Positions 1-64,000 of a stretch of 64,000 nt of DNA are shown one piece after another. Made by a program: the position numbers and the translations under genes. The stretch's first letter is position 1; each line of letters starts with the position of its first letter. The notes under the pieces were generated by a model. It had not been told where the DNA came from, did not search any database, and worked only from the letters and a program-made list of their open reading frames with translations. Origin of the DNA: Thermoplasmata archaeon (GTDB taxonomy: Archaea > Thermoplasmatota > Thermoplasmata > RBG-16-68-12 > JAFNFQ01); NCBI GenBank assembly GCA_041489255.1, contig JBGPQV010000002.1, forward strand, positions 1 through 64,000, given 5' to 3'.

Positions 1-2638
<2,638 letters not shown>

Positions 2639-2859
2639 ACCTGTCGGCTTAGCACACGTCCAGGCTACATATGAGTGGTATCAACGAACGCTGTGCATCG
2701 GAGACTTTAGGAGTCCCCTCCAGTGTTCTCTACCCTTCCCCGCAATCGTCTCGCGGCGACCCGGGTGCACGTGAAGTCTCCCAAGCTAAAACAGGGATGC
2801 CATCATTTCTATGGTGCATTGCCCTTGCTTTGGAGAGCAGAAACATATGAGCGAGCGTG

Positions 2860-2880
2860 ATATATAAGCCTTGCTTAGCG
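2860..2880 (-). promoter_or_regulatory. Putative BRE/TATA promoter of the stand-alone 23S rRNA transcript
   Basis: Minus-strand CTTATATAT (2868-2860) about 220 nt upstream of the 23S 5' end; no 16S gene between it and the divergent trm11. Confidence 0.6.
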
Positions 2881-2976
2881 CGGGTTTCCCCTCGACAATC
2901 ATCGGCAATCGGTTCCGTCCTCGGCTCTCTAATCCCCTCGTTAGTATCAAGATACCTCCCTCGATTAGGTGTCACG

Positions 2977-3963
2977 ATGCGTTGGCTGATCGAGCTTTCC
3001 GGGGAGCATCCGACCCTCCCTAGCGCCGAGGCGGCAGCCTGCTTCGAGGCGCTGAAGGCGCGTGCGACGGACGTCGAGGTCGACGGCGCGCTGATGACGT
3101 TCGCAGCCGAAGCGAAGCCGGAGCTCGTGGCGGAGAGGCTCGCGTTGAGTCACTTCGTCAACGAGGAGATTGCGGCGGGAGCTTTCGAGGACATCCTGGC
3201 GGCTTCGGAGAAGCTCGACTTGGCGGGAGCGAGGTTCATGGTGAGGGCGCCCGCCCGCGGCGGTTCCGTGAGAAAATCGGTTGAGGAGAAGATTGGCAAG
3301 GCGCTCGCGGGGACCGGAAAGGTCGATCTAGGGCAACCCGAGGTCACATTCAGGGTGCACGAAGGCAAGAAGTGGCACCTTTCCAGGGTCCTGTGCAAGG
3401 TGAACCGCACGGAGTTCGAGAGGAGGCGCCCCGCCAATAGGCCCTTCAAAAAGCCCGTCATGCTCCATCCCCGCCTCGCCCGCGCGCTCGTGAACCTGAG
3501 CAGGGTCTCATATGGCGGGAGGCTGCTCGACCCGTTCTGCGGGACGGGAGGGATTCTCCTGGAGGCGTCGCTAGTCGGCGCTGAGATCGTCGGATCCGAC
3601 ATCGACGGCGAGATGATTGCGGGCTCGCGGAAGACCTTGAGTCACTTCAATCAGACCGGACGTCTGATCATGGCGGACGTGGGGAGGCTGCCCTCGCTCG
3701 TCGAGAAGGTCGACGCGATAGCGACAGACCCGCCATACGGTCGGTCGTCGAGCACGAGGAGTGAGTCGATCGAGTCGCTCTACCCGAGAGCTTTCGAGGC
3801 GTTCGGGCAGCTGCTCAAGCCCGGAGCGCACCTGGCCATCTGCCTCCCGGAGGAAAGGCACGCGACTATGGCGGGGCCGGATCTGAAGCTCGAGGAGACA
3901 TATCCGGTCCGCGTCCATGGATCGTTGACTAGGCACTTCACGGTCTTCTCTAGGTCACGCTGA
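2977..3963 (+). CDS. trm11: tRNA (guanine(10)-N2)-methyltransferase Trm11/TrmG10
   Basis: ELSGEHPTLP N-terminus, THUMP-like region, LHPRLARALVNL, DPFCGTGG SAM motif, TDPPYG; ATG at 2977 chosen over the upstream GTG. Confidence 0.9.
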   Translation: MRWLIELSGEHPTLPSAEAAACFEALKARATDVEVDGALMTFAAEAKPELVAERLALSHFVNEEIAAGAFEDILAASEKLDLAGARFMVRAPARGGSVRKSVEEKIGKALAGTGKVDLGQPEVTFRVHEGKKWHLSRVLCKVNRTEFERRRPANRPFKKPVMLHPRLARALVNLSRVSYGGRLLDPFCGTGGILLEASLVGAEIVGSDIDGEMIAGSRKTLSHFNQTGRLIMADVGRLPSLVEKVDAIATDPPYGRSSSTRSESIESLYPRAFEAFGQLLKPGAHLAICLPEERHATMAGPDLKLEETYPVRVHGSLTRHFTVFSRSR

Positions 3964-5416
3964 TGCTGACCTCGAGCTCCTTCGTCGGGCCGAACTCCAT
4001 GTCGCCTCTCACTGGGAGCACGAACTCGACATGGTTGGAGCCGCTGGAGTTCACAGAGAAGGTGACGTTCACCGACTGGTCGAGTGTCAAGAGAACGGTG
4101 AAGTTGTCGGAGTTCACGGTCTCGTTGAATCCGGAGCCCGTGTAGTTTAGAAACATGACGGTGAGATTGGCGTTACGCAGGTTCACTATGTCGGCGGAAC
4201 GCAATTTGACGGTGATGTACGCGTAGGTGTTGCCGGTGTTCGCGATCGTGAAGTTGGCGGTGGTGTTCGTGCCCGACGTCACGTTGACGGTGAAAGGCGT
4301 TGGTGCCTCAAAGGCAAAGTCCGGGTTCTCCGGCACGATGACGAGAGGTCTGGGCACGAAGGCCGCGAGGAAGACCACGACGGCAACGACCCCTACCGCC
4401 TTGCGCTTGAGGCCGAGCTTCGTGATGTCGTTGAGCGGGGGCGGGTGCCTCGCTCCCAAGAACATGATGAAGAGCGCGATGATGAGCCAGCTCTCATAGA
4501 CGAAGAGGCCGAGGAGAAGCATGGTGAGGATTGTGAAGTAGCTCAGGTACTTCGCGCGGTCGCCGAGGACGGCACGGGCAACGTGACCGCCGTCAAGCTG
4601 CCCCGCGGGGAGGAGGTTCAATGCGGTGACGAAGAGCCCGACCCAGCCGGCGAACGCTGTCGGGTGGATCCGGGCGTCTGCGGGGAGCGGGAAGAACATC
4701 ACGAGGAACTCGTAGAGGTACGAAGGCAGGGCGACAGCGTCTCCGCCGACGACCACCGCCGTCCTGGGGTCGCGTGAGATGAGGAAGAGTCCGATGAGCG
4801 TGACCGGGATGGCCACGGCGAGGCCGTAGAGCGGGCCGGATATCCCTATGTCCAGCAGGGCCTTCCTGCTAGGTATCGGGTCCCGCATGCTTATGACCGC
4901 GCCGAAGGTCCCGAGCGGCGGTATGGAGGGGACGAAGAATGGCAGAGACGCCGCGACCTGGTACTTCTTGGCGGTGATGAAGTGCCCCATCTCGTGGATG
5001 CCGAGGATGAGCATGAGCGGGAAGGCGAAGAAGAGCGCGCCGAAGGCGATGCTCCTGATGTCGAACATGTCGATGTCGTCGTACGCCCCCCAGAGCATCG
5101 CGCCCGCGATGACCGTGGTGATGACCGTGAGGGCGAGCATGACGACATTCACTTGTGATCCGACGAACTTCGCCGGCGGCTTCCGGTGTATCAGGACGAT
5201 GTGCTCGCCCTTGTCCCTCGTGATGAAGGGTACGTAGCCGCGGGGGATCAGCTGCCTCCTCATCTCATCGAAGCTGTTGTCGAGCGTCGCCGGCTCGACG
5301 TGGACGAAGAACGTCAGCACCTCGGGCCTGACCCGGACCTCGTAGACCGGGAAGTATCTGGCGACTGTCGACTTCAGGTCCTCTATCTCTTTTTCGGGAC
5401 TCAACATCTCGTTCAA
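3950..5416 (-). CDS. Site-2 (M50) intramembrane metalloprotease with C-terminal extracellular Ig-like extension
   Basis: HEMGH zinc motif, NLLPAGQLDGGH motif, multiple TM segments, Asn/Thr-rich beta C-terminus. Confidence 0.9.
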   Translation of the reverse strand: MNEMLSPEKEIEDLKSTVARYFPVYEVRVRPEVLTFFVHVEPATLDNSFDEMRRQLIPRGYVPFITRDKGEHIVLIHRKPPAKFVGSQVNVVMLALTVITTVIAGAMLWGAYDDIDMFDIRSIAFGALFFAFPLMLILGIHEMGHFITAKKYQVAASLPFFVPSIPPLGTFGAVISMRDPIPSRKALLDIGISGPLYGLAVAIPVTLIGLFLISRDPRTAVVVGGDAVALPSYLYEFLVMFFPLPADARIHPTAFAGWVGLFVTALNLLPAGQLDGGHVARAVLGDRAKYLSYFTILTMLLLGLFVYESWLIIALFIMFLGARHPPPLNDITKLGLKRKAVGVVAVVVFLAAFVPRPLVIVPENPDFAFEAPTPFTVNVTSGTNTTANFTIANTGNTYAYITVKLRSADIVNLRNANLTVMFLNYTGSGFNETVNSDNFTVLLTLDQSVNVTFSVNSSGSNHVEFVLPVRGDMEFGPTKELEVSISVT

Positions 5417-5447
5417 TCCTAGCCTGCCGAGGTATTAAAATGTGGCT

Positions 5448-6044
5448 TCATCGGGTCGCGCCCAATAGCCAAAGGATTATGGCGGTGACCAGACCGGCGG
5501 CCGCGAAACGCAGCCCGGAGAATATCGCGTGCTCCTTCGCCATGCGCCCCATATACGCGCCCATCGCGAACAGGAAAGAGAGCGTGATTATGATGGATAT
5601 CCACACTGCGTCCACGAACGACATGAACAAGAACGGTACAACGGGGACCAGGGAGGCGATGAGCGGGGCGACGCCATGGACTGCCGCGCTCGCCAGCGAG
5701 GCGAAGGCGAAGGCGTCCCTGTGGGTCTCGCCCAGCTCCGCAAGCATCGCGTGCTCAAGGGTGGTCTGGTTGATCTTCCTCTCGACCCTCTCCGCCTCGT
5801 AGGCTCCGACCAAGCTCGATATCGAGAGCGCGATCGCCGCGCTGAAGCTCATCGCGAGCACGAGGCTCCTGTGCTCCTCTCCCGCCCCCGCCACGATTGC
5901 CCCCAGTATGATGCCCAAGACCGTGAGGGCACCGTCGAACGCGCCGATGATGAAGTAGCGTCGGAGTATCGGCCCGACCTTGGTGATCTCGCTGTATTCC
6001 TTGAATCTCATCCTCAGGGTGCCGCGGGCCATCTCAGTTCGCAC
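5448..6044 (-). CDS. VIT1/CCC1 family membrane transporter
   Basis: RRYFIIGAFDGALTVLG, GAYEAERVE and about 5 TM helices; overlaps the alaS stop. Confidence 0.8.
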   Translation of the reverse strand: MRTEMARGTLRMRFKEYSEITKVGPILRRYFIIGAFDGALTVLGIILGAIVAGAGEEHRSLVLAMSFSAAIALSISSLVGAYEAERVERKINQTTLEHAMLAELGETHRDAFAFASLASAAVHGVAPLIASLVPVVPFLFMSFVDAVWISIIITLSFLFAMGAYMGRMAKEHAIFSGLRFAAAGLVTAIILWLLGATR

Positions 6045-8745
6045 CCGCCCTCAGTTTCGAAAGGGCCGCCTCCTTCATCTTCTCCACAGCCGCCTTCACT
6101 CCCGCAATGTTGGGCCCGCCGCCCTGCGCGAAGTCGGGCTTCCCCCCGCCTTTCCCGCCGATCAGGGCGACACCCTCGCCGATGATCTCCCTGCAATCCA
6201 GATTCACGCCTTCTGATCTGCCCACCGCGATGCTCGCCGTCTCTCCCTCAGCGCCAAGTATCGCAACCGCCTTGCCGCCGCCGAGCAGCTCCCCCGCGAG
6301 TGAGACGAGTTCGCTCATCCCGCCGGAGACCACGTGAGTGAAGACCCAGACACCACCCGCCTCGATGCCTTGCGGTGCACCCGTCCTCTTGTCGGTGCCC
6401 TGCGCGAGGATAGTCATCTTCTCCCGCTTCAGCCTCTCGACTTCCTTCCTCAACTCCTTGCGCTCGCTGGATAGGTGCTTCACCGATTCTGACATCTGCT
6501 CGATCGTCGTGCCGAGGATCTCGGCTATCTCCGCCCTCATCGACGACTCCTTGAGCATCTCATCGACGGCGGGTCTTCCCGCCGCATACTCGAGCCGGAG
6601 GACCCCGTCCTGTATCCTCTTCGTCCTCAGCATCTTGAAGGTGCCGACCTGGCCGGTCCTGTCGCAGTGAGTCCCGCCGCACGCCTCGACGTCCAGCCCG
6701 GGGATCTGCACGACCCTGACCATTTCACCCGGGACCGCGCCCCCCTGATACAGCCTGAAGCCGAACCTCCGCTCGGCTTCCTCCCGCGGAATGAAGCTCT
6801 TCTTCAGGGGGATGTCTGCGAGGATGATCTCGTTAACCCGCCTCTCGATCCTCTCTTTCTCTTCGGGCTTGAGGTTGTCGTAGTGGGTGATGTCGAGGCG
6901 GCCCTCGGTCTCTGACTTGTGCGCCCCCGCCTGCCAGACGTGCTTCCCCAGGATCTCCCTGGCAACCGCCAAGACCAGGTGTGTGGCGGTGTGGTTCCTC
7001 ATGAGGTTCACCCGCCTCTTCCAATCGATCTCACACTCGACCTTCTGCCCCTTCTTCACCTTGAGCTTCCCTTCAGTGAAATGCAGAACCGAGCCGCCAG
7101 ACCTCTGCACGTCGACGACTCGGTTCCAGCCGATCGTGCCATGGTCCGGCTCCTGCCCGCCGCCCTCGGGGTAGAAGTATGTCTGGTCAAGGACGACGAT
7201 GTTCCCCTTGATCGCCACGACTTTGGCGGTGAACTCGCGCTTCTGCTCGTCCTCGTAGACGCGGAGCTTCGTGGCGGGAAGACCCGTCGGCAATTCGCGC
7301 TTGATCTCCTCCTCGACCTCAGGCTTCTCGTGCCTCGCCGCAACCCGCCCATAGAAGTCGTCGGGGATCTCGATCTTCTCCTTCGCGAACTCGGAGACCA
7401 TCTCGGGGTTGAGGCCGTGGGAGTCGTAGAGCTCGACGAGCTGGTCGATGCCGATCTTGCCGCCCTCGGCCTTCACCTTCTCCTCCAGCCTCGTGACGAT
7501 GGCCATGCCCTTGGCGAGGGTATCGCTGTACCGCTCCTCCTCGATCTTGACGATGCGCGCCATGCTCTCCCTGTTCTCCTCGAGCTCGGGGAAGTCGTTC
7601 CTGAACATGTCGAGCTGCATGGCGATGATCTCGTCCAGTGTCTGCTCGAGGTCGAGAGTCTCGATCGCCCTTATCGCCCGCCGTATGAGGAGGCGCGCGA
7701 AATATCCCTCTCTCACGTTCGAGGGCACGACGCCGTCGGCCAGGAGGAACATGAGCGCCCTGGTGTGGTCGCAGAGGACGTAGAGGTTCTCGAGAGGCAT
7801 GATCGCCTCCAGCAGGTCCTGATAGGCTATGCCGATCCTCTTCGCGACCTCCAGTCGGATCTCGCGGATGTCCCTGGCGGTCTCGACCTTGGTGAGCCCC
7901 GCCACCCTGCTGTACTCCTGCAGTACCTTCTCCTCGGCGCTCACGCCCGAGGATTCCTTGAGGCTAGAGAGCACTTCGCCGAAGACCGCCTCGTAGGCTG
8001 AAGGCGTTCCCTGCGAGATCCATGTGAGTCTCTCGAGACCGTAACCTGTGTCGACGACCTGGATGCCCATAGGGACGTTCTTCCCGTCGACCTCCTTGTT
8101 CATCATGAAGACGAGCGTGGCTGCCTCGGCACCGCCAAGAATGACCTCGAAGCATGGCCCTGAATTGCCCCCGCCACTCCACCACGCCTCCTTGTAGGTG
8201 AGGGCCTTCGCGTCGACTTTGAGGCGGGAGGTCATGAACTCGTGACAGAGCTCCACTGTCCTGTCCTTGAAGTAGACCTTCTTCTTGGGGTAGTTGAAGG
8301 CGTGGTGCGCCATCATCTCGAACATGGTGAAGTGCTGGCCGGTCCTGCCGACGTTGTGAATGTCGTTGAAGCGGACGCAGGGCTGGCTGATCGCGAGGGG
8401 GTTGGCGGGAGGCTTCTCGACCCCGGAGACGACCCAGGGCTGGAACGGGTAGATGCTCGCCTGCGTGAAGAACACGTCGTCGCGCCAGCGCGCGACTATG
8501 GGGTAGCGGGGGATGCGCTTGTGCCCGTTCTTCTCCAGGAAGGTGAGGAAGGCCTCTCTCATCTCTCGGAGGGTGAATCGCCTGGCGGTTGGCGGGTGGC
8601 CGATGAAGTCGTACTCCTGACATGGGGTCTCGCCGCACGTCCGATGATCGCCGAGCGTCCAGAACCAAGTGCTGCACTTTGGGCACTTCCTGCGCTCGAA
8701 GTCCTTCTCCTTGAAAAGTGAGACGCGATAGTCCTTGTCGGACAT
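6034..8745 (-). CDS. alaS: Alanine--tRNA ligase (archaeal type)
   Basis: N-terminal CxxC, RWRDDVFFTQASI, HFTMFEMMAHH, DTGYGLER, editing motifs HTATH and ACGGTH, C-terminal GGKGGGKPDFAQGGG. Confidence 0.98.
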   Translation of the reverse strand: MSDKDYRVSLFKEKDFERRKCPKCSTWFWTLGDHRTCGETPCQEYDFIGHPPTARRFTLREMREAFLTFLEKNGHKRIPRYPIVARWRDDVFFTQASIYPFQPWVVSGVEKPPANPLAISQPCVRFNDIHNVGRTGQHFTMFEMMAHHAFNYPKKKVYFKDRTVELCHEFMTSRLKVDAKALTYKEAWWSGGGNSGPCFEVILGGAEAATLVFMMNKEVDGKNVPMGIQVVDTGYGLERLTWISQGTPSAYEAVFGEVLSSLKESSGVSAEEKVLQEYSRVAGLTKVETARDIREIRLEVAKRIGIAYQDLLEAIMPLENLYVLCDHTRALMFLLADGVVPSNVREGYFARLLIRRAIRAIETLDLEQTLDEIIAMQLDMFRNDFPELEENRESMARIVKIEEERYSDTLAKGMAIVTRLEEKVKAEGGKIGIDQLVELYDSHGLNPEMVSEFAKEKIEIPDDFYGRVAARHEKPEVEEEIKRELPTGLPATKLRVYEDEQKREFTAKVVAIKGNIVVLDQTYFYPEGGGQEPDHGTIGWNRVVDVQRSGGSVLHFTEGKLKVKKGQKVECEIDWKRRVNLMRNHTATHLVLAVAREILGKHVWQAGAHKSETEGRLDITHYDNLKPEEKERIERRVNEIILADIPLKKSFIPREEAERRFGFRLYQGGAVPGEMVRVVQIPGLDVEACGGTHCDRTGQVGTFKMLRTKRIQDGVLRLEYAAGRPAVDEMLKESSMRAEIAEILGTTIEQMSESVKHLSSERKELRKEVERLKREKMTILAQGTDKRTGAPQGIEAGGVWVFTHVVSGGMSELVSLAGELLGGGKAVAILGAEGETASIAVGRSEGVNLDCREIIGEGVALIGGKGGGKPDFAQGGGPNIAGVKAAVEKMKEAALSKLRAGAN

Positions 8746-8770
8746 GCGGGATTGCGAATGGATGGCGGCG

Positions 8771-8790
8771 TAATAAAGGTAAGTGGTGAC
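8771..8790 (-). promoter_or_regulatory. alaS TATA box, probably leaderless transcript
   Basis: Minus-strand CCTTTATTA about 26-33 nt upstream of the ATG at 8745; conserved in the copy at 10830-10838. Confidence 0.6.
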
Positions 8791-8864
8791 TCATTCTCCG
8801 CGAAAACGGTATTATCGAAATACCAAGAATCTTCGGCAGTCGCAAACGGTCGAAAGCCCCTTAT

Positions 8865-9650
8865 CTAAATCCTGCGGGGAAGGCGGAATCGCCACACAGA
8901 GGATGGTGTCTTCTCTAAGGAATCCAACGCTTCGTCGATTGCCCTATCGGCCTTTGAAGGTAAATAACGGGCTATGCCTGAGCTGACCTTCTTAAGAAGC
9001 CTGATCTCGTTGGGCAGCTCCGCCTCTACATCTATCCGTTTCGACTCATAGTCGAAAGTGACTGTAGGGAACGCGTCCGCAACAATCATTGTCCGAGCTT
9101 CCCGCCACACGTACTTCTCTCCTGCGGAGTCGAGCGCGGATCGAATGGCGGTCACTACATCGTCCCTGCCACTGTGAACGAAGCGCACGAGCATGCCTCC
9201 GTATCTTCGTTTCCTGAGTCTATGGAATATGTAGACGACGGGGAACATGGCAAGAAGGAGAATGATACCAATCTCGATCTCAGTTGATGCTTCAGCAGTC
9301 AGGCCTGTTGGCGGTATCAGCCAATAAAACAAGGGAATCGACAACACTCCACCAAGAAGCCCGATTGCCGCCATTGGGAATGGGTTGAGCAATTCCATAT
9401 CGAACCAGAGACCGATGAGGGATTTCCTCAGTCTGAGGTCCTGAAGGACGCCGATCGGTATCAAGACAATGAAGACAGCGAAGTAGGCGACCAGTGGATA
9501 GAACGAATAGTATAGAGAACCGTAGAAGACCAGAGGAAATGTGACGACGAGCGTAAAAACCACGAGAGCGTTTTCTCTCTTGACGCGCAATAGTTTCAAA
9601 GAGACCGATCTAGATCTTTCCGAGCGATCAAATGCAGGCATCTTATGCAT
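8865..9650 (-). CDS. Hypothetical membrane protein (about 4 TM plus soluble C-terminal domain)
   Basis: 261-aa ORF with hydrophobic segments, visibly more AT-rich than alaS; start at 9650 or 9641. Confidence 0.7.
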   Translation of the reverse strand: MHKMPAFDRSERSRSVSLKLLRVKRENALVVFTLVVTFPLVFYGSLYYSFYPLVAYFAVFIVLIPIGVLQDLRLRKSLIGLWFDMELLNPFPMAAIGLLGGVLSIPLFYWLIPPTGLTAEASTEIEIGIILLLAMFPVVYIFHRLRKRRYGGMLVRFVHSGRDDVVTAIRSALDSAGEKYVWREARTMIVADAFPTVTFDYESKRIDVEAELPNEIRLLKKVSSGIARYLPSKADRAIDEALDSLEKTPSSVWRFRLPRRI

Positions 9651-9659
9651 CTTGCTTCA

Positions 9660-9845
9660 TCAATCGCTGGATTGGTATTTCATAGTTACAGGTCATTCGC
9701 TCGCTCAAAGGCCAGAACCTTGTGTAGCACTTGGTGCGCCTCATCCGCTGGAAGGCTTTCTCCTTGAAAAGTGAGACGCGATAGTCCTTGTCGGTCATGT
9801 GGGTTCTCGAATGGACGGCAGTGTAATGAAGGTGAGTGATGCCGA
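9660..9845 (-). repeat. alaS promoter plus 5' fragment, copy 1
   Basis: ATG at 9798 reads MTDKDYRVSLFKEKAFQRMRRTKCYTRFWPLSERMTC against native MSDKDYRVSLFKEKDFERRKCPKCSTWFWTLGDHRTC; upstream sequence also aligns. Confidence 0.95.
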
Positions 9846-9950
9846 TTGACAACTCACTGACTGTGGCCATGGCCTGCGCGGTGTCCATCAAGTCAGAATC
9901 ATGGCTCCAATGCCACTAAATACCCCGGATGCCATAGATACCATGGAACC

Positions 9951-10232
9951 ATGGCAACCGTAGTCTCGATCGACAAGGCTGGGCGCATAGTCATACCGAA
10001 GGAGACCAGGGACTCGCAGAAAATCCGCCCTGGCGCTAAGTTCCTCCTGGTGAAGGGTCGCAACGGCATCATGTGGCTCCAGAGGCTGGACCCCGACGAG
10101 CTGGCGAGGCAGGTTCACGAGGAACTCAAAGGCGTGGACCTCGAACCGATTATCGCGAAGGTCAAGGCAGAGGTAGAGCGGCTCGCCTTGTCGTCGTATC
10201 CCGCACTCCGCCGAAAGCGCTCTAGGGCATAG
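9951..10232 (+). CDS. AbrB/MazE/SpoVT-family antitoxin (VapB-like)
   Basis: SIDKAGRIVIPKETR swapped-hairpin signature; directly upstream of a PIN gene. Confidence 0.88.
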   Translation: MATVVSIDKAGRIVIPKETRDSQKIRPGAKFLLVKGRNGIMWLQRLDPDELARQVHEELKGVDLEPIIAKVKAEVERLALSSYPALRRKRSRA

Positions 10233-10244
10233 GGGTCAGTCGCT

Positions 10245-10676
10245 GTGACCGACCCGCAATTGGTCCTCCTCGACACGAATGTGTGTGTATCCGCGGTGAA
10301 GAAACCGCTCAAGGAGACAGAGACATTCCGCCTGATAATCCACTTGTTGGAGGACGAAGGGTTCAGCCTTGTAGGAAGCGACATTCTTGCGCTGGAGCTC
10401 CTCCGCTACGCTGAGCAGTTCCCTTCCGCCACAGCGGCGACTCTCGCCACCGCCATGCTCGAGAAGATGTCGATAGTCAGGGTCGAGGAGAGGTTCATCG
10501 TTGCGTGCTCCCCGTACTTCCCGCCAAGCTCGCTCGCCGACTGCCTTCATGCAGCCACCTGCCTCCAGACCGGCGCCGTGTTCGTGTCAAACGACCGCGA
10601 CTTCGACAAGATCAGGAAAGCCGGCCTCGTCGACGTCCTGACGACCAGCGAGGCGATCCGTCGTTGGCTGCCGTGA
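10245..10676 (+). CDS. PIN-domain (VapC-like) toxin
   Basis: LLDTNV, LADCLHAATC, VSNDRDF acidic PIN motifs. Confidence 0.9.
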   Translation: MTDPQLVLLDTNVCVSAVKKPLKETETFRLIIHLLEDEGFSLVGSDILALELLRYAEQFPSATAATLATAMLEKMSIVRVEERFIVACSPYFPPSSLADCLHAATCLQTGAVFVSNDRDFDKIRKAGLVDVLTTSEAIRRWLP

Positions 10677-10731
10677 CCATGATGGCCTTGGCGCCCGACA
10701 TCTCACCGGAGGAGGAGCGCTAGTCAAGGGA

Positions 10732-10866
10732 TGCACTTGGGGCACTTCCTGCGCTCGAAGTCCTTCTCCTTGAAAAGCGCGACCCGGTAATCCTTGTCGG
10801 GCATGCGGGTTCTCGAATGAATGGCGGTGTAATAAAGGTAAGTGGTAATGGATTCTGCTCGAAAGC
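10732..10866 (-). repeat. alaS promoter plus 5' fragment, copy 2 (best conserved)
   Basis: ATG at 10804 reads MPDKDYRVALFKEKDFERRKCPKC then IP-stop; upstream TAATAAAGGTAAGTGGT identical to native. Confidence 0.97.
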
Positions 10867-10921
10867 GACGGACCAGAGGACTCATGACAAGGCACACCCG
10901 CCAGGCCATATCTCCTACCAA

Positions 10922-12745
10922 CTAGCGCTGATGTGACGTTCCTTTACGTCCTTTTCTTCTCTTCACCAGCACAACAACTGCAATTATGAGGAGTGCGACG
11001 GCGACCGCCGAAATCCAGAACAATGGTTCTTCGACAAGAGGGCGCTGATACGGAACGAAGGTGATGTTCGCCACAGCAAAGCTAGCAAGCAACCACCCAT
11101 ATGGATCGAATGTCACGTTCGTGGTTTGGGCACCAGATGAAAACGAAATCGTCATGTCTGTCGAGGTCAGGTTGACATATTTCTCCAGCACCACCTTGCG
11201 CCCGTTGACGGTGGTAAAGCTCACGTCAATGGGCATGACGACATCTTCACTCCGACGAATCTTGATCTCCGTGAGGAAAGTGCCATCACGTTGTTGAAGA
11301 CATCTCGCGTTTGTGACCTCAACTCCCAAATGCCCGGTTCCGTAGAGCCACTCCTGGAAGAACCAACTTAAGTTCCGTCCCGAGACATCTTCAGAAGCCC
11401 TCTCGAAATCCGCAATCACTACTCCCACGGAAAAGGCATTTTGTGTCGCAAAGCGATTCATTACCTGGAAGAATGTGGCGTTTCCCAAGACGTAGCGCAG
11501 CATATGGAGAATCCATGGACCCTTATTGTATGGGCTGAACCCTCCGGCGACCGACGAACTCTCGACAGGCCTGTAATCTCTCTGATAATATGTCTTCTTC
11601 TGCAGCTCCAACCTGCTTCGATTCTGGTACTGATATTCACCGTAAAGATCCGCCGAGTAAGAAGCGAAGCCTTCGTGCAGCCAATGACTCCCATCCCCGA
11701 GGCCAACAACGGTGTGTCCCCACCAGTTATGGGATATTTCATGCGTGAGAGGACCATCGGCTGGATTAAAGTCATTGAAGACATTGGTCTGCATTACGAT
11801 GAACGATTGAAGGCAGGCGGCCCCGTAAGCGAATTCCGAGGGGATTTCAACCAATGCCAACTTAGGATAGGGATAGGAAGAAAACACTGATTCATAGAAA
11901 TCCAGCGTCCTATTCATTTCGTCAAGGTAGCTCCACTTCAGGTGATCGTGCTGGGGGAAGAGGTACACCTCGACGCTGATGCCATTGTGCATCACTGCCG
12001 TCTTGTTGAAGGCTCCTTCTGCGAAACTCAATTCCTTGGCAGGGTCTGAAGTGCGCCAATGAAATGTCAGATTGCCTGGAGATGGCGTGCGAGTCCCAAC
12101 CAATTCGCCATTGGAGACAACAACGCGCCCTATAGGCACGGTGATGTTGATATCCGCGGTGAATCTGTCGTATGATGCATTTTGGTCTCCTCTGTGGACT
12201 TTCGGATACCAGAATTCTCCTCGCTGGACCCAAGATCCTTCATTTCCGATGTGGTCGACATTCCCGTTCGTCACAGTGCCGCTGTACTTGACCACCAATC
12301 CCACCGTGCTCTGATTGATGAGATGCCCATCCGGGTGCACGAGCAGATGGTAATCCCCAGCGATGTCAAAGTCATAATCGTAGCTCAATGCCGTCCCGTT
12401 GAATAGTGAAACGTTCGATGGAGTCAGGCCCAGATCGAACGCCAGGTCCTGGGCGCAGTCTGTGATGTTGACCGTGATGATCGAAATGCCGTGCAGGTAA
12501 TTCAAGGCAGGTTGAACGGTGACATTGATGTCATAGTGCAGCAAGTCGAATGCGAACGGAGTTCGTAGTTCACCCCTGGTCGGGCCGCCAAAATCGGTGG
12601 CCTCGTTATGCGATTTCTGAGAATCAGAAGTACCTGAATCCTCGTTGTTGGTCTCTGCAAACGAGACGGAGGAGAGCATGAGCAGGATCAGTACCAAGCT
12701 TGCCGCCTTGAAGCCCCTCATCCATGCTTCTCCTTGGAGGTTCAA
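10922..12745 (-). CDS. Secreted, membrane-anchored M1 family aminopeptidase
   Basis: Signal peptide, HEISH-x18-E (WLHEGFASY), YNKGPWILHMLR, C-terminal TM and basic tail; ATG 12721 is an alternative start. Confidence 0.9.
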   Translation of the reverse strand: MNLQGEAWMRGFKAASLVLILLMLSSVSFAETNNEDSGTSDSQKSHNEATDFGGPTRGELRTPFAFDLLHYDINVTVQPALNYLHGISIITVNITDCAQDLAFDLGLTPSNVSLFNGTALSYDYDFDIAGDYHLLVHPDGHLINQSTVGLVVKYSGTVTNGNVDHIGNEGSWVQRGEFWYPKVHRGDQNASYDRFTADINITVPIGRVVVSNGELVGTRTPSPGNLTFHWRTSDPAKELSFAEGAFNKTAVMHNGISVEVYLFPQHDHLKWSYLDEMNRTLDFYESVFSSYPYPKLALVEIPSEFAYGAACLQSFIVMQTNVFNDFNPADGPLTHEISHNWWGHTVVGLGDGSHWLHEGFASYSADLYGEYQYQNRSRLELQKKTYYQRDYRPVESSSVAGGFSPYNKGPWILHMLRYVLGNATFFQVMNRFATQNAFSVGVVIADFERASEDVSGRNLSWFFQEWLYGTGHLGVEVTNARCLQQRDGTFLTEIKIRRSEDVVMPIDVSFTTVNGRKVVLEKYVNLTSTDMTISFSSGAQTTNVTFDPYGWLLASFAVANITFVPYQRPLVEEPLFWISAVAVALLIIAVVVLVKRRKGRKGTSHQR

Positions 12746-12802
12746 GACCCCTTGAGAACTTAACTCTTTTTCCCGCTAAGACCGGCTGAACGCGTTCCAC
12801 GC

Positions 12803-12952
12803 AGCATGGTCTAACTCACCGAGTGATCAAAAGAACGGGCCGCATGTGACGCACTTCCTCCGCTCGAGGGCTCTGGCGGTGAAAAGAGAGACGCGGTAGT
12901 CCGTGTCAGGCATGCGAGTTCTCCAGTGGACGGTGGCGCAGTGAGGGCAAGC
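12803..12952 (-). repeat. alaS promoter plus 5' fragment, copy 3 (most decayed)
   Basis: ATG at 12913 reads MPDTDYRVSLFTARALERRKCVTCGPFF-stop-SLGE, with TGA at the native Trp codon; not shown in this frame in the ORF track. Confidence 0.9.
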
Positions 12953-13032
12953 CGCAGCTGCATAGTGACTGAAATCAAACCGGCCCAGAGAAACTGTGGA
13001 TGCATGATGGGCTGCATCGACTACTCGCGTTT

Positions 13033-13827
13033 CTACCGAGCCGTTCCCACCTTTCGAGACGCTCTTCGTCCTATTATTACTATCCAGTCGGGGATCTCCA
13101 GACCGCCCGTCGTCAATTTCTGCTCATGAAAATCCCAGAAGCCCTCCCTGACACCCCAGCGCAACAACAGCGCTCGAGCAGCAGCCGCCCGGACAGTCAG
13201 TCCACTCTTCAGGGCGATGGTCTGAGGCTCCCTGAATCCCGCCTTCCTGAGTTGAGCTGCCGCCAACCTTGGCGGCGGCGAGAACCACTCCTTGGGCGGA
13301 AATCTGGTCCATCGCGTATCCGAGTCGGCGTCGATGACCAACTTCTGCCTCGGGTTCCTCGGTTTGGGCGAGAGGAACGAGTGGATCGTGACACCGCCGG
13401 GCTTCAAGACCCGGTAGCAGTCGGAGAAGAAGGCCTCGACCTCGTAGGAGCTGAGCTCGGGGAGGAATTCGCTCGATATCACCGCCTCGTATTGGCCATC
13501 CCGTTGGTCAGACAGCCACTTCAGACCATAGGCGATGATGACTCGGACGCTGCCTTCCAACCCATGGCGGGCAACGGCGGTCAGGAGTTTCTCGCGACTG
13601 TCCACATACGGACCTGCGTATCTGTCGACGCCGATCAGACCGCGGCCGCCGACGAGCCTCGCCAGGGGAACCGTCAGCTGTCCGCTCCCGCATCCGATCT
13701 CGACGAGGGGGCCATCGCCCGGCGGCACCAGGGCGGCGAACTGCTCGGCCAACATCTCGTACTGCAGGGACCAGGCTTCATCGAGCTTCTTCGGGTTTGA
13801 AACCGACGTCATGAGAGTATTCGGCAT
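13033..13827 (-). CDS. Class I SAM-dependent methyltransferase
   Basis: VEIGCGSG motif I, YRVLKPGG. Confidence 0.88.
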   Translation of the reverse strand: MPNTLMTSVSNPKKLDEAWSLQYEMLAEQFAALVPPGDGPLVEIGCGSGQLTVPLARLVGGRGLIGVDRYAGPYVDSREKLLTAVARHGLEGSVRVIIAYGLKWLSDQRDGQYEAVISSEFLPELSSYEVEAFFSDCYRVLKPGGVTIHSFLSPKPRNPRQKLVIDADSDTRWTRFPPKEWFSPPPRLAAAQLRKAGFREPQTIALKSGLTVRAAAARALLLRWGVREGFWDFHEQKLTTGGLEIPDWIVIIGRRASRKVGTAR

Positions 13828-14400
13828 ATGGCTGCGGGTTTATAGTTCAATCTGCCGTCCACAAGCACGGTCCACCGCAAGAAGCCTTTAGTAGGGACGA
13901 TGTGCATGACGTGGACATGAATCCGCGGGCGGGAGTAGGGCTGGAACGCCGTCGACAGGCACGGAAGCAGCGCCAACGAGCACGAAGGAAATATTCGCGA
14001 AAAGACAAACCGAAACATTGAGCGCACGGACGGCGACCGGAGAGCCGTGGACATGGAAGAGGGATGCCATCAACGAGAGGACTGTCTGAATGGGCGCCCT
14101 GAGAACGGGGAAGATGAAGCGGCGGAGTTGCGAGAGCAGGATGATGAATCAGCACAGACGGGCCCGAGCTTGCTAGACAGTTCATGATATGGCGTTCCTG
14201 ATCACGCGATTCTCTCCAAGGCTGGATGCCCGGTCGCAGAGCTACTTGTCCGGCAGCCAATTCCAATCCGGAAATCGAATAGAAATGCTTCAAATTACAT
14301 TATCATACGGAGCCAGCGGACACAATAAACTTAAATACGACCAGCGTATTGTGTAATTACTTCAAGTACTTCAAATACTTTGGATTAGAGCGGGATTTCG

Positions 14401-15219
14401 ATGCAACAAATGCCACTTATATCACCAGAGATGGAAATATCTAGATCGGCACTCTTAGTGCGTCAGAGGCCGCACGGGAAGCTCGAGGGTCTGAAGGCAC
14501 TCGTTACTGGGGCGTCAAGGGGAATCGGCAGGGAGATAGCGTTTGAGCTGGCCGCGGAAGGCGCGGACATCGCAATCAACTACACCCGCGCGGACGATGA
14601 GGCGGACCTCGTCGGGGTCGCGATCGAGGGCATGGGGAAGAACACATGGACCTACCCCGCCGACATCTCCGATTATTCTCAGGTCCAGGCGATGAAGGCG
14701 AGCCTGGACAAATACCTCGGACCTATTGACATCCTCGTCAACAACGCGGGCATCAACCTCGACAGGGTCTTCATGAAGATGGAACCCGAAGACTGGAACC
14801 GCGTGCTCTCTGTGAACCTCGCCGGGGTTTTCAACTGCACGAAGGTCTTCCTGGACGACCTCCTCAAGTCGAGGCAGGGCAGGATCATCAACATCACGAG
14901 CATCGTGGGCCAGATGGGGAACATCGGCCAGGTCAACTACGCCGCGAGCAAGGCGGGGATCATAGGGATGACGAAGGCGCTCGCGAAGGAGCTAGCGTCG
15001 AAGCGCGTCACAGTCAACGCCGTCGCGCCGGGGTTCATCGAGACCTCGATGCTGGCGGGAGTCCCCGAGAACATAAGGGCGAGAATCCTCGAGCAGATAC
15101 CGATGAGGCGGTTCGGGAATCCGGAGGAGGTGGCCAAGGCCGTCTCCTTCCTCGCTTCCGAGGACGCCTCGTACATCACCGGCCACGTTCTGAACGTGAA
15201 CGGGGGCCAATATCTATGA
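14401..15219 (+). CDS. phaB: Acetoacetyl-CoA reductase / FabG-type SDR (PhaB)
   Basis: TGASRGIG, NNAGI, NYAASKAG, NAVAPGFI; heads a PHA synthase cluster. Confidence 0.8.
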   Translation: MQQMPLISPEMEISRSALLVRQRPHGKLEGLKALVTGASRGIGREIAFELAAEGADIAINYTRADDEADLVGVAIEGMGKNTWTYPADISDYSQVQAMKASLDKYLGPIDILVNNAGINLDRVFMKMEPEDWNRVLSVNLAGVFNCTKVFLDDLLKSRQGRIINITSIVGQMGNIGQVNYAASKAGIIGMTKALAKELASKRVTVNAVAPGFIETSMLAGVPENIRARILEQIPMRRFGNPEEVAKAVSFLASEDASYITGHVLNVNGGQYL

Positions 15220-15264
15220 CGATCACTCACGAATCATCAGGATTTCGAGTGAAAGAGGCATAAC

Positions 15265-16209
15265 ATGACAACAAAGAAACAGACAATAAAAGGGAGCGTA
15301 GGTGGCAGAAAGGCCCCAGCTCAAGACAAAGAGAATGCGCAGAGACTGCCCGAGAACTACAGCCGGTTCTTCCAGGCCTGGTCGAACATGAGCCAGGACA
15401 TAGAAGAACAGGTGAGCCAGAACCTGAAGAAGCAGCATGACATGTACGACGACTTCTTCGGGCGATGGAACAAGCTATCGGCGGAGGTCGGCAGCCGCCT
15501 GAGCAAGGACAGAACGAACGAGGGCGTCAGGGAATTCTATGACGTCTGGAGGAACTACGCCAACAAGATGGGCCCAAGGCTGCAGAAGGCCATGACAGAG
15601 GGCATGCAGGGATACGGCAGCATCGCCAAGAACCTGGACAAGTACACCCAGAAGATGAGAGACGAGGCGCAGGGGATCCTCTCGAAGCCGGAGGAGCCGC
15701 GCAACCTCGATGATCTCTACGACGCCTGGCAGGGGTTCGGTACATCCGTCAGGACGCACATGGAGGCCGCGATGGGGCAGGAGTGGGCGGAGGCCGACGA
15801 GCTGACCAGGACGTGGCTCGACTTCAGCAACCGCATGCAGAAGCTTGTCTCAGATGCCGGTGAGGGCACAGACTACGCCAGTCTCGCGGGGCTCTGGCAG
15901 AAGTTCTCCAAGGAAATCGGAGGCTCTGTGGTGTCCGTCGTGAACGGGACGAGCGAGGACATGAACAAGCTCCAGAAGACCTGGAACGACTACTACTCCA
16001 AGGTCGAGCGTGAGATAGTGAATATCGCCGACAACGACGGCACGGGATACCAGCAGCTCTACATACGGTTCTTCGATCAGCAGAACGATGCGCTGAAGAG
16101 CCTCGGGCAGTGGTGGCAGACCGCGGCCGAAACGGCGAGGAAGCAGCTCGACGACATGCAGGGCAGGCTGCAGGATATTGAGAAGAGGCTCAGGGACACG
16201 AAACGCTAG
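15265..16209 (+). CDS. PhaE-like or granule-associated all-helical protein
   Basis: Repeated amphipathic Trp helices (FFQAW, FYDVW, LYDAW, LQKTW), C-terminal coiled coil, position between phaB and phaE. Confidence 0.55.
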   Translation: MTTKKQTIKGSVGGRKAPAQDKENAQRLPENYSRFFQAWSNMSQDIEEQVSQNLKKQHDMYDDFFGRWNKLSAEVGSRLSKDRTNEGVREFYDVWRNYANKMGPRLQKAMTEGMQGYGSIAKNLDKYTQKMRDEAQGILSKPEEPRNLDDLYDAWQGFGTSVRTHMEAAMGQEWAEADELTRTWLDFSNRMQKLVSDAGEGTDYASLAGLWQKFSKEIGGSVVSVVNGTSEDMNKLQKTWNDYYSKVEREIVNIADNDGTGYQQLYIRFFDQQNDALKSLGQWWQTAAETARKQLDDMQGRLQDIEKRLRDTKR

Positions 16210-16251
16210 AATCGCTGCGTCACCCTCGGAAACACAGACCGGAGTTGTGAT

Positions 16252-16800
16252 ATGGCAGCGAAGCGAACGGGTGCAACCCGAGCGAAGCCGCATGGGAAGC
16301 CGGAGGAGCCGCAGCCAGCCTCGCCCCTCCGGGAGATAATGGAGTCCCAGTTGGATCTCTGGAGGAGACTCAACACAAAGGAAGGGACGGACGTCGGCGA
16401 GGCCGCCAAGGAGATGGCCCCGTTAGTGGCGGAGCACTGGGCGAAGATCTTCGACGAGCTATCGCGGTCTGCCGCCATGATGCAGACGAGCGAGAACCCC
16501 CTGGCGATCCAGGAGGGCCTGCCCAAGAACCTGCTCGCCAACTACAATCAGATGTTGAAGAGGGTCTTCCTGACCGAGTCATTCGCTGCGCGGTCGGGCA
16601 GCTCGGTTCGAGGGTTGCTGGAGGGCGTGAAAGCATGGAACGAAGCTATGGACGGCACCCTGAAAGCAATGCGCATCCCCTCGAAGGCGGACATCGACGA
16701 GATTCATGAAGAGCTGTACAACCTGAGCAAGAGGGTCGACTACCTGGTCAAGTCTCTCGAGAATGGAGGCGCACGCGGAAGGCGGGAGAGGCGACGTTAG
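16252..16800 (+). CDS. phaE: Class III PHA synthase subunit PhaE
   Basis: C-terminal MRIPSKADIDEIHEELYNLSKRV matches the PhaE tail motif; immediately upstream of phaC. Confidence 0.8.
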   Translation: MAAKRTGATRAKPHGKPEEPQPASPLREIMESQLDLWRRLNTKEGTDVGEAAKEMAPLVAEHWAKIFDELSRSAAMMQTSENPLAIQEGLPKNLLANYNQMLKRVFLTESFAARSGSSVRGLLEGVKAWNEAMDGTLKAMRIPSKADIDEIHEELYNLSKRVDYLVKSLENGGARGRRERRR

Positions 16801-16812
16801 GAAGGTGAATCG

Positions 16813-17916
16813 ATGGCCACCAATGATTCGGCATTGTCGCGCTGGGAGAACAGCCTCGATATGCTCGTGGAAAAGCGGTACAGACAGGCGGCTGCAGGGA
16901 TGAAGCTCCTGGCCAATCCGCCAGCCGCGGATGTCGGGACTTCCGAGTGCGAGGTCGCCTACAAGAAGGACAAAATGAGGCTCCTGCACTACACCGGAGG
17001 GCCGCAAAAGAAGGCGCCCGTGCCCGTGCTTCTCGTTTACGCTCTGATTAACCGCCCCTACATCCTCGACCTCCAGCAGGACAGGAGCGTCGTGCAGACG
17101 CTGCTCGGGCGTGGACTCGACGTCTACATGATCGACTGGGGGAAGCCGACGGACGGGGACAGGTTCCTGGGGCTCGAAGACTATGTCGAAAGGTACATGG
17201 ACGATTGCTTCGACGTCATCATGGAGAGGTCCGGACAGAAGTCCATCTCGGTGCTCGGCTACTGCATCGGCGGTTACCTCGCCTCGGTCTACGCGTCACT
17301 CCACCCGGAGAAGGTGAGGAATATCGCGCTGATGGCCTCGCCGCTTGATTTCGGGATTGAAGAAGGCATGTTGCACCTCTGGACAAAAGCGGAGTATTTC
17401 AACCCGGAATTGGTTGTCGAGGCTTTCGGGAACGCACCGACCGAGTTCCTCAACAGTGGCTTCACGATGCTCGACCCAATCGGCAACACGGTCATCAAGT
17501 ACATGGGCCTCGCGGAAAACATTGAGGACAAAGAGTTCGTGGACATGTTCTTCCGCATGGAGAAGTGGCTCTCCGACGGGATACCCGTGGCGGGAGCGTT
17601 CTACATCGACCTGATCCGCGACGGCTACCAGAGGAACCTGTTCGTGAAGAACCAGCTGAGAGTCAACAGCCGCAAGGCGAGCGTGGACAAACTGACCATG
17701 CCCATGCTCGCGATCGTGGCGGAGAAGGACCACATCGTCCCGCCATCATCGACCCTCGGGCTGCTCAAAGTAGCGCCGTCAAAAGACAAGACGACCTTCT
17801 CATTCCCGACCGGCCACATAGGCCTCTCGGTTGGCAGCGGGTCACACAAGGACCTCTGGCCCAAGGTGGCCAAGTGGTTCCTCGATCATTCGAAGACGCC
17901 CAGCTCGAAAAGGTGA
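16813..17916 (+). CDS. phaC: Class III PHA synthase subunit PhaC
   Basis: VYALINRPYILDLQ, lipase-like box GYCIGG (catalytic Cys), FFRMEKW, AEKDHIVP, TGHIG. Confidence 0.93.
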   Translation: MATNDSALSRWENSLDMLVEKRYRQAAAGMKLLANPPAADVGTSECEVAYKKDKMRLLHYTGGPQKKAPVPVLLVYALINRPYILDLQQDRSVVQTLLGRGLDVYMIDWGKPTDGDRFLGLEDYVERYMDDCFDVIMERSGQKSISVLGYCIGGYLASVYASLHPEKVRNIALMASPLDFGIEEGMLHLWTKAEYFNPELVVEAFGNAPTEFLNSGFTMLDPIGNTVIKYMGLAENIEDKEFVDMFFRMEKWLSDGIPVAGAFYIDLIRDGYQRNLFVKNQLRVNSRKASVDKLTMPMLAIVAEKDHIVPPSSTLGLLKVAPSKDKTTFSFPTGHIGLSVGSGSHKDLWPKVAKWFLDHSKTPSSKR

Positions 17917-17920
17917 ACCG

Positions 17921-18736
17921 ATGGATGAGAGGTGGACGTCCATTCTCCTCGAAAGGACCGACGGCGTCGCCCGCCTGACGCTCAACAGGCCAGAGCGGCT
18001 CAACGTCCTCAGTTCAGCCATCCTCAACGAGATTAGCGAGGCGCTGTCCATCATCGCCGGGGACGAGGACACGAGGGCAGTCGTGCTCAGGAGCAGTTCC
18101 CAGAAGGCTTTCACCGCAGGAGCGGATATCACCGAGATGAGACAGCTGAAGCCGCAAACCGCGAGAGGCTTCTCCGCCTTGGGGCATCTCGTCGCTCGCA
18201 AGATCGAGACCGAGCTCCCGCCGACGATAGCTGCACTGAACGGGTACGTGATGGGCGGCGGCGTGGAGATAGCCTCGGCGTGCGACTTCCGCATCGCGTC
18301 CGAGGACGTCGTGCTGGCCCAGCCGGAGATCGACATAGGCATATTCCCCGGATGGGGCGGGAGCCAGCGGCTCGCCAGGATAGTCGGCCTTCCCAGGGCG
18401 AAGGACCTGATACTCACGGGGAGGAAGGTCATGGCCAGAGAGGCGCTCGAGCTGGGCCTCGTACACCAGATCGTCCCGAATGGACAGCTCGATTCAGCCG
18501 CGATGGAGCTCGCGAGAGTCCTCGCTTCGAAAAGCAGGGCCGCCTTGATGGCGGCGAAGAGGGCAATCAACATGACTCAGGAGATGCCTCTCCACAAGGG
18601 CCTAGAAGAGGAGATGCAGGAATGGGCGCTCATGTTCGACACGCCAGACCAGAAGGAGGGCATGAGCGCTTTCCTGGAGAAGCGGAAGCCACGCTACTCG
18701 CATGTCAACGGTGCGATCGAGGAGCCGCCCGCCTAG
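17921..18736 (+). CDS. Enoyl-CoA hydratase / crotonase
   Basis: LNRPERLN, FTAGADI, GGGVEIA, PEIDIGIFPGWGG; AGGTGA RBS before ATG 17921. Confidence 0.92.
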   Translation: MDERWTSILLERTDGVARLTLNRPERLNVLSSAILNEISEALSIIAGDEDTRAVVLRSSSQKAFTAGADITEMRQLKPQTARGFSALGHLVARKIETELPPTIAALNGYVMGGGVEIASACDFRIASEDVVLAQPEIDIGIFPGWGGSQRLARIVGLPRAKDLILTGRKVMAREALELGLVHQIVPNGQLDSAAMELARVLASKSRAALMAAKRAINMTQEMPLHKGLEEEMQEWALMFDTPDQKEGMSAFLEKRKPRYSHVNGAIEEPPA

Positions 18737-19015
18737 CCAGAGAGGATTGTCAAGCCTGATAGTCACCGATGACAGCGCATCATCGACTCTGGCGACGTCG
18801 GGAGAGTGCTGGAGTCAGGCGGCGTGTCAAGTGTCCGCGATGCTTCTCGCACTTCGTCCTGTGCAGGCTGAGGGGCGGGCCGGAAGCCCATGGAGAATGG
18901 ACCTGCGCTTCGACCACTCCGTGACGTATCAACGCGAATAACGCCCAGGAAGCCCACGGAACCGCAAATCTCGACGGGGAGCCGGGCAAAGACTTGTTTT
19001 CGTGCATTCGACGGT

Positions 19016-19561
19016 TCAATAGATGCCCTTGACGGCATCGAGGAACCTGTCGACCGCCAGGGCGGCGTCCTCCAGCGTCCTCGTCCCAGTGCACACGACC
19101 TTCCCGCTCTGGAAAACGAGGATGACCGCCTTGGGCTCCTTGAGCCTGTAGACCAGCCCGGGGAACTGCTCGGGCTCGTACTCGACGCCCTCCGACAGGA
19201 GCGCCGTCGCGATCATGCTCAGGTCAAAGGAAATCTTCAGGTCCGCCGTCGCCACTATGTTCTGGATCTCGACATCCAGCTTGTCCCTGACCTTCGCGCC
19301 AGCGGCCGCAGCAGTCTTGGCGACATTCTTCACCGCCTCCCTGGCCTGCTCCACGCTCTTCCCGCCAGTGCACACGACCTTGCCTGTGCTGAAGAGGAGG
19401 ATGGCCACCTTGGGCTTCCTCATCCTGTAGACCAGCCCGGGGAACTGCTCGGGCTTGTAGGTCACGTGATCGTCGTTCATGGAGAGGGCCAGCGCCTTGA
19501 GGTCCAGGGAATCCGCTATCCGCCCAGACGCGACTATGTTCTGTATCTCGATTGTCGCCAC
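19016..19561 (-). CDS. tbp: TATA-box-binding protein
   Basis: Two repeats of QNIVA...PEQFPGLVYR...GKVVCTG; GTG start at 19561 inferred. Confidence 0.96.
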   Translation of the reverse strand: MATIEIQNIVASGRIADSLDLKALALSMNDDHVTYKPEQFPGLVYRMRKPKVAILLFSTGKVVCTGGKSVEQAREAVKNVAKTAAAAGAKVRDKLDVEIQNIVATADLKISFDLSMIATALLSEGVEYEPEQFPGLVYRLKEPKAVILVFQSGKVVCTGTRTLEDAALAVDRFLDAVKGIY

Positions 19562-19911
19562 GGTATCGCCACGGCACAAGCCCTAGGGGAGCTTGAACCT
19601 TCGTGGCGGATACTCGGTCATAAAGGCATTTTCGAGTCTTTTTTACCCAATCTGAACGCCACCATCAAGTGAAATCATCGTCGATGTGCTCTATGTCGGA
19701 ATGAATGGGTTTTCGCATGTGTGATTGCTGAGCTGATTCCAGATTCCCGAATATTCATCAAGAGACGTCCAAGCGCATGATTATTGAGGAGGCAGCAATG
19801 GCGGGAATCCCGCCGATCGCCCTTCGGGCGGCAGCATCGTGGTCTTGTCATCCCCGCACCCTCGAATTGTTTTTATATCTATAGGGAGCATCACCTCCAG
19901 AGGTGGCAGGA

Positions 19912-21027
19912 ATGGGGAAAGGAGTGCTTGCAGTCGCTGCGATTATTGTGGTCGTCTTGGCGGGGTTCGCAGGTTGGTACATCTTCATGCACGATGGGGA
20001 TGGCGACGGCGTCCCGGACAATCAAGATGCGTTTCCGAACGACACGAGTGAGTCGCGGGATACAGACAAGGATGGGGTCGGGGATAATGCTGACGCCTTC
20101 CCAAACGACCCCAATGAGACCTCGGACTTCGACGATGACGGCATCGGGGACAATTCTGACCCGGACGATGACAATGACTCCATGCCCGACACCTGGGAGA
20201 CTTCTAACAATCTGAATCCGAAATACGCCGCGGATGGTACGAGGGATGAGGACAACGACCAGCTAGTCAACGCACAGGAATATTCAAAGCGGTCAGATCC
20301 AAGGGATCCTGACACGGATGTAGACTCAGTCATCGACGGCCTCGACATCGATCCTGCCGTGGACACAATCGTGGTCTTCCAATACACTCGCTTCAAGGTG
20401 GAAGACCCGATCGACATTGGCACCGAGGGAGATGTCTACTTCATGATTTCAATGAATGATGAAGCCGATCTCACAAGCAGCGTCATCTTGTATGACACAA
20501 ATGCAGCCGATGTCCCCGCGGATTTCACCGCCGTTTTCAATGTCGCGGACAACGTGGACACCGTGTACTTCCGGAGCACCTGGTTCGACAGGGACTTCAT
20601 GTTTGATGACAAGCTCGATGTGAGCGGGATCGGCACTGCCCTCGATGTGAACTACTCGTTAAACAATCACGCTTGGTGGGGTGATGACAGCGATGGCGTC
20701 GTGTCTGGCAACGATGACGGCAGTACCACTTGGGATGAGGATGATATCACCGTCTGGTATCAGATCTATGACAGCGTGGCTCATCCTGACCAGATAGAAA
20801 GCATACTCGCTTCAATGGGTAGCGAGTCAGGCACGGAGGACTTCAACCAAGCCGTGCGTGCGATGGGGCACGTGATTTTGGAGCAACTGGTCCAGTGGGC
20901 GTTGGACCATCCTGACTTCTTCGCTGAATACGGGTCGTGGGGAGCACTGATTGCCGCTGGACTTCAGGTACTCGCGATCGTGGTGAAGTTCTACAGACTC
21001 TTCTTCCTGCAGAACGATGATAAATAG
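19912..21027 (+). CDS. Membrane-anchored protein with thrombospondin type 3-like Ca-binding repeats
   Basis: N-terminal TM, repeated DxDxDGxxDxxDAFPND motifs, acidic beta domain, C-terminal hydrophobic helix. Confidence 0.8.
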   Translation: MGKGVLAVAAIIVVVLAGFAGWYIFMHDGDGDGVPDNQDAFPNDTSESRDTDKDGVGDNADAFPNDPNETSDFDDDGIGDNSDPDDDNDSMPDTWETSNNLNPKYAADGTRDEDNDQLVNAQEYSKRSDPRDPDTDVDSVIDGLDIDPAVDTIVVFQYTRFKVEDPIDIGTEGDVYFMISMNDEADLTSSVILYDTNAADVPADFTAVFNVADNVDTVYFRSTWFDRDFMFDDKLDVSGIGTALDVNYSLNNHAWWGDDSDGVVSGNDDGSTTWDEDDITVWYQIYDSVAHPDQIESILASMGSESGTEDFNQAVRAMGHVILEQLVQWALDHPDFFAEYGSWGALIAAGLQVLAIVVKFYRLFFLQNDDK

Positions 21028-21118
21028 CGCGCATTTCGTTTTTCCGTGAAGTTCAGAGGGATGCTTCGCAGTGATCGTCCATATGGCCATACAAGCTTAA
21101 TATTACACAAGGAATCGG

Positions 21119-21778
21119 ATGTCTGTGTGCTACGCGGGCTGCGGGGATTGGGACTGGGATTCATTCTACGAGAAACACCCGCTGCCGCGCAATCAGGTCC
21201 AAGCCGGAAAGCGCATGGCCAAGCGCATTGAGCGCTACATCGAATCCAGAGAAATCACCGCCAATTCGATCGCCGATGTCGGATGCGGGCCCGCCACGAC
21301 CCTTTTCGACCTCGCGCGCAGAATGCCCCGCTGCGAGTTCCACGGCTATGACAGCTCGAGGACCATACTCAGGATGAACCGCCAGAAGGCGGAAAAGCTG
21401 GGACTTGACAACCTTAATTTCCATTGCGCAAAGCTCCCCGCCATGGCGGTCAGGAGGCAGTTCTCCATCGTCCTGTGCATCGCCACCCTCCACTACGTCG
21501 AGGACCCGAGGCGGGCCATCAGGCAGCTCTACTCCATGGTCGACCCTGGCGGTTACCTGATCTTCAACTACCCGAACCGCGCGCACAGGGCCGCCGTGAC
21601 CCGAGAGGCCGAGCGGGACCCTGTCGTGAGCAGGCGGTTCGAGCTCGTGATCCGTGGCGGTAACCTCCTCTCCTATTTGAGTATCGAACGCACGCTCAGG
21701 CGGCGGCCGAGGAGCTTCTGGCTGAAGGTGGGAGAGCCAGCGAGCAGGGTGAATCCTTGCATCGTCATCGCGAAATGA
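21119..21778 (+). CDS. Class I SAM-dependent methyltransferase
   Basis: ADVGCGPA, TLHYVEDP, VDPGGYL. Confidence 0.88.
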   Translation: MSVCYAGCGDWDWDSFYEKHPLPRNQVQAGKRMAKRIERYIESREITANSIADVGCGPATTLFDLARRMPRCEFHGYDSSRTILRMNRQKAEKLGLDNLNFHCAKLPAMAVRRQFSIVLCIATLHYVEDPRRAIRQLYSMVDPGGYLIFNYPNRAHRAAVTREAERDPVVSRRFELVIRGGNLLSYLSIERTLRRRPRSFWLKVGEPASRVNPCIVIAK

Positions 21779-21839
21779 TGGCGCAGAGGAATCTTAACAT
21801 ACCAGACGACCGCTTGCGGTATCCGAAGGGGGCGGACTC

Positions 21840-22211
21840 ATGAATGTCATAGAGGCATGGCGATGCCTTGGGGATGTGGACAAGAGAAGAATCGAGGGAA
21901 AGCTGGCGAAGGCACTATGGCGCAAGATCTGGTTTGACGTCGGTAAGATTGCCTTGTCAGCCTCTTTCCTCATCGTTGTGGCACTCAGCGTGTCGGGACT
22001 GATGCCGTCGCAGCTGGCTGATCTGGGAGCGATGATAAAATACCTCTATTCCGGAAAGACTGTCATGGATGTATTTTTTTCTGCAGGACTCGGGGTGATT
22101 TCCGGTTTGACTCTCGGACTGAATATCTATCTCCTCCCCAGAACCTATTCACTTCTTAACTATTCATTGCGCATAGCTGAGAGACACGCCATGAAGAAGA
22201 CAGTGCGGTAG
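21840..22211 (+). CDS. Small hypothetical membrane protein (2 TM)
   Basis: 123-aa ORF with two hydrophobic segments and a purine-rich RBS. Confidence 0.55.
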   Translation: MNVIEAWRCLGDVDKRRIEGKLAKALWRKIWFDVGKIALSASFLIVVALSVSGLMPSQLADLGAMIKYLYSGKTVMDVFFSAGLGVISGLTLGLNIYLLPRTYSLLNYSLRIAERHAMKKTVR

Positions 22212-22273
22212 CGAATGCGACACGGTGAGCTTGACTGTTTACTTCATATGAGATAAAGGGCGCCCACTTCGTC

Positions 22274-22691
22274 ACATCGGTCGGATTTTCGAAGGCATTT
22301 GGCAGGATTTACGCGACATGCAGCGAAGGTCGCATCACGTGTTGCAGGGTTTCCGAAACATGTCGCGGGAATCGCAAAACACGTTGCGGGAACTGCGGAA
22401 CTTGTGTGAGACTCCGTTAACACGTCGCGGGGTTTCGAAAACATGTTGCGAGGTCACCAAGGCATGTTGCGGGAACCGCAAAACATGTTGCGGACATCAT
22501 GAAACATGTTGCGGAGGCTCTGTAACATGTCGCGGGGACTGCGGAACATGTAATGGACTCCGCGAACATGTCGCAGGGTTTCAGAAACATGTCGCGAGGC
22601 TTGCGTCACATGTTGCGAGAATCGCGAAACATGTTCCATGGTTCGAAAAAAATGTCGCATAGCGCGCACGACATGCACCCGGAACGCTGTT
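22274..22691. repeat. Degenerate 21-bp tandem array, 20 units, core ACATGTYGCG
   Basis: Unit starts 22274, 22295, 22316, 22337, 22358, 22379, 22400, 22420, 22441, 22462, 22483, 22504, 22525, 22546, 22566, 22587, 22608, 22629, 22650, 22671; all spacings are 21 except two of 20. Confidence 0.95.
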
Positions 22692-22727
22692 CCTCATAAT
22701 GCTCTTTGGAAGGGACCTGGATTTAAA

Positions 22728-22762
22728 GAGAAAAAAGAAAAAGTGGCCCCCGCGAGGGGGCC
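22728..22762 (-). terminator. Hairpin plus oligo-U terminator of the 124-aa gene
   Basis: Perfect 7-bp stem GGCCCCC-4 nt-GGGGGCC (22745-22762) followed on the minus strand by TTTTTCTTTTTT. Confidence 0.85.
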
Positions 22763-22795
22763 TTGATGTCACTTCCATCTCGGAGGTCGATCCGC

Positions 22796-23170
22796 CTAAG
22801 CTTTCACCGGTGTCACGATCGGCTTCTCGCCCTCCTCTGCCTGCGGCCTGTGCATCCTGCTCCGTATCCGCCTGAAGTTCGCGGCCGTGCTGCTGTCCTT
22901 TTTCACCGCCGCGATGGCCATGTCGAGGTAACCGGACGTGGACACGTACGCGTTCCTCTTCACAGCCAGCCACGACTCCGTCGCAAGCTTGCTCTGCCTT
23001 TTCGCGGATTCTTGGTGCTGCTCCGATGCCGCGGCCTGCTCCAGCAGGCTCTTCATCGTCGTCAGCATAAGTTCCACGTTCAGGCCGGCGCCCATTAGGG
23101 CATTTCGTTCATTTACGAATAGCTCGATCACCATCTTCACGAAGGCGATTACTCCTATCTCAGTCACCAT
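22796..23170 (-). CDS. Hypothetical 124-aa all-alpha-helical protein next to the 21-bp array
   Basis: Amphipathic helical pattern, basic C-terminal helix (NFRRIRSRMHR), own terminator. Confidence 0.8.
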   Translation of the reverse strand: MVTEIGVIAFVKMVIELFVNERNALMGAGLNVELMLTTMKSLLEQAAASEQHQESAKRQSKLATESWLAVKRNAYVSTSGYLDMAIAAVKKDSSTAANFRRIRSRMHRPQAEEGEKPIVTPVKA

Positions 23171-23582
23171 TCTGTTTCACTTATCCTGCCACCCTGCAGA
23201 GGTCGGGCGCCACCGGCGCCTTCATCCTCCTCCGGGGGACAGACTCAGCATCAGCGATGGATGTATTTCCAATATTACAGCGGATGTATCTTCGCGCCGA
23301 GTAGCATGCTAGTGATTCACGATTCTCGGCTGGCCACACATGGTCCGACCGACACATTCACCCAAAAGGGTCCATATGAGAGGGGAAACACGAACGGCTT
23401 CCTCCATAGAATCGCTTTCCCAGTTGGCGGTGGATGTCTACAGCGCGGCTGGAGGCTGACGTTTGACGATGGCGAGCGGATTCCGAGAGTTAGCTTTCCC
23501 GTGAATTCGCCCAAAGGCCAAGAGCATGAATTCAGACTCGCGGCGGCAATGTGAAGACCCCTACGAGAAATCCGTGGTCAGT

Positions 23583-24944
23583 TCAGCCGAAGAAGCGGGC
23601 GATGACCTTGCGCATCATCGTGTGACAGTCATCTGTCTGCGAGAGGTCTGTCTTGCCGCCGAAGCCGCCGGCCAAGAACGTCCATCCCGTGACGGATCCT
23701 TTTCCCACGCGTTGGCTGAAGCCCACAATCGGCGTCCTGTCGTTGTTCAGCCGTTCGCGGTCGATATCGGTCGTGACGAGTCCGCACCATACCTGCATCT
23801 GCCCGACACCCTCGCCGCCCGCCGCCTTGCCGCCGTGCATGACGCTCGCATAATTGTTCCTCGCAATCCCGAGCCTCCTCACCGGTCCATCCGGAAGCTC
23901 CCTGACCTCGATCTCCCTGCCTGAGTCGAGCTTCAGCGCCTTCACGCCATGCCCCGCGAGCCTCGCCGCAAGAGCCATGCCGCCATCGTGGAGGCCGAGG
24001 ATCCTGCCCCCTTCCTCCACGAACTCCTGCAGCAGCCCGATGGTGCCCTCCGGCGGCGCCTCCTCGTGCGCAAGCCACATCTTCGCGAATTCAGTGGACC
24101 ACGGCTGCTTCCTGGCGAAATATGCGTCATAGGACACGATAATCGCCCTGTGGTCTGAAATCGTGGACATTTCTTCGGGCCACTCTGGCATGAAGCGGAG
24201 AGATCCCCGCGATAGAACGCCGAGCAGCGTCGATGCGAGCTGGCTGCCGATCCACATGTTACGCGTAAGGAAAATCAACGGATGCAACTGCGCGGGCACG
24301 GGAATCCTCTGCGCCCCCTTGCGGACGAGCTCGAACTCGGGATTGTAGCTGTAGGAGACAACGTGGCCATCTCGCCACTCGCGCTCAAAAGGCAGCGCTT
24401 TGTCGTGGATGATGCGGTACTCGTAAGTCCACCAGTCCACGAGCGCCTCGTGGACTGTCGGTATCTTCTTGCCGACTTTCGCTACGAGGTCTGACACAGT
24501 GTGCGGGCCGTCCTTCTCGATCAAGGCGTTGAGCACTGCCACCCCGAGCCTGAAGTTGCCGTCCGAGAGCCAGATCCTCTCCTTCTGGGTCACGTCATGC
24601 CAGACGCGCGATATCAGCCATCTCCGGCACAGATTCAGGTCTCTCTCCAGCGTCTCGGGCCTCTCAGAGGTGAAGAGGCCCATCGCGTCCCTCGTCTCGA
24701 GGATGAGTATGACGACGTCCTTGACCATCCTGATCGTCTGCTCCCTCGCGTCCGTCCTGTCCGCCATAATCCTCAGCGGGCAAGCGTCAGACGCACAGTC
24801 CGGGCCCGGGCCCACGCCATCCGGACGCTTCTCGTCCCCCCATGCTGCCTCAGGGTGCTCCACGAGGAAATGCCTCACAAGTTCGTATTTCCCCTTGTCG
24901 GGGAGTCCGGCGGGGTCGTCGGTCTGCATCTGTTTGCGCTTCAT
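23583..24944 (-). CDS. Hypothetical protein with putative winged HTH and C-terminal ThuA/class I GATase-like domain
   Basis: GPHTVSDLVAKVGKKIPTVHEAL is HTH-like; LQEFVEEGGRILGLHDG and RVGKGSVTG resemble the ThuA-like fold. Confidence 0.55.
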   Translation of the reverse strand: MKRKQMQTDDPAGLPDKGKYELVRHFLVEHPEAAWGDEKRPDGVGPGPDCASDACPLRIMADRTDAREQTIRMVKDVVILILETRDAMGLFTSERPETLERDLNLCRRWLISRVWHDVTQKERIWLSDGNFRLGVAVLNALIEKDGPHTVSDLVAKVGKKIPTVHEALVDWWTYEYRIIHDKALPFEREWRDGHVVSYSYNPEFELVRKGAQRIPVPAQLHPLIFLTRNMWIGSQLASTLLGVLSRGSLRFMPEWPEEMSTISDHRAIIVSYDAYFARKQPWSTEFAKMWLAHEEAPPEGTIGLLQEFVEEGGRILGLHDGGMALAARLAGHGVKALKLDSGREIEVRELPDGPVRRLGIARNNYASVMHGGKAAGGEGVGQMQVWCGLVTTDIDRERLNNDRTPIVGFSQRVGKGSVTGWTFLAGGFGGKTDLSQTDDCHTMMRKVIARFFG

Positions 24945-25101
24945 GCGTGCTCCTCACATCGGAATCTGAGATGGGCTATTGAAGCCTCCTCCGATTCTTC
25001 GGACGCGAATCCGGTCGGAGATGGCGGGAGGCCAGGGGTATATGAACTCGCGACCGAATACTCTGCCTCACCCTTCATTCTGCCTTTCTGATTCTCCAAC
25101 C

Positions 25102-26292
25102 ATGAACGCCAAAACAGCGGTCGTGGCAATCTTGTGCGCCATCGCCATTTCTGGCCTCGCTGTGGGACAGACGGTGATGCAGGGAGGGATCGACGGAACG
25201 AACGGGGGAGGAGATGCAGCCTTCTCCGGAGCAAACGGGGCGACGCCTACCGCCAACGGGGATCCCTACGCGCTGAAGACTCTGAACATCAAGGGATACC
25301 CTGGGATTTTCAACACTGACAAGGGCGGCAGCCAGGCGAAATTCCACAAAGAGGTGAAGATGGACTATAGCCAAGACGGGACGGATGTCACCGCAAAGGT
25401 CGACCTCACCGAGGGCACGCGGTTCTCCTTCTTCTGGCTGGACGTGAGGTCGGTAATGGAGACTTTCTGCGCCGAGGTGACGTGGACCTACATGCCCGAC
25501 CAGAGCAGGGGCATCGAGACGGTACCCGAGCTCGATGTCTTCTTCGACGGTGCCCTTGCATTCTCGATAAGGAACGGGCAGTTCGTCAGCCCGCAGGACA
25601 AGACGTTCGTGGTCCAGCCAGGACAGGTCGTCGAGGTCACTGTCAGCCTTTACACTCTGAGGGACACTAGGGCCGTGATCGTCTTCGGCGAGGACTACGA
25701 GTTGGTCGACTGCGGATCCGTGCCGGAGGGGCCGTGCGGCGGTGACTGGTTCTTCAGCACGAGCCAGCGCTGGATCGGGAGGAGCTACAACTCGCTTGTG
25801 ATGCAGGCGCGCACCACAGATTACGTCTACGTGTGGGGCACCGACGGCTATTACGGAGTCCTCTTCCTCGCGATATACAACCTCGATTTGTCGCAGAAGC
25901 TCTACACCGAGCTCTTCGGCTCATGGGACAGCGGGGACACTAGCTGGCCCACGCTCGGCATGATGGGACGGGGTACTGCGCTCCACCTGACACTTGACGG
26001 AGTGACCGTCAAAGTCTATGATGGAGAGTACCCGGTGACCTCGCTGGTGGCGGCCCAGCTGCGGCCAGGCTGGATAACGATATCCGAGGTCGATTGGGCG
26101 GCTGCGGCGGGGGGAAGCTGTGGATTCTTCGACGATATGAACTACGGTAGCGTCGCGGAGTTTGAGGCGGGAGGATGGGTATTCCTCCAGGACAGGGATT
26201 TGGTCACAGCGACGGGCTCGACGATAATCATGGACGATGACGGTGCCCGATGCCCGATTGTCGAGAGAGGGATAGAACGCGGAGACCCCTAG
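25102..26292 (+). CDS. Hypothetical secreted beta-rich protein
   Basis: Signal peptide MNAKTAVVAILCAIAISGLAVG; followed by a terminator. Confidence 0.7.
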   Translation: MNAKTAVVAILCAIAISGLAVGQTVMQGGIDGTNGGGDAAFSGANGATPTANGDPYALKTLNIKGYPGIFNTDKGGSQAKFHKEVKMDYSQDGTDVTAKVDLTEGTRFSFFWLDVRSVMETFCAEVTWTYMPDQSRGIETVPELDVFFDGALAFSIRNGQFVSPQDKTFVVQPGQVVEVTVSLYTLRDTRAVIVFGEDYELVDCGSVPEGPCGGDWFFSTSQRWIGRSYNSLVMQARTTDYVYVWGTDGYYGVLFLAIYNLDLSQKLYTELFGSWDSGDTSWPTLGMMGRGTALHLTLDGVTVKVYDGEYPVTSLVAAQLRPGWITISEVDWAAAAGGSCGFFDDMNYGSVAEFEAGGWVFLQDRDLVTATGSTIIMDDDGARCPIVERGIERGDP

Positions 26293-26317
26293 CGGGGCCT
26301 CTGCCTTTTTCTTTTTT
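26282..26317 (+). terminator. Putative terminator
   Basis: CCCC/GGGG stem around the stop, then TTTTTCTTTTTT. Confidence 0.6.
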
Positions 26318-26634
26318 ACGAAGCTCGATCCCCAAGCCTATATTGACCAGCCGCTGCGGGGAGGGCTTGTGAATGGTGGCTGCGAAGAGTGTATGGCCGG
26401 ATCCTCAGTATTGCCGCGTCTGAGCCGCTCGCGATATTCTGGCCGCCACAGTGTCGGTTGAGAGACCCGCTCCCGTCAATGGGCATGAAGTGGTAAGTAC
26501 CCAGGAACATTCATTGCCTCAGAACGGTGGTGCGGGTCCGAGGCGGTGTACGACATGTCAACGATTTGCTTAATAGGCGGGAAACACAATCCGGTCCGCG
26601 CACCCGGAATGAAGGCTGGTGCTGTGGTGGGTCA

Positions 26635-28905
26635 ATGATGATCGATAAGAGTGAACAGAATGCGGGGCGGAGCCGGAGGAGGCACTATCTCGCCTTGACG
26701 CCCGTCGCCGCATCAATCGTGAGCTTGGTCATATGCATCCTGATGGTGACTTCTCTGTTTCCGTTTGGGCGCATCGCGAATCTTCCGTCCAAGGAGGAGC
26801 CACCTGTCGACCGACCCGAAAGCGAGTCTGTCCCCCTCGCCCCCGCATGGCCGCCTTTGCTCGACGCGAATTCCGGCGTTGACTCCTGGAACCTCTGGGA
26901 CGCCTTCAAGCAGGGGCCCCAATATGGCGGTAACCTGAACGTGCCGACGGAGAGCGCGGCGTACTACGACTTGATGTCGCGTGCTTTCCGCATGTCTCCT
27001 GAGGCGTTGAGTCTCCTTCAGGAGAACGGCTTCGTCGCTCTCCCTTCGCCCGGGGAACACGAGATAGACATGGTCTACCGATACTACTGGATGAACGACC
27101 TGCCCGTGCTCATAACCACGGACACAATCCTCACCGTCCAGCACCTCCTGTTCGACCAGATGCTCCAGGACCTTGAGAACGCGAGCCTACGTCCGATGGT
27201 CGAGAACATGAGCGTCGGTCTCCTCGGGGAGGCTGCGTGGCTGCGATCGGTTCTTCCCGATTCTCTCAAGGACGCCGCCACAAATGCGGTTGTCTTCTTT
27301 GCGGTGCCGAATATCCTCCTCAATACGAGTGCGGTGGTCCCCGCCGACGCCGCCGACCGCGTGCAGGGAATAGTCGCCAAGATCATGGCGGCGGTCGAAG
27401 CCGAACCCGATTCACTCGAAACCGACTGGACGCAGTACACGCCCAGAGGCCACTATGACCGCACTGAGTTCCTGAAGCGGTACTTCCGGGCGATGATGTG
27501 GTACGGGCGGGCTTCCTATGATCTCAATGAGACGGATGGTATCGTACCTGCGTCCATCATCGCCGCAATCCTCGATGGCTCCCCTCAGGGGCTCGGTCTG
27601 TGGACGAGGGTCTACAACGCCACCGCCCGTCTCGTCGGCGAGTCGGACAGCCTGAACCACCTGGACATCAAGAGGGCGTTCCTGAATAGGCTAGGGGCAT
27701 TCAACGTCTCGCTGTTGGCTGATCCCGGCAATGTTTTGGCGCTGAAGGAGGAGTTCGCGAGTGATGCATACTATCGGCAAAGGATTCTGTCAGCCGTCGT
27801 CTACGTTGATATCGACCCTGAGGGGAACAATCCGCTGTACGAGTTTTCGAAGATATACCAGTTCATGGGCCAGCGCTACGTGATCGACTCGGAGATCATC
27901 CAGAACGTGATGTTCGATCGCGTTGACATCTATGAGGAACGTCGACGAGGTCTGCCTTCCGGGCTTGACGTTGCGGCGGCCCTCGGATCGTCACGCGCCT
28001 TCGACCTTCTATCGGGGGAGTTGACCAAGTACAATTATGAGACACAGCTCCGCCAGCAGTGGTCCGCGGTGAGCAACAAGAGCGATGAGTTCTGGAACCG
28101 CACGGCGTACTCCCGCCAACTCAGTAGCTACCGGGAGGTCTTGGACCCGCCGCCGCAAGGCGCGCCGGCGTTCGCGACGACACGTGCTTGGGCGAGCGAG
28201 AAGGTGAACACGGCCCTCGGATCCTGGACAGAGCTCAAGCATGACACCATCCTCTATGCGAAGCAGCCCTATTCGCCAGGAGGGACCTGCAGTACGCCGG
28301 ATGGATACGTCGAGCCCTATCCGAACTTCTTCAAACGCATCGCCTGGCTGGACGAGGAGATACAGTGGATTCTCGAAACGCACTTCAACGTCAGCACGGA
28401 CCCCGCCGCACGGTTCCACACGGTGTTCGGGGAATTCGCCGCGATCAACTACCGCCTCGCCGAAATCGCGCAGAAGGAACTAGATGGAATCGAGCTCTCG
28501 GAGGAGGACGTGGATTTCGTCCGCAGCATCTTCGTCAACTCGGAGCAGGAGGGTTGCGGCGGTCCGATCACGAACTTCGGCTGGCTGCCGGACATCCTGG
28601 GAGAGGCGAATGTCACCGAGAGGACGAAGGATTCCAGGATCGTCGCGGACGTGGCGACGGATGGAGGCTGGCTCTACGAGCCGCCGAGGGTTCTGCACGT
28701 TGCACTCGGCACATTCAGGAGTGTCACCGTGGCGTATCAATCGCCGAACGGAACCTGGCATCTGGCGGTGGGTCCGATCTACGGCTACTACGAGTTCGCC
28801 TTGGGCGGCTTCACGAGGCTCACGGACGACGAGTGGAAGCAGATGCTCCAGGATGACGACCCGGCGCAGCCGCCATGGACTGCTGAGTTCCTCGCTCCCG
28901 CCTAG
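26635..28905 (+). CDS. DUF3160 domain-containing exported protein
   Basis: YTPRGHY, YFRAMMWYGR, LGSWTELKHDTILYAKQ, GYVEPYP, RLTDDEW; N-terminal TM. Confidence 0.85.
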   Translation: MMIDKSEQNAGRSRRRHYLALTPVAASIVSLVICILMVTSLFPFGRIANLPSKEEPPVDRPESESVPLAPAWPPLLDANSGVDSWNLWDAFKQGPQYGGNLNVPTESAAYYDLMSRAFRMSPEALSLLQENGFVALPSPGEHEIDMVYRYYWMNDLPVLITTDTILTVQHLLFDQMLQDLENASLRPMVENMSVGLLGEAAWLRSVLPDSLKDAATNAVVFFAVPNILLNTSAVVPADAADRVQGIVAKIMAAVEAEPDSLETDWTQYTPRGHYDRTEFLKRYFRAMMWYGRASYDLNETDGIVPASIIAAILDGSPQGLGLWTRVYNATARLVGESDSLNHLDIKRAFLNRLGAFNVSLLADPGNVLALKEEFASDAYYRQRILSAVVYVDIDPEGNNPLYEFSKIYQFMGQRYVIDSEIIQNVMFDRVDIYEERRRGLPSGLDVAAALGSSRAFDLLSGELTKYNYETQLRQQWSAVSNKSDEFWNRTAYSRQLSSYREVLDPPPQGAPAFATTRAWASEKVNTALGSWTELKHDTILYAKQPYSPGGTCSTPDGYVEPYPNFFKRIAWLDEEIQWILETHFNVSTDPAARFHTVFGEFAAINYRLAEIAQKELDGIELSEEDVDFVRSIFVNSEQEGCGGPITNFGWLPDILGEANVTERTKDSRIVADVATDGGWLYEPPRVLHVALGTFRSVTVAYQSPNGTWHLAVGPIYGYYEFALGGFTRLTDDEWKQMLQDDDPAQPPWTAEFLAPA

Positions 28906-29058
28906 CGGCATCGTCTGGAATGCGGGGTGCGTTCGAGAATCGCCTGATGGACGGTCAGTGAAATCGCATTCCCGCCACCGCCGACTCATGATCCACCGGA
29001 ACGTACTTAGCTCGCCCGATTGCATGTGCATGTTGTGCCAACCGCCAAACGCGAGGCG

Positions 29059-29778
29059 ATGTATGCGGAGTTCGCCAAGCACTACGACAGAATCTACTCA
29101 TACAAGGACACGGCAAAGGAAGCGAAGTTCATTCTGGCGGCGATGAGAGAGCATAACGTCAGAGGTAAAGCAATCCTCGACGTCGCCTGCGAGACAGGCC
29201 GCCACGCTGCTCTGCTCGCGGGAAAGGGTTTCCGTGTCGTTGGCGTCGACATGAACGGAGGGATGCTTCGGATCGCGCGCAGGAAGGTGCCCAAGGCCAC
29301 GTTCCGCCGTGGCGACATGAAGTCGTTCCGCCTGCCGCGGCGGTTTGATGTGATCCTCTGCATGTTCACCTCGATCAACTACAACACGAGGATGGCGGAC
29401 TTAGTGAGGACCCTCAGCAACTTCGAGAGGCACCTTTCGGATGGCGGTATCATAGTATTCGATGGGCCTGTAAGGAAACGCAAAGGCGGTGAGCAATGGA
29501 CCGGCGACCTGCTGGATAAGGACACTTCCATCCTCTACACATGGCGGGATCGTGGACGCCTGACCATCGGAGACATCTACTGGATTGTCAGGAAGCACGG
29601 ACGGACTCCTCAGGCGAAGGGGGCAAGCGTCGTGCTTGACCGTCATGTCTTACGCATGTACAGTCTGGCGGAAATCAAGGGCGCCGTCCGCGCCTCAGGG
29701 CTGAGGTGTGAGATTCATTGGGACTTCTCCGTCTCGAGAAAGAAGGGGAGAAGACCCGTGTTCGTGTGCTGGCGGTGA
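29059..29778 (+). CDS. Class I SAM-dependent methyltransferase
   Basis: FAKHYDRIY, LDVACETGRH (Gly to Glu in motif I), GDMKSF, HLSDGGIIVFD. Confidence 0.85.
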   Translation: MYAEFAKHYDRIYSYKDTAKEAKFILAAMREHNVRGKAILDVACETGRHAALLAGKGFRVVGVDMNGGMLRIARRKVPKATFRRGDMKSFRLPRRFDVILCMFTSINYNTRMADLVRTLSNFERHLSDGGIIVFDGPVRKRKGGEQWTGDLLDKDTSILYTWRDRGRLTIGDIYWIVRKHGRTPQAKGASVVLDRHVLRMYSLAEIKGAVRASGLRCEIHWDFSVSRKKGRRPVFVCWR

Positions 29779-29889
29779 GTGCACGGGCGATCCCGATGGA
29801 TCTCGCGGGCCGGTATACGCATGGCGGGAAGCCGCGCGGAGAGCCTTGTATCCACGCGGCGATCAGCCCCCTCGTCTGAATCCCAGAAC

Positions 29890-32874
29890 CTAGTTCCCGC
29901 CATGCTTTGAGGTGTAGTGGATGGCCCGTCCCTGCTTCTCCGCTGTTACGTAGCCCATCGCGGTGAGCCTGTCGATCTGGTACGCGAGCGTCGACTGCTT
30001 CAAGCCAAGGAACTTCGAGAGTTCCTTCTGCGTGATCCCCGGCATCTCCTGGATCGCCTTCAGCACGCGCAGCTGCGACTCCGTCGTGCCATTCTCCATT
30101 ATTGGGGGCGGCTGCATGTCCGCGGGGTAGAACCGGCGGTACATCCCCTCCTGCCGCGAGGTCACCATGCCCTCCCTCTGGAGGACATCCAGGTGGTACA
30201 CCAGGGCGCCGTTGTTGATGCTGAGCGCCGCGAGTATGGCGTTGTAGTGAGTCCCCGGGTTGAGGTCGATGTACTGGAACACCCGACCGCGGTTGTAGTT
30301 CTCGAGCGTCTTGTCGTGGTTGAGGCGCGTGTAGAGCGGCAGGAAGAACAGGAACAGGGCGTACTTCGAGCGCTCTATCGAGAGCGCCCCCGCCAGGAAC
30401 GCGGCTGCGAGCATCAACATCGCGACGATCGCGATAATCCAGGGACCTGCACCGCCAGACACGGTCACGACGATGTCCCTCGACGCGTCAACGGAGGTCG
30501 CGAGGGCTCCCTGCATGTCACCAGATGAGACCTTTATGGAGAACGGATTGTGGTCCATGAACGAGACAGAGGTCTGAGTCCCCGTGGTCAACGCGAATGG
30601 TGGCGTGAACCCGTCTGACCCAGTCGTGCCTGAGAACGCGAGGTTGCCCTGCGCGTCGTGCACGGTCACTGTTGCCCCGCCGATGTCTTCGCCGTTCGAA
30701 TCAACCGCCTGCACTCGCACCGTATGTCGGAACTCGACTATCGAGGACGCGTCCAGTGTTAGGCTATCGACCGTCGTGTCCGTCAGGATGACATTCGAGT
30801 TCAGCACCGAGAGTACCGCCACGTGCGAGTTCGATATCGCGATCGTCCCGCCATGGACGTTGTTCCCCTGGATGACTGCCCCATCGAGGTTGTCCAGGTC
30901 CATCGCATTGCCCGAGGTCACCGTGATGTCGTTGCCCTCGATGCGGGGTGAACCCGTATCGCCGACGATGCCCGCCGCCACCGCAACTATCGTGTTGTAG
31001 GTGATGTTCGAGCTCGACTCGTGGAACCGTATGCCTGTGAGCACTCCGCTGATCGTGTTGAAGCTGACCTCGGAGGAGGAGTACAGGAGCTGCACGCCCT
31101 CTGAACCGCCGGAGATGGAGTTGCCGGTGACTGTGATCGCCGACGAGCTCTCGACCTTGACGCCGATGTCGTTGTCGATCAACACGTTCCCGTTGAACTC
31201 CATCGGCGGCAGTTCCGTCGTCGGGTCGTAGTAATAGCCGATCCCGTTGTTGTGGAGGCTGTTCCAGTTGAAGCAGTTGCGGAGGTGCGCGTTGTAGCCC
31301 TTCCCGCCATATGCGGTGTTGTAGGCTATCTCGTTATACCTGATCGCGTCGTCGTACGCCTTGTAGGCCACCACGCCTATCTCTCCGTCCCTGATGAGGT
31401 TGTACGCGACCCAGGCGTTCAGGGTATAGCTGTTGTTCAGGCCGATGGTGTAGTCCTTGATTGTCATGTGGTAGATACGCGTGTTATTGGTCTGGTCGTT
31501 GAAAATGCCATACTCCGCGTTGAGGATTGTGAAGTTGTGGATGACGATTCGATCCGTGCCGAGGTACAGGGCAGTGCCGCTGCCGCCGCCATCGAGGATG
31601 ACCCCTGTGCGGTCAGTCCCGACGATCTCAATCTCCTTGTTGACGACGACGTTCTCGTAGTAGATTGCGGGGTACACTTCAATCGTGTAGCCATCGCCAG
31701 CGGCATCCACCGCCGCTTGGATCGTTGTGTAGTCCTTCCCGCCATTGGCGTCGACCGTGAGAGTCGTCCGTGGGAGGACCGTCAGCGTTCCGGTTGTGTT
31801 CGAGATGACCCCGGAAATCGTTGTCGCGTTTACCGTGACGGTGCAGTTCCCCACACCTACCAGGAGAAGCTGGACCGAGCTGCCGTGGGCGTTGTTCCCT
31901 GAATAGCCTTTGACCTTGCACACGGCGCTGTCGTTTGTGGTCCAATCACCAGTCACTTCTCCCCGGTACCCAATGGTGAAGTTGTAGGAAGCGGCATAGA
32001 ACGTGTCCTGTTCCCGCTCATAGTAGGTGAAGTTACCGCGCACCTGACCGTGACCATTCGGCGCATCCCGAATCTGGATGTAATCGACGCCGACCCCGGT
32101 CACCGTCAGCTTCCCAGTCATGTTGGTGACGGATGTGCCGACGGGCGTCGCATTCACGTAGGTGTGACCTATCGCGCTCGCGTAGAAGTTGATTAGGGGA
32201 TAGCATGAGACGGTCGTCCCGCTGCCCTCACAGCCGCCGATCCTGCCTGAGGGTGACGAGTAGAGATATCCCACGGAAAGGTTCGTCGATGTCCAGTTCG
32301 ACACGATGTCGTCGAGGAAATTGCCGCCGGAATCGTAGGCGGCAGCGTAGAATTTGTCCTTGTCCCCGCTCTGGTACGTCGCCGGTCCGACCCATGTTCC
32401 CGCCCCGCCCTGTTCCGAGCGCACGATCACGCTGTCGACGTTGTCGACCGAGACCCGCAGCGGACCCGTGTCGTTCGTGGTCGTGAGGTTACCAGGGGTA
32501 ATGTGATAATATGCGCGGACATGCGCGATGCCGTATCCGTTGGTGTATATCTTCGCGCTTGACCCATATGTGTGGTTGACCCGGATGACTTGGTTTCCCC
32601 TCGCGAGGCCGCTCTCCGTAAACTGCCAGTAGACGGGAACGTCCTGAACCCAGCCGGACGATGCGTTGTAACCCGCAGCCCAGAAGGTGTCATTGTCTCC
32701 AAAGGTGTAGTCTCGGCTTGCCACCCAAGAGCCAGCGCCGCCAGGCGCATCCACTACCATGACGTAATCGACAGTCGGATCCGCACGAACGCGCTCGGGG
32801 AGCGCGACCAAGAATCCGACCGTCATTCCCAGCAACACGACCGCCAGCATAACCGACTCGACGCACTTGCGCAT
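29890..32874 (-). CDS. Membrane-spanning protein: Ig-like repeats, right-handed beta-helix (NosD-like), TM and tandem winged-HTH
   Basis: Signal peptide, three VDYxxxxDAPxGxG-like repeats, YTTIQAAVDAA beta-helix start, TM, RGRVFQYIDLNPG...YHLDVL and PGITQKELSKFLGLKQSTLAY. Confidence 0.85.
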   Translation of the reverse strand: MRKCVESVMLAVVLLGMTVGFLVALPERVRADPTVDYVMVVDAPGGAGSWVASRDYTFGDNDTFWAAGYNASSGWVQDVPVYWQFTESGLARGNQVIRVNHTYGSSAKIYTNGYGIAHVRAYYHITPGNLTTTNDTGPLRVSVDNVDSVIVRSEQGGAGTWVGPATYQSGDKDKFYAAAYDSGGNFLDDIVSNWTSTNLSVGYLYSSPSGRIGGCEGSGTTVSCYPLINFYASAIGHTYVNATPVGTSVTNMTGKLTVTGVGVDYIQIRDAPNGHGQVRGNFTYYEREQDTFYAASYNFTIGYRGEVTGDWTTNDSAVCKVKGYSGNNAHGSSVQLLLVGVGNCTVTVNATTISGVISNTTGTLTVLPRTTLTVDANGGKDYTTIQAAVDAAGDGYTIEVYPAIYYENVVVNKEIEIVGTDRTGVILDGGGSGTALYLGTDRIVIHNFTILNAEYGIFNDQTNNTRIYHMTIKDYTIGLNNSYTLNAWVAYNLIRDGEIGVVAYKAYDDAIRYNEIAYNTAYGGKGYNAHLRNCFNWNSLHNNGIGYYYDPTTELPPMEFNGNVLIDNDIGVKVESSSAITVTGNSISGGSEGVQLLYSSSEVSFNTISGVLTGIRFHESSSNITYNTIVAVAAGIVGDTGSPRIEGNDITVTSGNAMDLDNLDGAVIQGNNVHGGTIAISNSHVAVLSVLNSNVILTDTTVDSLTLDASSIVEFRHTVRVQAVDSNGEDIGGATVTVHDAQGNLAFSGTTGSDGFTPPFALTTGTQTSVSFMDHNPFSIKVSSGDMQGALATSVDASRDIVVTVSGGAGPWIIAIVAMLMLAAAFLAGALSIERSKYALFLFFLPLYTRLNHDKTLENYNRGRVFQYIDLNPGTHYNAILAALSINNGALVYHLDVLQREGMVTSRQEGMYRRFYPADMQPPPIMENGTTESQLRVLKAIQEMPGITQKELSKFLGLKQSTLAYQIDRLTAMGYVTAEKQGRAIHYTSKHGGN

Positions 32875-33113
32875 CTCTTCAACTCCCTGGACCCACCCAT
32901 GGCGAGGTCATTGACAGTGCAGCAACGCGCGCACCTAAATAGTAATCTGAGCAGTTTCGATATGTCCGTTACCCCACATAAACGACCGGATGTGGCCCAT
33001 CGGGCAACCCGTCGAGTGCTTGCGTGATGGCGGCGGTAATCCTGGCGTGTCGTGATTCCCCGGCCATGGCTCCTCGAACGACTATGCTGCGACTCTCAAG
33101 ACGCGTCCTTTTC

Positions 33114-36100
33114 CTATCGCTTCGAGCCCTTTCGTCTCGTCTCGGGCTGATGATGATCGCCTTCAGCAGGCTTCTCTTGCGCTTTGAGGTCGTCCAATCT
33201 ACGCTTAGACTCCTTCTCGAAGCGGATCGCGATTTCCTCGAACTCCTTCCGTCTGGTTTCGAACATCTCGCGCGCCTGCTGCAGCTTCCCCGCGTCCTCC
33301 GCCAGCGCCGCCTCCTTTTCCTTCAGTAGTGCTTCCCGACTGTCGAGCTCGGAGCGCTGCTTCTGCATCGCAGCCGTCTCGGCGGCGAGCCTGGACAGCG
33401 CTGTGTTCGTCGCATCGAGCGTGCCCGCGAACGCCTTCGAACGCGCGCTCAGGTCCATCTGCTTTTCTTTTATTTCACTCACTGCCGTCTTGAGACGCAC
33501 AACGACGGCGTCTTCCGACCTGTCATGGATGTTCACGAGCATGTCCGTGGCGAATTTGATCTGCTCCTGTGAGATCGACCCGCGTGCGAGAAGGACCATG
33601 GCGAGGGAATTGCCCCAAAGCGTCTGCGCGCGATATTCCCGGACCCTAACAGGCTCATCAATCGCGTCCAGCACCCCTGCCTCGACGACCTCATCGTAGG
33701 TCACGTCGCAGCGCTGGTCGAGTGTGAATTCCCTTATCGGCTGCAGCCGGCCGTCCAGCACGAAGGCCTTGGCGGGCTTCCAGCGCTTGCGCCTGACTAG
33801 AACCACCGCCGCAAGCAGGAGCCCCAGGAGGAAGATGAACGGGATGCCCGAGACCACATAGATGTCCTTCCACCATGGCTGAATAAAGGAGACCCGCACA
33901 TGCTGCGATGCGGTCCACACACTGTCGGAGATGGTGACGGTGAATGCTGTCTCGCCTTGGCCAGCCGGGTAGGCAACCGTGAGGGTCGTTCCGTTGGCGG
34001 TGACGTACTGGGTGTCTGTCGCTGCGGTAATGCGGAAAATCGGCGTGTCGATATCGGAGATGTACGGGGTGAGGTTGAGCGTGAATGTCGCACCATCATC
34101 GATTCTGATGTCTGGAATCGGTGCCAAGATTGGCGGCTGATCCACGAAGCGGACCGTGACGAGGAACGTGCTTTCCACATAGAGGCCCGATGGATCCGTC
34201 GCCCGGACGCTCATCGTCTCCGAACCGAACCAGTACATCGGCGCCCAAAGGTCCACCGTCCCGTTCGGGTTGATACGGGAGCTCATCTGGACGCCGCCCA
34301 GGATCGAGTATGTCACAAGATCTCCGTCGATGTCGAAGAAGTGGATTGAGACATCCCCGCTGAAGACATTCGTTCCGACGGAGTTCTCGTAGAATGAGAC
34401 CGACGGGAACCCAACAACGAGGATCGGAGCGTGGTTCACATGGCGTACCGTGACGAGGAAAGGAGCCTCCGCCCAGCTCCCGTTGACGTCGGTGGCAACG
34501 ACGCGCGGAATCTCCTGTCCCCACCAGTGGGTTCTGGCCCACACGTCTATGGTCAAGTCCGCATTGACCCGCCAATATACATTGGTCTCTCCATAGATCG
34601 CATAGTCTAGCTCGCCCCCATCCCTGTCATAGAAATACGCGGATATGGGGCCGTTGAACACATCGAGTGCGACCGTGTCCTCGTCGAAAATGACGTTTGG
34701 CAATTCCAAGATCTGGATTGGCTGGTAATTCACGGGGATGACCGTGACCACGAACGGCCCCTCCGCGAAATCGCCGAAGGGGTCGGTCGCCCGCACAGTC
34801 AGTGTCTCCAATCCTGACCAGTTGGTCGCCCCCCAGACATCGACTGTCCCGTCCGGATTGATGCGGGAGAAGACATTGACGCCGCCCGACATAGTGATGG
34901 TCAACGGGTCTCCATCGGGATCATTGAAGAAGGCACTCGCGCTCCCGCCAAGGGCGTCGAACGCGATCGAGTTCTCGTCGAAGGACACCGGCGGGAATGA
35001 CGTCACGAGGGCAGGCGGGTGGTTCACGTCGCGGACCACAACTAGGAACGCGCCCTCTGCGAACCCACCGGTCGGGTCCATTGCCCTCAATCGCAGGATC
35101 TCCAGGCCGTGCCAGTGCAGGCTCGCCCAGAAATCGACCTTGCTGTCGGCATCCACCCTCGAGAATACGTTGACTGCGTCCAGGACCTGGAACGAGAGCA
35201 TGTCTCCGTCGGGGTCGTTGAAGAACGTCGTGGCCGGCGTGCTGAACCCATCGAAAGCGACCGTGTCTTCATCGAACGTGACCGTCGGGAGGGGAGCGAC
35301 GAGGACTGGCGGACTCTGATCGGATGAGATTATCCTGATCAAAGCCCACGCTGTGTCTGCGCCATCGGACGCCCAGAGCGTGACTGTGTACGTGCCGATG
35401 GTGGAGTATGTCACATCCAAGGACGGGAAAGCGCCAGGATTCACGACGACACTCGCAGGATCCGAATCCCATATCGAGAGCGCCGCGAGAGGCGTGTCCG
35501 GATCAGTCAGGTAGAATGTGAGATTGAGGCGGTAGGTGGAAGCGACATGGACGTAGAGGTCGGGGATTGGGGCGATTGAAGGCGGCGCAGGCCCTGCGAC
35601 GTAGTTGCCCACGCCCTGCACCGAGTCCCAGCCCGTGAGGCCGACATGGTCGACGGCCACGGCGCGCAACGTAACACCGTTTATCGGCGAACCCGGGATC
35701 CAGAGATATGAGCCGTCGATGATGGACTCCGAGCCGATGGCATGCCAGACGCCATCAAAGTATGTGAAGTCCACGCGCACGACATCAGGGACGGTGGTGT
35801 AGACGATTGTGAGCGTCCCGTTCCCAATCTGGTTGTCGACTACATTCCTGATCGTGATTGCGGGCGGAGTGTTGTCCACCTCGATCGGGGTGACGACCGT
35901 CATGTTCGTTGCGGTGAGGCTGTTCGTCACCGTGGCGAGTAGGATGCCGTTCGTGAAGCTCAATCCGGAGGTGTCCCAGTAATAGGTGCCGACGAGCGCA
36001 GAGGTGACGCCGATGAGCTTCCATAGCATCCCATCATTATACTCGAACCTGACCGAGACCGCGTCCGGGCTATTGCGGTAGTTGATCGGCGCGACGCCGG

Positions 36101-38762
36101 TCAAAACCCCCCCAGGGACTGGATTGCTGATTGTTATCCACGGGGGTGTGCCGAGGGTGACGTGAATCTCTGCCGTCCCATTGATTGCGTTGAACGACGC
36201 CTGCAAGGTGCCGTTCGCGGCCGGCGGATTCGCGGCGAAAAGGACGATTTGCCCCCACGAAACGTTGAGACTCCCCACGCCACCGAAGACAGCCCAAGTG
36301 AAATTGATGCCTGGGACGAGGTTGTCAAGAGCGTCGTATGCCTCAGCAGTGAATATCTGGGATGCGAAGGCCTGGACGGTGACATTGTCGGGAGCGATTG
36401 ACACTCGGCCCACCGGTCCGGGCGAGACCATCATGTCGTCGCTCAATCCCGTTGTGGTGCCTGAAAAGACTAAGATTCGAATTGTTTCCGCCTTGGTGTA
36501 TGACTCCCCCGTCAACGTTCCGGTGCCTCCTGCCACTATCGGGAGCGACGTTCCGCCCAGTATTCCGCTGCCAGGCGTCACTCCATCCTGGAGGACGGCG
36601 GCAAGCGAGACCAAACCGGTCCAAGAGACGATAGTCGCGTTCATCGGGTCCTTGGCGGTCACGGTGACTGAGAAAGCTGCTCCCGCCACAGTGGATTGGG
36701 GGACACCCACATAGAAGTGGTCAATCTTCTGCGTGTACGTGAGCCTCATCTCGCTCAGAGATGGTGAGACAAGGACATCTATCGTCGAAAGACTCGCACG
36801 GAACCGAATCTTGCCGGTGGCGATGCTGACCGACTGCATGTTGGAAGGAGGAGCGACGGGGGTCCAGCTCCCTCCGGAGTCGAGGGAATATTCATATGAG
36901 ATCGTCTGGCCATTCGGATTGTCCACGACGGTGAAGTTCCCCCATCCGGCGAAGCTTGCGGGTGCGAGGTCGGCTGTCTCGATCGTTCCCTGCAACGGGT
37001 AGAAGAACCAAGAGATGTTGACGTTCCCGATGGCCGGGACATGACCCGGTGTCCCGACAGAGAAGCTCAGACGGTATTGGACATACCGCGATCCACCCGA
37101 CATCGGCGAGGTGGCTGGTGTCGGATACGGCGAGGACCAACCGGACCATGTCGGGTCTACCGGTGTCGTGTCGCCGATTCGCGTCTGGACCGTGATTCTC
37201 GCATCGTCGGGCAGGGTGAAGCGCATGTAATCGACATCGACCGTCAGCGCCGATCCAGACATTCCGTCAGCTGCATAGAGCGCAACCCGCAATCCCATTG
37301 AATACGGAGATGCCGGGGTGTAGACGTCCCGCACCGTCCATGACACGCCGTTAGTACTGGTTGAAGCGGTGAACTTGTCTCCCGAGCGCTCAATCCGCAC
37401 CCACGCAGGGACTGGATTCCCGCTGCCGACGTTCACGCGGCCCGTCGTCACACCGTCATCCGTCGAGCGCGCGCGCCATGTCCGCACACCGCCAACATTG
37501 TCCTTCCCGATGCTGTACCAGTTGCGGCTGTCGACCAAGACCATGAGGCCTGCCTCCTGACCGTCCACCGTCGGATTGACATTGTACTTCATCGTTGCGG
37601 TGAAATCGCCTGCGAGGTCCTGCGACAGGATCTCGCCCGTGAATATTTCGTCGGCGAAGTCGACACCAATGCCCGACACCAAGTGCAAGCTCCCCGGCCT
37701 GGTCACCCCCACATCATAGGTGGCTGGCGGGTTCGTCCAGATCCATTTCGGATCCAGGGATGAGCCGTCAAACTCGTCTGAAAGGAGATCCTTGACCTGG
37801 GGATTCCAAGAAATGTTCTTCCAGAGGGCCGGGGATCCTGGGCCGCTTATCTTGGAGACATACTCACCTGCCACTCCGATCGCCCTGTACCAGATGTCGA
37901 GCTTCGGACGCAGATCGGGGTTGACTGCGTATTCAGATGAGTAGAATACTTTGTTGCAGTTTGGCCCGGGATTCGGCCCCTCGAGAATCAACCCGAGGTT
38001 GTTCAGCCGACCCCGATGCCAGAGGTCCACCATTTGGGTGACATTCCAAGACTTCCATCCAAGGGTATTGTCGACGACCTTGCTCTCCGCGGTGCGCAAG
38101 CCGAAATCGCCACCACCGGTCGTCCAAGGAACCCCTGTGAGGCGGTTGTCCCAGTTCGCTTGGTTCTCGTCCCAACGCGTCGTGACGTAATGTGCGTTGG
38201 AGGTCACGGGATTCCCTTCGCCTGAATTCTGATAGAGGCTCAGTATCGCCGAATCAATTACAATGCTCGCGGGGATTGCCGAAAGGTTGAACCGGAGGAT
38301 TGGGTGTGCCCCACCGTTCTCGATTATGGTCGTCGACGGGCCGTAGTTAACGGACCGGCTGTTCCAATCGAGGTATGTGTCCTCGCCTCCCAGACCCGGC
38401 TGGATCGTCAGCTGGGCGAGTGGTGCCGCGCTCGCGCTCAACGCCACATCCCCGGGCCATCGGGTTACCGTAACATTGTTCGTGCTTTCCGCTCCAGAAA
38501 AATCAGCTATTGTTGTGCTATTCCACCAGAAGGTCGGCTGGCGCTCGAGGGTCACATTCCCGTCGACGATTTCGGTGTTCGTGAAGGTGTAGTCAGACGG
38601 ATTGGTGAAGTTCCAGACGGCGTCCGACGTGCCGTCGGGGTTGTTCGTGATGAACGGATCCGCGGCGACCCTGCCCGGGTTCTGAGCGGTTATTGCCGCT
38701 GTTAGAGTAATCATGATGCTGACTGCCAGCGTTCCGGCGATGTCGCGATTCATCGGATGCAT
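33114..38762 (-). CDS. Giant surface protein (DNRLRE-like, ConA/lectin-like, cadherin-like Ig repeats, TM, cytosolic domain and coiled coil)
   Basis: Single open frame of about 1880 aa; EDTYLD...LRFNLS...RPKLDI, SDEFDGSSLDPKW, repeated NHPP...FDE...DPDGD units; start inferred. Confidence 0.85.
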   Translation of the reverse strand: MHPMNRDIAGTLAVSIMITLTAAITAQNPGRVAADPFITNNPDGTSDAVWNFTNPSDYTFTNTEIVDGNVTLERQPTFWWNSTTIADFSGAESTNNVTVTRWPGDVALSASAAPLAQLTIQPGLGGEDTYLDWNSRSVNYGPSTTIIENGGAHPILRFNLSAIPASIVIDSAILSLYQNSGEGNPVTSNAHYVTTRWDENQANWDNRLTGVPWTTGGGDFGLRTAESKVVDNTLGWKSWNVTQMVDLWHRGRLNNLGLILEGPNPGPNCNKVFYSSEYAVNPDLRPKLDIWYRAIGVAGEYVSKISGPGSPALWKNISWNPQVKDLLSDEFDGSSLDPKWIWTNPPATYDVGVTRPGSLHLVSGIGVDFADEIFTGEILSQDLAGDFTATMKYNVNPTVDGQEAGLMVLVDSRNWYSIGKDNVGGVRTWRARSTDDGVTTGRVNVGSGNPVPAWVRIERSGDKFTASTSTNGVSWTVRDVYTPASPYSMGLRVALYAADGMSGSALTVDVDYMRFTLPDDARITVQTRIGDTTPVDPTWSGWSSPYPTPATSPMSGGSRYVQYRLSFSVGTPGHVPAIGNVNISWFFYPLQGTIETADLAPASFAGWGNFTVVDNPNGQTISYEYSLDSGGSWTPVAPPSNMQSVSIATGKIRFRASLSTIDVLVSPSLSEMRLTYTQKIDHFYVGVPQSTVAGAAFSVTVTAKDPMNATIVSWTGLVSLAAVLQDGVTPGSGILGGTSLPIVAGGTGTLTGESYTKAETIRILVFSGTTTGLSDDMMVSPGPVGRVSIAPDNVTVQAFASQIFTAEAYDALDNLVPGINFTWAVFGGVGSLNVSWGQIVLFAANPPAANGTLQASFNAINGTAEIHVTLGTPPWITISNPVPGGVLTGVAPINYRNSPDAVSVRFEYNDGMLWKLIGVTSALVGTYYWDTSGLSFTNGILLATVTNSLTATNMTVVTPIEVDNTPPAITIRNVVDNQIGNGTLTIVYTTVPDVVRVDFTYFDGVWHAIGSESIIDGSYLWIPGSPINGVTLRAVAVDHVGLTGWDSVQGVGNYVAGPAPPSIAPIPDLYVHVASTYRLNLTFYLTDPDTPLAALSIWDSDPASVVVNPGAFPSLDVTYSTIGTYTVTLWASDGADTAWALIRIISSDQSPPVLVAPLPTVTFDEDTVAFDGFSTPATTFFNDPDGDMLSFQVLDAVNVFSRVDADSKVDFWASLHWHGLEILRLRAMDPTGGFAEGAFLVVVRDVNHPPALVTSFPPVSFDENSIAFDALGGSASAFFNDPDGDPLTITMSGGVNVFSRINPDGTVDVWGATNWSGLETLTVRATDPFGDFAEGPFVVTVIPVNYQPIQILELPNVIFDEDTVALDVFNGPISAYFYDRDGGELDYAIYGETNVYWRVNADLTIDVWARTHWWGQEIPRVVATDVNGSWAEAPFLVTVRHVNHAPILVVGFPSVSFYENSVGTNVFSGDVSIHFFDIDGDLVTYSILGGVQMSSRINPNGTVDLWAPMYWFGSETMSVRATDPSGLYVESTFLVTVRFVDQPPILAPIPDIRIDDGATFTLNLTPYISDIDTPIFRITAATDTQYVTANGTTLTVAYPAGQGETAFTVTISDSVWTASQHVRVSFIQPWWKDIYVVSGIPFIFLLGLLLAAVVLVRRKRWKPAKAFVLDGRLQPIREFTLDQRCDVTYDEVVEAGVLDAIDEPVRVREYRAQTLWGNSLAMVLLARGSISQEQIKFATDMLVNIHDRSEDAVVVRLKTAVSEIKEKQMDLSARSKAFAGTLDATNTALSRLAAETAAMQKQRSELDSREALLKEKEAALAEDAGKLQQAREMFETRRKEFEEIAIRFEKESKRRLDDLKAQEKPAEGDHHQPETRRKGSKR

Positions 38763-38860
38763 CTCCTGCCCGTGCCCAGAGGATGTCTTCCCCAGACTGG
38801 GCGATTCTCCAGAAAGACTCCTTCTCATTCTATATAACAGGAATCAGGTGGTTATCCCGG

Positions 38861-39112
38861 TCAATTATCAGATGAGAGAATCAATTGCGGATGTAGGATT
38901 GCGTGATCTGATTGCAGCAGACAGAAAGCTGCGCGGGGTTTGCGAGCTGTCTCAGTGATTCGGAATCCTTCGGATATCTCGTTCGCGAGAAGGCTGAAGG
39001 CGTTCTCCACGTTCGCTCCGGTCTTCGCGCTGGTCTTCAGCCACGAGCATCCCATGGACGCGCTCAGTTGCTCGATGTCGGAGTCGGAGACCCTGATCCT
39101 CTCCGCCAGATT
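38861..39112 (-). pseudogene. 3' remnant of a Ras/Rab-like small GTPase
   Basis: In-frame NLAERIRVSDSDIEQLSASMGCSWLKTSAKTGANVENAFSLLA contains the G5 box TSAKTGxNVxxAF; G1-G4 absent. Confidence 0.75.
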
Positions 39113-39270
39113 TCCCGCACGACTCGTGGAATGGCGATTAGAGGATCCCAGCCCGATGAGCGTGCGATTGACTCAGATCCCCGCATGAATCGCGGCGCCA
39201 AACGGAGGCTTCCGCGGTACCGGGGAGAAATCTATATATGACGTACACACTATCTACATACAGTGGTTAC

Positions 39271-39516
39271 ATGGACACCAAGACCGTGGCATTGGACAGG
39301 GAGGCCTACGAGCTCCTGAGCGCTCAAAAAGACAAGGACGAGAGCTTTAGCGACGTGGTGAAGCGCCTCGCTCGCAAGCGTCGACCCCTGTCCGACTTCA
39401 TCGGGATATGGGGCAAGATGCCCAAGGATGACCTCAAGAGGATCGAGGAGGCCGTCCGGAAAGGTCGAGAGCTCGACCGCGAGCGGGCCGCCGGACTCAT
39501 GAAACTTTGGGGATAG
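39271..39516 (+). CDS. VapB-family antitoxin (DUF217-like)
   Basis: MDTKTVALDREAYELL...ESFSDVVKRL; TATA-like CTATATAT at 39232. Confidence 0.88.
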   Translation: MDTKTVALDREAYELLSAQKDKDESFSDVVKRLARKRRPLSDFIGIWGKMPKDDLKRIEEAVRKGRELDRERAAGLMKLWG

Positions 39517-39519
39517 TCC

Positions 39520-39906
39520 ATGCGATGTCTCGACACCTCGTTCCTGATAGATCTCCTCAAAGGCCTTCCCGCGGCGGCAGAGAAAGCGAGGGCAATGGAC
39601 GCGGTCGGAGAGAGGCTGAGCGTCCCGGCCCCGGTGCTGACCGAAGTGCTGCGAGGTGCCTACTTCAAGGGAGGGAAGGAGCTGCATGAGACCCTTGAAC
39701 TCATGGCGAGCTTGGATGTACTGGTGGTCGATGACGAGGTCGCCGCCGAGGCGGGTCGGATGGGCGCGGAACTCCTCAAAAGAGGGAACGACGTCGGCAC
39801 AATCGACCTGCTGATCGCGGCGACGGCGAAGCTGAACAGACGGATCCTCGTCACCAGAGACTCGTCATTCTATGGAATACCGGACGTAGCTGTGGAGACG
39901 TACTGA
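39520..39906 (+). CDS. vapC: VapC PIN-domain toxin
   Basis: LDTSFLIDLL, DLLIAATA, LVTRD. Confidence 0.92.
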   Translation: MRCLDTSFLIDLLKGLPAAAEKARAMDAVGERLSVPAPVLTEVLRGAYFKGGKELHETLELMASLDVLVVDDEVAAEAGRMGAELLKRGNDVGTIDLLIAATAKLNRRILVTRDSSFYGIPDVAVETY

Positions 39907-40038
39907 GGGCTGGAGCCGCCTCGTGGCTTCGATTTCGCGAAGCACCGAAGTCGAGTATTTCGCATTTCTGCTGTTCCCCGCAACTTTGATTATGCACCGC
40001 GCCGTTGGCGGGATGAAGAAAATGGGGGCCGGGACTGA

Positions 40039-40608
40039 ATGCAGGTGAAGGGTCTATCATCCGAACTCGTCGAGCTTCGTTCGATCGAGGATGTGCAGCT
40101 GGCGGAAATCCACAAACACCACAACCGTGAGCTGAGGCTGGAGCTCTCCGACTTCATGGACCTGGAGTTCCCCTGGGTCCCTCTGAACCAGACTCAGATC
40201 AAGGCCAAGTTCGAGGAGATGCAGAAAGAGGAGCGCACGGCGCTTTTCGGCGTCTGGTCGAGGAACAACGAGTTCGTGGGACTCGGCTGCTTCGCCGCGA
40301 GCTGGGACCCGTGGTGCCCTTTCATCAACATCATCATCTGGCCGCAGTGCCGAAGGAAGGGATACGGCGCCGAGGCCGCCAGGCTCCTCCTCGAGGCCGC
40401 GTTCAACAACAGCATCGCGCACGTCATCGGATGCAGCACCCCGGAATGGAATCCCGTCGGGATTACGTTCGCGGAGTCCCTCGGCTTCAAGAGAGCCGGC
40501 GCGAGCAGGCGTTCTGGCTTCATCGACGGCAAGTTCTTCGACCGACTCTTCTTCGACATACTCCGCGACGAGTACCTGGCGGACCAGACAAAGAAGGCGG
40601 GTGACTGA
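40039..40608 (+). CDS. GNAT (RimL-like) N-acetyltransferase
   Basis: RRKGYGAEA acetyl-CoA motif, ESLGFK, DGKFFD. Confidence 0.88.
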   Translation: MQVKGLSSELVELRSIEDVQLAEIHKHHNRELRLELSDFMDLEFPWVPLNQTQIKAKFEEMQKEERTALFGVWSRNNEFVGLGCFAASWDPWCPFINIIIWPQCRRKGYGAEAARLLLEAAFNNSIAHVIGCSTPEWNPVGITFAESLGFKRAGASRRSGFIDGKFFDRLFFDILRDEYLADQTKKAGD

Positions 40609-41156
40609 TGGACAACCTCTCAGGAAGCCTCGTGAAGCTGAGGCCGCTACGCGACGAGGACTTCGAGTTCCTGGCGGGCCTGAGGAACGACTTGAGGACC
40701 CAGGGATGGAACCAGAGGCTGCCGCCCTGCTACACCCCGAAGATGGTCAAGGAGAGGGTCGAGAAGGACTACGACAAGCCGAATCGAGGAGTCTGGGGTA
40801 TCGAGACCAAAGATGGCAAGCTCGTCGGCTACATCAACTACGAGGAGACGCCGCCGAGGCTCGGAGCGACTATAGGTGTCATCACCTGTGTCGAGTCCTG
40901 GGGGAAGGGTCACGCGAGGGAGGCGATGGAGCTCATCCTGAGGTTCCTGTTCGAGGAGCGCGGGATCCATGTGGCCTCGCTCTGGACGCTCTCCGATAGA
41001 GTGCGCATGATCGGCCTCGCGCAGAAGCTGGGTTTCAAGGCCAGCGCGCGGCTTAGAGAGAGCGCGATTGTCGGCGGGAAGGTCTATGACACCATCGTCA
41101 TGGACATGATTAGAGAGGAGTACCTCTCGAAACACTCCAAGATGGCGGGTGCTTGA
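40608..41156 (+). CDS. GNAT (RimL-like) N-acetyltransferase
   Basis: VKLRPL, WGKGHAREA, KLGFK; TGATG overlap with the previous gene. Confidence 0.9.
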   Translation: MDNLSGSLVKLRPLRDEDFEFLAGLRNDLRTQGWNQRLPPCYTPKMVKERVEKDYDKPNRGVWGIETKDGKLVGYINYEETPPRLGATIGVITCVESWGKGHAREAMELILRFLFEERGIHVASLWTLSDRVRMIGLAQKLGFKASARLRESAIVGGKVYDTIVMDMIREEYLSKHSKMAGA

Positions 41157-41356
41157 TGGACACGCTCTCAGGTGAACTGGCATGACTGAGAGCGGTGAAA
41201 GACGAGGACCTGGAGTACTTCGCCTCCCTGAAGAACGACATGCGGACGCAGGCGGCCGGACGCAAAGACCCGCCGCGTTTCACTGCGACATTCATGAAAG
41301 AGCGTCATGAGAAGGCGCTTGGAAGTCCCATGAAAGGGCTGTGGAGCAAATTATAA
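41156..41356 (+). pseudogene. Truncated third GNAT paralogue
   Basis: MDTLSGELA-stop-LRAVKDEDLEYFASLKNDMRTQ...GLW aligns with the N-terminus of 40608-41156; internal TGA at 41183. Confidence 0.85.
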
Positions 41357-41386
41357 ACCGCCGACGACTTTCCATGAATAATCCTC

Positions 41387-42115
41387 ATGGATCCAATTTC
41401 GCATGTCGCATCGTTCTACCTGCTGGGGAGAAGGGTCGGCGCCAAGAGACTGTGGGTGGGAATGGTCACCACATTGCTTCCCGATATGCTGTTGATTCTG
41501 ACTTTCTTCGCCAATCTCCTTACGGGACAGAGAAGCGCGGCTGACAGCACTTCGATTCTGAACCTATACTTGCACTCCGTCTTCGCCTTGCTCATTCTGC
41601 TGCCTATCGCAGTCTTCTCGCTTAGATACTTCTACGTCTCCGTCGCGGGCTATTCGATGCATCTTCTTCTTGATTACCTCACTCACACGACTGTCAGGAT
41701 GCCGTTCTACCCGCTGACGGATTGGAAGGCGCCCACACTCCTCGTGTCCTACCTGGACCCAGCTTTCCTGTTGACAGTGAGTATGACCATCTTTGCGTTG
41801 ACCGTGAATCTCGAACGCAAGAGAGTCGGCAGTGTGGTCAGAGCCCTATTCCGCGGCTCCTTGTGGAAGAGAGTCAAGCCGCTCCTTTCTGTTTACACTC
41901 TGTTAGCGTACGCATTTCCTGCCGTGTATGTGAGCACGCTCGCGCCGATGGATCCCATGCTCTTTGTCCTGTGCTCTTTTCTGCTAGGCACTAACCTGCT
42001 CCTTATTGGATTCCTGTTCTGTGCTGAACTCTATGATGACAAGAACATACAGACTCCGATTCGCCGGATGGTGAGGTTCCTATTCGGCGAGTCAGACAAT
42101 AGAGACGATACCTAG
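41387..42115 (+). CDS. Membrane metal-dependent hydrolase (YdjM-like)
   Basis: MDPISH, LLPD, HS and HLLLDYLTH motifs; multiple TM segments. Confidence 0.75.
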   Translation: MDPISHVASFYLLGRRVGAKRLWVGMVTTLLPDMLLILTFFANLLTGQRSAADSTSILNLYLHSVFALLILLPIAVFSLRYFYVSVAGYSMHLLLDYLTHTTVRMPFYPLTDWKAPTLLVSYLDPAFLLTVSMTIFALTVNLERKRVGSVVRALFRGSLWKRVKPLLSVYTLLAYAFPAVYVSTLAPMDPMLFVLCSFLLGTNLLLIGFLFCAELYDDKNIQTPIRRMVRFLFGESDNRDDT

Positions 42116-42146
42116 AACACTCAGCTTGACAGCGCTGTCGCCGTCC

Positions 42147-43592
42147 TCATCCTTCACCAATTTGCGCCCTCACGAGCCTCTCCACAATTCTGAGGAACTC
42201 CTCCTCGGTTCCTGGCGGTATTGTAGCCCCCGCCGCTGACATGTGTCCGCCCCCTTCCCCGCCAAGCATCTTTGCAGCCTGCCTCATCACCACAGAGAGA
42301 TCTAACCCCTTCGCCTCAAGCGCCTTCGAGGCTCTTGCCGAGACTTTGATTCCGTCCTCCGCCTGCGCGAACGCGATTATTGGCATCTCCTTATTGGCTG
42401 CGCCGGAGCTGAGAAGCATGCCCGCCGTGACGCCGACCACCGTGTCCTTGATCTTGTCCTCCCCATGGAAGTACTGTATCGAGCCCATCTGCGAGATTCC
42501 TATTCCGTCCACGAAGTCGAGGGAGCTAACGATCGTCTCGCGGTGATTCTGCAGGAGCCCAATGGCCTTCTTGTAGTACTCGTCCCTGTCGCCACGGCAC
42601 ACCATCAGCCCGACCTCCGCCTCGTCGTACCGCCCGCAGGCGTTCAGCAGAGTCCCGAACTCCTTCGCGTCCCGCAACGGGGTGCCCACCTCCTCGCGCA
42701 GGAGCGTGTACACCTCGCCGATGAGACGCTCTACCTCCTTGTGACCGCAGCCGCGCTGAAGCATGTGCGTCACGAGCTCGGTCACCACGCGCCTCTTCTC
42801 CCCGCCATCGAGGCTCGACCAAGACCGCCACTCCTCGTCGACCTTCAGGTCGATGCCTATCTCCAGGAGGAAAGCGATGCAGGCCTCCTCGTTGCCAGAG
42901 AGGCGGGGAATCGCAGGGTCTGTCGCATATTGGAGGAACTTGTGCAGCGGCCTCGTCTCCCGCCCGAAGAGCCTTAGGTCCGTGGAAGCTTTCAGGACTC
43001 CCGCCATTTCGCCGTCCTTGATGACCTCGCAGTTGAAACCCTTCAGGCGCCTGAACTGCGCCTCCTGCACGTCCGCCACCGCCCCGACGACTGCAATGGC
43101 GGCAAGATCGATGTTCTTTGAGTCTATCTCCCTGGAGACAGCGTACGTGACAGAGGCTCCGCTCGCGTCATCGGAACCCATCCCGAAGTCGTGGGGATTA
43201 AGCATGGGGACGTCGTCCTGCGGCTTCGCGAACGCAAAGAGGTCTCCCCGTGACTGCTTCGGAGGTTGAGGCCGGGATGGGATGTGGTGATCCGTGATCA
43301 CGACGTTGAGCCCTTTCATCGAACCCAGCTGGCCCGCTCCGAAATCGACGAACCACGCGAGCGGCGGGTTTGAATCCTTGATCAATTGTATCGCCGCATC
43401 GTCCATCTTCTTGAGGAACTCGACTCGGTGTTCGATACCGGCACGTGACAGGGTCTCGGCGGCTACGGCAGCCCCGCAGATTCCATCCGCATCGATGTGC
43501 GAATAGATGTGCACCTCGGGCGCACGCATGATCACGGCGGCGATTTCCTTTGCCCTTTCCAGCATCTCCCTCGACTTAACCGCCATCGGCAA
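42147..43592 (-). CDS. recJ: RecJ/Cdc45-like DHH-DHHA1 phosphoesterase
   Basis: SHIDADG, TDHH, LLNACGR, GGGHMSAAGA. Confidence 0.9.
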   Translation of the reverse strand: MPMAVKSREMLERAKEIAAVIMRAPEVHIYSHIDADGICGAAVAAETLSRAGIEHRVEFLKKMDDAAIQLIKDSNPPLAWFVDFGAGQLGSMKGLNVVITDHHIPSRPQPPKQSRGDLFAFAKPQDDVPMLNPHDFGMGSDDASGASVTYAVSREIDSKNIDLAAIAVVGAVADVQEAQFRRLKGFNCEVIKDGEMAGVLKASTDLRLFGRETRPLHKFLQYATDPAIPRLSGNEEACIAFLLEIGIDLKVDEEWRSWSSLDGGEKRRVVTELVTHMLQRGCGHKEVERLIGEVYTLLREEVGTPLRDAKEFGTLLNACGRYDEAEVGLMVCRGDRDEYYKKAIGLLQNHRETIVSSLDFVDGIGISQMGSIQYFHGEDKIKDTVVGVTAGMLLSSGAANKEMPIIAFAQAEDGIKVSARASKALEAKGLDLSVVMRQAAKMLGGEGGGHMSAAGATIPPGTEEEFLRIVERLVRAQIGEG

Positions 43593-43824
43593 TTAAGCTT
43601 TGCAGAGGACGAAGTCCGACTCATTGCTTAGCGGACCATTCAACGGTAGTCCGAGGCAGCAGACACGTCACGTTGAAATATCTGTAAAACCGCGCTCCGG
43701 AAAGTATCTCTACGGAAGCATCGCAGTTCCCTGTCCGAGACTCGAATGCAGGATTTTAACACGGCGTTGGAAAACAATGATATATATCGATGGACGATAC
43801 CTGCGATGAGAATGGGGTGTGTGC

Positions 43825-46800
43825 ATGAGAGCGGCGCTTGTCTCGCTCAGACGGGCTAGATTCTGGGAGAGGTGGACAGCCTCATTCCTCATCATATTCT
43901 CGCTCGTGCTTCCCGTTGTTGCCGACCTTAGCTCTGGCGGTGAAGTTAAAGAAGACCTCGCAGAACCTCCGTCGAACCAGCGCATCCTGGATACCATGCG
44001 CTCGGCGAGCGACTACTTCACGGAGAATAGGGGGCAGGTCGAGGATGGCGTCCTCTTCTACCGGCAGGGCAATCCCTCGGTCGCCTTCAGGACCGATGGA
44101 GTGATGTTCGTCCTGTCTGAAGCGACGAAGGTTGATGAGCGCCTCGGGGGGCGGGTCAGGGTCGATTCATCGGCTTACATGATCCGCTTCGAAGGCGCCA
44201 ACCTCGCTTCCCCCAGCGGCGTCAACGAACTCTCGTTCCGCAGCAACTACTTCTTCGGGAATGACCCGGCAAGGTGGCAAACCGATGTGCCGAACTACAG
44301 GAGCGTGGTATATAGGGAACTCTGGGAGGGCATTGACCTCGTCTACCATGCGACTGCGGGTGGCGTGAAGTACGAGTTCTTGATCGGCGCACATGCTGAT
44401 GCGCATCTAATCAGGTTCTCTTACGATGGTGTGCAGGCGACTAGGGACTCGACCGATGGAATCACGGCGAGGACCGCCGTCGGCAGTACACGCGACTCGA
44501 AGCCTTACTCATATCAGGCGGACGGCCGCGAGGTGGCTTGCAGCTTCGCCGATCGGGGAGATGGCTCCTTTGGGTTCGATTGCCCGGGACGGGATTTGTC
44601 CCAGTCGCTCGTCATCGATCCGCTTGTATACTCCACCTTCATCGGCGGTCACGACGACGACTGGTATTGCACGATGGGGCAGGGCGACGAAGCGATGTCG
44701 ATAGCGGTGGACGCCGCGGGAAATGCCTTCGTCTATGGTGGAACCTGTTCGACGGATTTCCCGGTCACGGCAGGCGCCTTCAACACGACATTCTGGATTA
44801 GAGGGGCGCCCAGATTCGCACAGCCCGACTGCAGCCCACCATGCTACTGTCCGCAAGGTGAGTGGTGCGTCGACCCCCACCAGACCTTCGTCGCGAAGCT
44901 GAACCCTGAGGGCAGCGCACTCGTGTACGCGACGTATATGGGCGGGGACGGCTTGGACTATCCTGCATCAATCGCGATCGATTCGGCGGGCAACGCATAC
45001 CTGACAGGGACGACATTGTCCTCGGGGCTGCAACCGGGGACGAACGCATACCCCACGACCGCCGGCGCTTTCGACAGGACCTTGGACGCCTACACCCTGC
45101 GGACGGGTCAGTGTTGGTGCTGCTCGATCGTCTTCTGGGAGGGATTCCTCACCAAGCTCGGCCCTCAGGGCAACGCGTTAGTGTATTCGACCTTCATTGG
45201 CCGCGATCGATACGAATGGCCTTGGGCCGTGACGGTGGACTCCTCGGGCTTCGCATACGTGACCGGCGAGACGAACGGCACCAACTTCCCGACGACGTTC
45301 GGAGCCTACGACACGACCTACAACGGCCTAGACGCCGATGCCGACGCTTTCGTGACCAAGTTCAACCAAGCGGGCAGCGGGCTCGTCTACTCGTCGTTTC
45401 TCGGAGGGGACGGTTATGATGTCGGAACATCGATCAAGGTGGACCCGACCGGCAACGCGTACGTGGCGGGGTGGACCGATTCTGCGAACTTCCCAACGAC
45501 ACCCAGCGCGTACGACGCCACCGCGAACGGCTATGCGGACGCATTCGTCGTGAGGTTCGATGCCAACGGAGCGAAGCTCGATTACTCGACCCTCCTCGGC
45601 GGCAGCGATCGTGAATGGGAGATCTCGGTCGGGATCGACGCCGCCAGGAACGTCTACGTGAGTGGGACCACGAAATCCTTTGACTTCCCCACGACTCCTG
45701 GAGCATTCCGGACCGTCTACATCGGCAGGGAGGGCTTCGTCGCCAAGATGAATCCCACGATGTCTTCCCTCGTCTACTCCACGTTCATCGGCGGGAACAG
45801 CGACACGGACACGGTGACATCGATCGACCTGGACTCCCTCGGGAACGCATACGTCACTGGGCAGACGTACTCGGGCGATTTCACGACGACAAAGGACGCC
45901 TTCGATACGGTGTTCAGCGACCGCGAGGGGTTCATGACGAAGATAAATGCGACGGGGACAGGTCTGCTGTATTCCACCTTCCTAGGGGGCAGCAGCGATA
46001 TCGATAAGGGAACCTCAATCGTGGTCGACATCTCCGGAATCGCTTATGTGACGGGCGTAACCAATTCCTCAGACTTCCCCACCACGCCGGACGCCTTCGA
46101 CAGGACTTTGGACAACGAGACTGACGCTTTCGTGTTCAAGCTTATCCCATCAATCGTGACCGATCCGCCGGACCTCCTGATAACACCGAACGATGTCATC
46201 CTCACCCCGCCTGGCAGCGTGGTCGTGGGGACGCCTGTCGACATCAGAGCCGTCGTTCGGAACATCGGAGGTAGAAACGCAACGGCGGTGGGAGTCAGGT
46301 TCCATGACGGCCTGCCGCCATCCCCACAGATAGGGACCGACCAAATCATCCCGTTCATAATGTACTTCGACTCGGGTTCAGCGAGCGTAACGTGGACTTC
46401 AACTTCCGTCGGAACTCACTCTATCTGCGCCGTCGCCGATCCCAACAACATGATTGCCGAACTGCACGAGGACAACAATCAGGCGTGCGCGCAAATCGAG
46501 ATCCTTGCGGCAAATCCTGACCTCGCCGTCCAATCCGGAGACATCTCGTTCTCGATCCCGCCGCCATTCATCGAAGGCACGCAGGTCCGGATCGACGCAA
46601 TAGTCAGGAACATCGGGATTCTGCCATCTACCGCCACGGTCGCAAGGTTCCATGACGGCACACCGCCTGCGGGGCAAATCGGGGTCGACCAGCCCCTGGG
46701 ACCTCTTGCCGCGGGAGGCTCCGGGACCGTCTCGGTGCTCTGGGATGCGTCGGGCCGCGGCGTGCATACGCTCTGGGTCGTCGTCGATCCAAATGACGTC

Positions 46801-48669
46801 GTAGCGGAGCTGAGCGAAGGCAACAACCGAGCCAGCACGCAGGCGGGAGTCAGGAGCAAGCCCGACCTGAGGATCTCGATGGTGAATGTGGAGCCCGCGC
46901 CTCCCTTGATTGAGGGCGCACTCTCATGGGTGAACGTGACTGTTTCGAACTTCGGAGACACGGCATCCGGGACATTCGACCTCAACCTCTTCGATGATGG
47001 CGATGGCGACCAAATGCTAGACGTCGGAGAGGACGTCGGCGTCAAGTTGGTAGCCGACTTGATAGGGCACGCCCAGGTTTTTCCCTCCTTTACCTGGACT
47101 GCGATGCCGCCCGGAAGCCACAGCATGTGCGCGTACGCCGATCTGCCCGATGCGGTCGATGAATCGCAAGAGGACAACAACGTCGGATGCACAAGCATCC
47201 AGGTGAAAGCGAACATCAGACCAGAATATGTGCCAGTCCAGCCCCTGCCTCCAAGTCCCATCACCGTCGGACTCTCTCTTCCGGTACAGCTCTCAGTCAT
47301 AGTCGAGAACCGGGGCGACGCCCCCGCCGCAGACAACGCTATCCTTGCGTTCCACGATGGGGTTACCCCGCCATTCGCGACATTCGTCGTGCCTCCGCTC
47401 GAGCCCTCGACCGACTCGGTCAGGTTCACCGCCACCTGGGTTTCCCCGCCCACGCCAGGGATGTACAGGATCATCGCTGACGTCGACTTCGATGCGAATC
47501 TGACTGAATGGGACGAAGACAACAATACCTGCGAGTGGACGATCGATGTGGTTCGCGGTCCGATCACGTCACTCACGGTTGGGACGCCCAACTACACCCT
47601 TGCGGTTCCATATGTGACATCCTCAACGCCGCTGGAGTTCGCGGTGGCCGATCCGGGCGGGTCCGGCATAAGGTCAACGATGTACCGCATCGATGGCGGC
47701 GGATGGGACAACTATCCAACTGGCGGGCAGTTCACGATTGACACCGAAGGTGAGCATACAATCGAGTGGTACTCGGAGGACAATGCTGGAAACATCGAAA
47801 TCACGCGCAGCGCCATGCTCAGAGTAGACAACACGCCGCCGAGCTGCATACTCCGTGTCGGGATTCCGCAGTACCTGAGCGCTCCCACGTACGTCGACTC
47901 GACCACGCAATTCAATCTTAGTTGCACAGATAGCGGCATGCTTCCGGTTGGCTTGGACCGCATCGAGTACCGCATCGACGACGGTCAATGGAAGGCTTAC
48001 ACCATTGACTTCACCCTCCAGGGAATCGATGGCGTCAAGACCGTGGATTATAGGTCGTCCGACCTGCTCGCGAACACTCAGTCGACTGCGGGGATCTACT
48101 TCCTCGACGAGACCCCGCCTTCGACCTCGATTACCCCATCCTCGGAAGATGCGACCACAGATACTGTTTTCGCACTGGATGCCTTCGATGATGGCTGCGG
48201 AGTCGGATTCACCGAGTACAAAGTGGATGGCGGCAATTGGACCGTCTTCTCAGGCGGGTTCACCGTCCCCGAAGGAGAGCACAACTTCACCTTCCGTTCC
48301 GTCGACTGGCTGGGCAACCGAGAATCGGACAAGCTTCTGCATGTCCATGCGCGCCTGCTGACTGCGACCAAGGAAACGAACTTCAAGCCTTACGTCGCGG
48401 CCGCATTCGCCATCATATTGGCGGTGGTCGGATTGTGGTCGTCGAGACGCAGACCGTGGAATGGCGGGAAAAACAAGACCGCAATCGCGAAGGCATTCGT
48501 CGGGCTGTCATTGCCCTTCGTGTTGGGAGAAACTGCGACGGGCATAGCCTCCCAATTCACAGGGGAACTTGCGATACCGCCAATCATCGGCGTCGGAACG
48601 GCGGTCGATCTGGCCATACTCATCTTAGGATTGCTGACGGTCGTCGTCAGAATGGCCAAGAACAGGTAG
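43825..48669 (+). CDS. Surface protein with SBBP beta-propeller repeats, CARDB and Ig-like domains, C-terminal TM anchor
   Basis: FTENRGQ, IDPLVYSTFIGG, repeated GNAYVxGxTxSxDFPTT, PDL...E..E.NN CARDB units. Confidence 0.88.
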   Translation: MRAALVSLRRARFWERWTASFLIIFSLVLPVVADLSSGGEVKEDLAEPPSNQRILDTMRSASDYFTENRGQVEDGVLFYRQGNPSVAFRTDGVMFVLSEATKVDERLGGRVRVDSSAYMIRFEGANLASPSGVNELSFRSNYFFGNDPARWQTDVPNYRSVVYRELWEGIDLVYHATAGGVKYEFLIGAHADAHLIRFSYDGVQATRDSTDGITARTAVGSTRDSKPYSYQADGREVACSFADRGDGSFGFDCPGRDLSQSLVIDPLVYSTFIGGHDDDWYCTMGQGDEAMSIAVDAAGNAFVYGGTCSTDFPVTAGAFNTTFWIRGAPRFAQPDCSPPCYCPQGEWCVDPHQTFVAKLNPEGSALVYATYMGGDGLDYPASIAIDSAGNAYLTGTTLSSGLQPGTNAYPTTAGAFDRTLDAYTLRTGQCWCCSIVFWEGFLTKLGPQGNALVYSTFIGRDRYEWPWAVTVDSSGFAYVTGETNGTNFPTTFGAYDTTYNGLDADADAFVTKFNQAGSGLVYSSFLGGDGYDVGTSIKVDPTGNAYVAGWTDSANFPTTPSAYDATANGYADAFVVRFDANGAKLDYSTLLGGSDREWEISVGIDAARNVYVSGTTKSFDFPTTPGAFRTVYIGREGFVAKMNPTMSSLVYSTFIGGNSDTDTVTSIDLDSLGNAYVTGQTYSGDFTTTKDAFDTVFSDREGFMTKINATGTGLLYSTFLGGSSDIDKGTSIVVDISGIAYVTGVTNSSDFPTTPDAFDRTLDNETDAFVFKLIPSIVTDPPDLLITPNDVILTPPGSVVVGTPVDIRAVVRNIGGRNATAVGVRFHDGLPPSPQIGTDQIIPFIMYFDSGSASVTWTSTSVGTHSICAVADPNNMIAELHEDNNQACAQIEILAANPDLAVQSGDISFSIPPPFIEGTQVRIDAIVRNIGILPSTATVARFHDGTPPAGQIGVDQPLGPLAAGGSGTVSVLWDASGRGVHTLWVVVDPNDVVAELSEGNNRASTQAGVRSKPDLRISMVNVEPAPPLIEGALSWVNVTVSNFGDTASGTFDLNLFDDGDGDQMLDVGEDVGVKLVADLIGHAQVFPSFTWTAMPPGSHSMCAYADLPDAVDESQEDNNVGCTSIQVKANIRPEYVPVQPLPPSPITVGLSLPVQLSVIVENRGDAPAADNAILAFHDGVTPPFATFVVPPLEPSTDSVRFTATWVSPPTPGMYRIIADVDFDANLTEWDEDNNTCEWTIDVVRGPITSLTVGTPNYTLAVPYVTSSTPLEFAVADPGGSGIRSTMYRIDGGGWDNYPTGGQFTIDTEGEHTIEWYSEDNAGNIEITRSAMLRVDNTPPSCILRVGIPQYLSAPTYVDSTTQFNLSCTDSGMLPVGLDRIEYRIDDGQWKAYTIDFTLQGIDGVKTVDYRSSDLLANTQSTAGIYFLDETPPSTSITPSSEDATTDTVFALDAFDDGCGVGFTEYKVDGGNWTVFSGGFTVPEGEHNFTFRSVDWLGNRESDKLLHVHARLLTATKETNFKPYVAAAFAIILAVVGLWSSRRRPWNGGKNKTAIAKAFVGLSLPFVLGETATGIASQFTGELAIPPIIGVGTAVDLAILILGLLTVVVRMAKNR

Positions 48670-48750
48670 AGTCTTGAGACGGTCGTCAATGCCTACGCAA
48701 CTTACTCATACTCGCGCGATGTTCACTTGGGATGACAGGAGAGGATCGGC

Positions 48751-51700
48751 TTGCGGACACTTGTCTACGCGATTGTGTGCTTCTTGATTGTGAGTGCAAT
48801 CCCGACCGCCATGGCGGCTGCGAAGCCTGTGGAATCCTTGCACGGAACGCAGCTGGGGCTCGTCGGGCTGGAATCTGGCCTTGCGCGATTCGCGCGGCTG
48901 AGCACGGCACCCCTAAGCGACTATGGCGGATATTCTGTCTATCAAGTCGGCGAGGAGGAAATCGCGCGGCTCGACTCGATCAACGCGCCATACTTCCTCC
49001 TTCCGGATCCGGACTATCTCGGTATCGAGTCTGTCGTCGGCTCGCTCCCCCGCATCGACACCGGCCAACTGCCGCCGTCACCGGGACTTGTCGTCATCCA
49101 GTTCCCAGCACCGCCGAAACAGGAATGGCGCCGCGCGCTCGAGGAGAATGGAATGATGACGCTGGCTTACATTCCTAATTATGCGTATCTTGTCGTTTCC
49201 TCTCGCGATCTTGGAGGAGCACTCACCGCTCTTCCCCTCGAACCTAGACTCTTCGCCTATGAGTCTTCGGCAAGAATCGACCCGCGGCTGATCTTGGACG
49301 AATCGCCACAACGCGTCCGTTTCGTGCTGTTGAAAGCCTCGGGCTTCGCCGATCCCATCGATGTGATGTCCCGCCACGGGCTCAGGCCACAGGTCTATTG
49401 GGAACGGGAATCGTTGGCTTTTGCCGAGACATGGGCCGATCGGGCAACCCTGGAAGCCATCACGCAGGAACCGTCCATGGTCTGGGTGGAGCCCGCGCCC
49501 ACGCCTAAGTTCTTCGACGAGATTTCCGACGAGATTCTCGGCGGCAACTTCACTCCTGGGATGCCCTGGGATGGCGATGGAGCCTACATCCATTCACTCG
49601 GCTACACGGGATCCGGAATCATCGTGGCGATAGCCGACACCGGCGTTGACACGGGCAACCTTACCACGATGCACCCCGACCTCAGAGGGCAGATCGCCGC
49701 CTTGATCGACTTCGGAGAGACAGATCCGAGCGACGGTGTCGCCGAGGACGGGTACGGCCATGGCACGCATGTGTCCGGCATCGTCGCGGGAACCGGAGCC
49801 TCCAACGGGCGCGATTTGGACGGCTACCTCTACGGAATGGGCATTGCCCCGAACGCCTCAATCGTCATGGAAAGAATCTCAGATGACCAAGGATATTGGA
49901 TGGCCCCGGCCGACCATGTAATTGCAGAGAACGCAGTCCGAAACGGAGCATCTGTCAGCTCTAATAGCTGGGGCAGCATGACATACGGAGTCTATGACTG
50001 GCAGGCGGCTGAGTACGATGCATTGACGAGAGACGCGGACTTGTTCACTCCGGGTGGACAACCACTCCTTCATGTATTCGCGGCAGCGAACTCGGGCCCG
50101 AGTCCGTACACGCTCGCGTCACCCGCCGTGGCGAAGAATGTGCTCACCGTCGCGGCGAGCGAGAACTACCGCCCAGCGTTCGGCAGCGAGGCCGACAACC
50201 CGGAGGATATCGCGGATTTCAGCAGCCGCGGCCCCGTCGCGGACGGCCGATTCAAGCCCGATATCGCAGCGCCGGGGACATATGTCGCGTCAGCCCTCTC
50301 CAGCTTCCTGGCGCAGGGCATGTGCGGTGGTCCTCTTGACTCGCTGCACGAAGCTTGCTCGGGGACGAGCATGGCCACGCCGCATGTGGCTGGCGGGGCT
50401 GCGATTTTCCAGCAATACTATCGAGGCTTATACGGCGTCCTCCCGAGTCCAGCAATGACCAAGGCGGCTTTGATCAACACCGCGCATGATATGACTGGCG
50501 CCGGCGCCTCCCTGCCGATCCCGAACACCGACGAGGGCTGGGGCAGGATGGACCTCGTATCCCTCCTGGGGTTGGGCAGGCCGGACGAGTATGCGGACGA
50601 CCAGACGAATTCTCTCCAGACCGGTCAAGACTCGGTTCACCAACTGACAGTGATGTCGTCCGCGGTACCGCTTCGGATCACCATGGCCTACACGGACGCC
50701 CCGGCGGCGGGGTTCTCGTCGCCGACTCTCGTCAATGACCTGGACCTTGTCGTCACCGACCCAACCGGCCGCACGTTTTGGGGAAACATGCTGGTGAATG
50801 GACGGTCGATAGACTCGATCACGGGAGGAGATAGACTCAACAACGTCGAGAGCGTCTACATCCAGAATCCGGAAGTCGGCCTCTACACCGTGAGGGTCTT
50901 GGCAATCAACGTGCCCGAGGATGGAGTGCCTTTGACTCCCGCAATCGACCAGGATTTCGCGCTCTTCGCCAGGGCGAGCCTGGAAGCTCCGCCTACGCCG
51001 TCGATTTCATTTAACCGCGACTTCTACACGGCGCCATCGAACGCGAATGTGTCGCTGGCGGGCGCAAGCCTGAACGCGGATCCTCTCGTCCGCGAATCGG
51101 TCAACGCCGTCGTGAGATCTGACACTGAGCCGCTCGGCGAGAGCCTCACGCTCACTGAGGTCGGACTCAACTCAAGCCTGTTCATCGGGACAATCGGGCT
51201 TCAGCTCGGCGCACCCGTGACAGACGGGGTTCTGCAGGTTCTTCACGGAGACCTGTTGAATGTGACGTACACCATGTATTACGACGTGGCATGGGTCGAT
51301 ACCGTCGCCCCAACGATTTCCAATATCGCCACGAACGTGAGGACTCGCACAGCGACCGTGACATTCACGACGAGCGAGGATACCAAGGGCCTCGTGGAAT
51401 ACGGCGATACGACTTCCCTCGGCAACATCTCGGAGTCGCTTTCCTTCGCGGTCTCGCACAGCGTCGACCTGGTCAATCTCAAGCCGAACACAACTTACTT
51501 CTTCGATGTCGTCGCGACGGACCTGGCAGGCAATCGGGCGCGAGATGACAATGGCGGCCTGCACCACGCTCTGACGACCGAGCCCCTGCCTCCGATCCTC
51601 CTTGTCGACGACGAACCGGACAACCTCGACGTCTCATTTTCCGACGCGTTAAGCGCCAACGGCTTCGCTTTTGAAGTGTCGCAGGGTCCCGCGCCTTTCA

Positions 51701-54687
51701 ATCTGATGAAGGACTATCGAATCGTAATCTGGACCACGGGGGCAGACGGCTTCGATACATTGACAGCAAGCGATGAGAGCGCGCTGGCGTCCTACCTGGA
51801 TGGCGGTGGCAGCCTATTCCTGTCGAGCGAAGGCTACCTCTGGAGAGGCGTCTCCTTATTCACCCAGAGGTATCTCCATGTGGCAAGTTCTTCGCCGCTC
51901 ATCAACCCGCTCACCTCGGTGCAGGGCGTTCCCGGGGACCCGATATCGGGAGATTTCCCCGACATGGCCCTCAGTTACCCGCAGTCCATAAGCGCACAGA
52001 GCCTTGATCCAGATCTGATCGCGACCGGGATATTCGAAGAACCCCTGGGCACGAATGTTGCGGTCAAGGCGGACGCGGGCACTTACCGCGTCGTTTTCTT
52101 CGCATTCCCGTACGAGGCCAGCTACCTTGCGGATTCCCTGGCAGGCACCCAGCTGATGTACCGCATCATCCAGTGGTTTGGATTTGGGATAGGGGTAGAC
52201 CTCGCTGTCGTGGGCGTCACGGCACCAGCCTTCGCTCCTCCCGGCGCAATCGTTCAGGTGAACGCCACAGTTGTGAATCACGGTGCGTCGGCGGAGGTGA
52301 ACGTATTGGTCAACTTCACGGTCGATGGAGCCCCGGTCGATTCTCAGATGATTCCGTCCATCGACGCTGGGAAGTCAACCGATGTGAGCTTCCAGTGGAC
52401 AGCATCGACGGAGACGACGCACAGCTTGACCGTCGAGGTGTCGCCCGCGCCTGGAGAGACCGTGTTGTCCAACAATGCGCGCTCGGTGACCGTCCTGGTG
52501 ACCTCGGCTCCTCCGATCAAGGTCGCGGTCATCGACTCCATGGGCACGCAGAATCCTTACTTCTGGGACTATCTTCAATTGAATTGGCCCTCCTTTGGTC
52601 CTGTCCCGATCACGGTGGACACAACCACTCTCGCGGGGTCAGGTTTCACCTATGCGGATATCGTCTCCACGAAAGCCAATGTCCTCGACATCTCGTGCGG
52701 CATGAGGGAATACACCACTCAAGAAATCGCCGCAATCGAGCAGTACCTCCAGGGTGACCGAGGCCTCGTCGGCACCTGCACCATCTCGTCGACGACACCT
52801 GGCAACGCGCCTTTGGCGCGACTCTGGGGCATTTCGGACAGTTTGCCGTTTACGTACTATTCGGTCGCACCGGTCACACCCATAAGTCCGTCGAATCCAC
52901 TGTTCAGGAACGTGACCGTCCCATACACTCCCGGTTTACCCATCGGCACCTCGCCGTCCAACGACCTTTCCTGGGACGCGGATGATCTGACGACTGGGAC
53001 ATATGCCGGGATATCGTTGCCTGTGCGCTCCTCGGCCGTGGTGACAAACGGCCTGAACGTCTACTTCTCGCCGTTCGTGGATGTGGGCGACGCGATCATC
53101 ACGACTGAAGACGACTATCAGATCATGTACAACGCATTGATGTGGGCGGGAAGCGGGGCTGGAATCGCAGTGAGTCACGCTGCACCCCCAAGCGCCGAGG
53201 TGAACACGCCTTTCGACGTCACTGCCAATCTATCTTCGAATTACGATATCGTGTCGGTGGAGGCGTGGTATCAGCCCCCGGGCAGTCCGAGTTACCAGTC
53301 GGTCCCGATGAGTCTCGTCATGGGCAGCCCCACGAACGGGACATGGTCTGTGACGATCCCCAGTCAGAGCGCGATTGGCCCGCTGCACCTGTACGTCGAG
53401 GCCACGAACACTGGGGGAAGGAACGCGACGACGCAGAAGACGACGGTGCGGATAGTTGACACGACAGCACCTGTCATTATCGATATAACCTCGGGAATCC
53501 CTGTGACTCACTCGCCATTCACGTTCGCCGCATCAGTCACTGACAACCTGGCGGTCGGCTCGGTCCATGTGGAATACTGGTACGGGACAGGCGGCCACAC
53601 GAATCTGACAATGATATTGGCGGGAGGACTATACCAATCCACGATCACTGTCCCAAACACGACGGCATCGCTGTCCTACAAACTGTCCGCGGTTGACTCG
53701 GGCGGTCTCTGGACGGTGACGAACGCCGTGACGCTGAGCGTCTCCGACCCATATCCGCCAACGGCAGTCGTCAACGACCCATTTGAAATTGAAGAGGACC
53801 GCCTCGCGAGGTTCGACAGCGCGGGCAGCTGGGACAACGTGGGCATAGTGAACTTTACTTGGGACTTCAGCGACGGAATAGTGCTCTACGGCGCCGTGGT
53901 CTTCAGGATCTTCGCTGACCCCGGGCGGTATGATGCCACGCTGACCGTTCGCGACGCGGCATCGCTGACCGGAGTGGCAAGCACGTTTGTCCTCGTAACC
54001 GACACAACACCACCAGTCGCAAGAATCTCCGTGCCAGCATCAGTCGATGAGGACACGGCGTTCATTGCCAACGGGTCGGGCTCATCAGACAACGTCGCGG
54101 TCGTGAACTTCACATGGAGCATCAACGGCATCCCTGTCGCTTGGGGGCCAATCGCGATCCTCACCGTCTGGAACCCCGGGCTCGTGGGTGTCACTTTAGA
54201 CGTGCGCGATCTCGCTGGCAACAACGCGACCGCCGCTTCAGCGGTGACAGTGCGCGACATCACCCCGCCACTCATCTTGATCGACGGGGGAACCACCACA
54301 CGCAAGATTAGCGCGGGAGACTCGCTGAGCTTCGACGCTTCCGGAACCACCGACAATGTCGGAGTGCACGCAATCTCGTGGGATTTCGGCGACGGAACGA
54401 ACGCGACCGGGTCCGCCGCGAACCACAGGTTCGAGAAGCCTGGAACGTACACATTGACCGTGAGGGCGTTCGATGCGGCGGGCAACGCCGCCTCGGTGAC
54501 CATCCGAGTCGACGTCGAAGACTCTGGCCTCTATGCCGTCGTCGGAATCGGCATCTTGATTGCGGCGGTGGCTCTCGGCGTGGCATACCTCGTTTGGGCA
54601 AGACTCCGCTCGCGTCGAGTCAAAGAGCCGACGAAAGAGAGCGAGAAAGAGGAGGAAATGCCCACGGAAAACCTGGGTAATCACTGA
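48751..54687 (+). CDS. Large S8 subtilisin-like serine protease with Fn3, CARDB and PKD domains, C-terminal TM
   Basis: Catalytic triad motifs IADTGVD, HGTHVSG, GTSMATPHVAG; KPDIAAPG; WDFGDG PKD. Confidence 0.93.
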   Translation: MRTLVYAIVCFLIVSAIPTAMAAAKPVESLHGTQLGLVGLESGLARFARLSTAPLSDYGGYSVYQVGEEEIARLDSINAPYFLLPDPDYLGIESVVGSLPRIDTGQLPPSPGLVVIQFPAPPKQEWRRALEENGMMTLAYIPNYAYLVVSSRDLGGALTALPLEPRLFAYESSARIDPRLILDESPQRVRFVLLKASGFADPIDVMSRHGLRPQVYWERESLAFAETWADRATLEAITQEPSMVWVEPAPTPKFFDEISDEILGGNFTPGMPWDGDGAYIHSLGYTGSGIIVAIADTGVDTGNLTTMHPDLRGQIAALIDFGETDPSDGVAEDGYGHGTHVSGIVAGTGASNGRDLDGYLYGMGIAPNASIVMERISDDQGYWMAPADHVIAENAVRNGASVSSNSWGSMTYGVYDWQAAEYDALTRDADLFTPGGQPLLHVFAAANSGPSPYTLASPAVAKNVLTVAASENYRPAFGSEADNPEDIADFSSRGPVADGRFKPDIAAPGTYVASALSSFLAQGMCGGPLDSLHEACSGTSMATPHVAGGAAIFQQYYRGLYGVLPSPAMTKAALINTAHDMTGAGASLPIPNTDEGWGRMDLVSLLGLGRPDEYADDQTNSLQTGQDSVHQLTVMSSAVPLRITMAYTDAPAAGFSSPTLVNDLDLVVTDPTGRTFWGNMLVNGRSIDSITGGDRLNNVESVYIQNPEVGLYTVRVLAINVPEDGVPLTPAIDQDFALFARASLEAPPTPSISFNRDFYTAPSNANVSLAGASLNADPLVRESVNAVVRSDTEPLGESLTLTEVGLNSSLFIGTIGLQLGAPVTDGVLQVLHGDLLNVTYTMYYDVAWVDTVAPTISNIATNVRTRTATVTFTTSEDTKGLVEYGDTTSLGNISESLSFAVSHSVDLVNLKPNTTYFFDVVATDLAGNRARDDNGGLHHALTTEPLPPILLVDDEPDNLDVSFSDALSANGFAFEVSQGPAPFNLMKDYRIVIWTTGADGFDTLTASDESALASYLDGGGSLFLSSEGYLWRGVSLFTQRYLHVASSSPLINPLTSVQGVPGDPISGDFPDMALSYPQSISAQSLDPDLIATGIFEEPLGTNVAVKADAGTYRVVFFAFPYEASYLADSLAGTQLMYRIIQWFGFGIGVDLAVVGVTAPAFAPPGAIVQVNATVVNHGASAEVNVLVNFTVDGAPVDSQMIPSIDAGKSTDVSFQWTASTETTHSLTVEVSPAPGETVLSNNARSVTVLVTSAPPIKVAVIDSMGTQNPYFWDYLQLNWPSFGPVPITVDTTTLAGSGFTYADIVSTKANVLDISCGMREYTTQEIAAIEQYLQGDRGLVGTCTISSTTPGNAPLARLWGISDSLPFTYYSVAPVTPISPSNPLFRNVTVPYTPGLPIGTSPSNDLSWDADDLTTGTYAGISLPVRSSAVVTNGLNVYFSPFVDVGDAIITTEDDYQIMYNALMWAGSGAGIAVSHAAPPSAEVNTPFDVTANLSSNYDIVSVEAWYQPPGSPSYQSVPMSLVMGSPTNGTWSVTIPSQSAIGPLHLYVEATNTGGRNATTQKTTVRIVDTTAPVIIDITSGIPVTHSPFTFAASVTDNLAVGSVHVEYWYGTGGHTNLTMILAGGLYQSTITVPNTTASLSYKLSAVDSGGLWTVTNAVTLSVSDPYPPTAVVNDPFEIEEDRLARFDSAGSWDNVGIVNFTWDFSDGIVLYGAVVFRIFADPGRYDATLTVRDAASLTGVASTFVLVTDTTPPVARISVPASVDEDTAFIANGSGSSDNVAVVNFTWSINGIPVAWGPIAILTVWNPGLVGVTLDVRDLAGNNATAASAVTVRDITPPLILIDGGTTTRKISAGDSLSFDASGTTDNVGVHAISWDFGDGTNATGSAANHRFEKPGTYTLTVRAFDAAGNAASVTIRVDVEDSGLYAVVGIGILIAAVALGVAYLVWARLRSRRVKEPTKESEKEEEMPTENLGNH

Positions 54688-54699
54688 AGCCTCTTCCGA

Positions 54700-55326
54700 T
54701 TACGCCGCCAGTCTCGATCCGAAGTAGTACGCGACAATCCATGCTAGTGCATTCTTTGTGTATTCGGGGTAGAACCTGGGCCAGCTGAAGAGGAGCGTAC
54801 CGCACAGGTAGCCGACGAGAAGCATCGCGGCAACCGCGTTCGCGTTCCTGAATATCGCGATAGCCCTGTTCGGCTTCTTCCCCGCCTTCTGCCGGCGCGC
54901 GACAATAGCCGACGCGATGTAGCCGATGATGTAGCTCGCGAGGACCTCCAGAATCAGCGTGAACGCTTCGGGGATCCCGCGGCCCCGGTACCGCATGTAA
55001 GCAATCACTCCGAAGAAACCCAAGAGCAGGACGAATCTGATCGAGCCACGGGGGAGGAATAGTGGCTGCCTCGTCCCCTCCGTCGTCGCGGGCGCGATTG
55101 GCGGGCCCATGCCGCTGCGGACACCGAAATAGAACCCCACGACGAGCAGGGCGCTCTCCACGAGGATGTCCTCTATCGCCTCGCCCTTGAGAACCTGGTA
55201 CCAGAGAGTGCCGCACAGCATCAGCGCGATGACCGCGCGAACGCTGCCTGACGGCAGGCCGAGGGGCTGTGGGGGCTTCTGCTGTTGTGTCTGCTGTGTC
55301 TGCCTAGGAATCTCTCCGGCCGCCAT
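54700..55326 (-). CDS. Hypothetical membrane protein with internal repeats
   Basis: PLGLPSGSVRA / PLFLPRGSIRF; VGFYFGVR / VAYYFGSR. Confidence 0.75.
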   Translation of the reverse strand: MAAGEIPRQTQQTQQQKPPQPLGLPSGSVRAVIALMLCGTLWYQVLKGEAIEDILVESALLVVGFYFGVRSGMGPPIAPATTEGTRQPLFLPRGSIRFVLLLGFFGVIAYMRYRGRGIPEAFTLILEVLASYIIGYIASAIVARRQKAGKKPNRAIAIFRNANAVAAMLLVGYLCGTLLFSWPRFYPEYTKNALAWIVAYYFGSRLAA

Positions 55327-55419
55327 TGCACTCTGGCCCGGCGGCTGATGGGTGGGAACAGTATAGAACCTTTGGAAGGGACGCGACCGGAATCCAATGC
55401 GGCGGGTTTGCCCTTGGCC

Positions 55420-56238
55420 TCATCTGAGGAATCCGAGCACCGCACGATTGAACTTCTCCGGCTCATCGAGGAACGGGAAATGCCCGCTCTTGTCGAACAC
55501 GATGAGCTTAGACCCTTTGATCCTCCTGTGAAGGTCCCTTGCAAGTTTTGGCGGTGTCGCCTTATCGTGCTTCCCCGCCAGAATCAGGGTCCTTGCCGCC
55601 AGATTGCCCAGCTCCCCCCGCACATCCCAAGCCCTCATCTCGGAGAAGTTGAACGCCGCCCTATCGATGCTGAACTGGAGCGACGATTTCATTGCCTTGC
55701 CCATCGCCAGCCTGCCCCGCCGCGTGCGGATCTCAGGTCCGAGGAATACCGCGAGGAACCGCCTGAAGCTCTCTTCATTCCTATCACGGAGCGAGGCGGC
55801 GAGAGCTTCTCCGACACCGTGCGTTTTCATGATGTCAGGCAGCTTTGCACCTGATCCGATGAGCACGAGGTCGCTGACCCTCTCGGGGTAGCGAAGGGAG
55901 TATGTGAGCGCGCAGGCAGATCCCCCGGAGTGTCCGAGGAACACTGACTGGTCGATTTCGAGCCTCGTCTGCAACGAAAATAGGTCTGACACGACCCGCT
56001 CCAGACCGAGGTCGTCTTCCTGCATTGGCGGGGCCGACCGTCCGGTTCCCGGCGGATCGTGGTAAATCATCGTCAGGTTCCTCTCCAATGGCCTGAGGAA
56101 AGACCTGATCGGCTCGCTGTTCAGGCCCCAGGGATATGGAGAGACGAAGCATGGCGGGCCCTGACCGCGAATGTAGTAGGCGATAATAGTCCCTCTAGTC
56201 TCGAATGCATATTGACCGGGGTCGAGTCGACCGTCCAT
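55420..56238 (-). CDS. Alpha/beta hydrolase
   Basis: DPPGTGRS, GHSGG nucleophile elbow, GKHD, SGHFP. Confidence 0.9.
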   Translation of the reverse strand: MDGRLDPGQYAFETRGTIIAYYIRGQGPPCFVSPYPWGLNSEPIRSFLRPLERNLTMIYHDPPGTGRSAPPMQEDDLGLERVVSDLFSLQTRLEIDQSVFLGHSGGSACALTYSLRYPERVSDLVLIGSGAKLPDIMKTHGVGEALAASLRDRNEESFRRFLAVFLGPEIRTRRGRLAMGKAMKSSLQFSIDRAAFNFSEMRAWDVRGELGNLAARTLILAGKHDKATPPKLARDLHRRIKGSKLIVFDKSGHFPFLDEPEKFNRAVLGFLR

Positions 56239-56332
56239 CTAGCACCTTCGCTTGTCTCGCCAGCTGCGAATGCGCACGAGGATGAAAAGGTTATTTCAGG
56301 CTGTTGCTTCTCTCCCCGGAGGAGGCGTCCGG

Positions 56333-56740
56333 TTGGATGACAAAGAACTGAAGGCAACATTGGGCAGGTACAAGAGAATCGCCGTCGTGGGCATGTCTAA
56401 GGACCCAGAAAAGGACGCCCAAAGAATCCCCCTGTATCTGAAGAATGTGGGCTACGAAATCATTCCGGTGAATCCCAGCGCCACGGAAATCGCCGGCATG
56501 AAAGCTTACAAGAGCCTTTCAGAGATCCCTTTTGACTTCGACATCGTGCAGATATTCAGGCCTTCGGAGGCCGTGCCGCCGATCGTGGACGAGGCGCTGA
56601 AGACCAAGGCGAAGGTCATCTGGATGCAGCTTGGCATCAGCAACGCGGAGGCGGCTGAGAAGGCGAGCATGGCGGGCAAGATCGTTATCCAAGATCGCTG
56701 CATGATGGTGGAGCATAGGCGATTGATCAAAGCTGATTGA
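56333..56740 (+). CDS. CoA-binding protein (YccU-like)
   Basis: IAVVGMS, IIPVNP, IFRP, IWMQLG, DRCMMVEH; GGAGG RBS before TTG 56333. Confidence 0.9.
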   Translation: MDDKELKATLGRYKRIAVVGMSKDPEKDAQRIPLYLKNVGYEIIPVNPSATEIAGMKAYKSLSEIPFDFDIVQIFRPSEAVPPIVDEALKTKAKVIWMQLGISNAEAAEKASMAGKIVIQDRCMMVEHRRLIKAD

Positions 56741-56821
56741 TTCGGATCCGGCGATGCCGTAGCCTCTCTTGCGGCTAACAGCGTCCGCCAAGACCTTGAC
56801 ATCCCGCCGCAGTCGAACCGC

Positions 56822-58480
56822 GTGGACCCGCTCACTCTGCTTCTTGCCACCTTGCTATTCACACTTCTGGGCGCAATGATTGGGGTCGGGACCGGACTCG
56901 TTCCGGGGATGCACGTCAACAACGTGGCCCTTCTGATCTTCATGGGTCAGTCTGCCCTCTCTTCAGCTGTTCTTCTCCTGTTCGGCTGGGCTTCCCCGTC
57001 CTGCAGCGATATCATGCTGCTTCTTTCCACCTTGATTCGCGCGATCGCCGTCAGTCATACGTTCGTGAGCTTCGTCCCGTCGGTCTTCCTTGGAGCCCCC
57101 GACGAAGATACTGCCCTGTCGGTCCTCCCCGGTCACAGAATGCTCCTCCGGGGCAGAGGATATGAGGCGGTTCTCTTGACCGCCCGCGGTTGCCTCTGGG
57201 GCTTCGTCGCATCACTCGCACTCATCCTGCCGCTGCGGCTGCTCATGGGCTCGCCGGTCAACGCTTACGATAAGCTGAGGCCTGTGATGGCGGGAGTGCT
57301 CACCCTCGTCGTCACCTTGCTCATCTACAGCGAAAGCGAGCGGCGCAAGGCGACCGGTCGGATGATGATCAAAGCACATGAGGTCGGCGGGGTCCAGCTT
57401 CTCGCTGAGTCTGACGGAGAGCACAAGGTGGAGCCTTGGCCCGAGTTCGCGGCGGGAGACGATGTGACAATCGAGGGCAAGGTGGCGAGTTTCTGGAATG
57501 GCGGGATGCTGCTGGTAAGGGGCAGGGAGAAGGTCGTCGTCGAGACCGAGGACGATTGGGAGAAGGACGACGTCTGGGTCAGCGTCCAAGGCATCGCCCT
57601 GCCGGTCACGAGGACCGCCACCGCAAACGAGCAGCGGTCCTGGGCCGTGCTCCTCTTCCTCCTCTCCGGGGCACTCGGCTGGGTGCTCCTCTGCTCGCCG
57701 GGGATCCAGGCGGCAAACTGGTTCCCGATCCCGTTCCTGTCGAGCACGAACCAGTCCATGATGCTCTTCCCCCTCTTCTCCGGGTTGTTCGGCCTGTCCA
57801 CCATGGTCATGAGCGGTGCATCGAGGGAGACGATTCCGGATCAGCAGCTCGAGTTATCGGCGAAGATGGAACCCTGGCGACACGGGAGGGCCGTCGCCTG
57901 CGGAACGATAGCCGGTTCTGCCGTTTCGTGGTTCCCCGGGGTGAGCGGAGCCTCCGCCACCGTGATCGCGAGGTACCTCGCTGGCGGGGAGCCGGATGGT
58001 CGCGAGAAGCGAGACAACGACAGGGAGTTCCTCGTTTCCATCGGAGCCGCCAACGCCTCATCGACCGTTTTCACGTTGGTCGCTCTCTTCGTGATATTCA
58101 AAGGGCGGAGCGGGGCAACCGCCACAATCGGCTCGCTACTGGCGGGAGGACTCTCGCCCTGGGAACCGATTTCCTCAGTGCCGCTCGCGATGTCTCTGCT
58201 GCTTGTCGCGTGCCTTCTTTCCGCGGTGTTCGGGTATGTGACGGCAAAGGCGGTCGCCCGTCTGTTCGCGAGGAAATGCGGCAAGGTGAGATACGGAAAG
58301 CTAGTGAGGGCGGTCGTGGTCTTCCTCCTCCTGATGATCCTGATGCTCACTGGCGTGCTCGGCTTGTTCGTCGCGGGAGCCGCCACCGCAATAGGGGTGC
58401 TGCCGCCAATCATCGGCGTGAGGCGAGTGCACCTGATGGGCTCGTTGATCCTGCCCGCCATCCTGCTGCTCGCATTCTGA
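56822..58480 (+). CDS. TctA-family (DUF112) permease
   Basis: GLVPGMHVN, FLGAPDEDTALSVLPGHRML, VRRVHLMG. Confidence 0.88.
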   Translation: MDPLTLLLATLLFTLLGAMIGVGTGLVPGMHVNNVALLIFMGQSALSSAVLLLFGWASPSCSDIMLLLSTLIRAIAVSHTFVSFVPSVFLGAPDEDTALSVLPGHRMLLRGRGYEAVLLTARGCLWGFVASLALILPLRLLMGSPVNAYDKLRPVMAGVLTLVVTLLIYSESERRKATGRMMIKAHEVGGVQLLAESDGEHKVEPWPEFAAGDDVTIEGKVASFWNGGMLLVRGREKVVVETEDDWEKDDVWVSVQGIALPVTRTATANEQRSWAVLLFLLSGALGWVLLCSPGIQAANWFPIPFLSSTNQSMMLFPLFSGLFGLSTMVMSGASRETIPDQQLELSAKMEPWRHGRAVACGTIAGSAVSWFPGVSGASATVIARYLAGGEPDGREKRDNDREFLVSIGAANASSTVFTLVALFVIFKGRSGATATIGSLLAGGLSPWEPISSVPLAMSLLLVACLLSAVFGYVTAKAVARLFARKCGKVRYGKLVRAVVVFLLLMILMLTGVLGLFVAGAATAIGVLPPIIGVRRVHLMGSLILPAILLLAF

Positions 58481-58543
58481 CGGTCAAGCTACATCCAGGC
58501 GGAACCTAGAAATCCATCACCGCCGCATCTGCACTGGGATGCC

Positions 58544-58942
58544 ATGGTCAATCAGTTCTCTCGATGCCTTCTGGCCATGGCATTCTTCGCCTCAGTGTCG
58601 GCCCCGCTGGGCTGGCAGGTCATCTCGTATGCGCTGTTCGCGACGGGCATTGCCGCAATAGTCCTCACCGACTTCGCGATCGAGGGTCGTTGGAAGACAG
58701 GTGCCGGGATGTGCATCGCCCTTCCTGGAGTCGGACTGCTCGGCGGGCCGAACCCCGCCCTGCTAATGATAATTCCAGTTGCGGCTGCAGCGGTATTCCT
58801 TGCTGAACATCTCACTCGCATGAAAACACCCGGAGAAGGTGAACCGCGAGAATCCTCAAAGAGACGCGACGATCCTCTGGCTAACCTTTGCGTCTCACTG
58901 CCCTCGGCAGTCGCGCTGTTAGCATTCGTCGCGCTGTGCTAG
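58544..58942 (+). CDS. Hypothetical membrane protein
   Basis: 132-aa hydrophobic ORF filling the gap between tctA and nadM. Confidence 0.55.
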   Translation: MVNQFSRCLLAMAFFASVSAPLGWQVISYALFATGIAAIVLTDFAIEGRWKTGAGMCIALPGVGLLGGPNPALLMIIPVAAAAVFLAEHLTRMKTPGEGEPRESSKRRDDPLANLCVSLPSAVALLAFVALC

Positions 58943-59493
58943 TGATCGTCCCCTTCCTCTCGCGTGCCATAGGGCGTGGAGTAGTTGAAGGTCTCCCTGA
59001 TGCGCGCGATGCCGTCTATCTCCTTGATGTAGTCTGCCACCGTCTCGGGCACGAGCGCCTGCCAGTCCGCTCCATCGTATATCCTGTGCCGGACCTCGGT
59101 CCCGGAGTACATGCCTCTCTTCTCCAGAGGCAACTCGTAGACCTTGAACCCCTTTTCCCTGAACAGCCTGACGACGAGAGGGCTGTTGGTGTAGACCACG
59201 TCGAACTTGGGGACCAGGGAGAGCACGTGACCCACCCAGACCGAGTGCACGTGCGTATCAGGGATAGGGACGATGTGATAGTCGTGTATGCCCGCGGCGT
59301 CGAGGGTCCTCTTGATCATCTCGTACCTCTCGCCTGCCGTGAACGGGTTCTCGTTGGTGTGGCTGTACTGCGCGCTGCCTATGCCGATGATGATCTCCGA
59401 GTGCTTCTTCAGTATGCGCTTCACCATGACGAGGTGGCCGTTGTGGAACGGCTGGAACCTGCCGATGAAAAGCGCCCTAGGCGTCGTCATCAT
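58939..59493 (-). CDS. nadM: Nicotinamide-nucleotide adenylyltransferase
   Basis: GRFQPFHNGH, GSAQ, NPFTAGER, SGTEVR. Confidence 0.95.
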   Translation of the reverse strand: MMTTPRALFIGRFQPFHNGHLVMVKRILKKHSEIIIGIGSAQYSHTNENPFTAGERYEMIKRTLDAAGIHDYHIVPIPDTHVHSVWVGHVLSLVPKFDVVYTNSPLVVRLFREKGFKVYELPLEKRGMYSGTEVRHRIYDGADWQALVPETVADYIKEIDGIARIRETFNYSTPYGTREEGDDH

Positions 59494-59653
59494 AATCCTC
59501 CTCGCCGATGAAATCGTCTATGATCTCGCAGTCGACCGTGAGCCACTTCCTGCAGTGCTCGCACGTGCCATCATCCATCAATGGCCTGAGAGTCACGTTG
59601 AACTCATAGCACGGGAAGGTTTCGAAGTCAACTCCCCCCGCCTCGTCTAGCAA
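59477..59653 (-). CDS. Unannotated 58-aa acidic four-Cys protein
   Basis: TTG start after GGTGAG RBS; MLDEAGGVDFETFPCYEFNVTLRPLMDDGTCEHCRKWLTVDCEIIDDFIGEEDYDDDA; fills the lonB-nadM gap. Confidence 0.75.
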   Translation of the reverse strand: MLDEAGGVDFETFPCYEFNVTLRPLMDDGTCEHCRKWLTVDCEIIDDFIGEEDYDDDA

Positions 59654-59663
59654 GGCTGCTCAC

Positions 59664-61652
59664 CTAATGCGGGACCGCCCTGTCCACCGGGGGGGCCTCG
59701 ATCAGCCCGCCCGCCTTCGGAACGAGCGCAGACAGCTTCTTCAGTAGGCTCTCCTTCTTCGGCCCTACCACCAGCGCGTTCTGCAGGACCTCGTTGAGCG
59801 TCTCCACGGGGACTATCTCGATCTTGCCGACGTACTTGTCGTCAATAAGCACATCCCTCAGGTTCGCCTTGGGTATGATGACCTTCTTGATGCCCATCTC
59901 GGCGGCGGCCTCTATCTTGGCGGTGACCCCCCCAACAGGGAGCACTTGGCCCCTGACGCTCAGGCTTCCGGTCATCGCCGTGCTCTGGTCGACCTCGACA
60001 CCTTCCATTGCGGAGATGACCGCGGTTGCCACCGAGATGCTCGCGGAGTCTCCTTCCGTGCCCTCGCGGCTGCCTACGAACTGAACATGGATGTCATGGT
60101 TGCTGATGTCCTCACCAGTGTACTTCTTGATGAGGGCCGAGACGTTCTCTACCGCCTCCTTGGCGATCTCGCCGAGCCTGCCCGTCGCGACTATCTTGCC
60201 GCCGTGTCGCGTCTGAGCCGGCGTCACTTCTGCGGCAATCTGCAGGACTACACCGGAGAACTCTGCCATGCTGCTGTCCCCCGCTAGGACGGCGAGGCCG
60301 TTGACCACGCCGACTATCGCGCCCTCGGTCACGAACGTCTTGTATTCCTTGCCCTTCTCTATCATCCTGTCCGCGACCTGCTGCTCGAGGGAGCGTGCTA
60401 TCTTCTTCCCCGACATCACGTGCTCCGCGGTGACCAGCGGCGCGCTCTCTTCCTGGGCAATGTCGCCCGCCACGCGGATCAGGCCGCCGAGCTCCCTGAG
60501 CCTGAGAGTCAGCTGGCCCCTGCGGCCGGCGCGGCGCTGCGCCTCCCTCAGGATCTCCATGACCCCGGTCATGTCGAAGTGCGGGATCTTCTTGTCCTTG
60601 GTGACCTCCTGCGCCACGAACCTGACCAGCTTCATGCGGTTGGGGTCCGTGTCCTGCATCGTGGCCTTCATGTAAATCTCGTAACCATAGCCGCGTATCC
60701 TCGACCTCAGCGCGGGGTGCATCCCCTGCAAGGCGTCGAGGTTGCCCGCCGCCACGAGGATGAAATCGCAGGGAACCGCCTCCGTCTTGACCATCGCGCC
60801 TGACGACCTCTCGCTCTGGCCGACGATCGAGAACTCCTTCTCCTGCATGGCGGTCAGGAGGCTCTGCTGGCTCTCAATCCGCAGAATGTTGATCTCGTCG
60901 ACGAACAGCACGCCCTTGTGCGCCTTGTGTATCGCGCCCGCCTCCACCCTATCGTGGGCGGGGGTCTCCAGGCCGCCTGACTGGAACGGGTCGTGCTTGA
61001 CGTCCCCCAACAGGGCGCCGGCATGGCTGCCGGTGGCGTCGATGAACGGCGGCATGTCGTCGAAGTTGTGGCTGACCAGGAGCTTAGGGACGTTGATGCT
61101 CTCCTCCCGCCGCCCGCTGTACTTGGTCATCGCGTAGATGACCACCGCCAGGATGAAACCGAAGAACATGATCATGGGATTGAACTTGGGTGGCGAGTAG
61201 CTCCAGTCGAAGGAGAAGAGTATGGAAAGGGCGACGATGAAGAACATGATCGTCATGATCATCGAGGCCCTCTGCTCCTTGCGCTGCATCGCCTCGGCTT
61301 TCTGGGCGTTGACTATCTCCCGACCCTTGCTCGCAGGGACGACACGGATCTTGGGCTCGTTAGAGTCCTCCGGGTTGTGATAGACGAGGATGTCCTGCAG
61401 CTCATCCTTGGGCACGAGCTCTGTCATCGAGCGCGCGAGCATCGATTTGCCCGTGCCCGGCTCGCCTATGAGCATGACGTGCCGCTTCTGCTCGGCGGCC
61501 TTGCGGATGACCATCACGGCCGGCTCCTGACCTATGACCTGGTCGACGAGCCTCTCGGGTATCTTGACCTCGGCCGTGCTCTTGAACTCAAGTTTCCGTA
61601 TCCATTCCTCGACTGGCGGCAGTGGAACGGCCTCTGATGGTTGGTCAATCAT
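59664..61652 (-). CDS. lonB: Archaeal membrane-bound ATP-dependent protease LonB
   Basis: GEPGTGKS Walker A, two TM insert, GDSASI catalytic Ser, [12 protein letters not shown]. Confidence 0.97.
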
Positions 61653-61855
61653 CTAGGGTCTCTTCCGTGAATTGTCCCTTGTACCCGAAACTATGCAGCG
61701 GACTAGTATTAAACTTTGCATGCGATGTTGCTGAAGCAAGAATCTCTGGCTTCGCAGAATCCACCGAATCGCCGTCTCCCCGACCCGGAAACACGGATTA
61801 TGCCTAAAGGCAAGTATTAAGAACGACGCCCGGAATCTGGACTCAGGGGATTGAC

Positions 61856-62239
61856 ACGAAAGAATTCAAGGTTTTTGTTCAGAACAAGCCAGGAGAGTTG
61901 GCTCGGGTCACGGAAGCTCTCGCGGCCGGACCGGTCAACATCAGGGCGATCGCCAGCGAAGTGAGCAACGAGCGCCCCTTCTTCCGGATAGTCACGAACG
62001 ATGTCGCGACGACGGAAAGGGCACTGAAGAACGCTGGCCTCGAATTCAAGCTCTGCGATGTCATCAACATCGAGCTGCTCGACAGACCAGGGGAGCTCGC
62101 GAAGATCGCGAAGAGACTTGCGAGGGCGGGAGTCAACGTCGAGTCAGTCTACATCCTCGCCACCAAGGACGGAAAGACGGAAATCGCCTTCAATGTGAGC
62201 GACGCAAAGAAGGCCATGGAGATCCTCAAGCTAACCTGA
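61856..62239 (+). CDS. Tandem ACT domain protein; apparent start codon is ACG
   Basis: KEFKVFVQNKPGELARV and DRPGELAKIAKRLARAGVNVES ACT repeats. Confidence 0.8.
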   Translation, partial: TKEFKVFVQNKPGELARVTEALAAGPVNIRAIASEVSNERPFFRIVTNDVATTERALKNAGLEFKLCDVINIELLDRPGELAKIAKRLARAGVNVESVYILATKDGKTEIAFNVSDAKKAMEILKLT

Positions 62240-62312
62240 GGACGCAGGTTGCGTCCCCCGCATATTCATCCGCCGGTTACATTCAATAGCGTCCTCCGAG
62301 CTAGAGATTGAT

Positions 62313-62831
62313 ATGGAAGGACGCTCTATGCCCTCGCAGAACGAAGCAGTCGCCGGTGAAGACCTCATGAAGCATCACAAAGTCGAGAGCGAGGAGGAAC
62401 TCGAGCCCGCGCCGGATTTTCTGATGAAGGTGAAGCGGACGATCAGGTTCGACGTCTCAGGGCTGCCGGTCCCCCAAGGGTCCATGAGGGCTTTCGTCGT
62501 CAAGGGAAGACCAATCATCACCTCGACATCGAAGGGGCTCGGCAGCTGGCGGCAGCTGGTCGCCGGCGAGGCGCAGAGGCGCGTCTCTGCACCGATCGAC
62601 GGCCCCGTGGCGATGACCCTCAGCTTCCGCCTCCCGCGGCCGAAGTCCGCGCCGAAGAAGAAGTGGATCTACCCGGCGAAGAGGCCGGATCTGGACAAGC
62701 TCGTCAGGGCCGTTCTGGACGCCGTCACCCATGTCATCATAACGGATGATTCGCAGGTTGTCTCTCTTACCGCCACCAAGGATTATGGTCCGCCGGGAGT
62801 CCTCGTCCAGGTCGATGAGATCGAGGTCTAG
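62313..62831 (+). CDS. RusA-family Holliday junction resolvase
   Basis: GLPVPQGS, RPDLDKLVRAVLDA, DDSQVV. Confidence 0.85.
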   Translation: MEGRSMPSQNEAVAGEDLMKHHKVESEEELEPAPDFLMKVKRTIRFDVSGLPVPQGSMRAFVVKGRPIITSTSKGLGSWRQLVAGEAQRRVSAPIDGPVAMTLSFRLPRPKSAPKKKWIYPAKRPDLDKLVRAVLDAVTHVIITDDSQVVSLTATKDYGPPGVLVQVDEIEV

Positions 62832-62900
62832 TGCTGCCACGCTTCATCCAGCCTTCTGGAAAAGTTCATATCATCGGCACTACTACTTCGGCTAACCGAC

Positions 62901-63221
62901 ATGTTCTGCCCGAAGTGCCAATCCCTGATGTTCCCGAGGAACGGCAAGATGGTCTGCGGCAACGCGGCCTGCGGGTTCAATCGTGACATAAACGACGGGG
63001 ACAACAACGTCACGAAGGTCACCAACCCATCGAAGATAAAGCCGATGGAGACTCTCGTGCTGGAGCAGATAACGAGCACACTGCCGAAGACCAGCGCGGA
63101 CTGTCCAAAGTGCGGCCACGGCGAGGCCTTCTGGGTAATGAGGCAGACACGCGCGGCTGACGAGCCGACGACCAGGATCTACCGTTGCGCCAAGTGCAGC
63201 CACACGTGGCGGGAATACTGA
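62901..63221 (+). CDS. tfs: Transcription factor S (TFS)
   Basis: MFCPKC, C-terminal zinc ribbon with QTRAADEP. Confidence 0.95.
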   Translation: MFCPKCQSLMFPRNGKMVCGNAACGFNRDINDGDNNVTKVTNPSKIKPMETLVLEQITSTLPKTSADCPKCGHGEAFWVMRQTRAADEPTTRIYRCAKCSHTWREY

Positions 63222-63317
63222 GCCCTCCATCAGGCCGTAGCAGCCAGAGCGTGTGAGGTCCACAAATAGGTTTATAATCGGACTGGTGATTTGGTGCCGA
63301 CCGCAAGGGGGAGCCTG

Positions 63318-64000
63318 ATGTTTGAGGCCAAAGTTAAGGCCGAAGTATTGAAAGAGCTCGTGGATGTCCTCTCGACCCTAGTCGACGAGACGAAGATCAA
63401 CGCCAACAAGGAAGGCATATCAGTCAGGGCAGTCGACCCTGCGCACGTGGCGATGGTCGATCTGAGCCTGGAGCGCGCGGCGTTCGAGAGCTATAATGCC
63501 GACGATCAGGAGCTCGGCCTAGACCTGGACAAGGTCAAGGAAGTGCTTAGGCTCGCGAGGACGGGCGATGTCATCGACCTGAAGTACGACGAGGACAAGA
63601 ACAAGCTCATCCTGCACGTCGGCAACATCACGAGGCGCATGGCCCTCGTGGATACCGCGGGCATGTCGGACACCAAGGTGCCCAACCTCAACCTTCCCGC
63701 CAAGCTGACCATCAGGGTCGAGGAGCTGCGCCAGGGCATAAGGGCCTCCGAGAACGTCTCCGACCACATCGCGCTCACCGTGTCGCCGGAGGGATTCGCG
63801 ATGCAGGGCGAGGGGGACACGGATTCTGTCGACCTGAAGCTCGGCAAGGACCTACTGGACGAGCTGGATAGCAAGGAGCAGGTCCGCTCGATGTTCCCGC
63901 TGGACTACTTCGCCAACATGATAAAGGCGATAACCACGGCCCCGAGCGTGACCATGTACCTGGGCAACGACTACCCTGTCAAGATCGAGTTCCAGATCGG
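63318..64000 (+). CDS. pcn: DNA polymerase sliding clamp PCNA, runs off the window end
   Basis: MFEAKVKAEVLKELVDVLSTLVDE..., AVDPAHVAMVDL, LGNDYPVK read directly from the sequence. Confidence 0.95.
   Translation, partial: MFEAKVKAEVLKELVDVLSTLVDETKINANKEGISVRAVDPAHVAMVDLSLERAAFESYNADDQELGLDLDKVKEVLRLARTGDVIDLKYDEDKNKLILHVGNITRRMALVDTAGMSDTKVPNLNLPAKLTIRVEELRQGIRASENVSDHIALTVSPEGFAMQGEGDTDSVDLKLGKDLLDELDSKEQVRSMFPLDYFANMIKAITTAPSVTMYLGNDYPVKIEFQI

Follow-up and report, generated by a model that had tools for sequence, protein, structure and literature searches.

Repeated copies of the alaS promoter and 5' end in a Thermoplasmata archaeon: an array of accessory modules probably built by sequential displacement

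Introduction

Integrons hold strain-variable arrays of small modules in which new modules enter nearest to the anchor and older ones are pushed away, and toxin-antitoxin cargo is typical of these arrays. They have been reported in archaeal genomes (PMC9668308). In the displacement arrays of Vibrio cholerae T6SS effector-immunity modules and of Rhs C-terminal ends, as presented in PMC5361080, the conserved part of a gene serves as homology anchor, a module acquired from another strain replaces the old end, which survives next to it along with a fragment of the conserved part, and the arrays differ between close strains; no integrase figures in that account, which proposes homology-facilitated illegitimate recombination and describes polymorphic-toxin arrays as growing at the 3' end of the toxin gene and holding toxin tips and immunity genes. 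The dusA-specific islands insert at the 5' end of a conserved gene and supply a new 5' end with a putative promoter, the old one persisting as a remnant; they are described with a dedicated tyrosine integrase beside the site and a 21-bp consensus att repeat (PMC4482086). The homeocassettes of Halorubrum ezzemoulense are archaeal islands exchanged between the same core genes via homologous flanks, their genes being far more diverged than the core genes; one island pair is flanked by alaS, and the description in PMC11078007 is of mutually exclusive replacements, with no stacking or retained duplicates of core-gene ends.

The alaS-type arrays reported here share features with each of these systems. 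Like integrons, they vary between strains, consist of small modules that include toxin-antitoxin pairs, and have the newest module nearest the anchor, but they have no IntI, attI or attC-like folded sites, their repeat is the promoter and coding 5' end of a housekeeping gene, and several modules have their own orientation and signals. In contrast to the dusA islands, whose outcome at the gene 5' end they resemble, they show no integrase, variable end points, modules of 1-2 kb and several target genes. With the displacement arrays they share a conserved anchor, variation between close strains, displaced ends that keep a piece of the conserved part, and the lack of an integrase. Unlike in the T6SS and Rhs cases, an archaeon carries them, they are anchored at the promoter and 5' end of housekeeping genes that are essential (alaS, coaBC and purB), their cargo is mixed, and relic promoters may drive cargo genes or fuse in frame to them. 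In the same genome, a DNA methylase gene on contig C33 bears an array at its 3' end that is nearer to the classical displacement form than the 5'-end arrays.

Results

The analysed stretch of DNA, called here the window, comprises 64,000 nt of a Thermoplasmata genome. The anchor gene alaS (6034-8745, minus strand) encodes a 903-aa alanyl-tRNA synthetase (Pfam tRNA-synt_2c, E 5.5e-127, tRNA_SAD and DHHA1). The initial annotation had described its promoter and first 24-45 codons as occurring four times in direct orientation, and a repeat search confirmed this by returning one direct-repeat family of four 143-nt copies (8666-8808, 9719-9861, 10725-10867 and 12834-12976). Each copy lies on the minus strand, in the sense of alaS, and consists of about 45 nt followed by an ATG (8745, 9798, 10804 and 12913) and alaS-like codons; the start-to-start distances are 1053, 1006 and 2109. 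Relative to native copy 1, copy 2 is 71%, copy 3 85% and copy 4 63% identical in ungapped alignment. When the alaS 5' region was compared with the whole genome by blastn, as that annotation had suggested, copy 1 matched copy 3 (E 2e-41) and copy 2 (E 3e-30), and the next best match in the rest of the 2.74-Mb genome covered 28 nt only (E 0.005). A profile of the four copies, which match it by construction, found nothing further in the genome better than E 0.41. The four array copies stand alone in the genome, and the repeat family is not due to chance.

The copies differ in their state of preservation. Copy 1 (8647-8811, minus strand) is the native promoter and alaS 5' end; its BRE/TATA-like block at about -46 to -18, presumably the promoter, is nearly invariant in eight native loci, in which divergence of the coding 5' ends reaches about 20%. 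Copy 2 (9700-9868, minus strand) is a relic promoter with about 43 alaS-like codons in a 51-codon ORF ending at 9643, and departs from the native copy by 2 synonymous and 7 non-synonymous codon changes in codons 1-24 and by 4 and 13 in codons 25-43. Copy 3 (10708-10870, minus strand) retains an intact promoter block and about 24 alaS codons before a stop at codon 27, with 4 synonymous and 2 non-synonymous changes. Copy 4 (12815-12980, minus strand), the oldest-looking relic, has its TATA-like block destroyed and a stop at codon 29, is alignable over about 33 codons and shows 3 synonymous and 9 non-synonymous changes. Copies 2 and 4 appear to change like neutral sequence, as expected of decaying relics.

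Pfam searches agree with the gene content given earlier (a membrane protein, an inverted AbrB-PIN pair, an M1 aminopeptidase and a methyltransferase). The first cargo gene (8865-9650, minus strand) encodes a hydrophobic 261-aa membrane protein of no Pfam family and is co-oriented with alaS; it lies immediately downstream of copy 2, its start overlapping the end of the copy-2 relic ORF, and a paralogue (30% amino acid identity, E 2e-30) is found in the coaBC array on contig C7. The second cargo, antisense to alaS, is a pair made of a MazE/AbrB-like antitoxin (9951-10232, plus strand; MazE_antitoxin, E 3.4e-4, under the curated cut-off) and a PIN toxin (10245-10676, plus strand; Pfam PIN, E 3e-13). 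The third (10922-12745, minus strand) is an M1-family peptidase (Peptidase_M1, E 4.6e-15) with a signal-peptide-like start, probably at ATG 12721, and a C-terminal hydrophobic anchor. A class I methyltransferase (13033-13827, minus strand; Pfam Methyltransf_25/11) follows, which in the related genome G001 falls within the variable region. The outer border of this region is a conserved flank (13868-19169) common to G001 and locus L030 at 87-96% identity. Atlas neighbours of one cargo protein were mostly Thermoplasmatota, which is no more than a lead as to affiliation.

Comparison of the alaS upstream region among relatives, also proposed in the initial annotation, revealed variable cargo and copy number. 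Between two and four copies with differing cargo were present in 7 of 8 close-clade loci, window included, the eighth (L033) having just 749 nt of upstream sequence. Cargo across the arrays comprises the M1 peptidase, PIN/AbrB, the 261-aa membrane protein, a YdjM-like protein, a sulfide-dehydrogenase-like flavoprotein and a two-TM family. Homology upstream of the native ATG stops between -35 and -59 in all 28 locus pairs, and breakpoints thus fall at unit edges. L029 and the window share 99.0% identity along 7176 nt that start at -35 and run past the end of alaS, yet the L029 array is wholly different. Conversely, relics of the window find counterparts elsewhere: copy 3, with the M1 peptidase upstream of it, corresponds in position to the start of native alaS in G001, which is likewise preceded by an M1 peptidase gene, the peptidase alleles being 73% identical in nucleotides against 92-96% for their flanks; copy 2 with its upstream PIN/AbrB context is 93% identical to L030; and the beginning of L029 shows 78% identity to copy 4 taken together with the methyltransferase 3' end beside it. 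Since cargo and copy number differ in close relatives, a fixed cargo set derived from one old duplication, named at the outset as the case against a re-used site, is excluded. These comparisons support the earlier proposals that acquisitions occur repeatedly at the alaS 5' end and that every one of them leaves behind, on the upstream side, a relic made of the previous promoter and N-terminal codons. No extra alaS 5' copy was detected in 18 order-level relatives (5.3-12.6 kb upstream each) or in 74 more distant metagenome loci, 52 of them with at least 2 kb upstream; the array phenomenon is confined to one clade.

The first 220 nt or so of alaS are themselves a mosaic of alleles. Between positions -50 and +2700, 42 of the 55 differences between the window and L029 fall within the first 800 nt and a single one in the following 1200 nt, which fits a recombination tract. 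The window carries the alleles of G001, unlike L029 or L030, at +101, +122 and +131, and those of L031 and L032 at +172 and +173.

Similar arrays were found at other gene ends of the same genome. The coaBC promoter with about 28 codons occurs three times, the purB promoter with about 37 codons twice, the nac 3' end twice, and the DNA methylase 3' end in eight copies (the C33 array). Because of this recurrence, a single-site-specific recombinase would not account for the arrays. At coaBC, the native start of G001 corresponds to relic B of G000. Among the methylase 3'-end copies, dN/dS is about 0.05-0.3 at dS 0.2-1.6 and dN is lower than dS in 28 of 28 pairs, indicating that they were functional coding sequence while diverging in separate lineages.

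Discussion

We consider it probable that these arrays result from sequential displacement, with homology in a conserved gene end as the anchor, and that they are not integrons. The region upstream of alaS would be a recombination hot spot at which accessory modules stack. Incoming DNA from a related lineage would carry its own neighbour gene or genes with the alaS promoter and 5' end; it would recombine by homology inside alaS, with a crossover in the first few hundred bases, and its other end would be attached by non-homologous joining, either within the resident alaS 5' end or a short way upstream of it. Such one-sided homologous plus illegitimate joining seems preferable to a single crossover of a circular fragment. 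alaS would remain intact because the incoming promoter and first codons are now used, the resident promoter with 0-45 codons would be severed and shifted upstream as a relic, and repetition would produce the array. Some relics then decay (copies 2 and 4); others still provide a presumed promoter and the start for the gene behind them, as for the 261-aa gene and the in-frame AlaRS-N-terminus/two-TM fusions of related strains. All relics would constitute dispersed homology through which host recombination may shuffle, delete and exchange modules between strains, and a dedicated recombinase would not be needed. The direction of the transfers and the activity of the promoters are presumed from sequence comparison.

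Several observations complicate sequential displacement. Among the compared loci, there is no donor/recipient pair in which the two junctions of a single event can both be traced. In L030 and G001 the methyltransferase gene adjoins the PIN gene; in the window, the block formed by copy 4, the M1 peptidase and copy 3 separates precisely these two. A relic and YdjM-like gene located distal to the methyltransferase in G001 are missing from the window and L030; these two features do not follow from simple insertion beside alaS and require extra block exchanges or deletions. Generic recombination alone might also be expected to yield sporadic cases outside the clade, which counts against this explanation, as do the 14 recombinases encoded in the genome and the clustering of the coaBC relic ends, which hints at a preferred site.

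This clustering also belongs to the observations in favour of modules moving as homology-guided cassettes, an alternative that we regard as unlikely. The mobile unit would be the cargo with a gene-end homology arm (about -45 to +60/+130) that loops out as a circle between adjacent copies, is transferred to a second strain and is integrated there at the same gene end through one crossover; the catalyst might be host RadA or an HR-like recombinase such as a pTN3-type integrase. The pTN3 integrase itself is reported in the review PMC8371274 to recombine identical segments down to 104 bp. Direct repeats of 70-180 nt indeed flank every module, at no fewer than five different gene ends, and the three coaBC relics, which have unlike downstream sequence, end no more than 10 nt apart (+75, +81 and +84), whereas the alaS relic ends are scattered (0, about +33, about +60, +73, about +100 and about +130). 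G000 and G001 share a 1161-nt block, made of a 255-aa membrane-protein gene, the coaBC promoter and the first codons, at 98.7% identity, against a locus baseline of 89.5-90.6%; the right edge of this block falls within the coaBC 5' end in both genomes, but its left edge does not match any repeat copy. All three same-genus genes of the 261/255-aa family lie directly upstream of a promoter-5' copy, although the one distant homologue, in G008, is surrounded by ordinary genes and lacks repeats nearby. Likewise, the array position of a YdjM-like module beside a relic is not the same in G001 as in L030, but the two alleles are just 71% identical and hence do not represent a single recently moved cassette. 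Circular junctions were absent from the assembled contigs (contigs, not reads), and no array is linked to a recombinase.

Slightly less likely again is that the arrays are decayed site-specific elements which, with their own integrase or a trans-acting recombinase, targeted the alaS 5' end, their attP bringing a replacement promoter and 5' end, with tandem accretion and later loss of the integrase. The toxin-antitoxin cargo, as in integron arrays, would suit this possibility. The product also resembles that of dusA islands, with the 5' end replaced and the old one left as a remnant (PMC4482086). The search for orphan recombinases suggested in the initial annotation did uncover 14 genes, 4 tyrosine and 10 serine, one tyrosine recombinase gene overlapping a tRNA-Leu gene, which indicates that conventional integrative elements are present in the genome; however, none of the 14 lies on the array contigs C2, C7, C17 or C33, and no PF00589 tyrosine recombinase was found on C2, the contig of the window. 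None reaches the curated XerA or integron-integrase scores (42.4 bits at best against an integron-integrase cut-off of 265), and no integrase or fragment of one was recognised in eight alaS arrays or in the coaBC, purB and C33 arrays. The units are not hairpin-forming (0 of 8 single-strand DNA folds had a z-score below -1.1, as regards attC-like potential), and neither the alaS unit nor the cargo matches viral contigs. Modules measure only 1-2.4 kb, relic ends varying from 0 to about +130 leave no shared core, and the five or more gene ends would require equally many specificities. The absence of a nearby integrase, of an integron-integrase score and of attC-like hairpins, together with the variable relic ends, means that the comparison with integrons first put forward finds no support in a mechanistic sense.

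It is quite improbable that the arrays arose by tandem duplication in place, the promoter and 5' end being kept as a portable expression signal with no horizontal input. Several relics do function as the start of a gene: proteins of about 105 aa with two TM segments that open with about 20 alaS-derived codons are encoded at 214-534 and 2571-2891 of L029 and 520-834 of L034, a different fusion to an alaS-derived start occurs at 1024-1446 of L032, and the N-termini of distant two-TM homologues are unrelated; the two-TM proteins are in-frame fusions with the AlaRS N-terminus. The position of the 261-aa gene directly after copy 2 and the intact promoter block of copy 3 also agree with a portable signal. 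However, the modules between the copies are mutually unrelated and so are not duplicates of a neighbour, the relics and their upstream contexts match native arrangements of other lineages, the M1 peptidase allele has diverged far beyond its flanks, and the alaS 5' end is a mosaic. Moreover, the TATA-like block of copy 4 is lost, copies 2 and 4 change like neutral sequence, and the C33 methylase relics show dN/dS far below 1 though they lie outside long ORFs.

Finally, a metagenome assembly artefact, in which strain variants were threaded serially via shared k-mers, could draw on the 41 contigs of the genome, the exact stretches of about 35-38 nt shared by copies, the breaks of public k=31 contigs at exact 31-mers common to copies and the split of G001 alaS at its 5' end across two contigs, one with a fold-back at its end, but is highly improbable, given that the copies are only 63-85% identical, that the relics carry stop codons and non-conservative changes unlike any functional alaS allele, that each copy/cargo junction, located outside the shared k-mers, recurs with 0 differences in contigs from two or more of four independent metagenome runs, and that arrays of this type, each with its own content, are present on eight independent contigs from different data sets. 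At every junction the array is genuine DNA, and the order of modules across repeats rests on assembly.

Between the two routes envisaged in the initial annotation, a trans-acting recombinase and homology-anchored recombination, the latter fits better with the mosaic alaS 5' end and with the same architecture at other gene ends, and sequential displacement is the form of it that we favour. Were the modules instead to travel as homology-guided cassettes, the arrays would be a functional analogue of the integron that operates without IntI or attC.

The alaS promoter and 5' end are repeated upstream of alaS

A repeat search of window positions 7000-16000 revealed one family of four direct 143-nt copies, located at 8666-8808, 9719-9861, 10725-10867 and 12834-12976 and spaced by 1053, 1006 and 2109 nt. 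On the minus strand, in the sense of alaS, each copy consists of about 45 nt followed by an ATG (8745, 9798, 10804 and 12913, respectively) and by alaS-like codons. Copy 1 is the native start of alaS (6034-8745, minus strand; Pfam tRNA-synt_2c, E 5.5e-127). Copies 2 to 4 are relics situated further upstream and can be aligned to alaS over about 43, 24 and 33 codons, respectively, with a stop at codon 27 of copy 3 and at codon 29 of copy 4. In blastn comparisons copies 3 and 2 match copy 1 with E values of 2e-41 and 3e-30, the next best match in the 2.74-Mb, 41-contig genome having an E value of 0.005, and a profile of the four copies detected no fifth copy in this genome with an E value better than 0.41. 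The four copies are not chance matches, and they are restricted to the array. A very degenerate alaS-like start seen by eye before the methyltransferase gene (about 13827-13870) was not detected by the profile and was not counted.

A gene encoding a 261-aa hydrophobic protein without Pfam family separates copies 1 and 2, a MazE/AbrB-like and PIN pair on the strand opposite to alaS separates copies 2 and 3, an M1 peptidase gene separates copies 3 and 4, and a methyltransferase gene lies beyond the last copy. The initial annotation, which had described four direct copies of the alaS 5' end with these ATGs and spacings and an unrelated module between each pair, is therefore upheld by the repeat search, blastn, the genome profile and Pfam. 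A 23S rRNA gene truncated at the contig start, of which the 5' part is present (1-2640, minus strand), lies 3.4 kb downstream of alaS; it was the only Rfam match in window 1-24000, so that the units contain no known RNA element. Elsewhere in the window, a 95-nt direct repeat (19086-19180 and 19365-19459, 84% identity, 279 nt apart) is also found in part at a contig end of G001, the same-genus relative.

The array is present in independent metagenome contigs

Assembled contigs of four public sediment-metagenome runs (X2 to X5), whose samples and studies differ from the possible source of the window, were aligned to window 7800-14600. All copy/cargo junctions were spanned, with no difference, by contigs from at least two runs. 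One X2 contig (8712-9787) covers copy 1, the 261-aa gene and the copy 2 relic, and one X4 contig (9814-10769) covers the copy 2 promoter, the AbrB and PIN genes and the copy 3 relic; contigs of X2, X3 and X4 run from about 10745 into the peptidase gene, and others cross copy 4 into the methyltransferase gene (X2 12449-14600, X3 12654-13832, X4 12457-13081). Moreover, the relics hold stop codons and radical replacements that are incompatible with any working alaS allele. The array is real DNA. Since the run contigs terminate at exact words common to the copies (9765-9787 and 10748-10777), the order of the modules across the repeats is not independently proven by them. No joint within the array was seen in the contigs of the four runs; for assembled contigs this does not speak against excision. 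Parts left uncovered, and contigs of X4 and X5 with loose ends (near 10638-10724 and 13118), could correspond to variant strains.

The alaS locus is hypervariable in one clade

Among the 40 relatives of the species-representative set, only G001 belongs to the same genus, and its alaS is split at the 5' end between contigs C76 and C16. At the start of C76 (1-261), the first 131 nt repeat the adjoining alaS sequence in reverse complement, and such a fold-back is typical of contig-end assembly artefacts. No second alaS N-terminus was detected in any of 18 order-level relatives, for which 5.3-12.6 kb of upstream sequence were searched. When metagenome contigs were scanned with the N-terminal 300 residues of AlaRS, 80 loci were obtained, six of them close (84-98% amino acid identity) and 74 more distant (64-70%). 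The distant loci, which carry at least 1 kb of upstream sequence in 60 cases, at least 2 kb in 52 and at least 5 kb in 31, contained no credible extra copy, two matches with an E value of 0.005 being short or on the wrong strand. A search for the promoter motif in a collection of 185,579 species genomes returned a single stretch, on a G001 contig.

Both cargo and repeat number vary within the close clade, which comprises the window, G001 and the six close metagenome loci (L029 to L034): seven of these eight loci contain two to four copies with differing cargo. The profile counted four copies in L029, two each in L030, L031, L032, L034 and G001, and one in L033, for which only 749 nt of upstream sequence are available. 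The second copy of L034 is weak (E 0.08), yet it begins a protein homologous to fusion proteins of L029. In G001, the flank is followed by a short relic, a YdjM-like gene in antisense, the methyltransferase gene, an 80-nt PIN fragment, the M1 peptidase gene and alaS, and in L030 by the methyltransferase gene, PIN/AbrB, a relic promoter cut at the ATG, a YdjM-like gene and alaS. The order in L029 is the methyltransferase end, a copy, a two-TM gene and a partial copy, then a flavoprotein gene on the other strand (Pyr_redox_2/FCSD), a copy fused to a second two-TM gene, and alaS.

Over 7176 nt, counted from 35 nt before the ATG, L029 and the window are 99.0% identical, yet directly upstream of this stretch the two have nothing in common. 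The same pattern holds throughout the clade, as homology upstream of the native ATG stops between -35 and -59 in all 28 pairs of the eight loci. This stop coincides with the upstream edge of a block that is near-invariant among native copies and that is similar to an archaeal BRE/TATA element, some 33-46 nt upstream of the ATG. By analogy with archaeal promoters in general, this block would be a promoter with a very short leader. The hypervariable alaS locus is confined to this one clade.

The alaS 5' end is a mosaic and the relics correspond to arrangements native elsewhere

Between -50 and +2700, the window and L029 differ at 55 positions, 42 of which fall in the first 800 nt and one in the next 1200 nt; from -45 to +60 the two native copies are only 89% identical. 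The window shares its alleles with G001, and differs from both L029 and L030, at +101, +122 and +131; at +172 and +173 its alleles are the ones found in L031 and L032. The alaS 5' end is a mosaic of alleles, as expected if successive crossovers occurred there.

Each relic and the genes just upstream of it, considered together, match what is the native arrangement in another lineage. Copy 3 and the M1 peptidase gene upstream of it match the native arrangement of G001 contiguously, at 73% identity compared to 92-96% in the flanks; copy 2 and the upstream AbrB/PIN pair are 93% identical to L030; and the stretch formed by copy 4 and the methyltransferase end aligns with the start of L029 at 78% identity. 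Relative to the native gene, the ratios of synonymous to non-synonymous codon changes are 4:2 in copy 3, 3:9 in copy 4, and 2:7 and 4:13 in copy 2; copy 4 is devoid of a TATA-like block. Judging from these ratios, copy 3 seems to be a working start that was displaced recently, and copies 2 and 4 appear to be decaying. The promoter block of copy 3 (10708-10870) is intact and aimed at the 3' end of the PIN/AbrB operon (PIN, 10245-10676); if active, it would produce antisense transcripts of this toxin-antitoxin pair.

Relics are re-used by other genes

The 261-aa gene directly follows copy 2, and its start overlaps the last part of the 51-codon relic ORF in this copy. At three sites of the clade an alaS-like start lies in frame with another protein (L029 214-534 and 2571-2891, L034 520-834). 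These fusions encode about 105 aa with two hydrophobic segments and a conserved Cys loop, and at the DNA level the initial ~20 codons derive from alaS. In L031 the same two-TM gene lies behind a relic that contains a stop, and L032 carries a different fusion of 140 aa (1024-1446). The two-TM family is tiny: an exhaustive profile search of 1.84 billion representative proteins retrieved eight members at E <= 1e-3, and a word-based protein search returned the query itself alone. Two distant members, P0004 and P0006, have unrelated N-termini, indicating that the alaS-like start is a derived fusion. The 261-aa family is present in three of the 41 genomes, and all three same-genus copies lie in arrays. 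It was considered as a hallmark of mobile cassettes and dropped as a general claim, the one distant homologue, in G008, being located outside arrays.

Equivalent arrays occur at other gene ends

The genome was compared with itself, and the repeats were inspected case by case, by eye and with Pfam; only loci inspected in this way are reported, as automatic sorting of local repeats by ORF ends proved too noisy at this G+C content. On contig C7 (L111, 2569-9277), the promoter and first ~28 codons of coaBC (Pfam DFP and Flavoprotein) occur three times, with ATGs at 2628, 4451 and 8081 and 88-93% identity. Their cargo consists of a 139-aa ORF, a gene for a 255-aa membrane protein that is a paralogue of the 261-aa protein of the window (30% amino acid identity, E 2e-30), and a gene for a 1017-aa secreted repeat protein on the other strand. 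G001 also contains a coaBC relic besides the native copy (G001:C9 12586-16410), and relic B on C7 corresponds to the native coaBC promoter and start of G001. A 1161-nt block comprising the 255-aa gene and the coaBC start shows 98.7% identity between the two genomes, compared to 89.5-90.6% in the surrounding 16 kb. The three coaBC relics, followed by different downstream sequence, end at +75, +81 and +84.

On C17 (L113), the promoter and ~37 codons of purB (Pfam Lyase_1 and ADSL_C) are present at 2701-2861 and 5279-5439, the duplicate lying 2.6 kb upstream with 96% identity; a gene for a 423-aa secreted protein lies between the copies, and in G001 purB is separated from the shared flank by other sequence. 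In G001, moreover, a 110-nt duplicate of the purB 3' end is found about 500 nt downstream of the gene (G001:C12 6675-6784 and 7175-7284).

Two loci involve 3' ends. On C33 (L109, 1-12200), the last ~45 codons and stop of an N6_N4 DNA methylase gene occur in eight direct copies (84-92% identity), each followed by different small modules, including MNT-like nucleotidyltransferases, a DUF234 ATPase and weak HicB-like and MqsA/MazE-like matches. Among these copies dN is 0.00-0.18 and dS 0.21-1.63, with dN below dS in all 28 pairs, although most of them lie outside long ORFs, which argues that they diverged as working gene ends in different lineages and were then displaced. The locus mirrors the alaS array at a 3' end and looks like a stack of toxin-antitoxin and defence cassettes. 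On C12 (L116), the 3' end of nac (NAC and UBA domains; about 1590-1704) is duplicated 2 kb downstream (3650-3767, 92% identity), with two ORFs in between. Further direct repeats of 70-180 nt, spaced by kilobases, look like duplicated gene ends (C6 1163/2980, C15 34360/35452/42969, C22 12142/15340/19135, C9 68138/74248 and C34 8396/11212); Pfam gave no support for the anchors of the C15 repeats.

Displacement anchored by homology is the favoured explanation

A recombinase acting at one site cannot explain so many anchors and a process using only homology at conserved gene ends can, so that the diversity of anchors favours a homology-dependent process over a site-specific recombinase. We consider sequential displacement anchored by homology in alaS to be the probable explanation, with some reserve. 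Crossovers of successive events would take place in the alaS 5' end and leave the mosaic, and entry might involve illegitimate joining of the non-homologous end or a single crossover of a circular fragment. As long repeats recombine out, the short ones observed may be those that persisted. A recombinase with an activity resembling homologous recombination might assist; the pTN3 integrase is reported to recombine identical 104-bp segments (PMC8371274). Simple displacement nevertheless meets four difficulties: the clustering of the coaBC relic ends (+75 to +84), the block formed by copy 4, the peptidase gene and copy 3 between genes that are adjacent in L030 and G001, the distal relic and YdjM-like gene of G001, and the restriction of the phenomenon to one clade.

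A broader and rather unlikely reading is that of a lineage-wide, homology-guided cassette system, in which cargo together with a 70-180-nt copy of a housekeeping gene's end would move between strains, re-enter at that end and stack at many loci, with the 5' ends of alaS, coaBC and purB and the 3' ends of the methylase gene and nac as anchors. Its 5'-end modules would carry a promoter and start that sustain the essential gene and express, or fuse in frame to, the next module; it would constitute an integron-like platform for gene capture without IntI or attC, perhaps aided by a recombinase whose activity resembles homologous recombination.

The integron-like mechanism proposed in the initial annotation is not sustained, given that the genome shows neither an IntI-level recombinase nor attC-like folds at the array and that relic ends are variable. 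As first noted for the array of the window, no integrase is recognisable in it, nor in the related arrays, when all larger ORFs are compared with Pfam. The genome encodes four tyrosine (PF00589) and ten serine (PF00239) recombinases, all located away from the array contigs C2, C7, C17 and C33; the lack of a PF00589 match on C2 means that no IntI lies beside the alaS array. The best scores of the tyrosine recombinases are 42.4 bits against the integron integrase model TIGR02249 (cut-off 265) and 108.9 against the archaeal XerA/integron integrase model NF040815 (cut-off 220). Single-strand DNA folding of the four units on both strands gave z values from -1.02 to +1.44 (none of the eight below -1.1), and no inverted repeat was found inside any unit. 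The alaS relics end at the ATG itself in L030, at about +33 in G001, at about +60 in the fusions and at +73, about +100 and about +130 in the window, a scatter that leaves no common att core at alaS. Neither the promoter unit nor a relative of the 261-aa protein was found on viral contigs. The idea of the alaS 5' end as a capture site is thus retained in its homology-anchored version, which we hold to be reasonably likely, and considered unlikely as regards an integron-type recombinase acting in trans.

With respect to other mobile-element genes, a DDE transposase gene is present on C2 outside the window (71169-71708), and no TnpB-like match exceeded the cut-off. On C18, one tyrosine-recombinase ORF (L127, C18 52000-56000, at 1284-2630) overlaps by its start a tRNA-Leu(CAA) gene, as in conventional tRNA-targeting elements or archaeal integrases with an internal att. 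Six of the ten serine-recombinase genes form two clusters of three and two lie beside tyrosine-recombinase genes, the sites being C25 26748-29659, C28 14922-17872, C18 17907-19593 and C14 7408-9132.

Comparison with known systems

The closest likeness is to the arrays of T6SS immunity genes and Rhs, for which homology-anchored displacement has been proposed (PMC5361080). Here too, displaced pieces keep a fragment of the anchor beside the intact gene, as is also the case for coaBC, purB, the methylase gene and nac; displaced modules equal the proximal arrangement of other strains (copy 3 and G001, copy 2 and L030, coaBC relic B and G001); and the anchor gene beside the array is an allele mosaic. 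However, the classical arrays are anchored in the 3' part of a toxin gene and carry toxin-tip and immunity cargo, whereas the alaS array uses a promoter and 5' end and carries heterogeneous cargo. With its non-toxin 5' anchor and mixed cargo, it is therefore a variant and not a classical toxin array.

dusA islands are reported to replace the 5' end of their target by island sequence, a remnant 5' end being retained, with a 21-bp att core (PMC4482086). They share with the alaS array the incoming replacement 5' end and promoter and the old end left as a remnant, but they possess a tyrosine integrase at the border and an att core, both missing from the alaS array (the coaBC ends being clustered, from +75 to +84). 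In the homeocassettes reported for Halorubrum, islands are exchanged through core-gene flanks, once beside alaS (PMC11078007); these are mutually exclusive replacements, whereas the alaS modules stack. Integrons, which have been reported in Archaea (PMC9668308), resemble the alaS array in being strain-variable arrays of small modules with toxin-antitoxin cargo; they differ by IntI and attC, the alaS array having neither and its units consisting of promoter and coding sequence. The literature searched contained no description of housekeeping-gene relics, each with promoter and 5' end, stacked in an array, which is not proof of absence.

Such arrays are hot spots of the flexible genome that break assemblies, the G001 alaS being split at exactly the array site, and they offer natural before/after pairs for the study of recombination between diverged archaeal genomes. 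Because several anchors are affected in one genome, the data suggest that the process is lineage-wide. In bacterial toxin genes, displacement arrays are known from 3' ends; the process would extend this principle to archaeal housekeeping genes and to 5' ends that carry a promoter. This archaeon would thereby add foreign genes directly before an essential gene without ever inactivating alaS, and the promoter-plus-start relics left behind would provide newcomers with ready expression signals, and even with N-termini.
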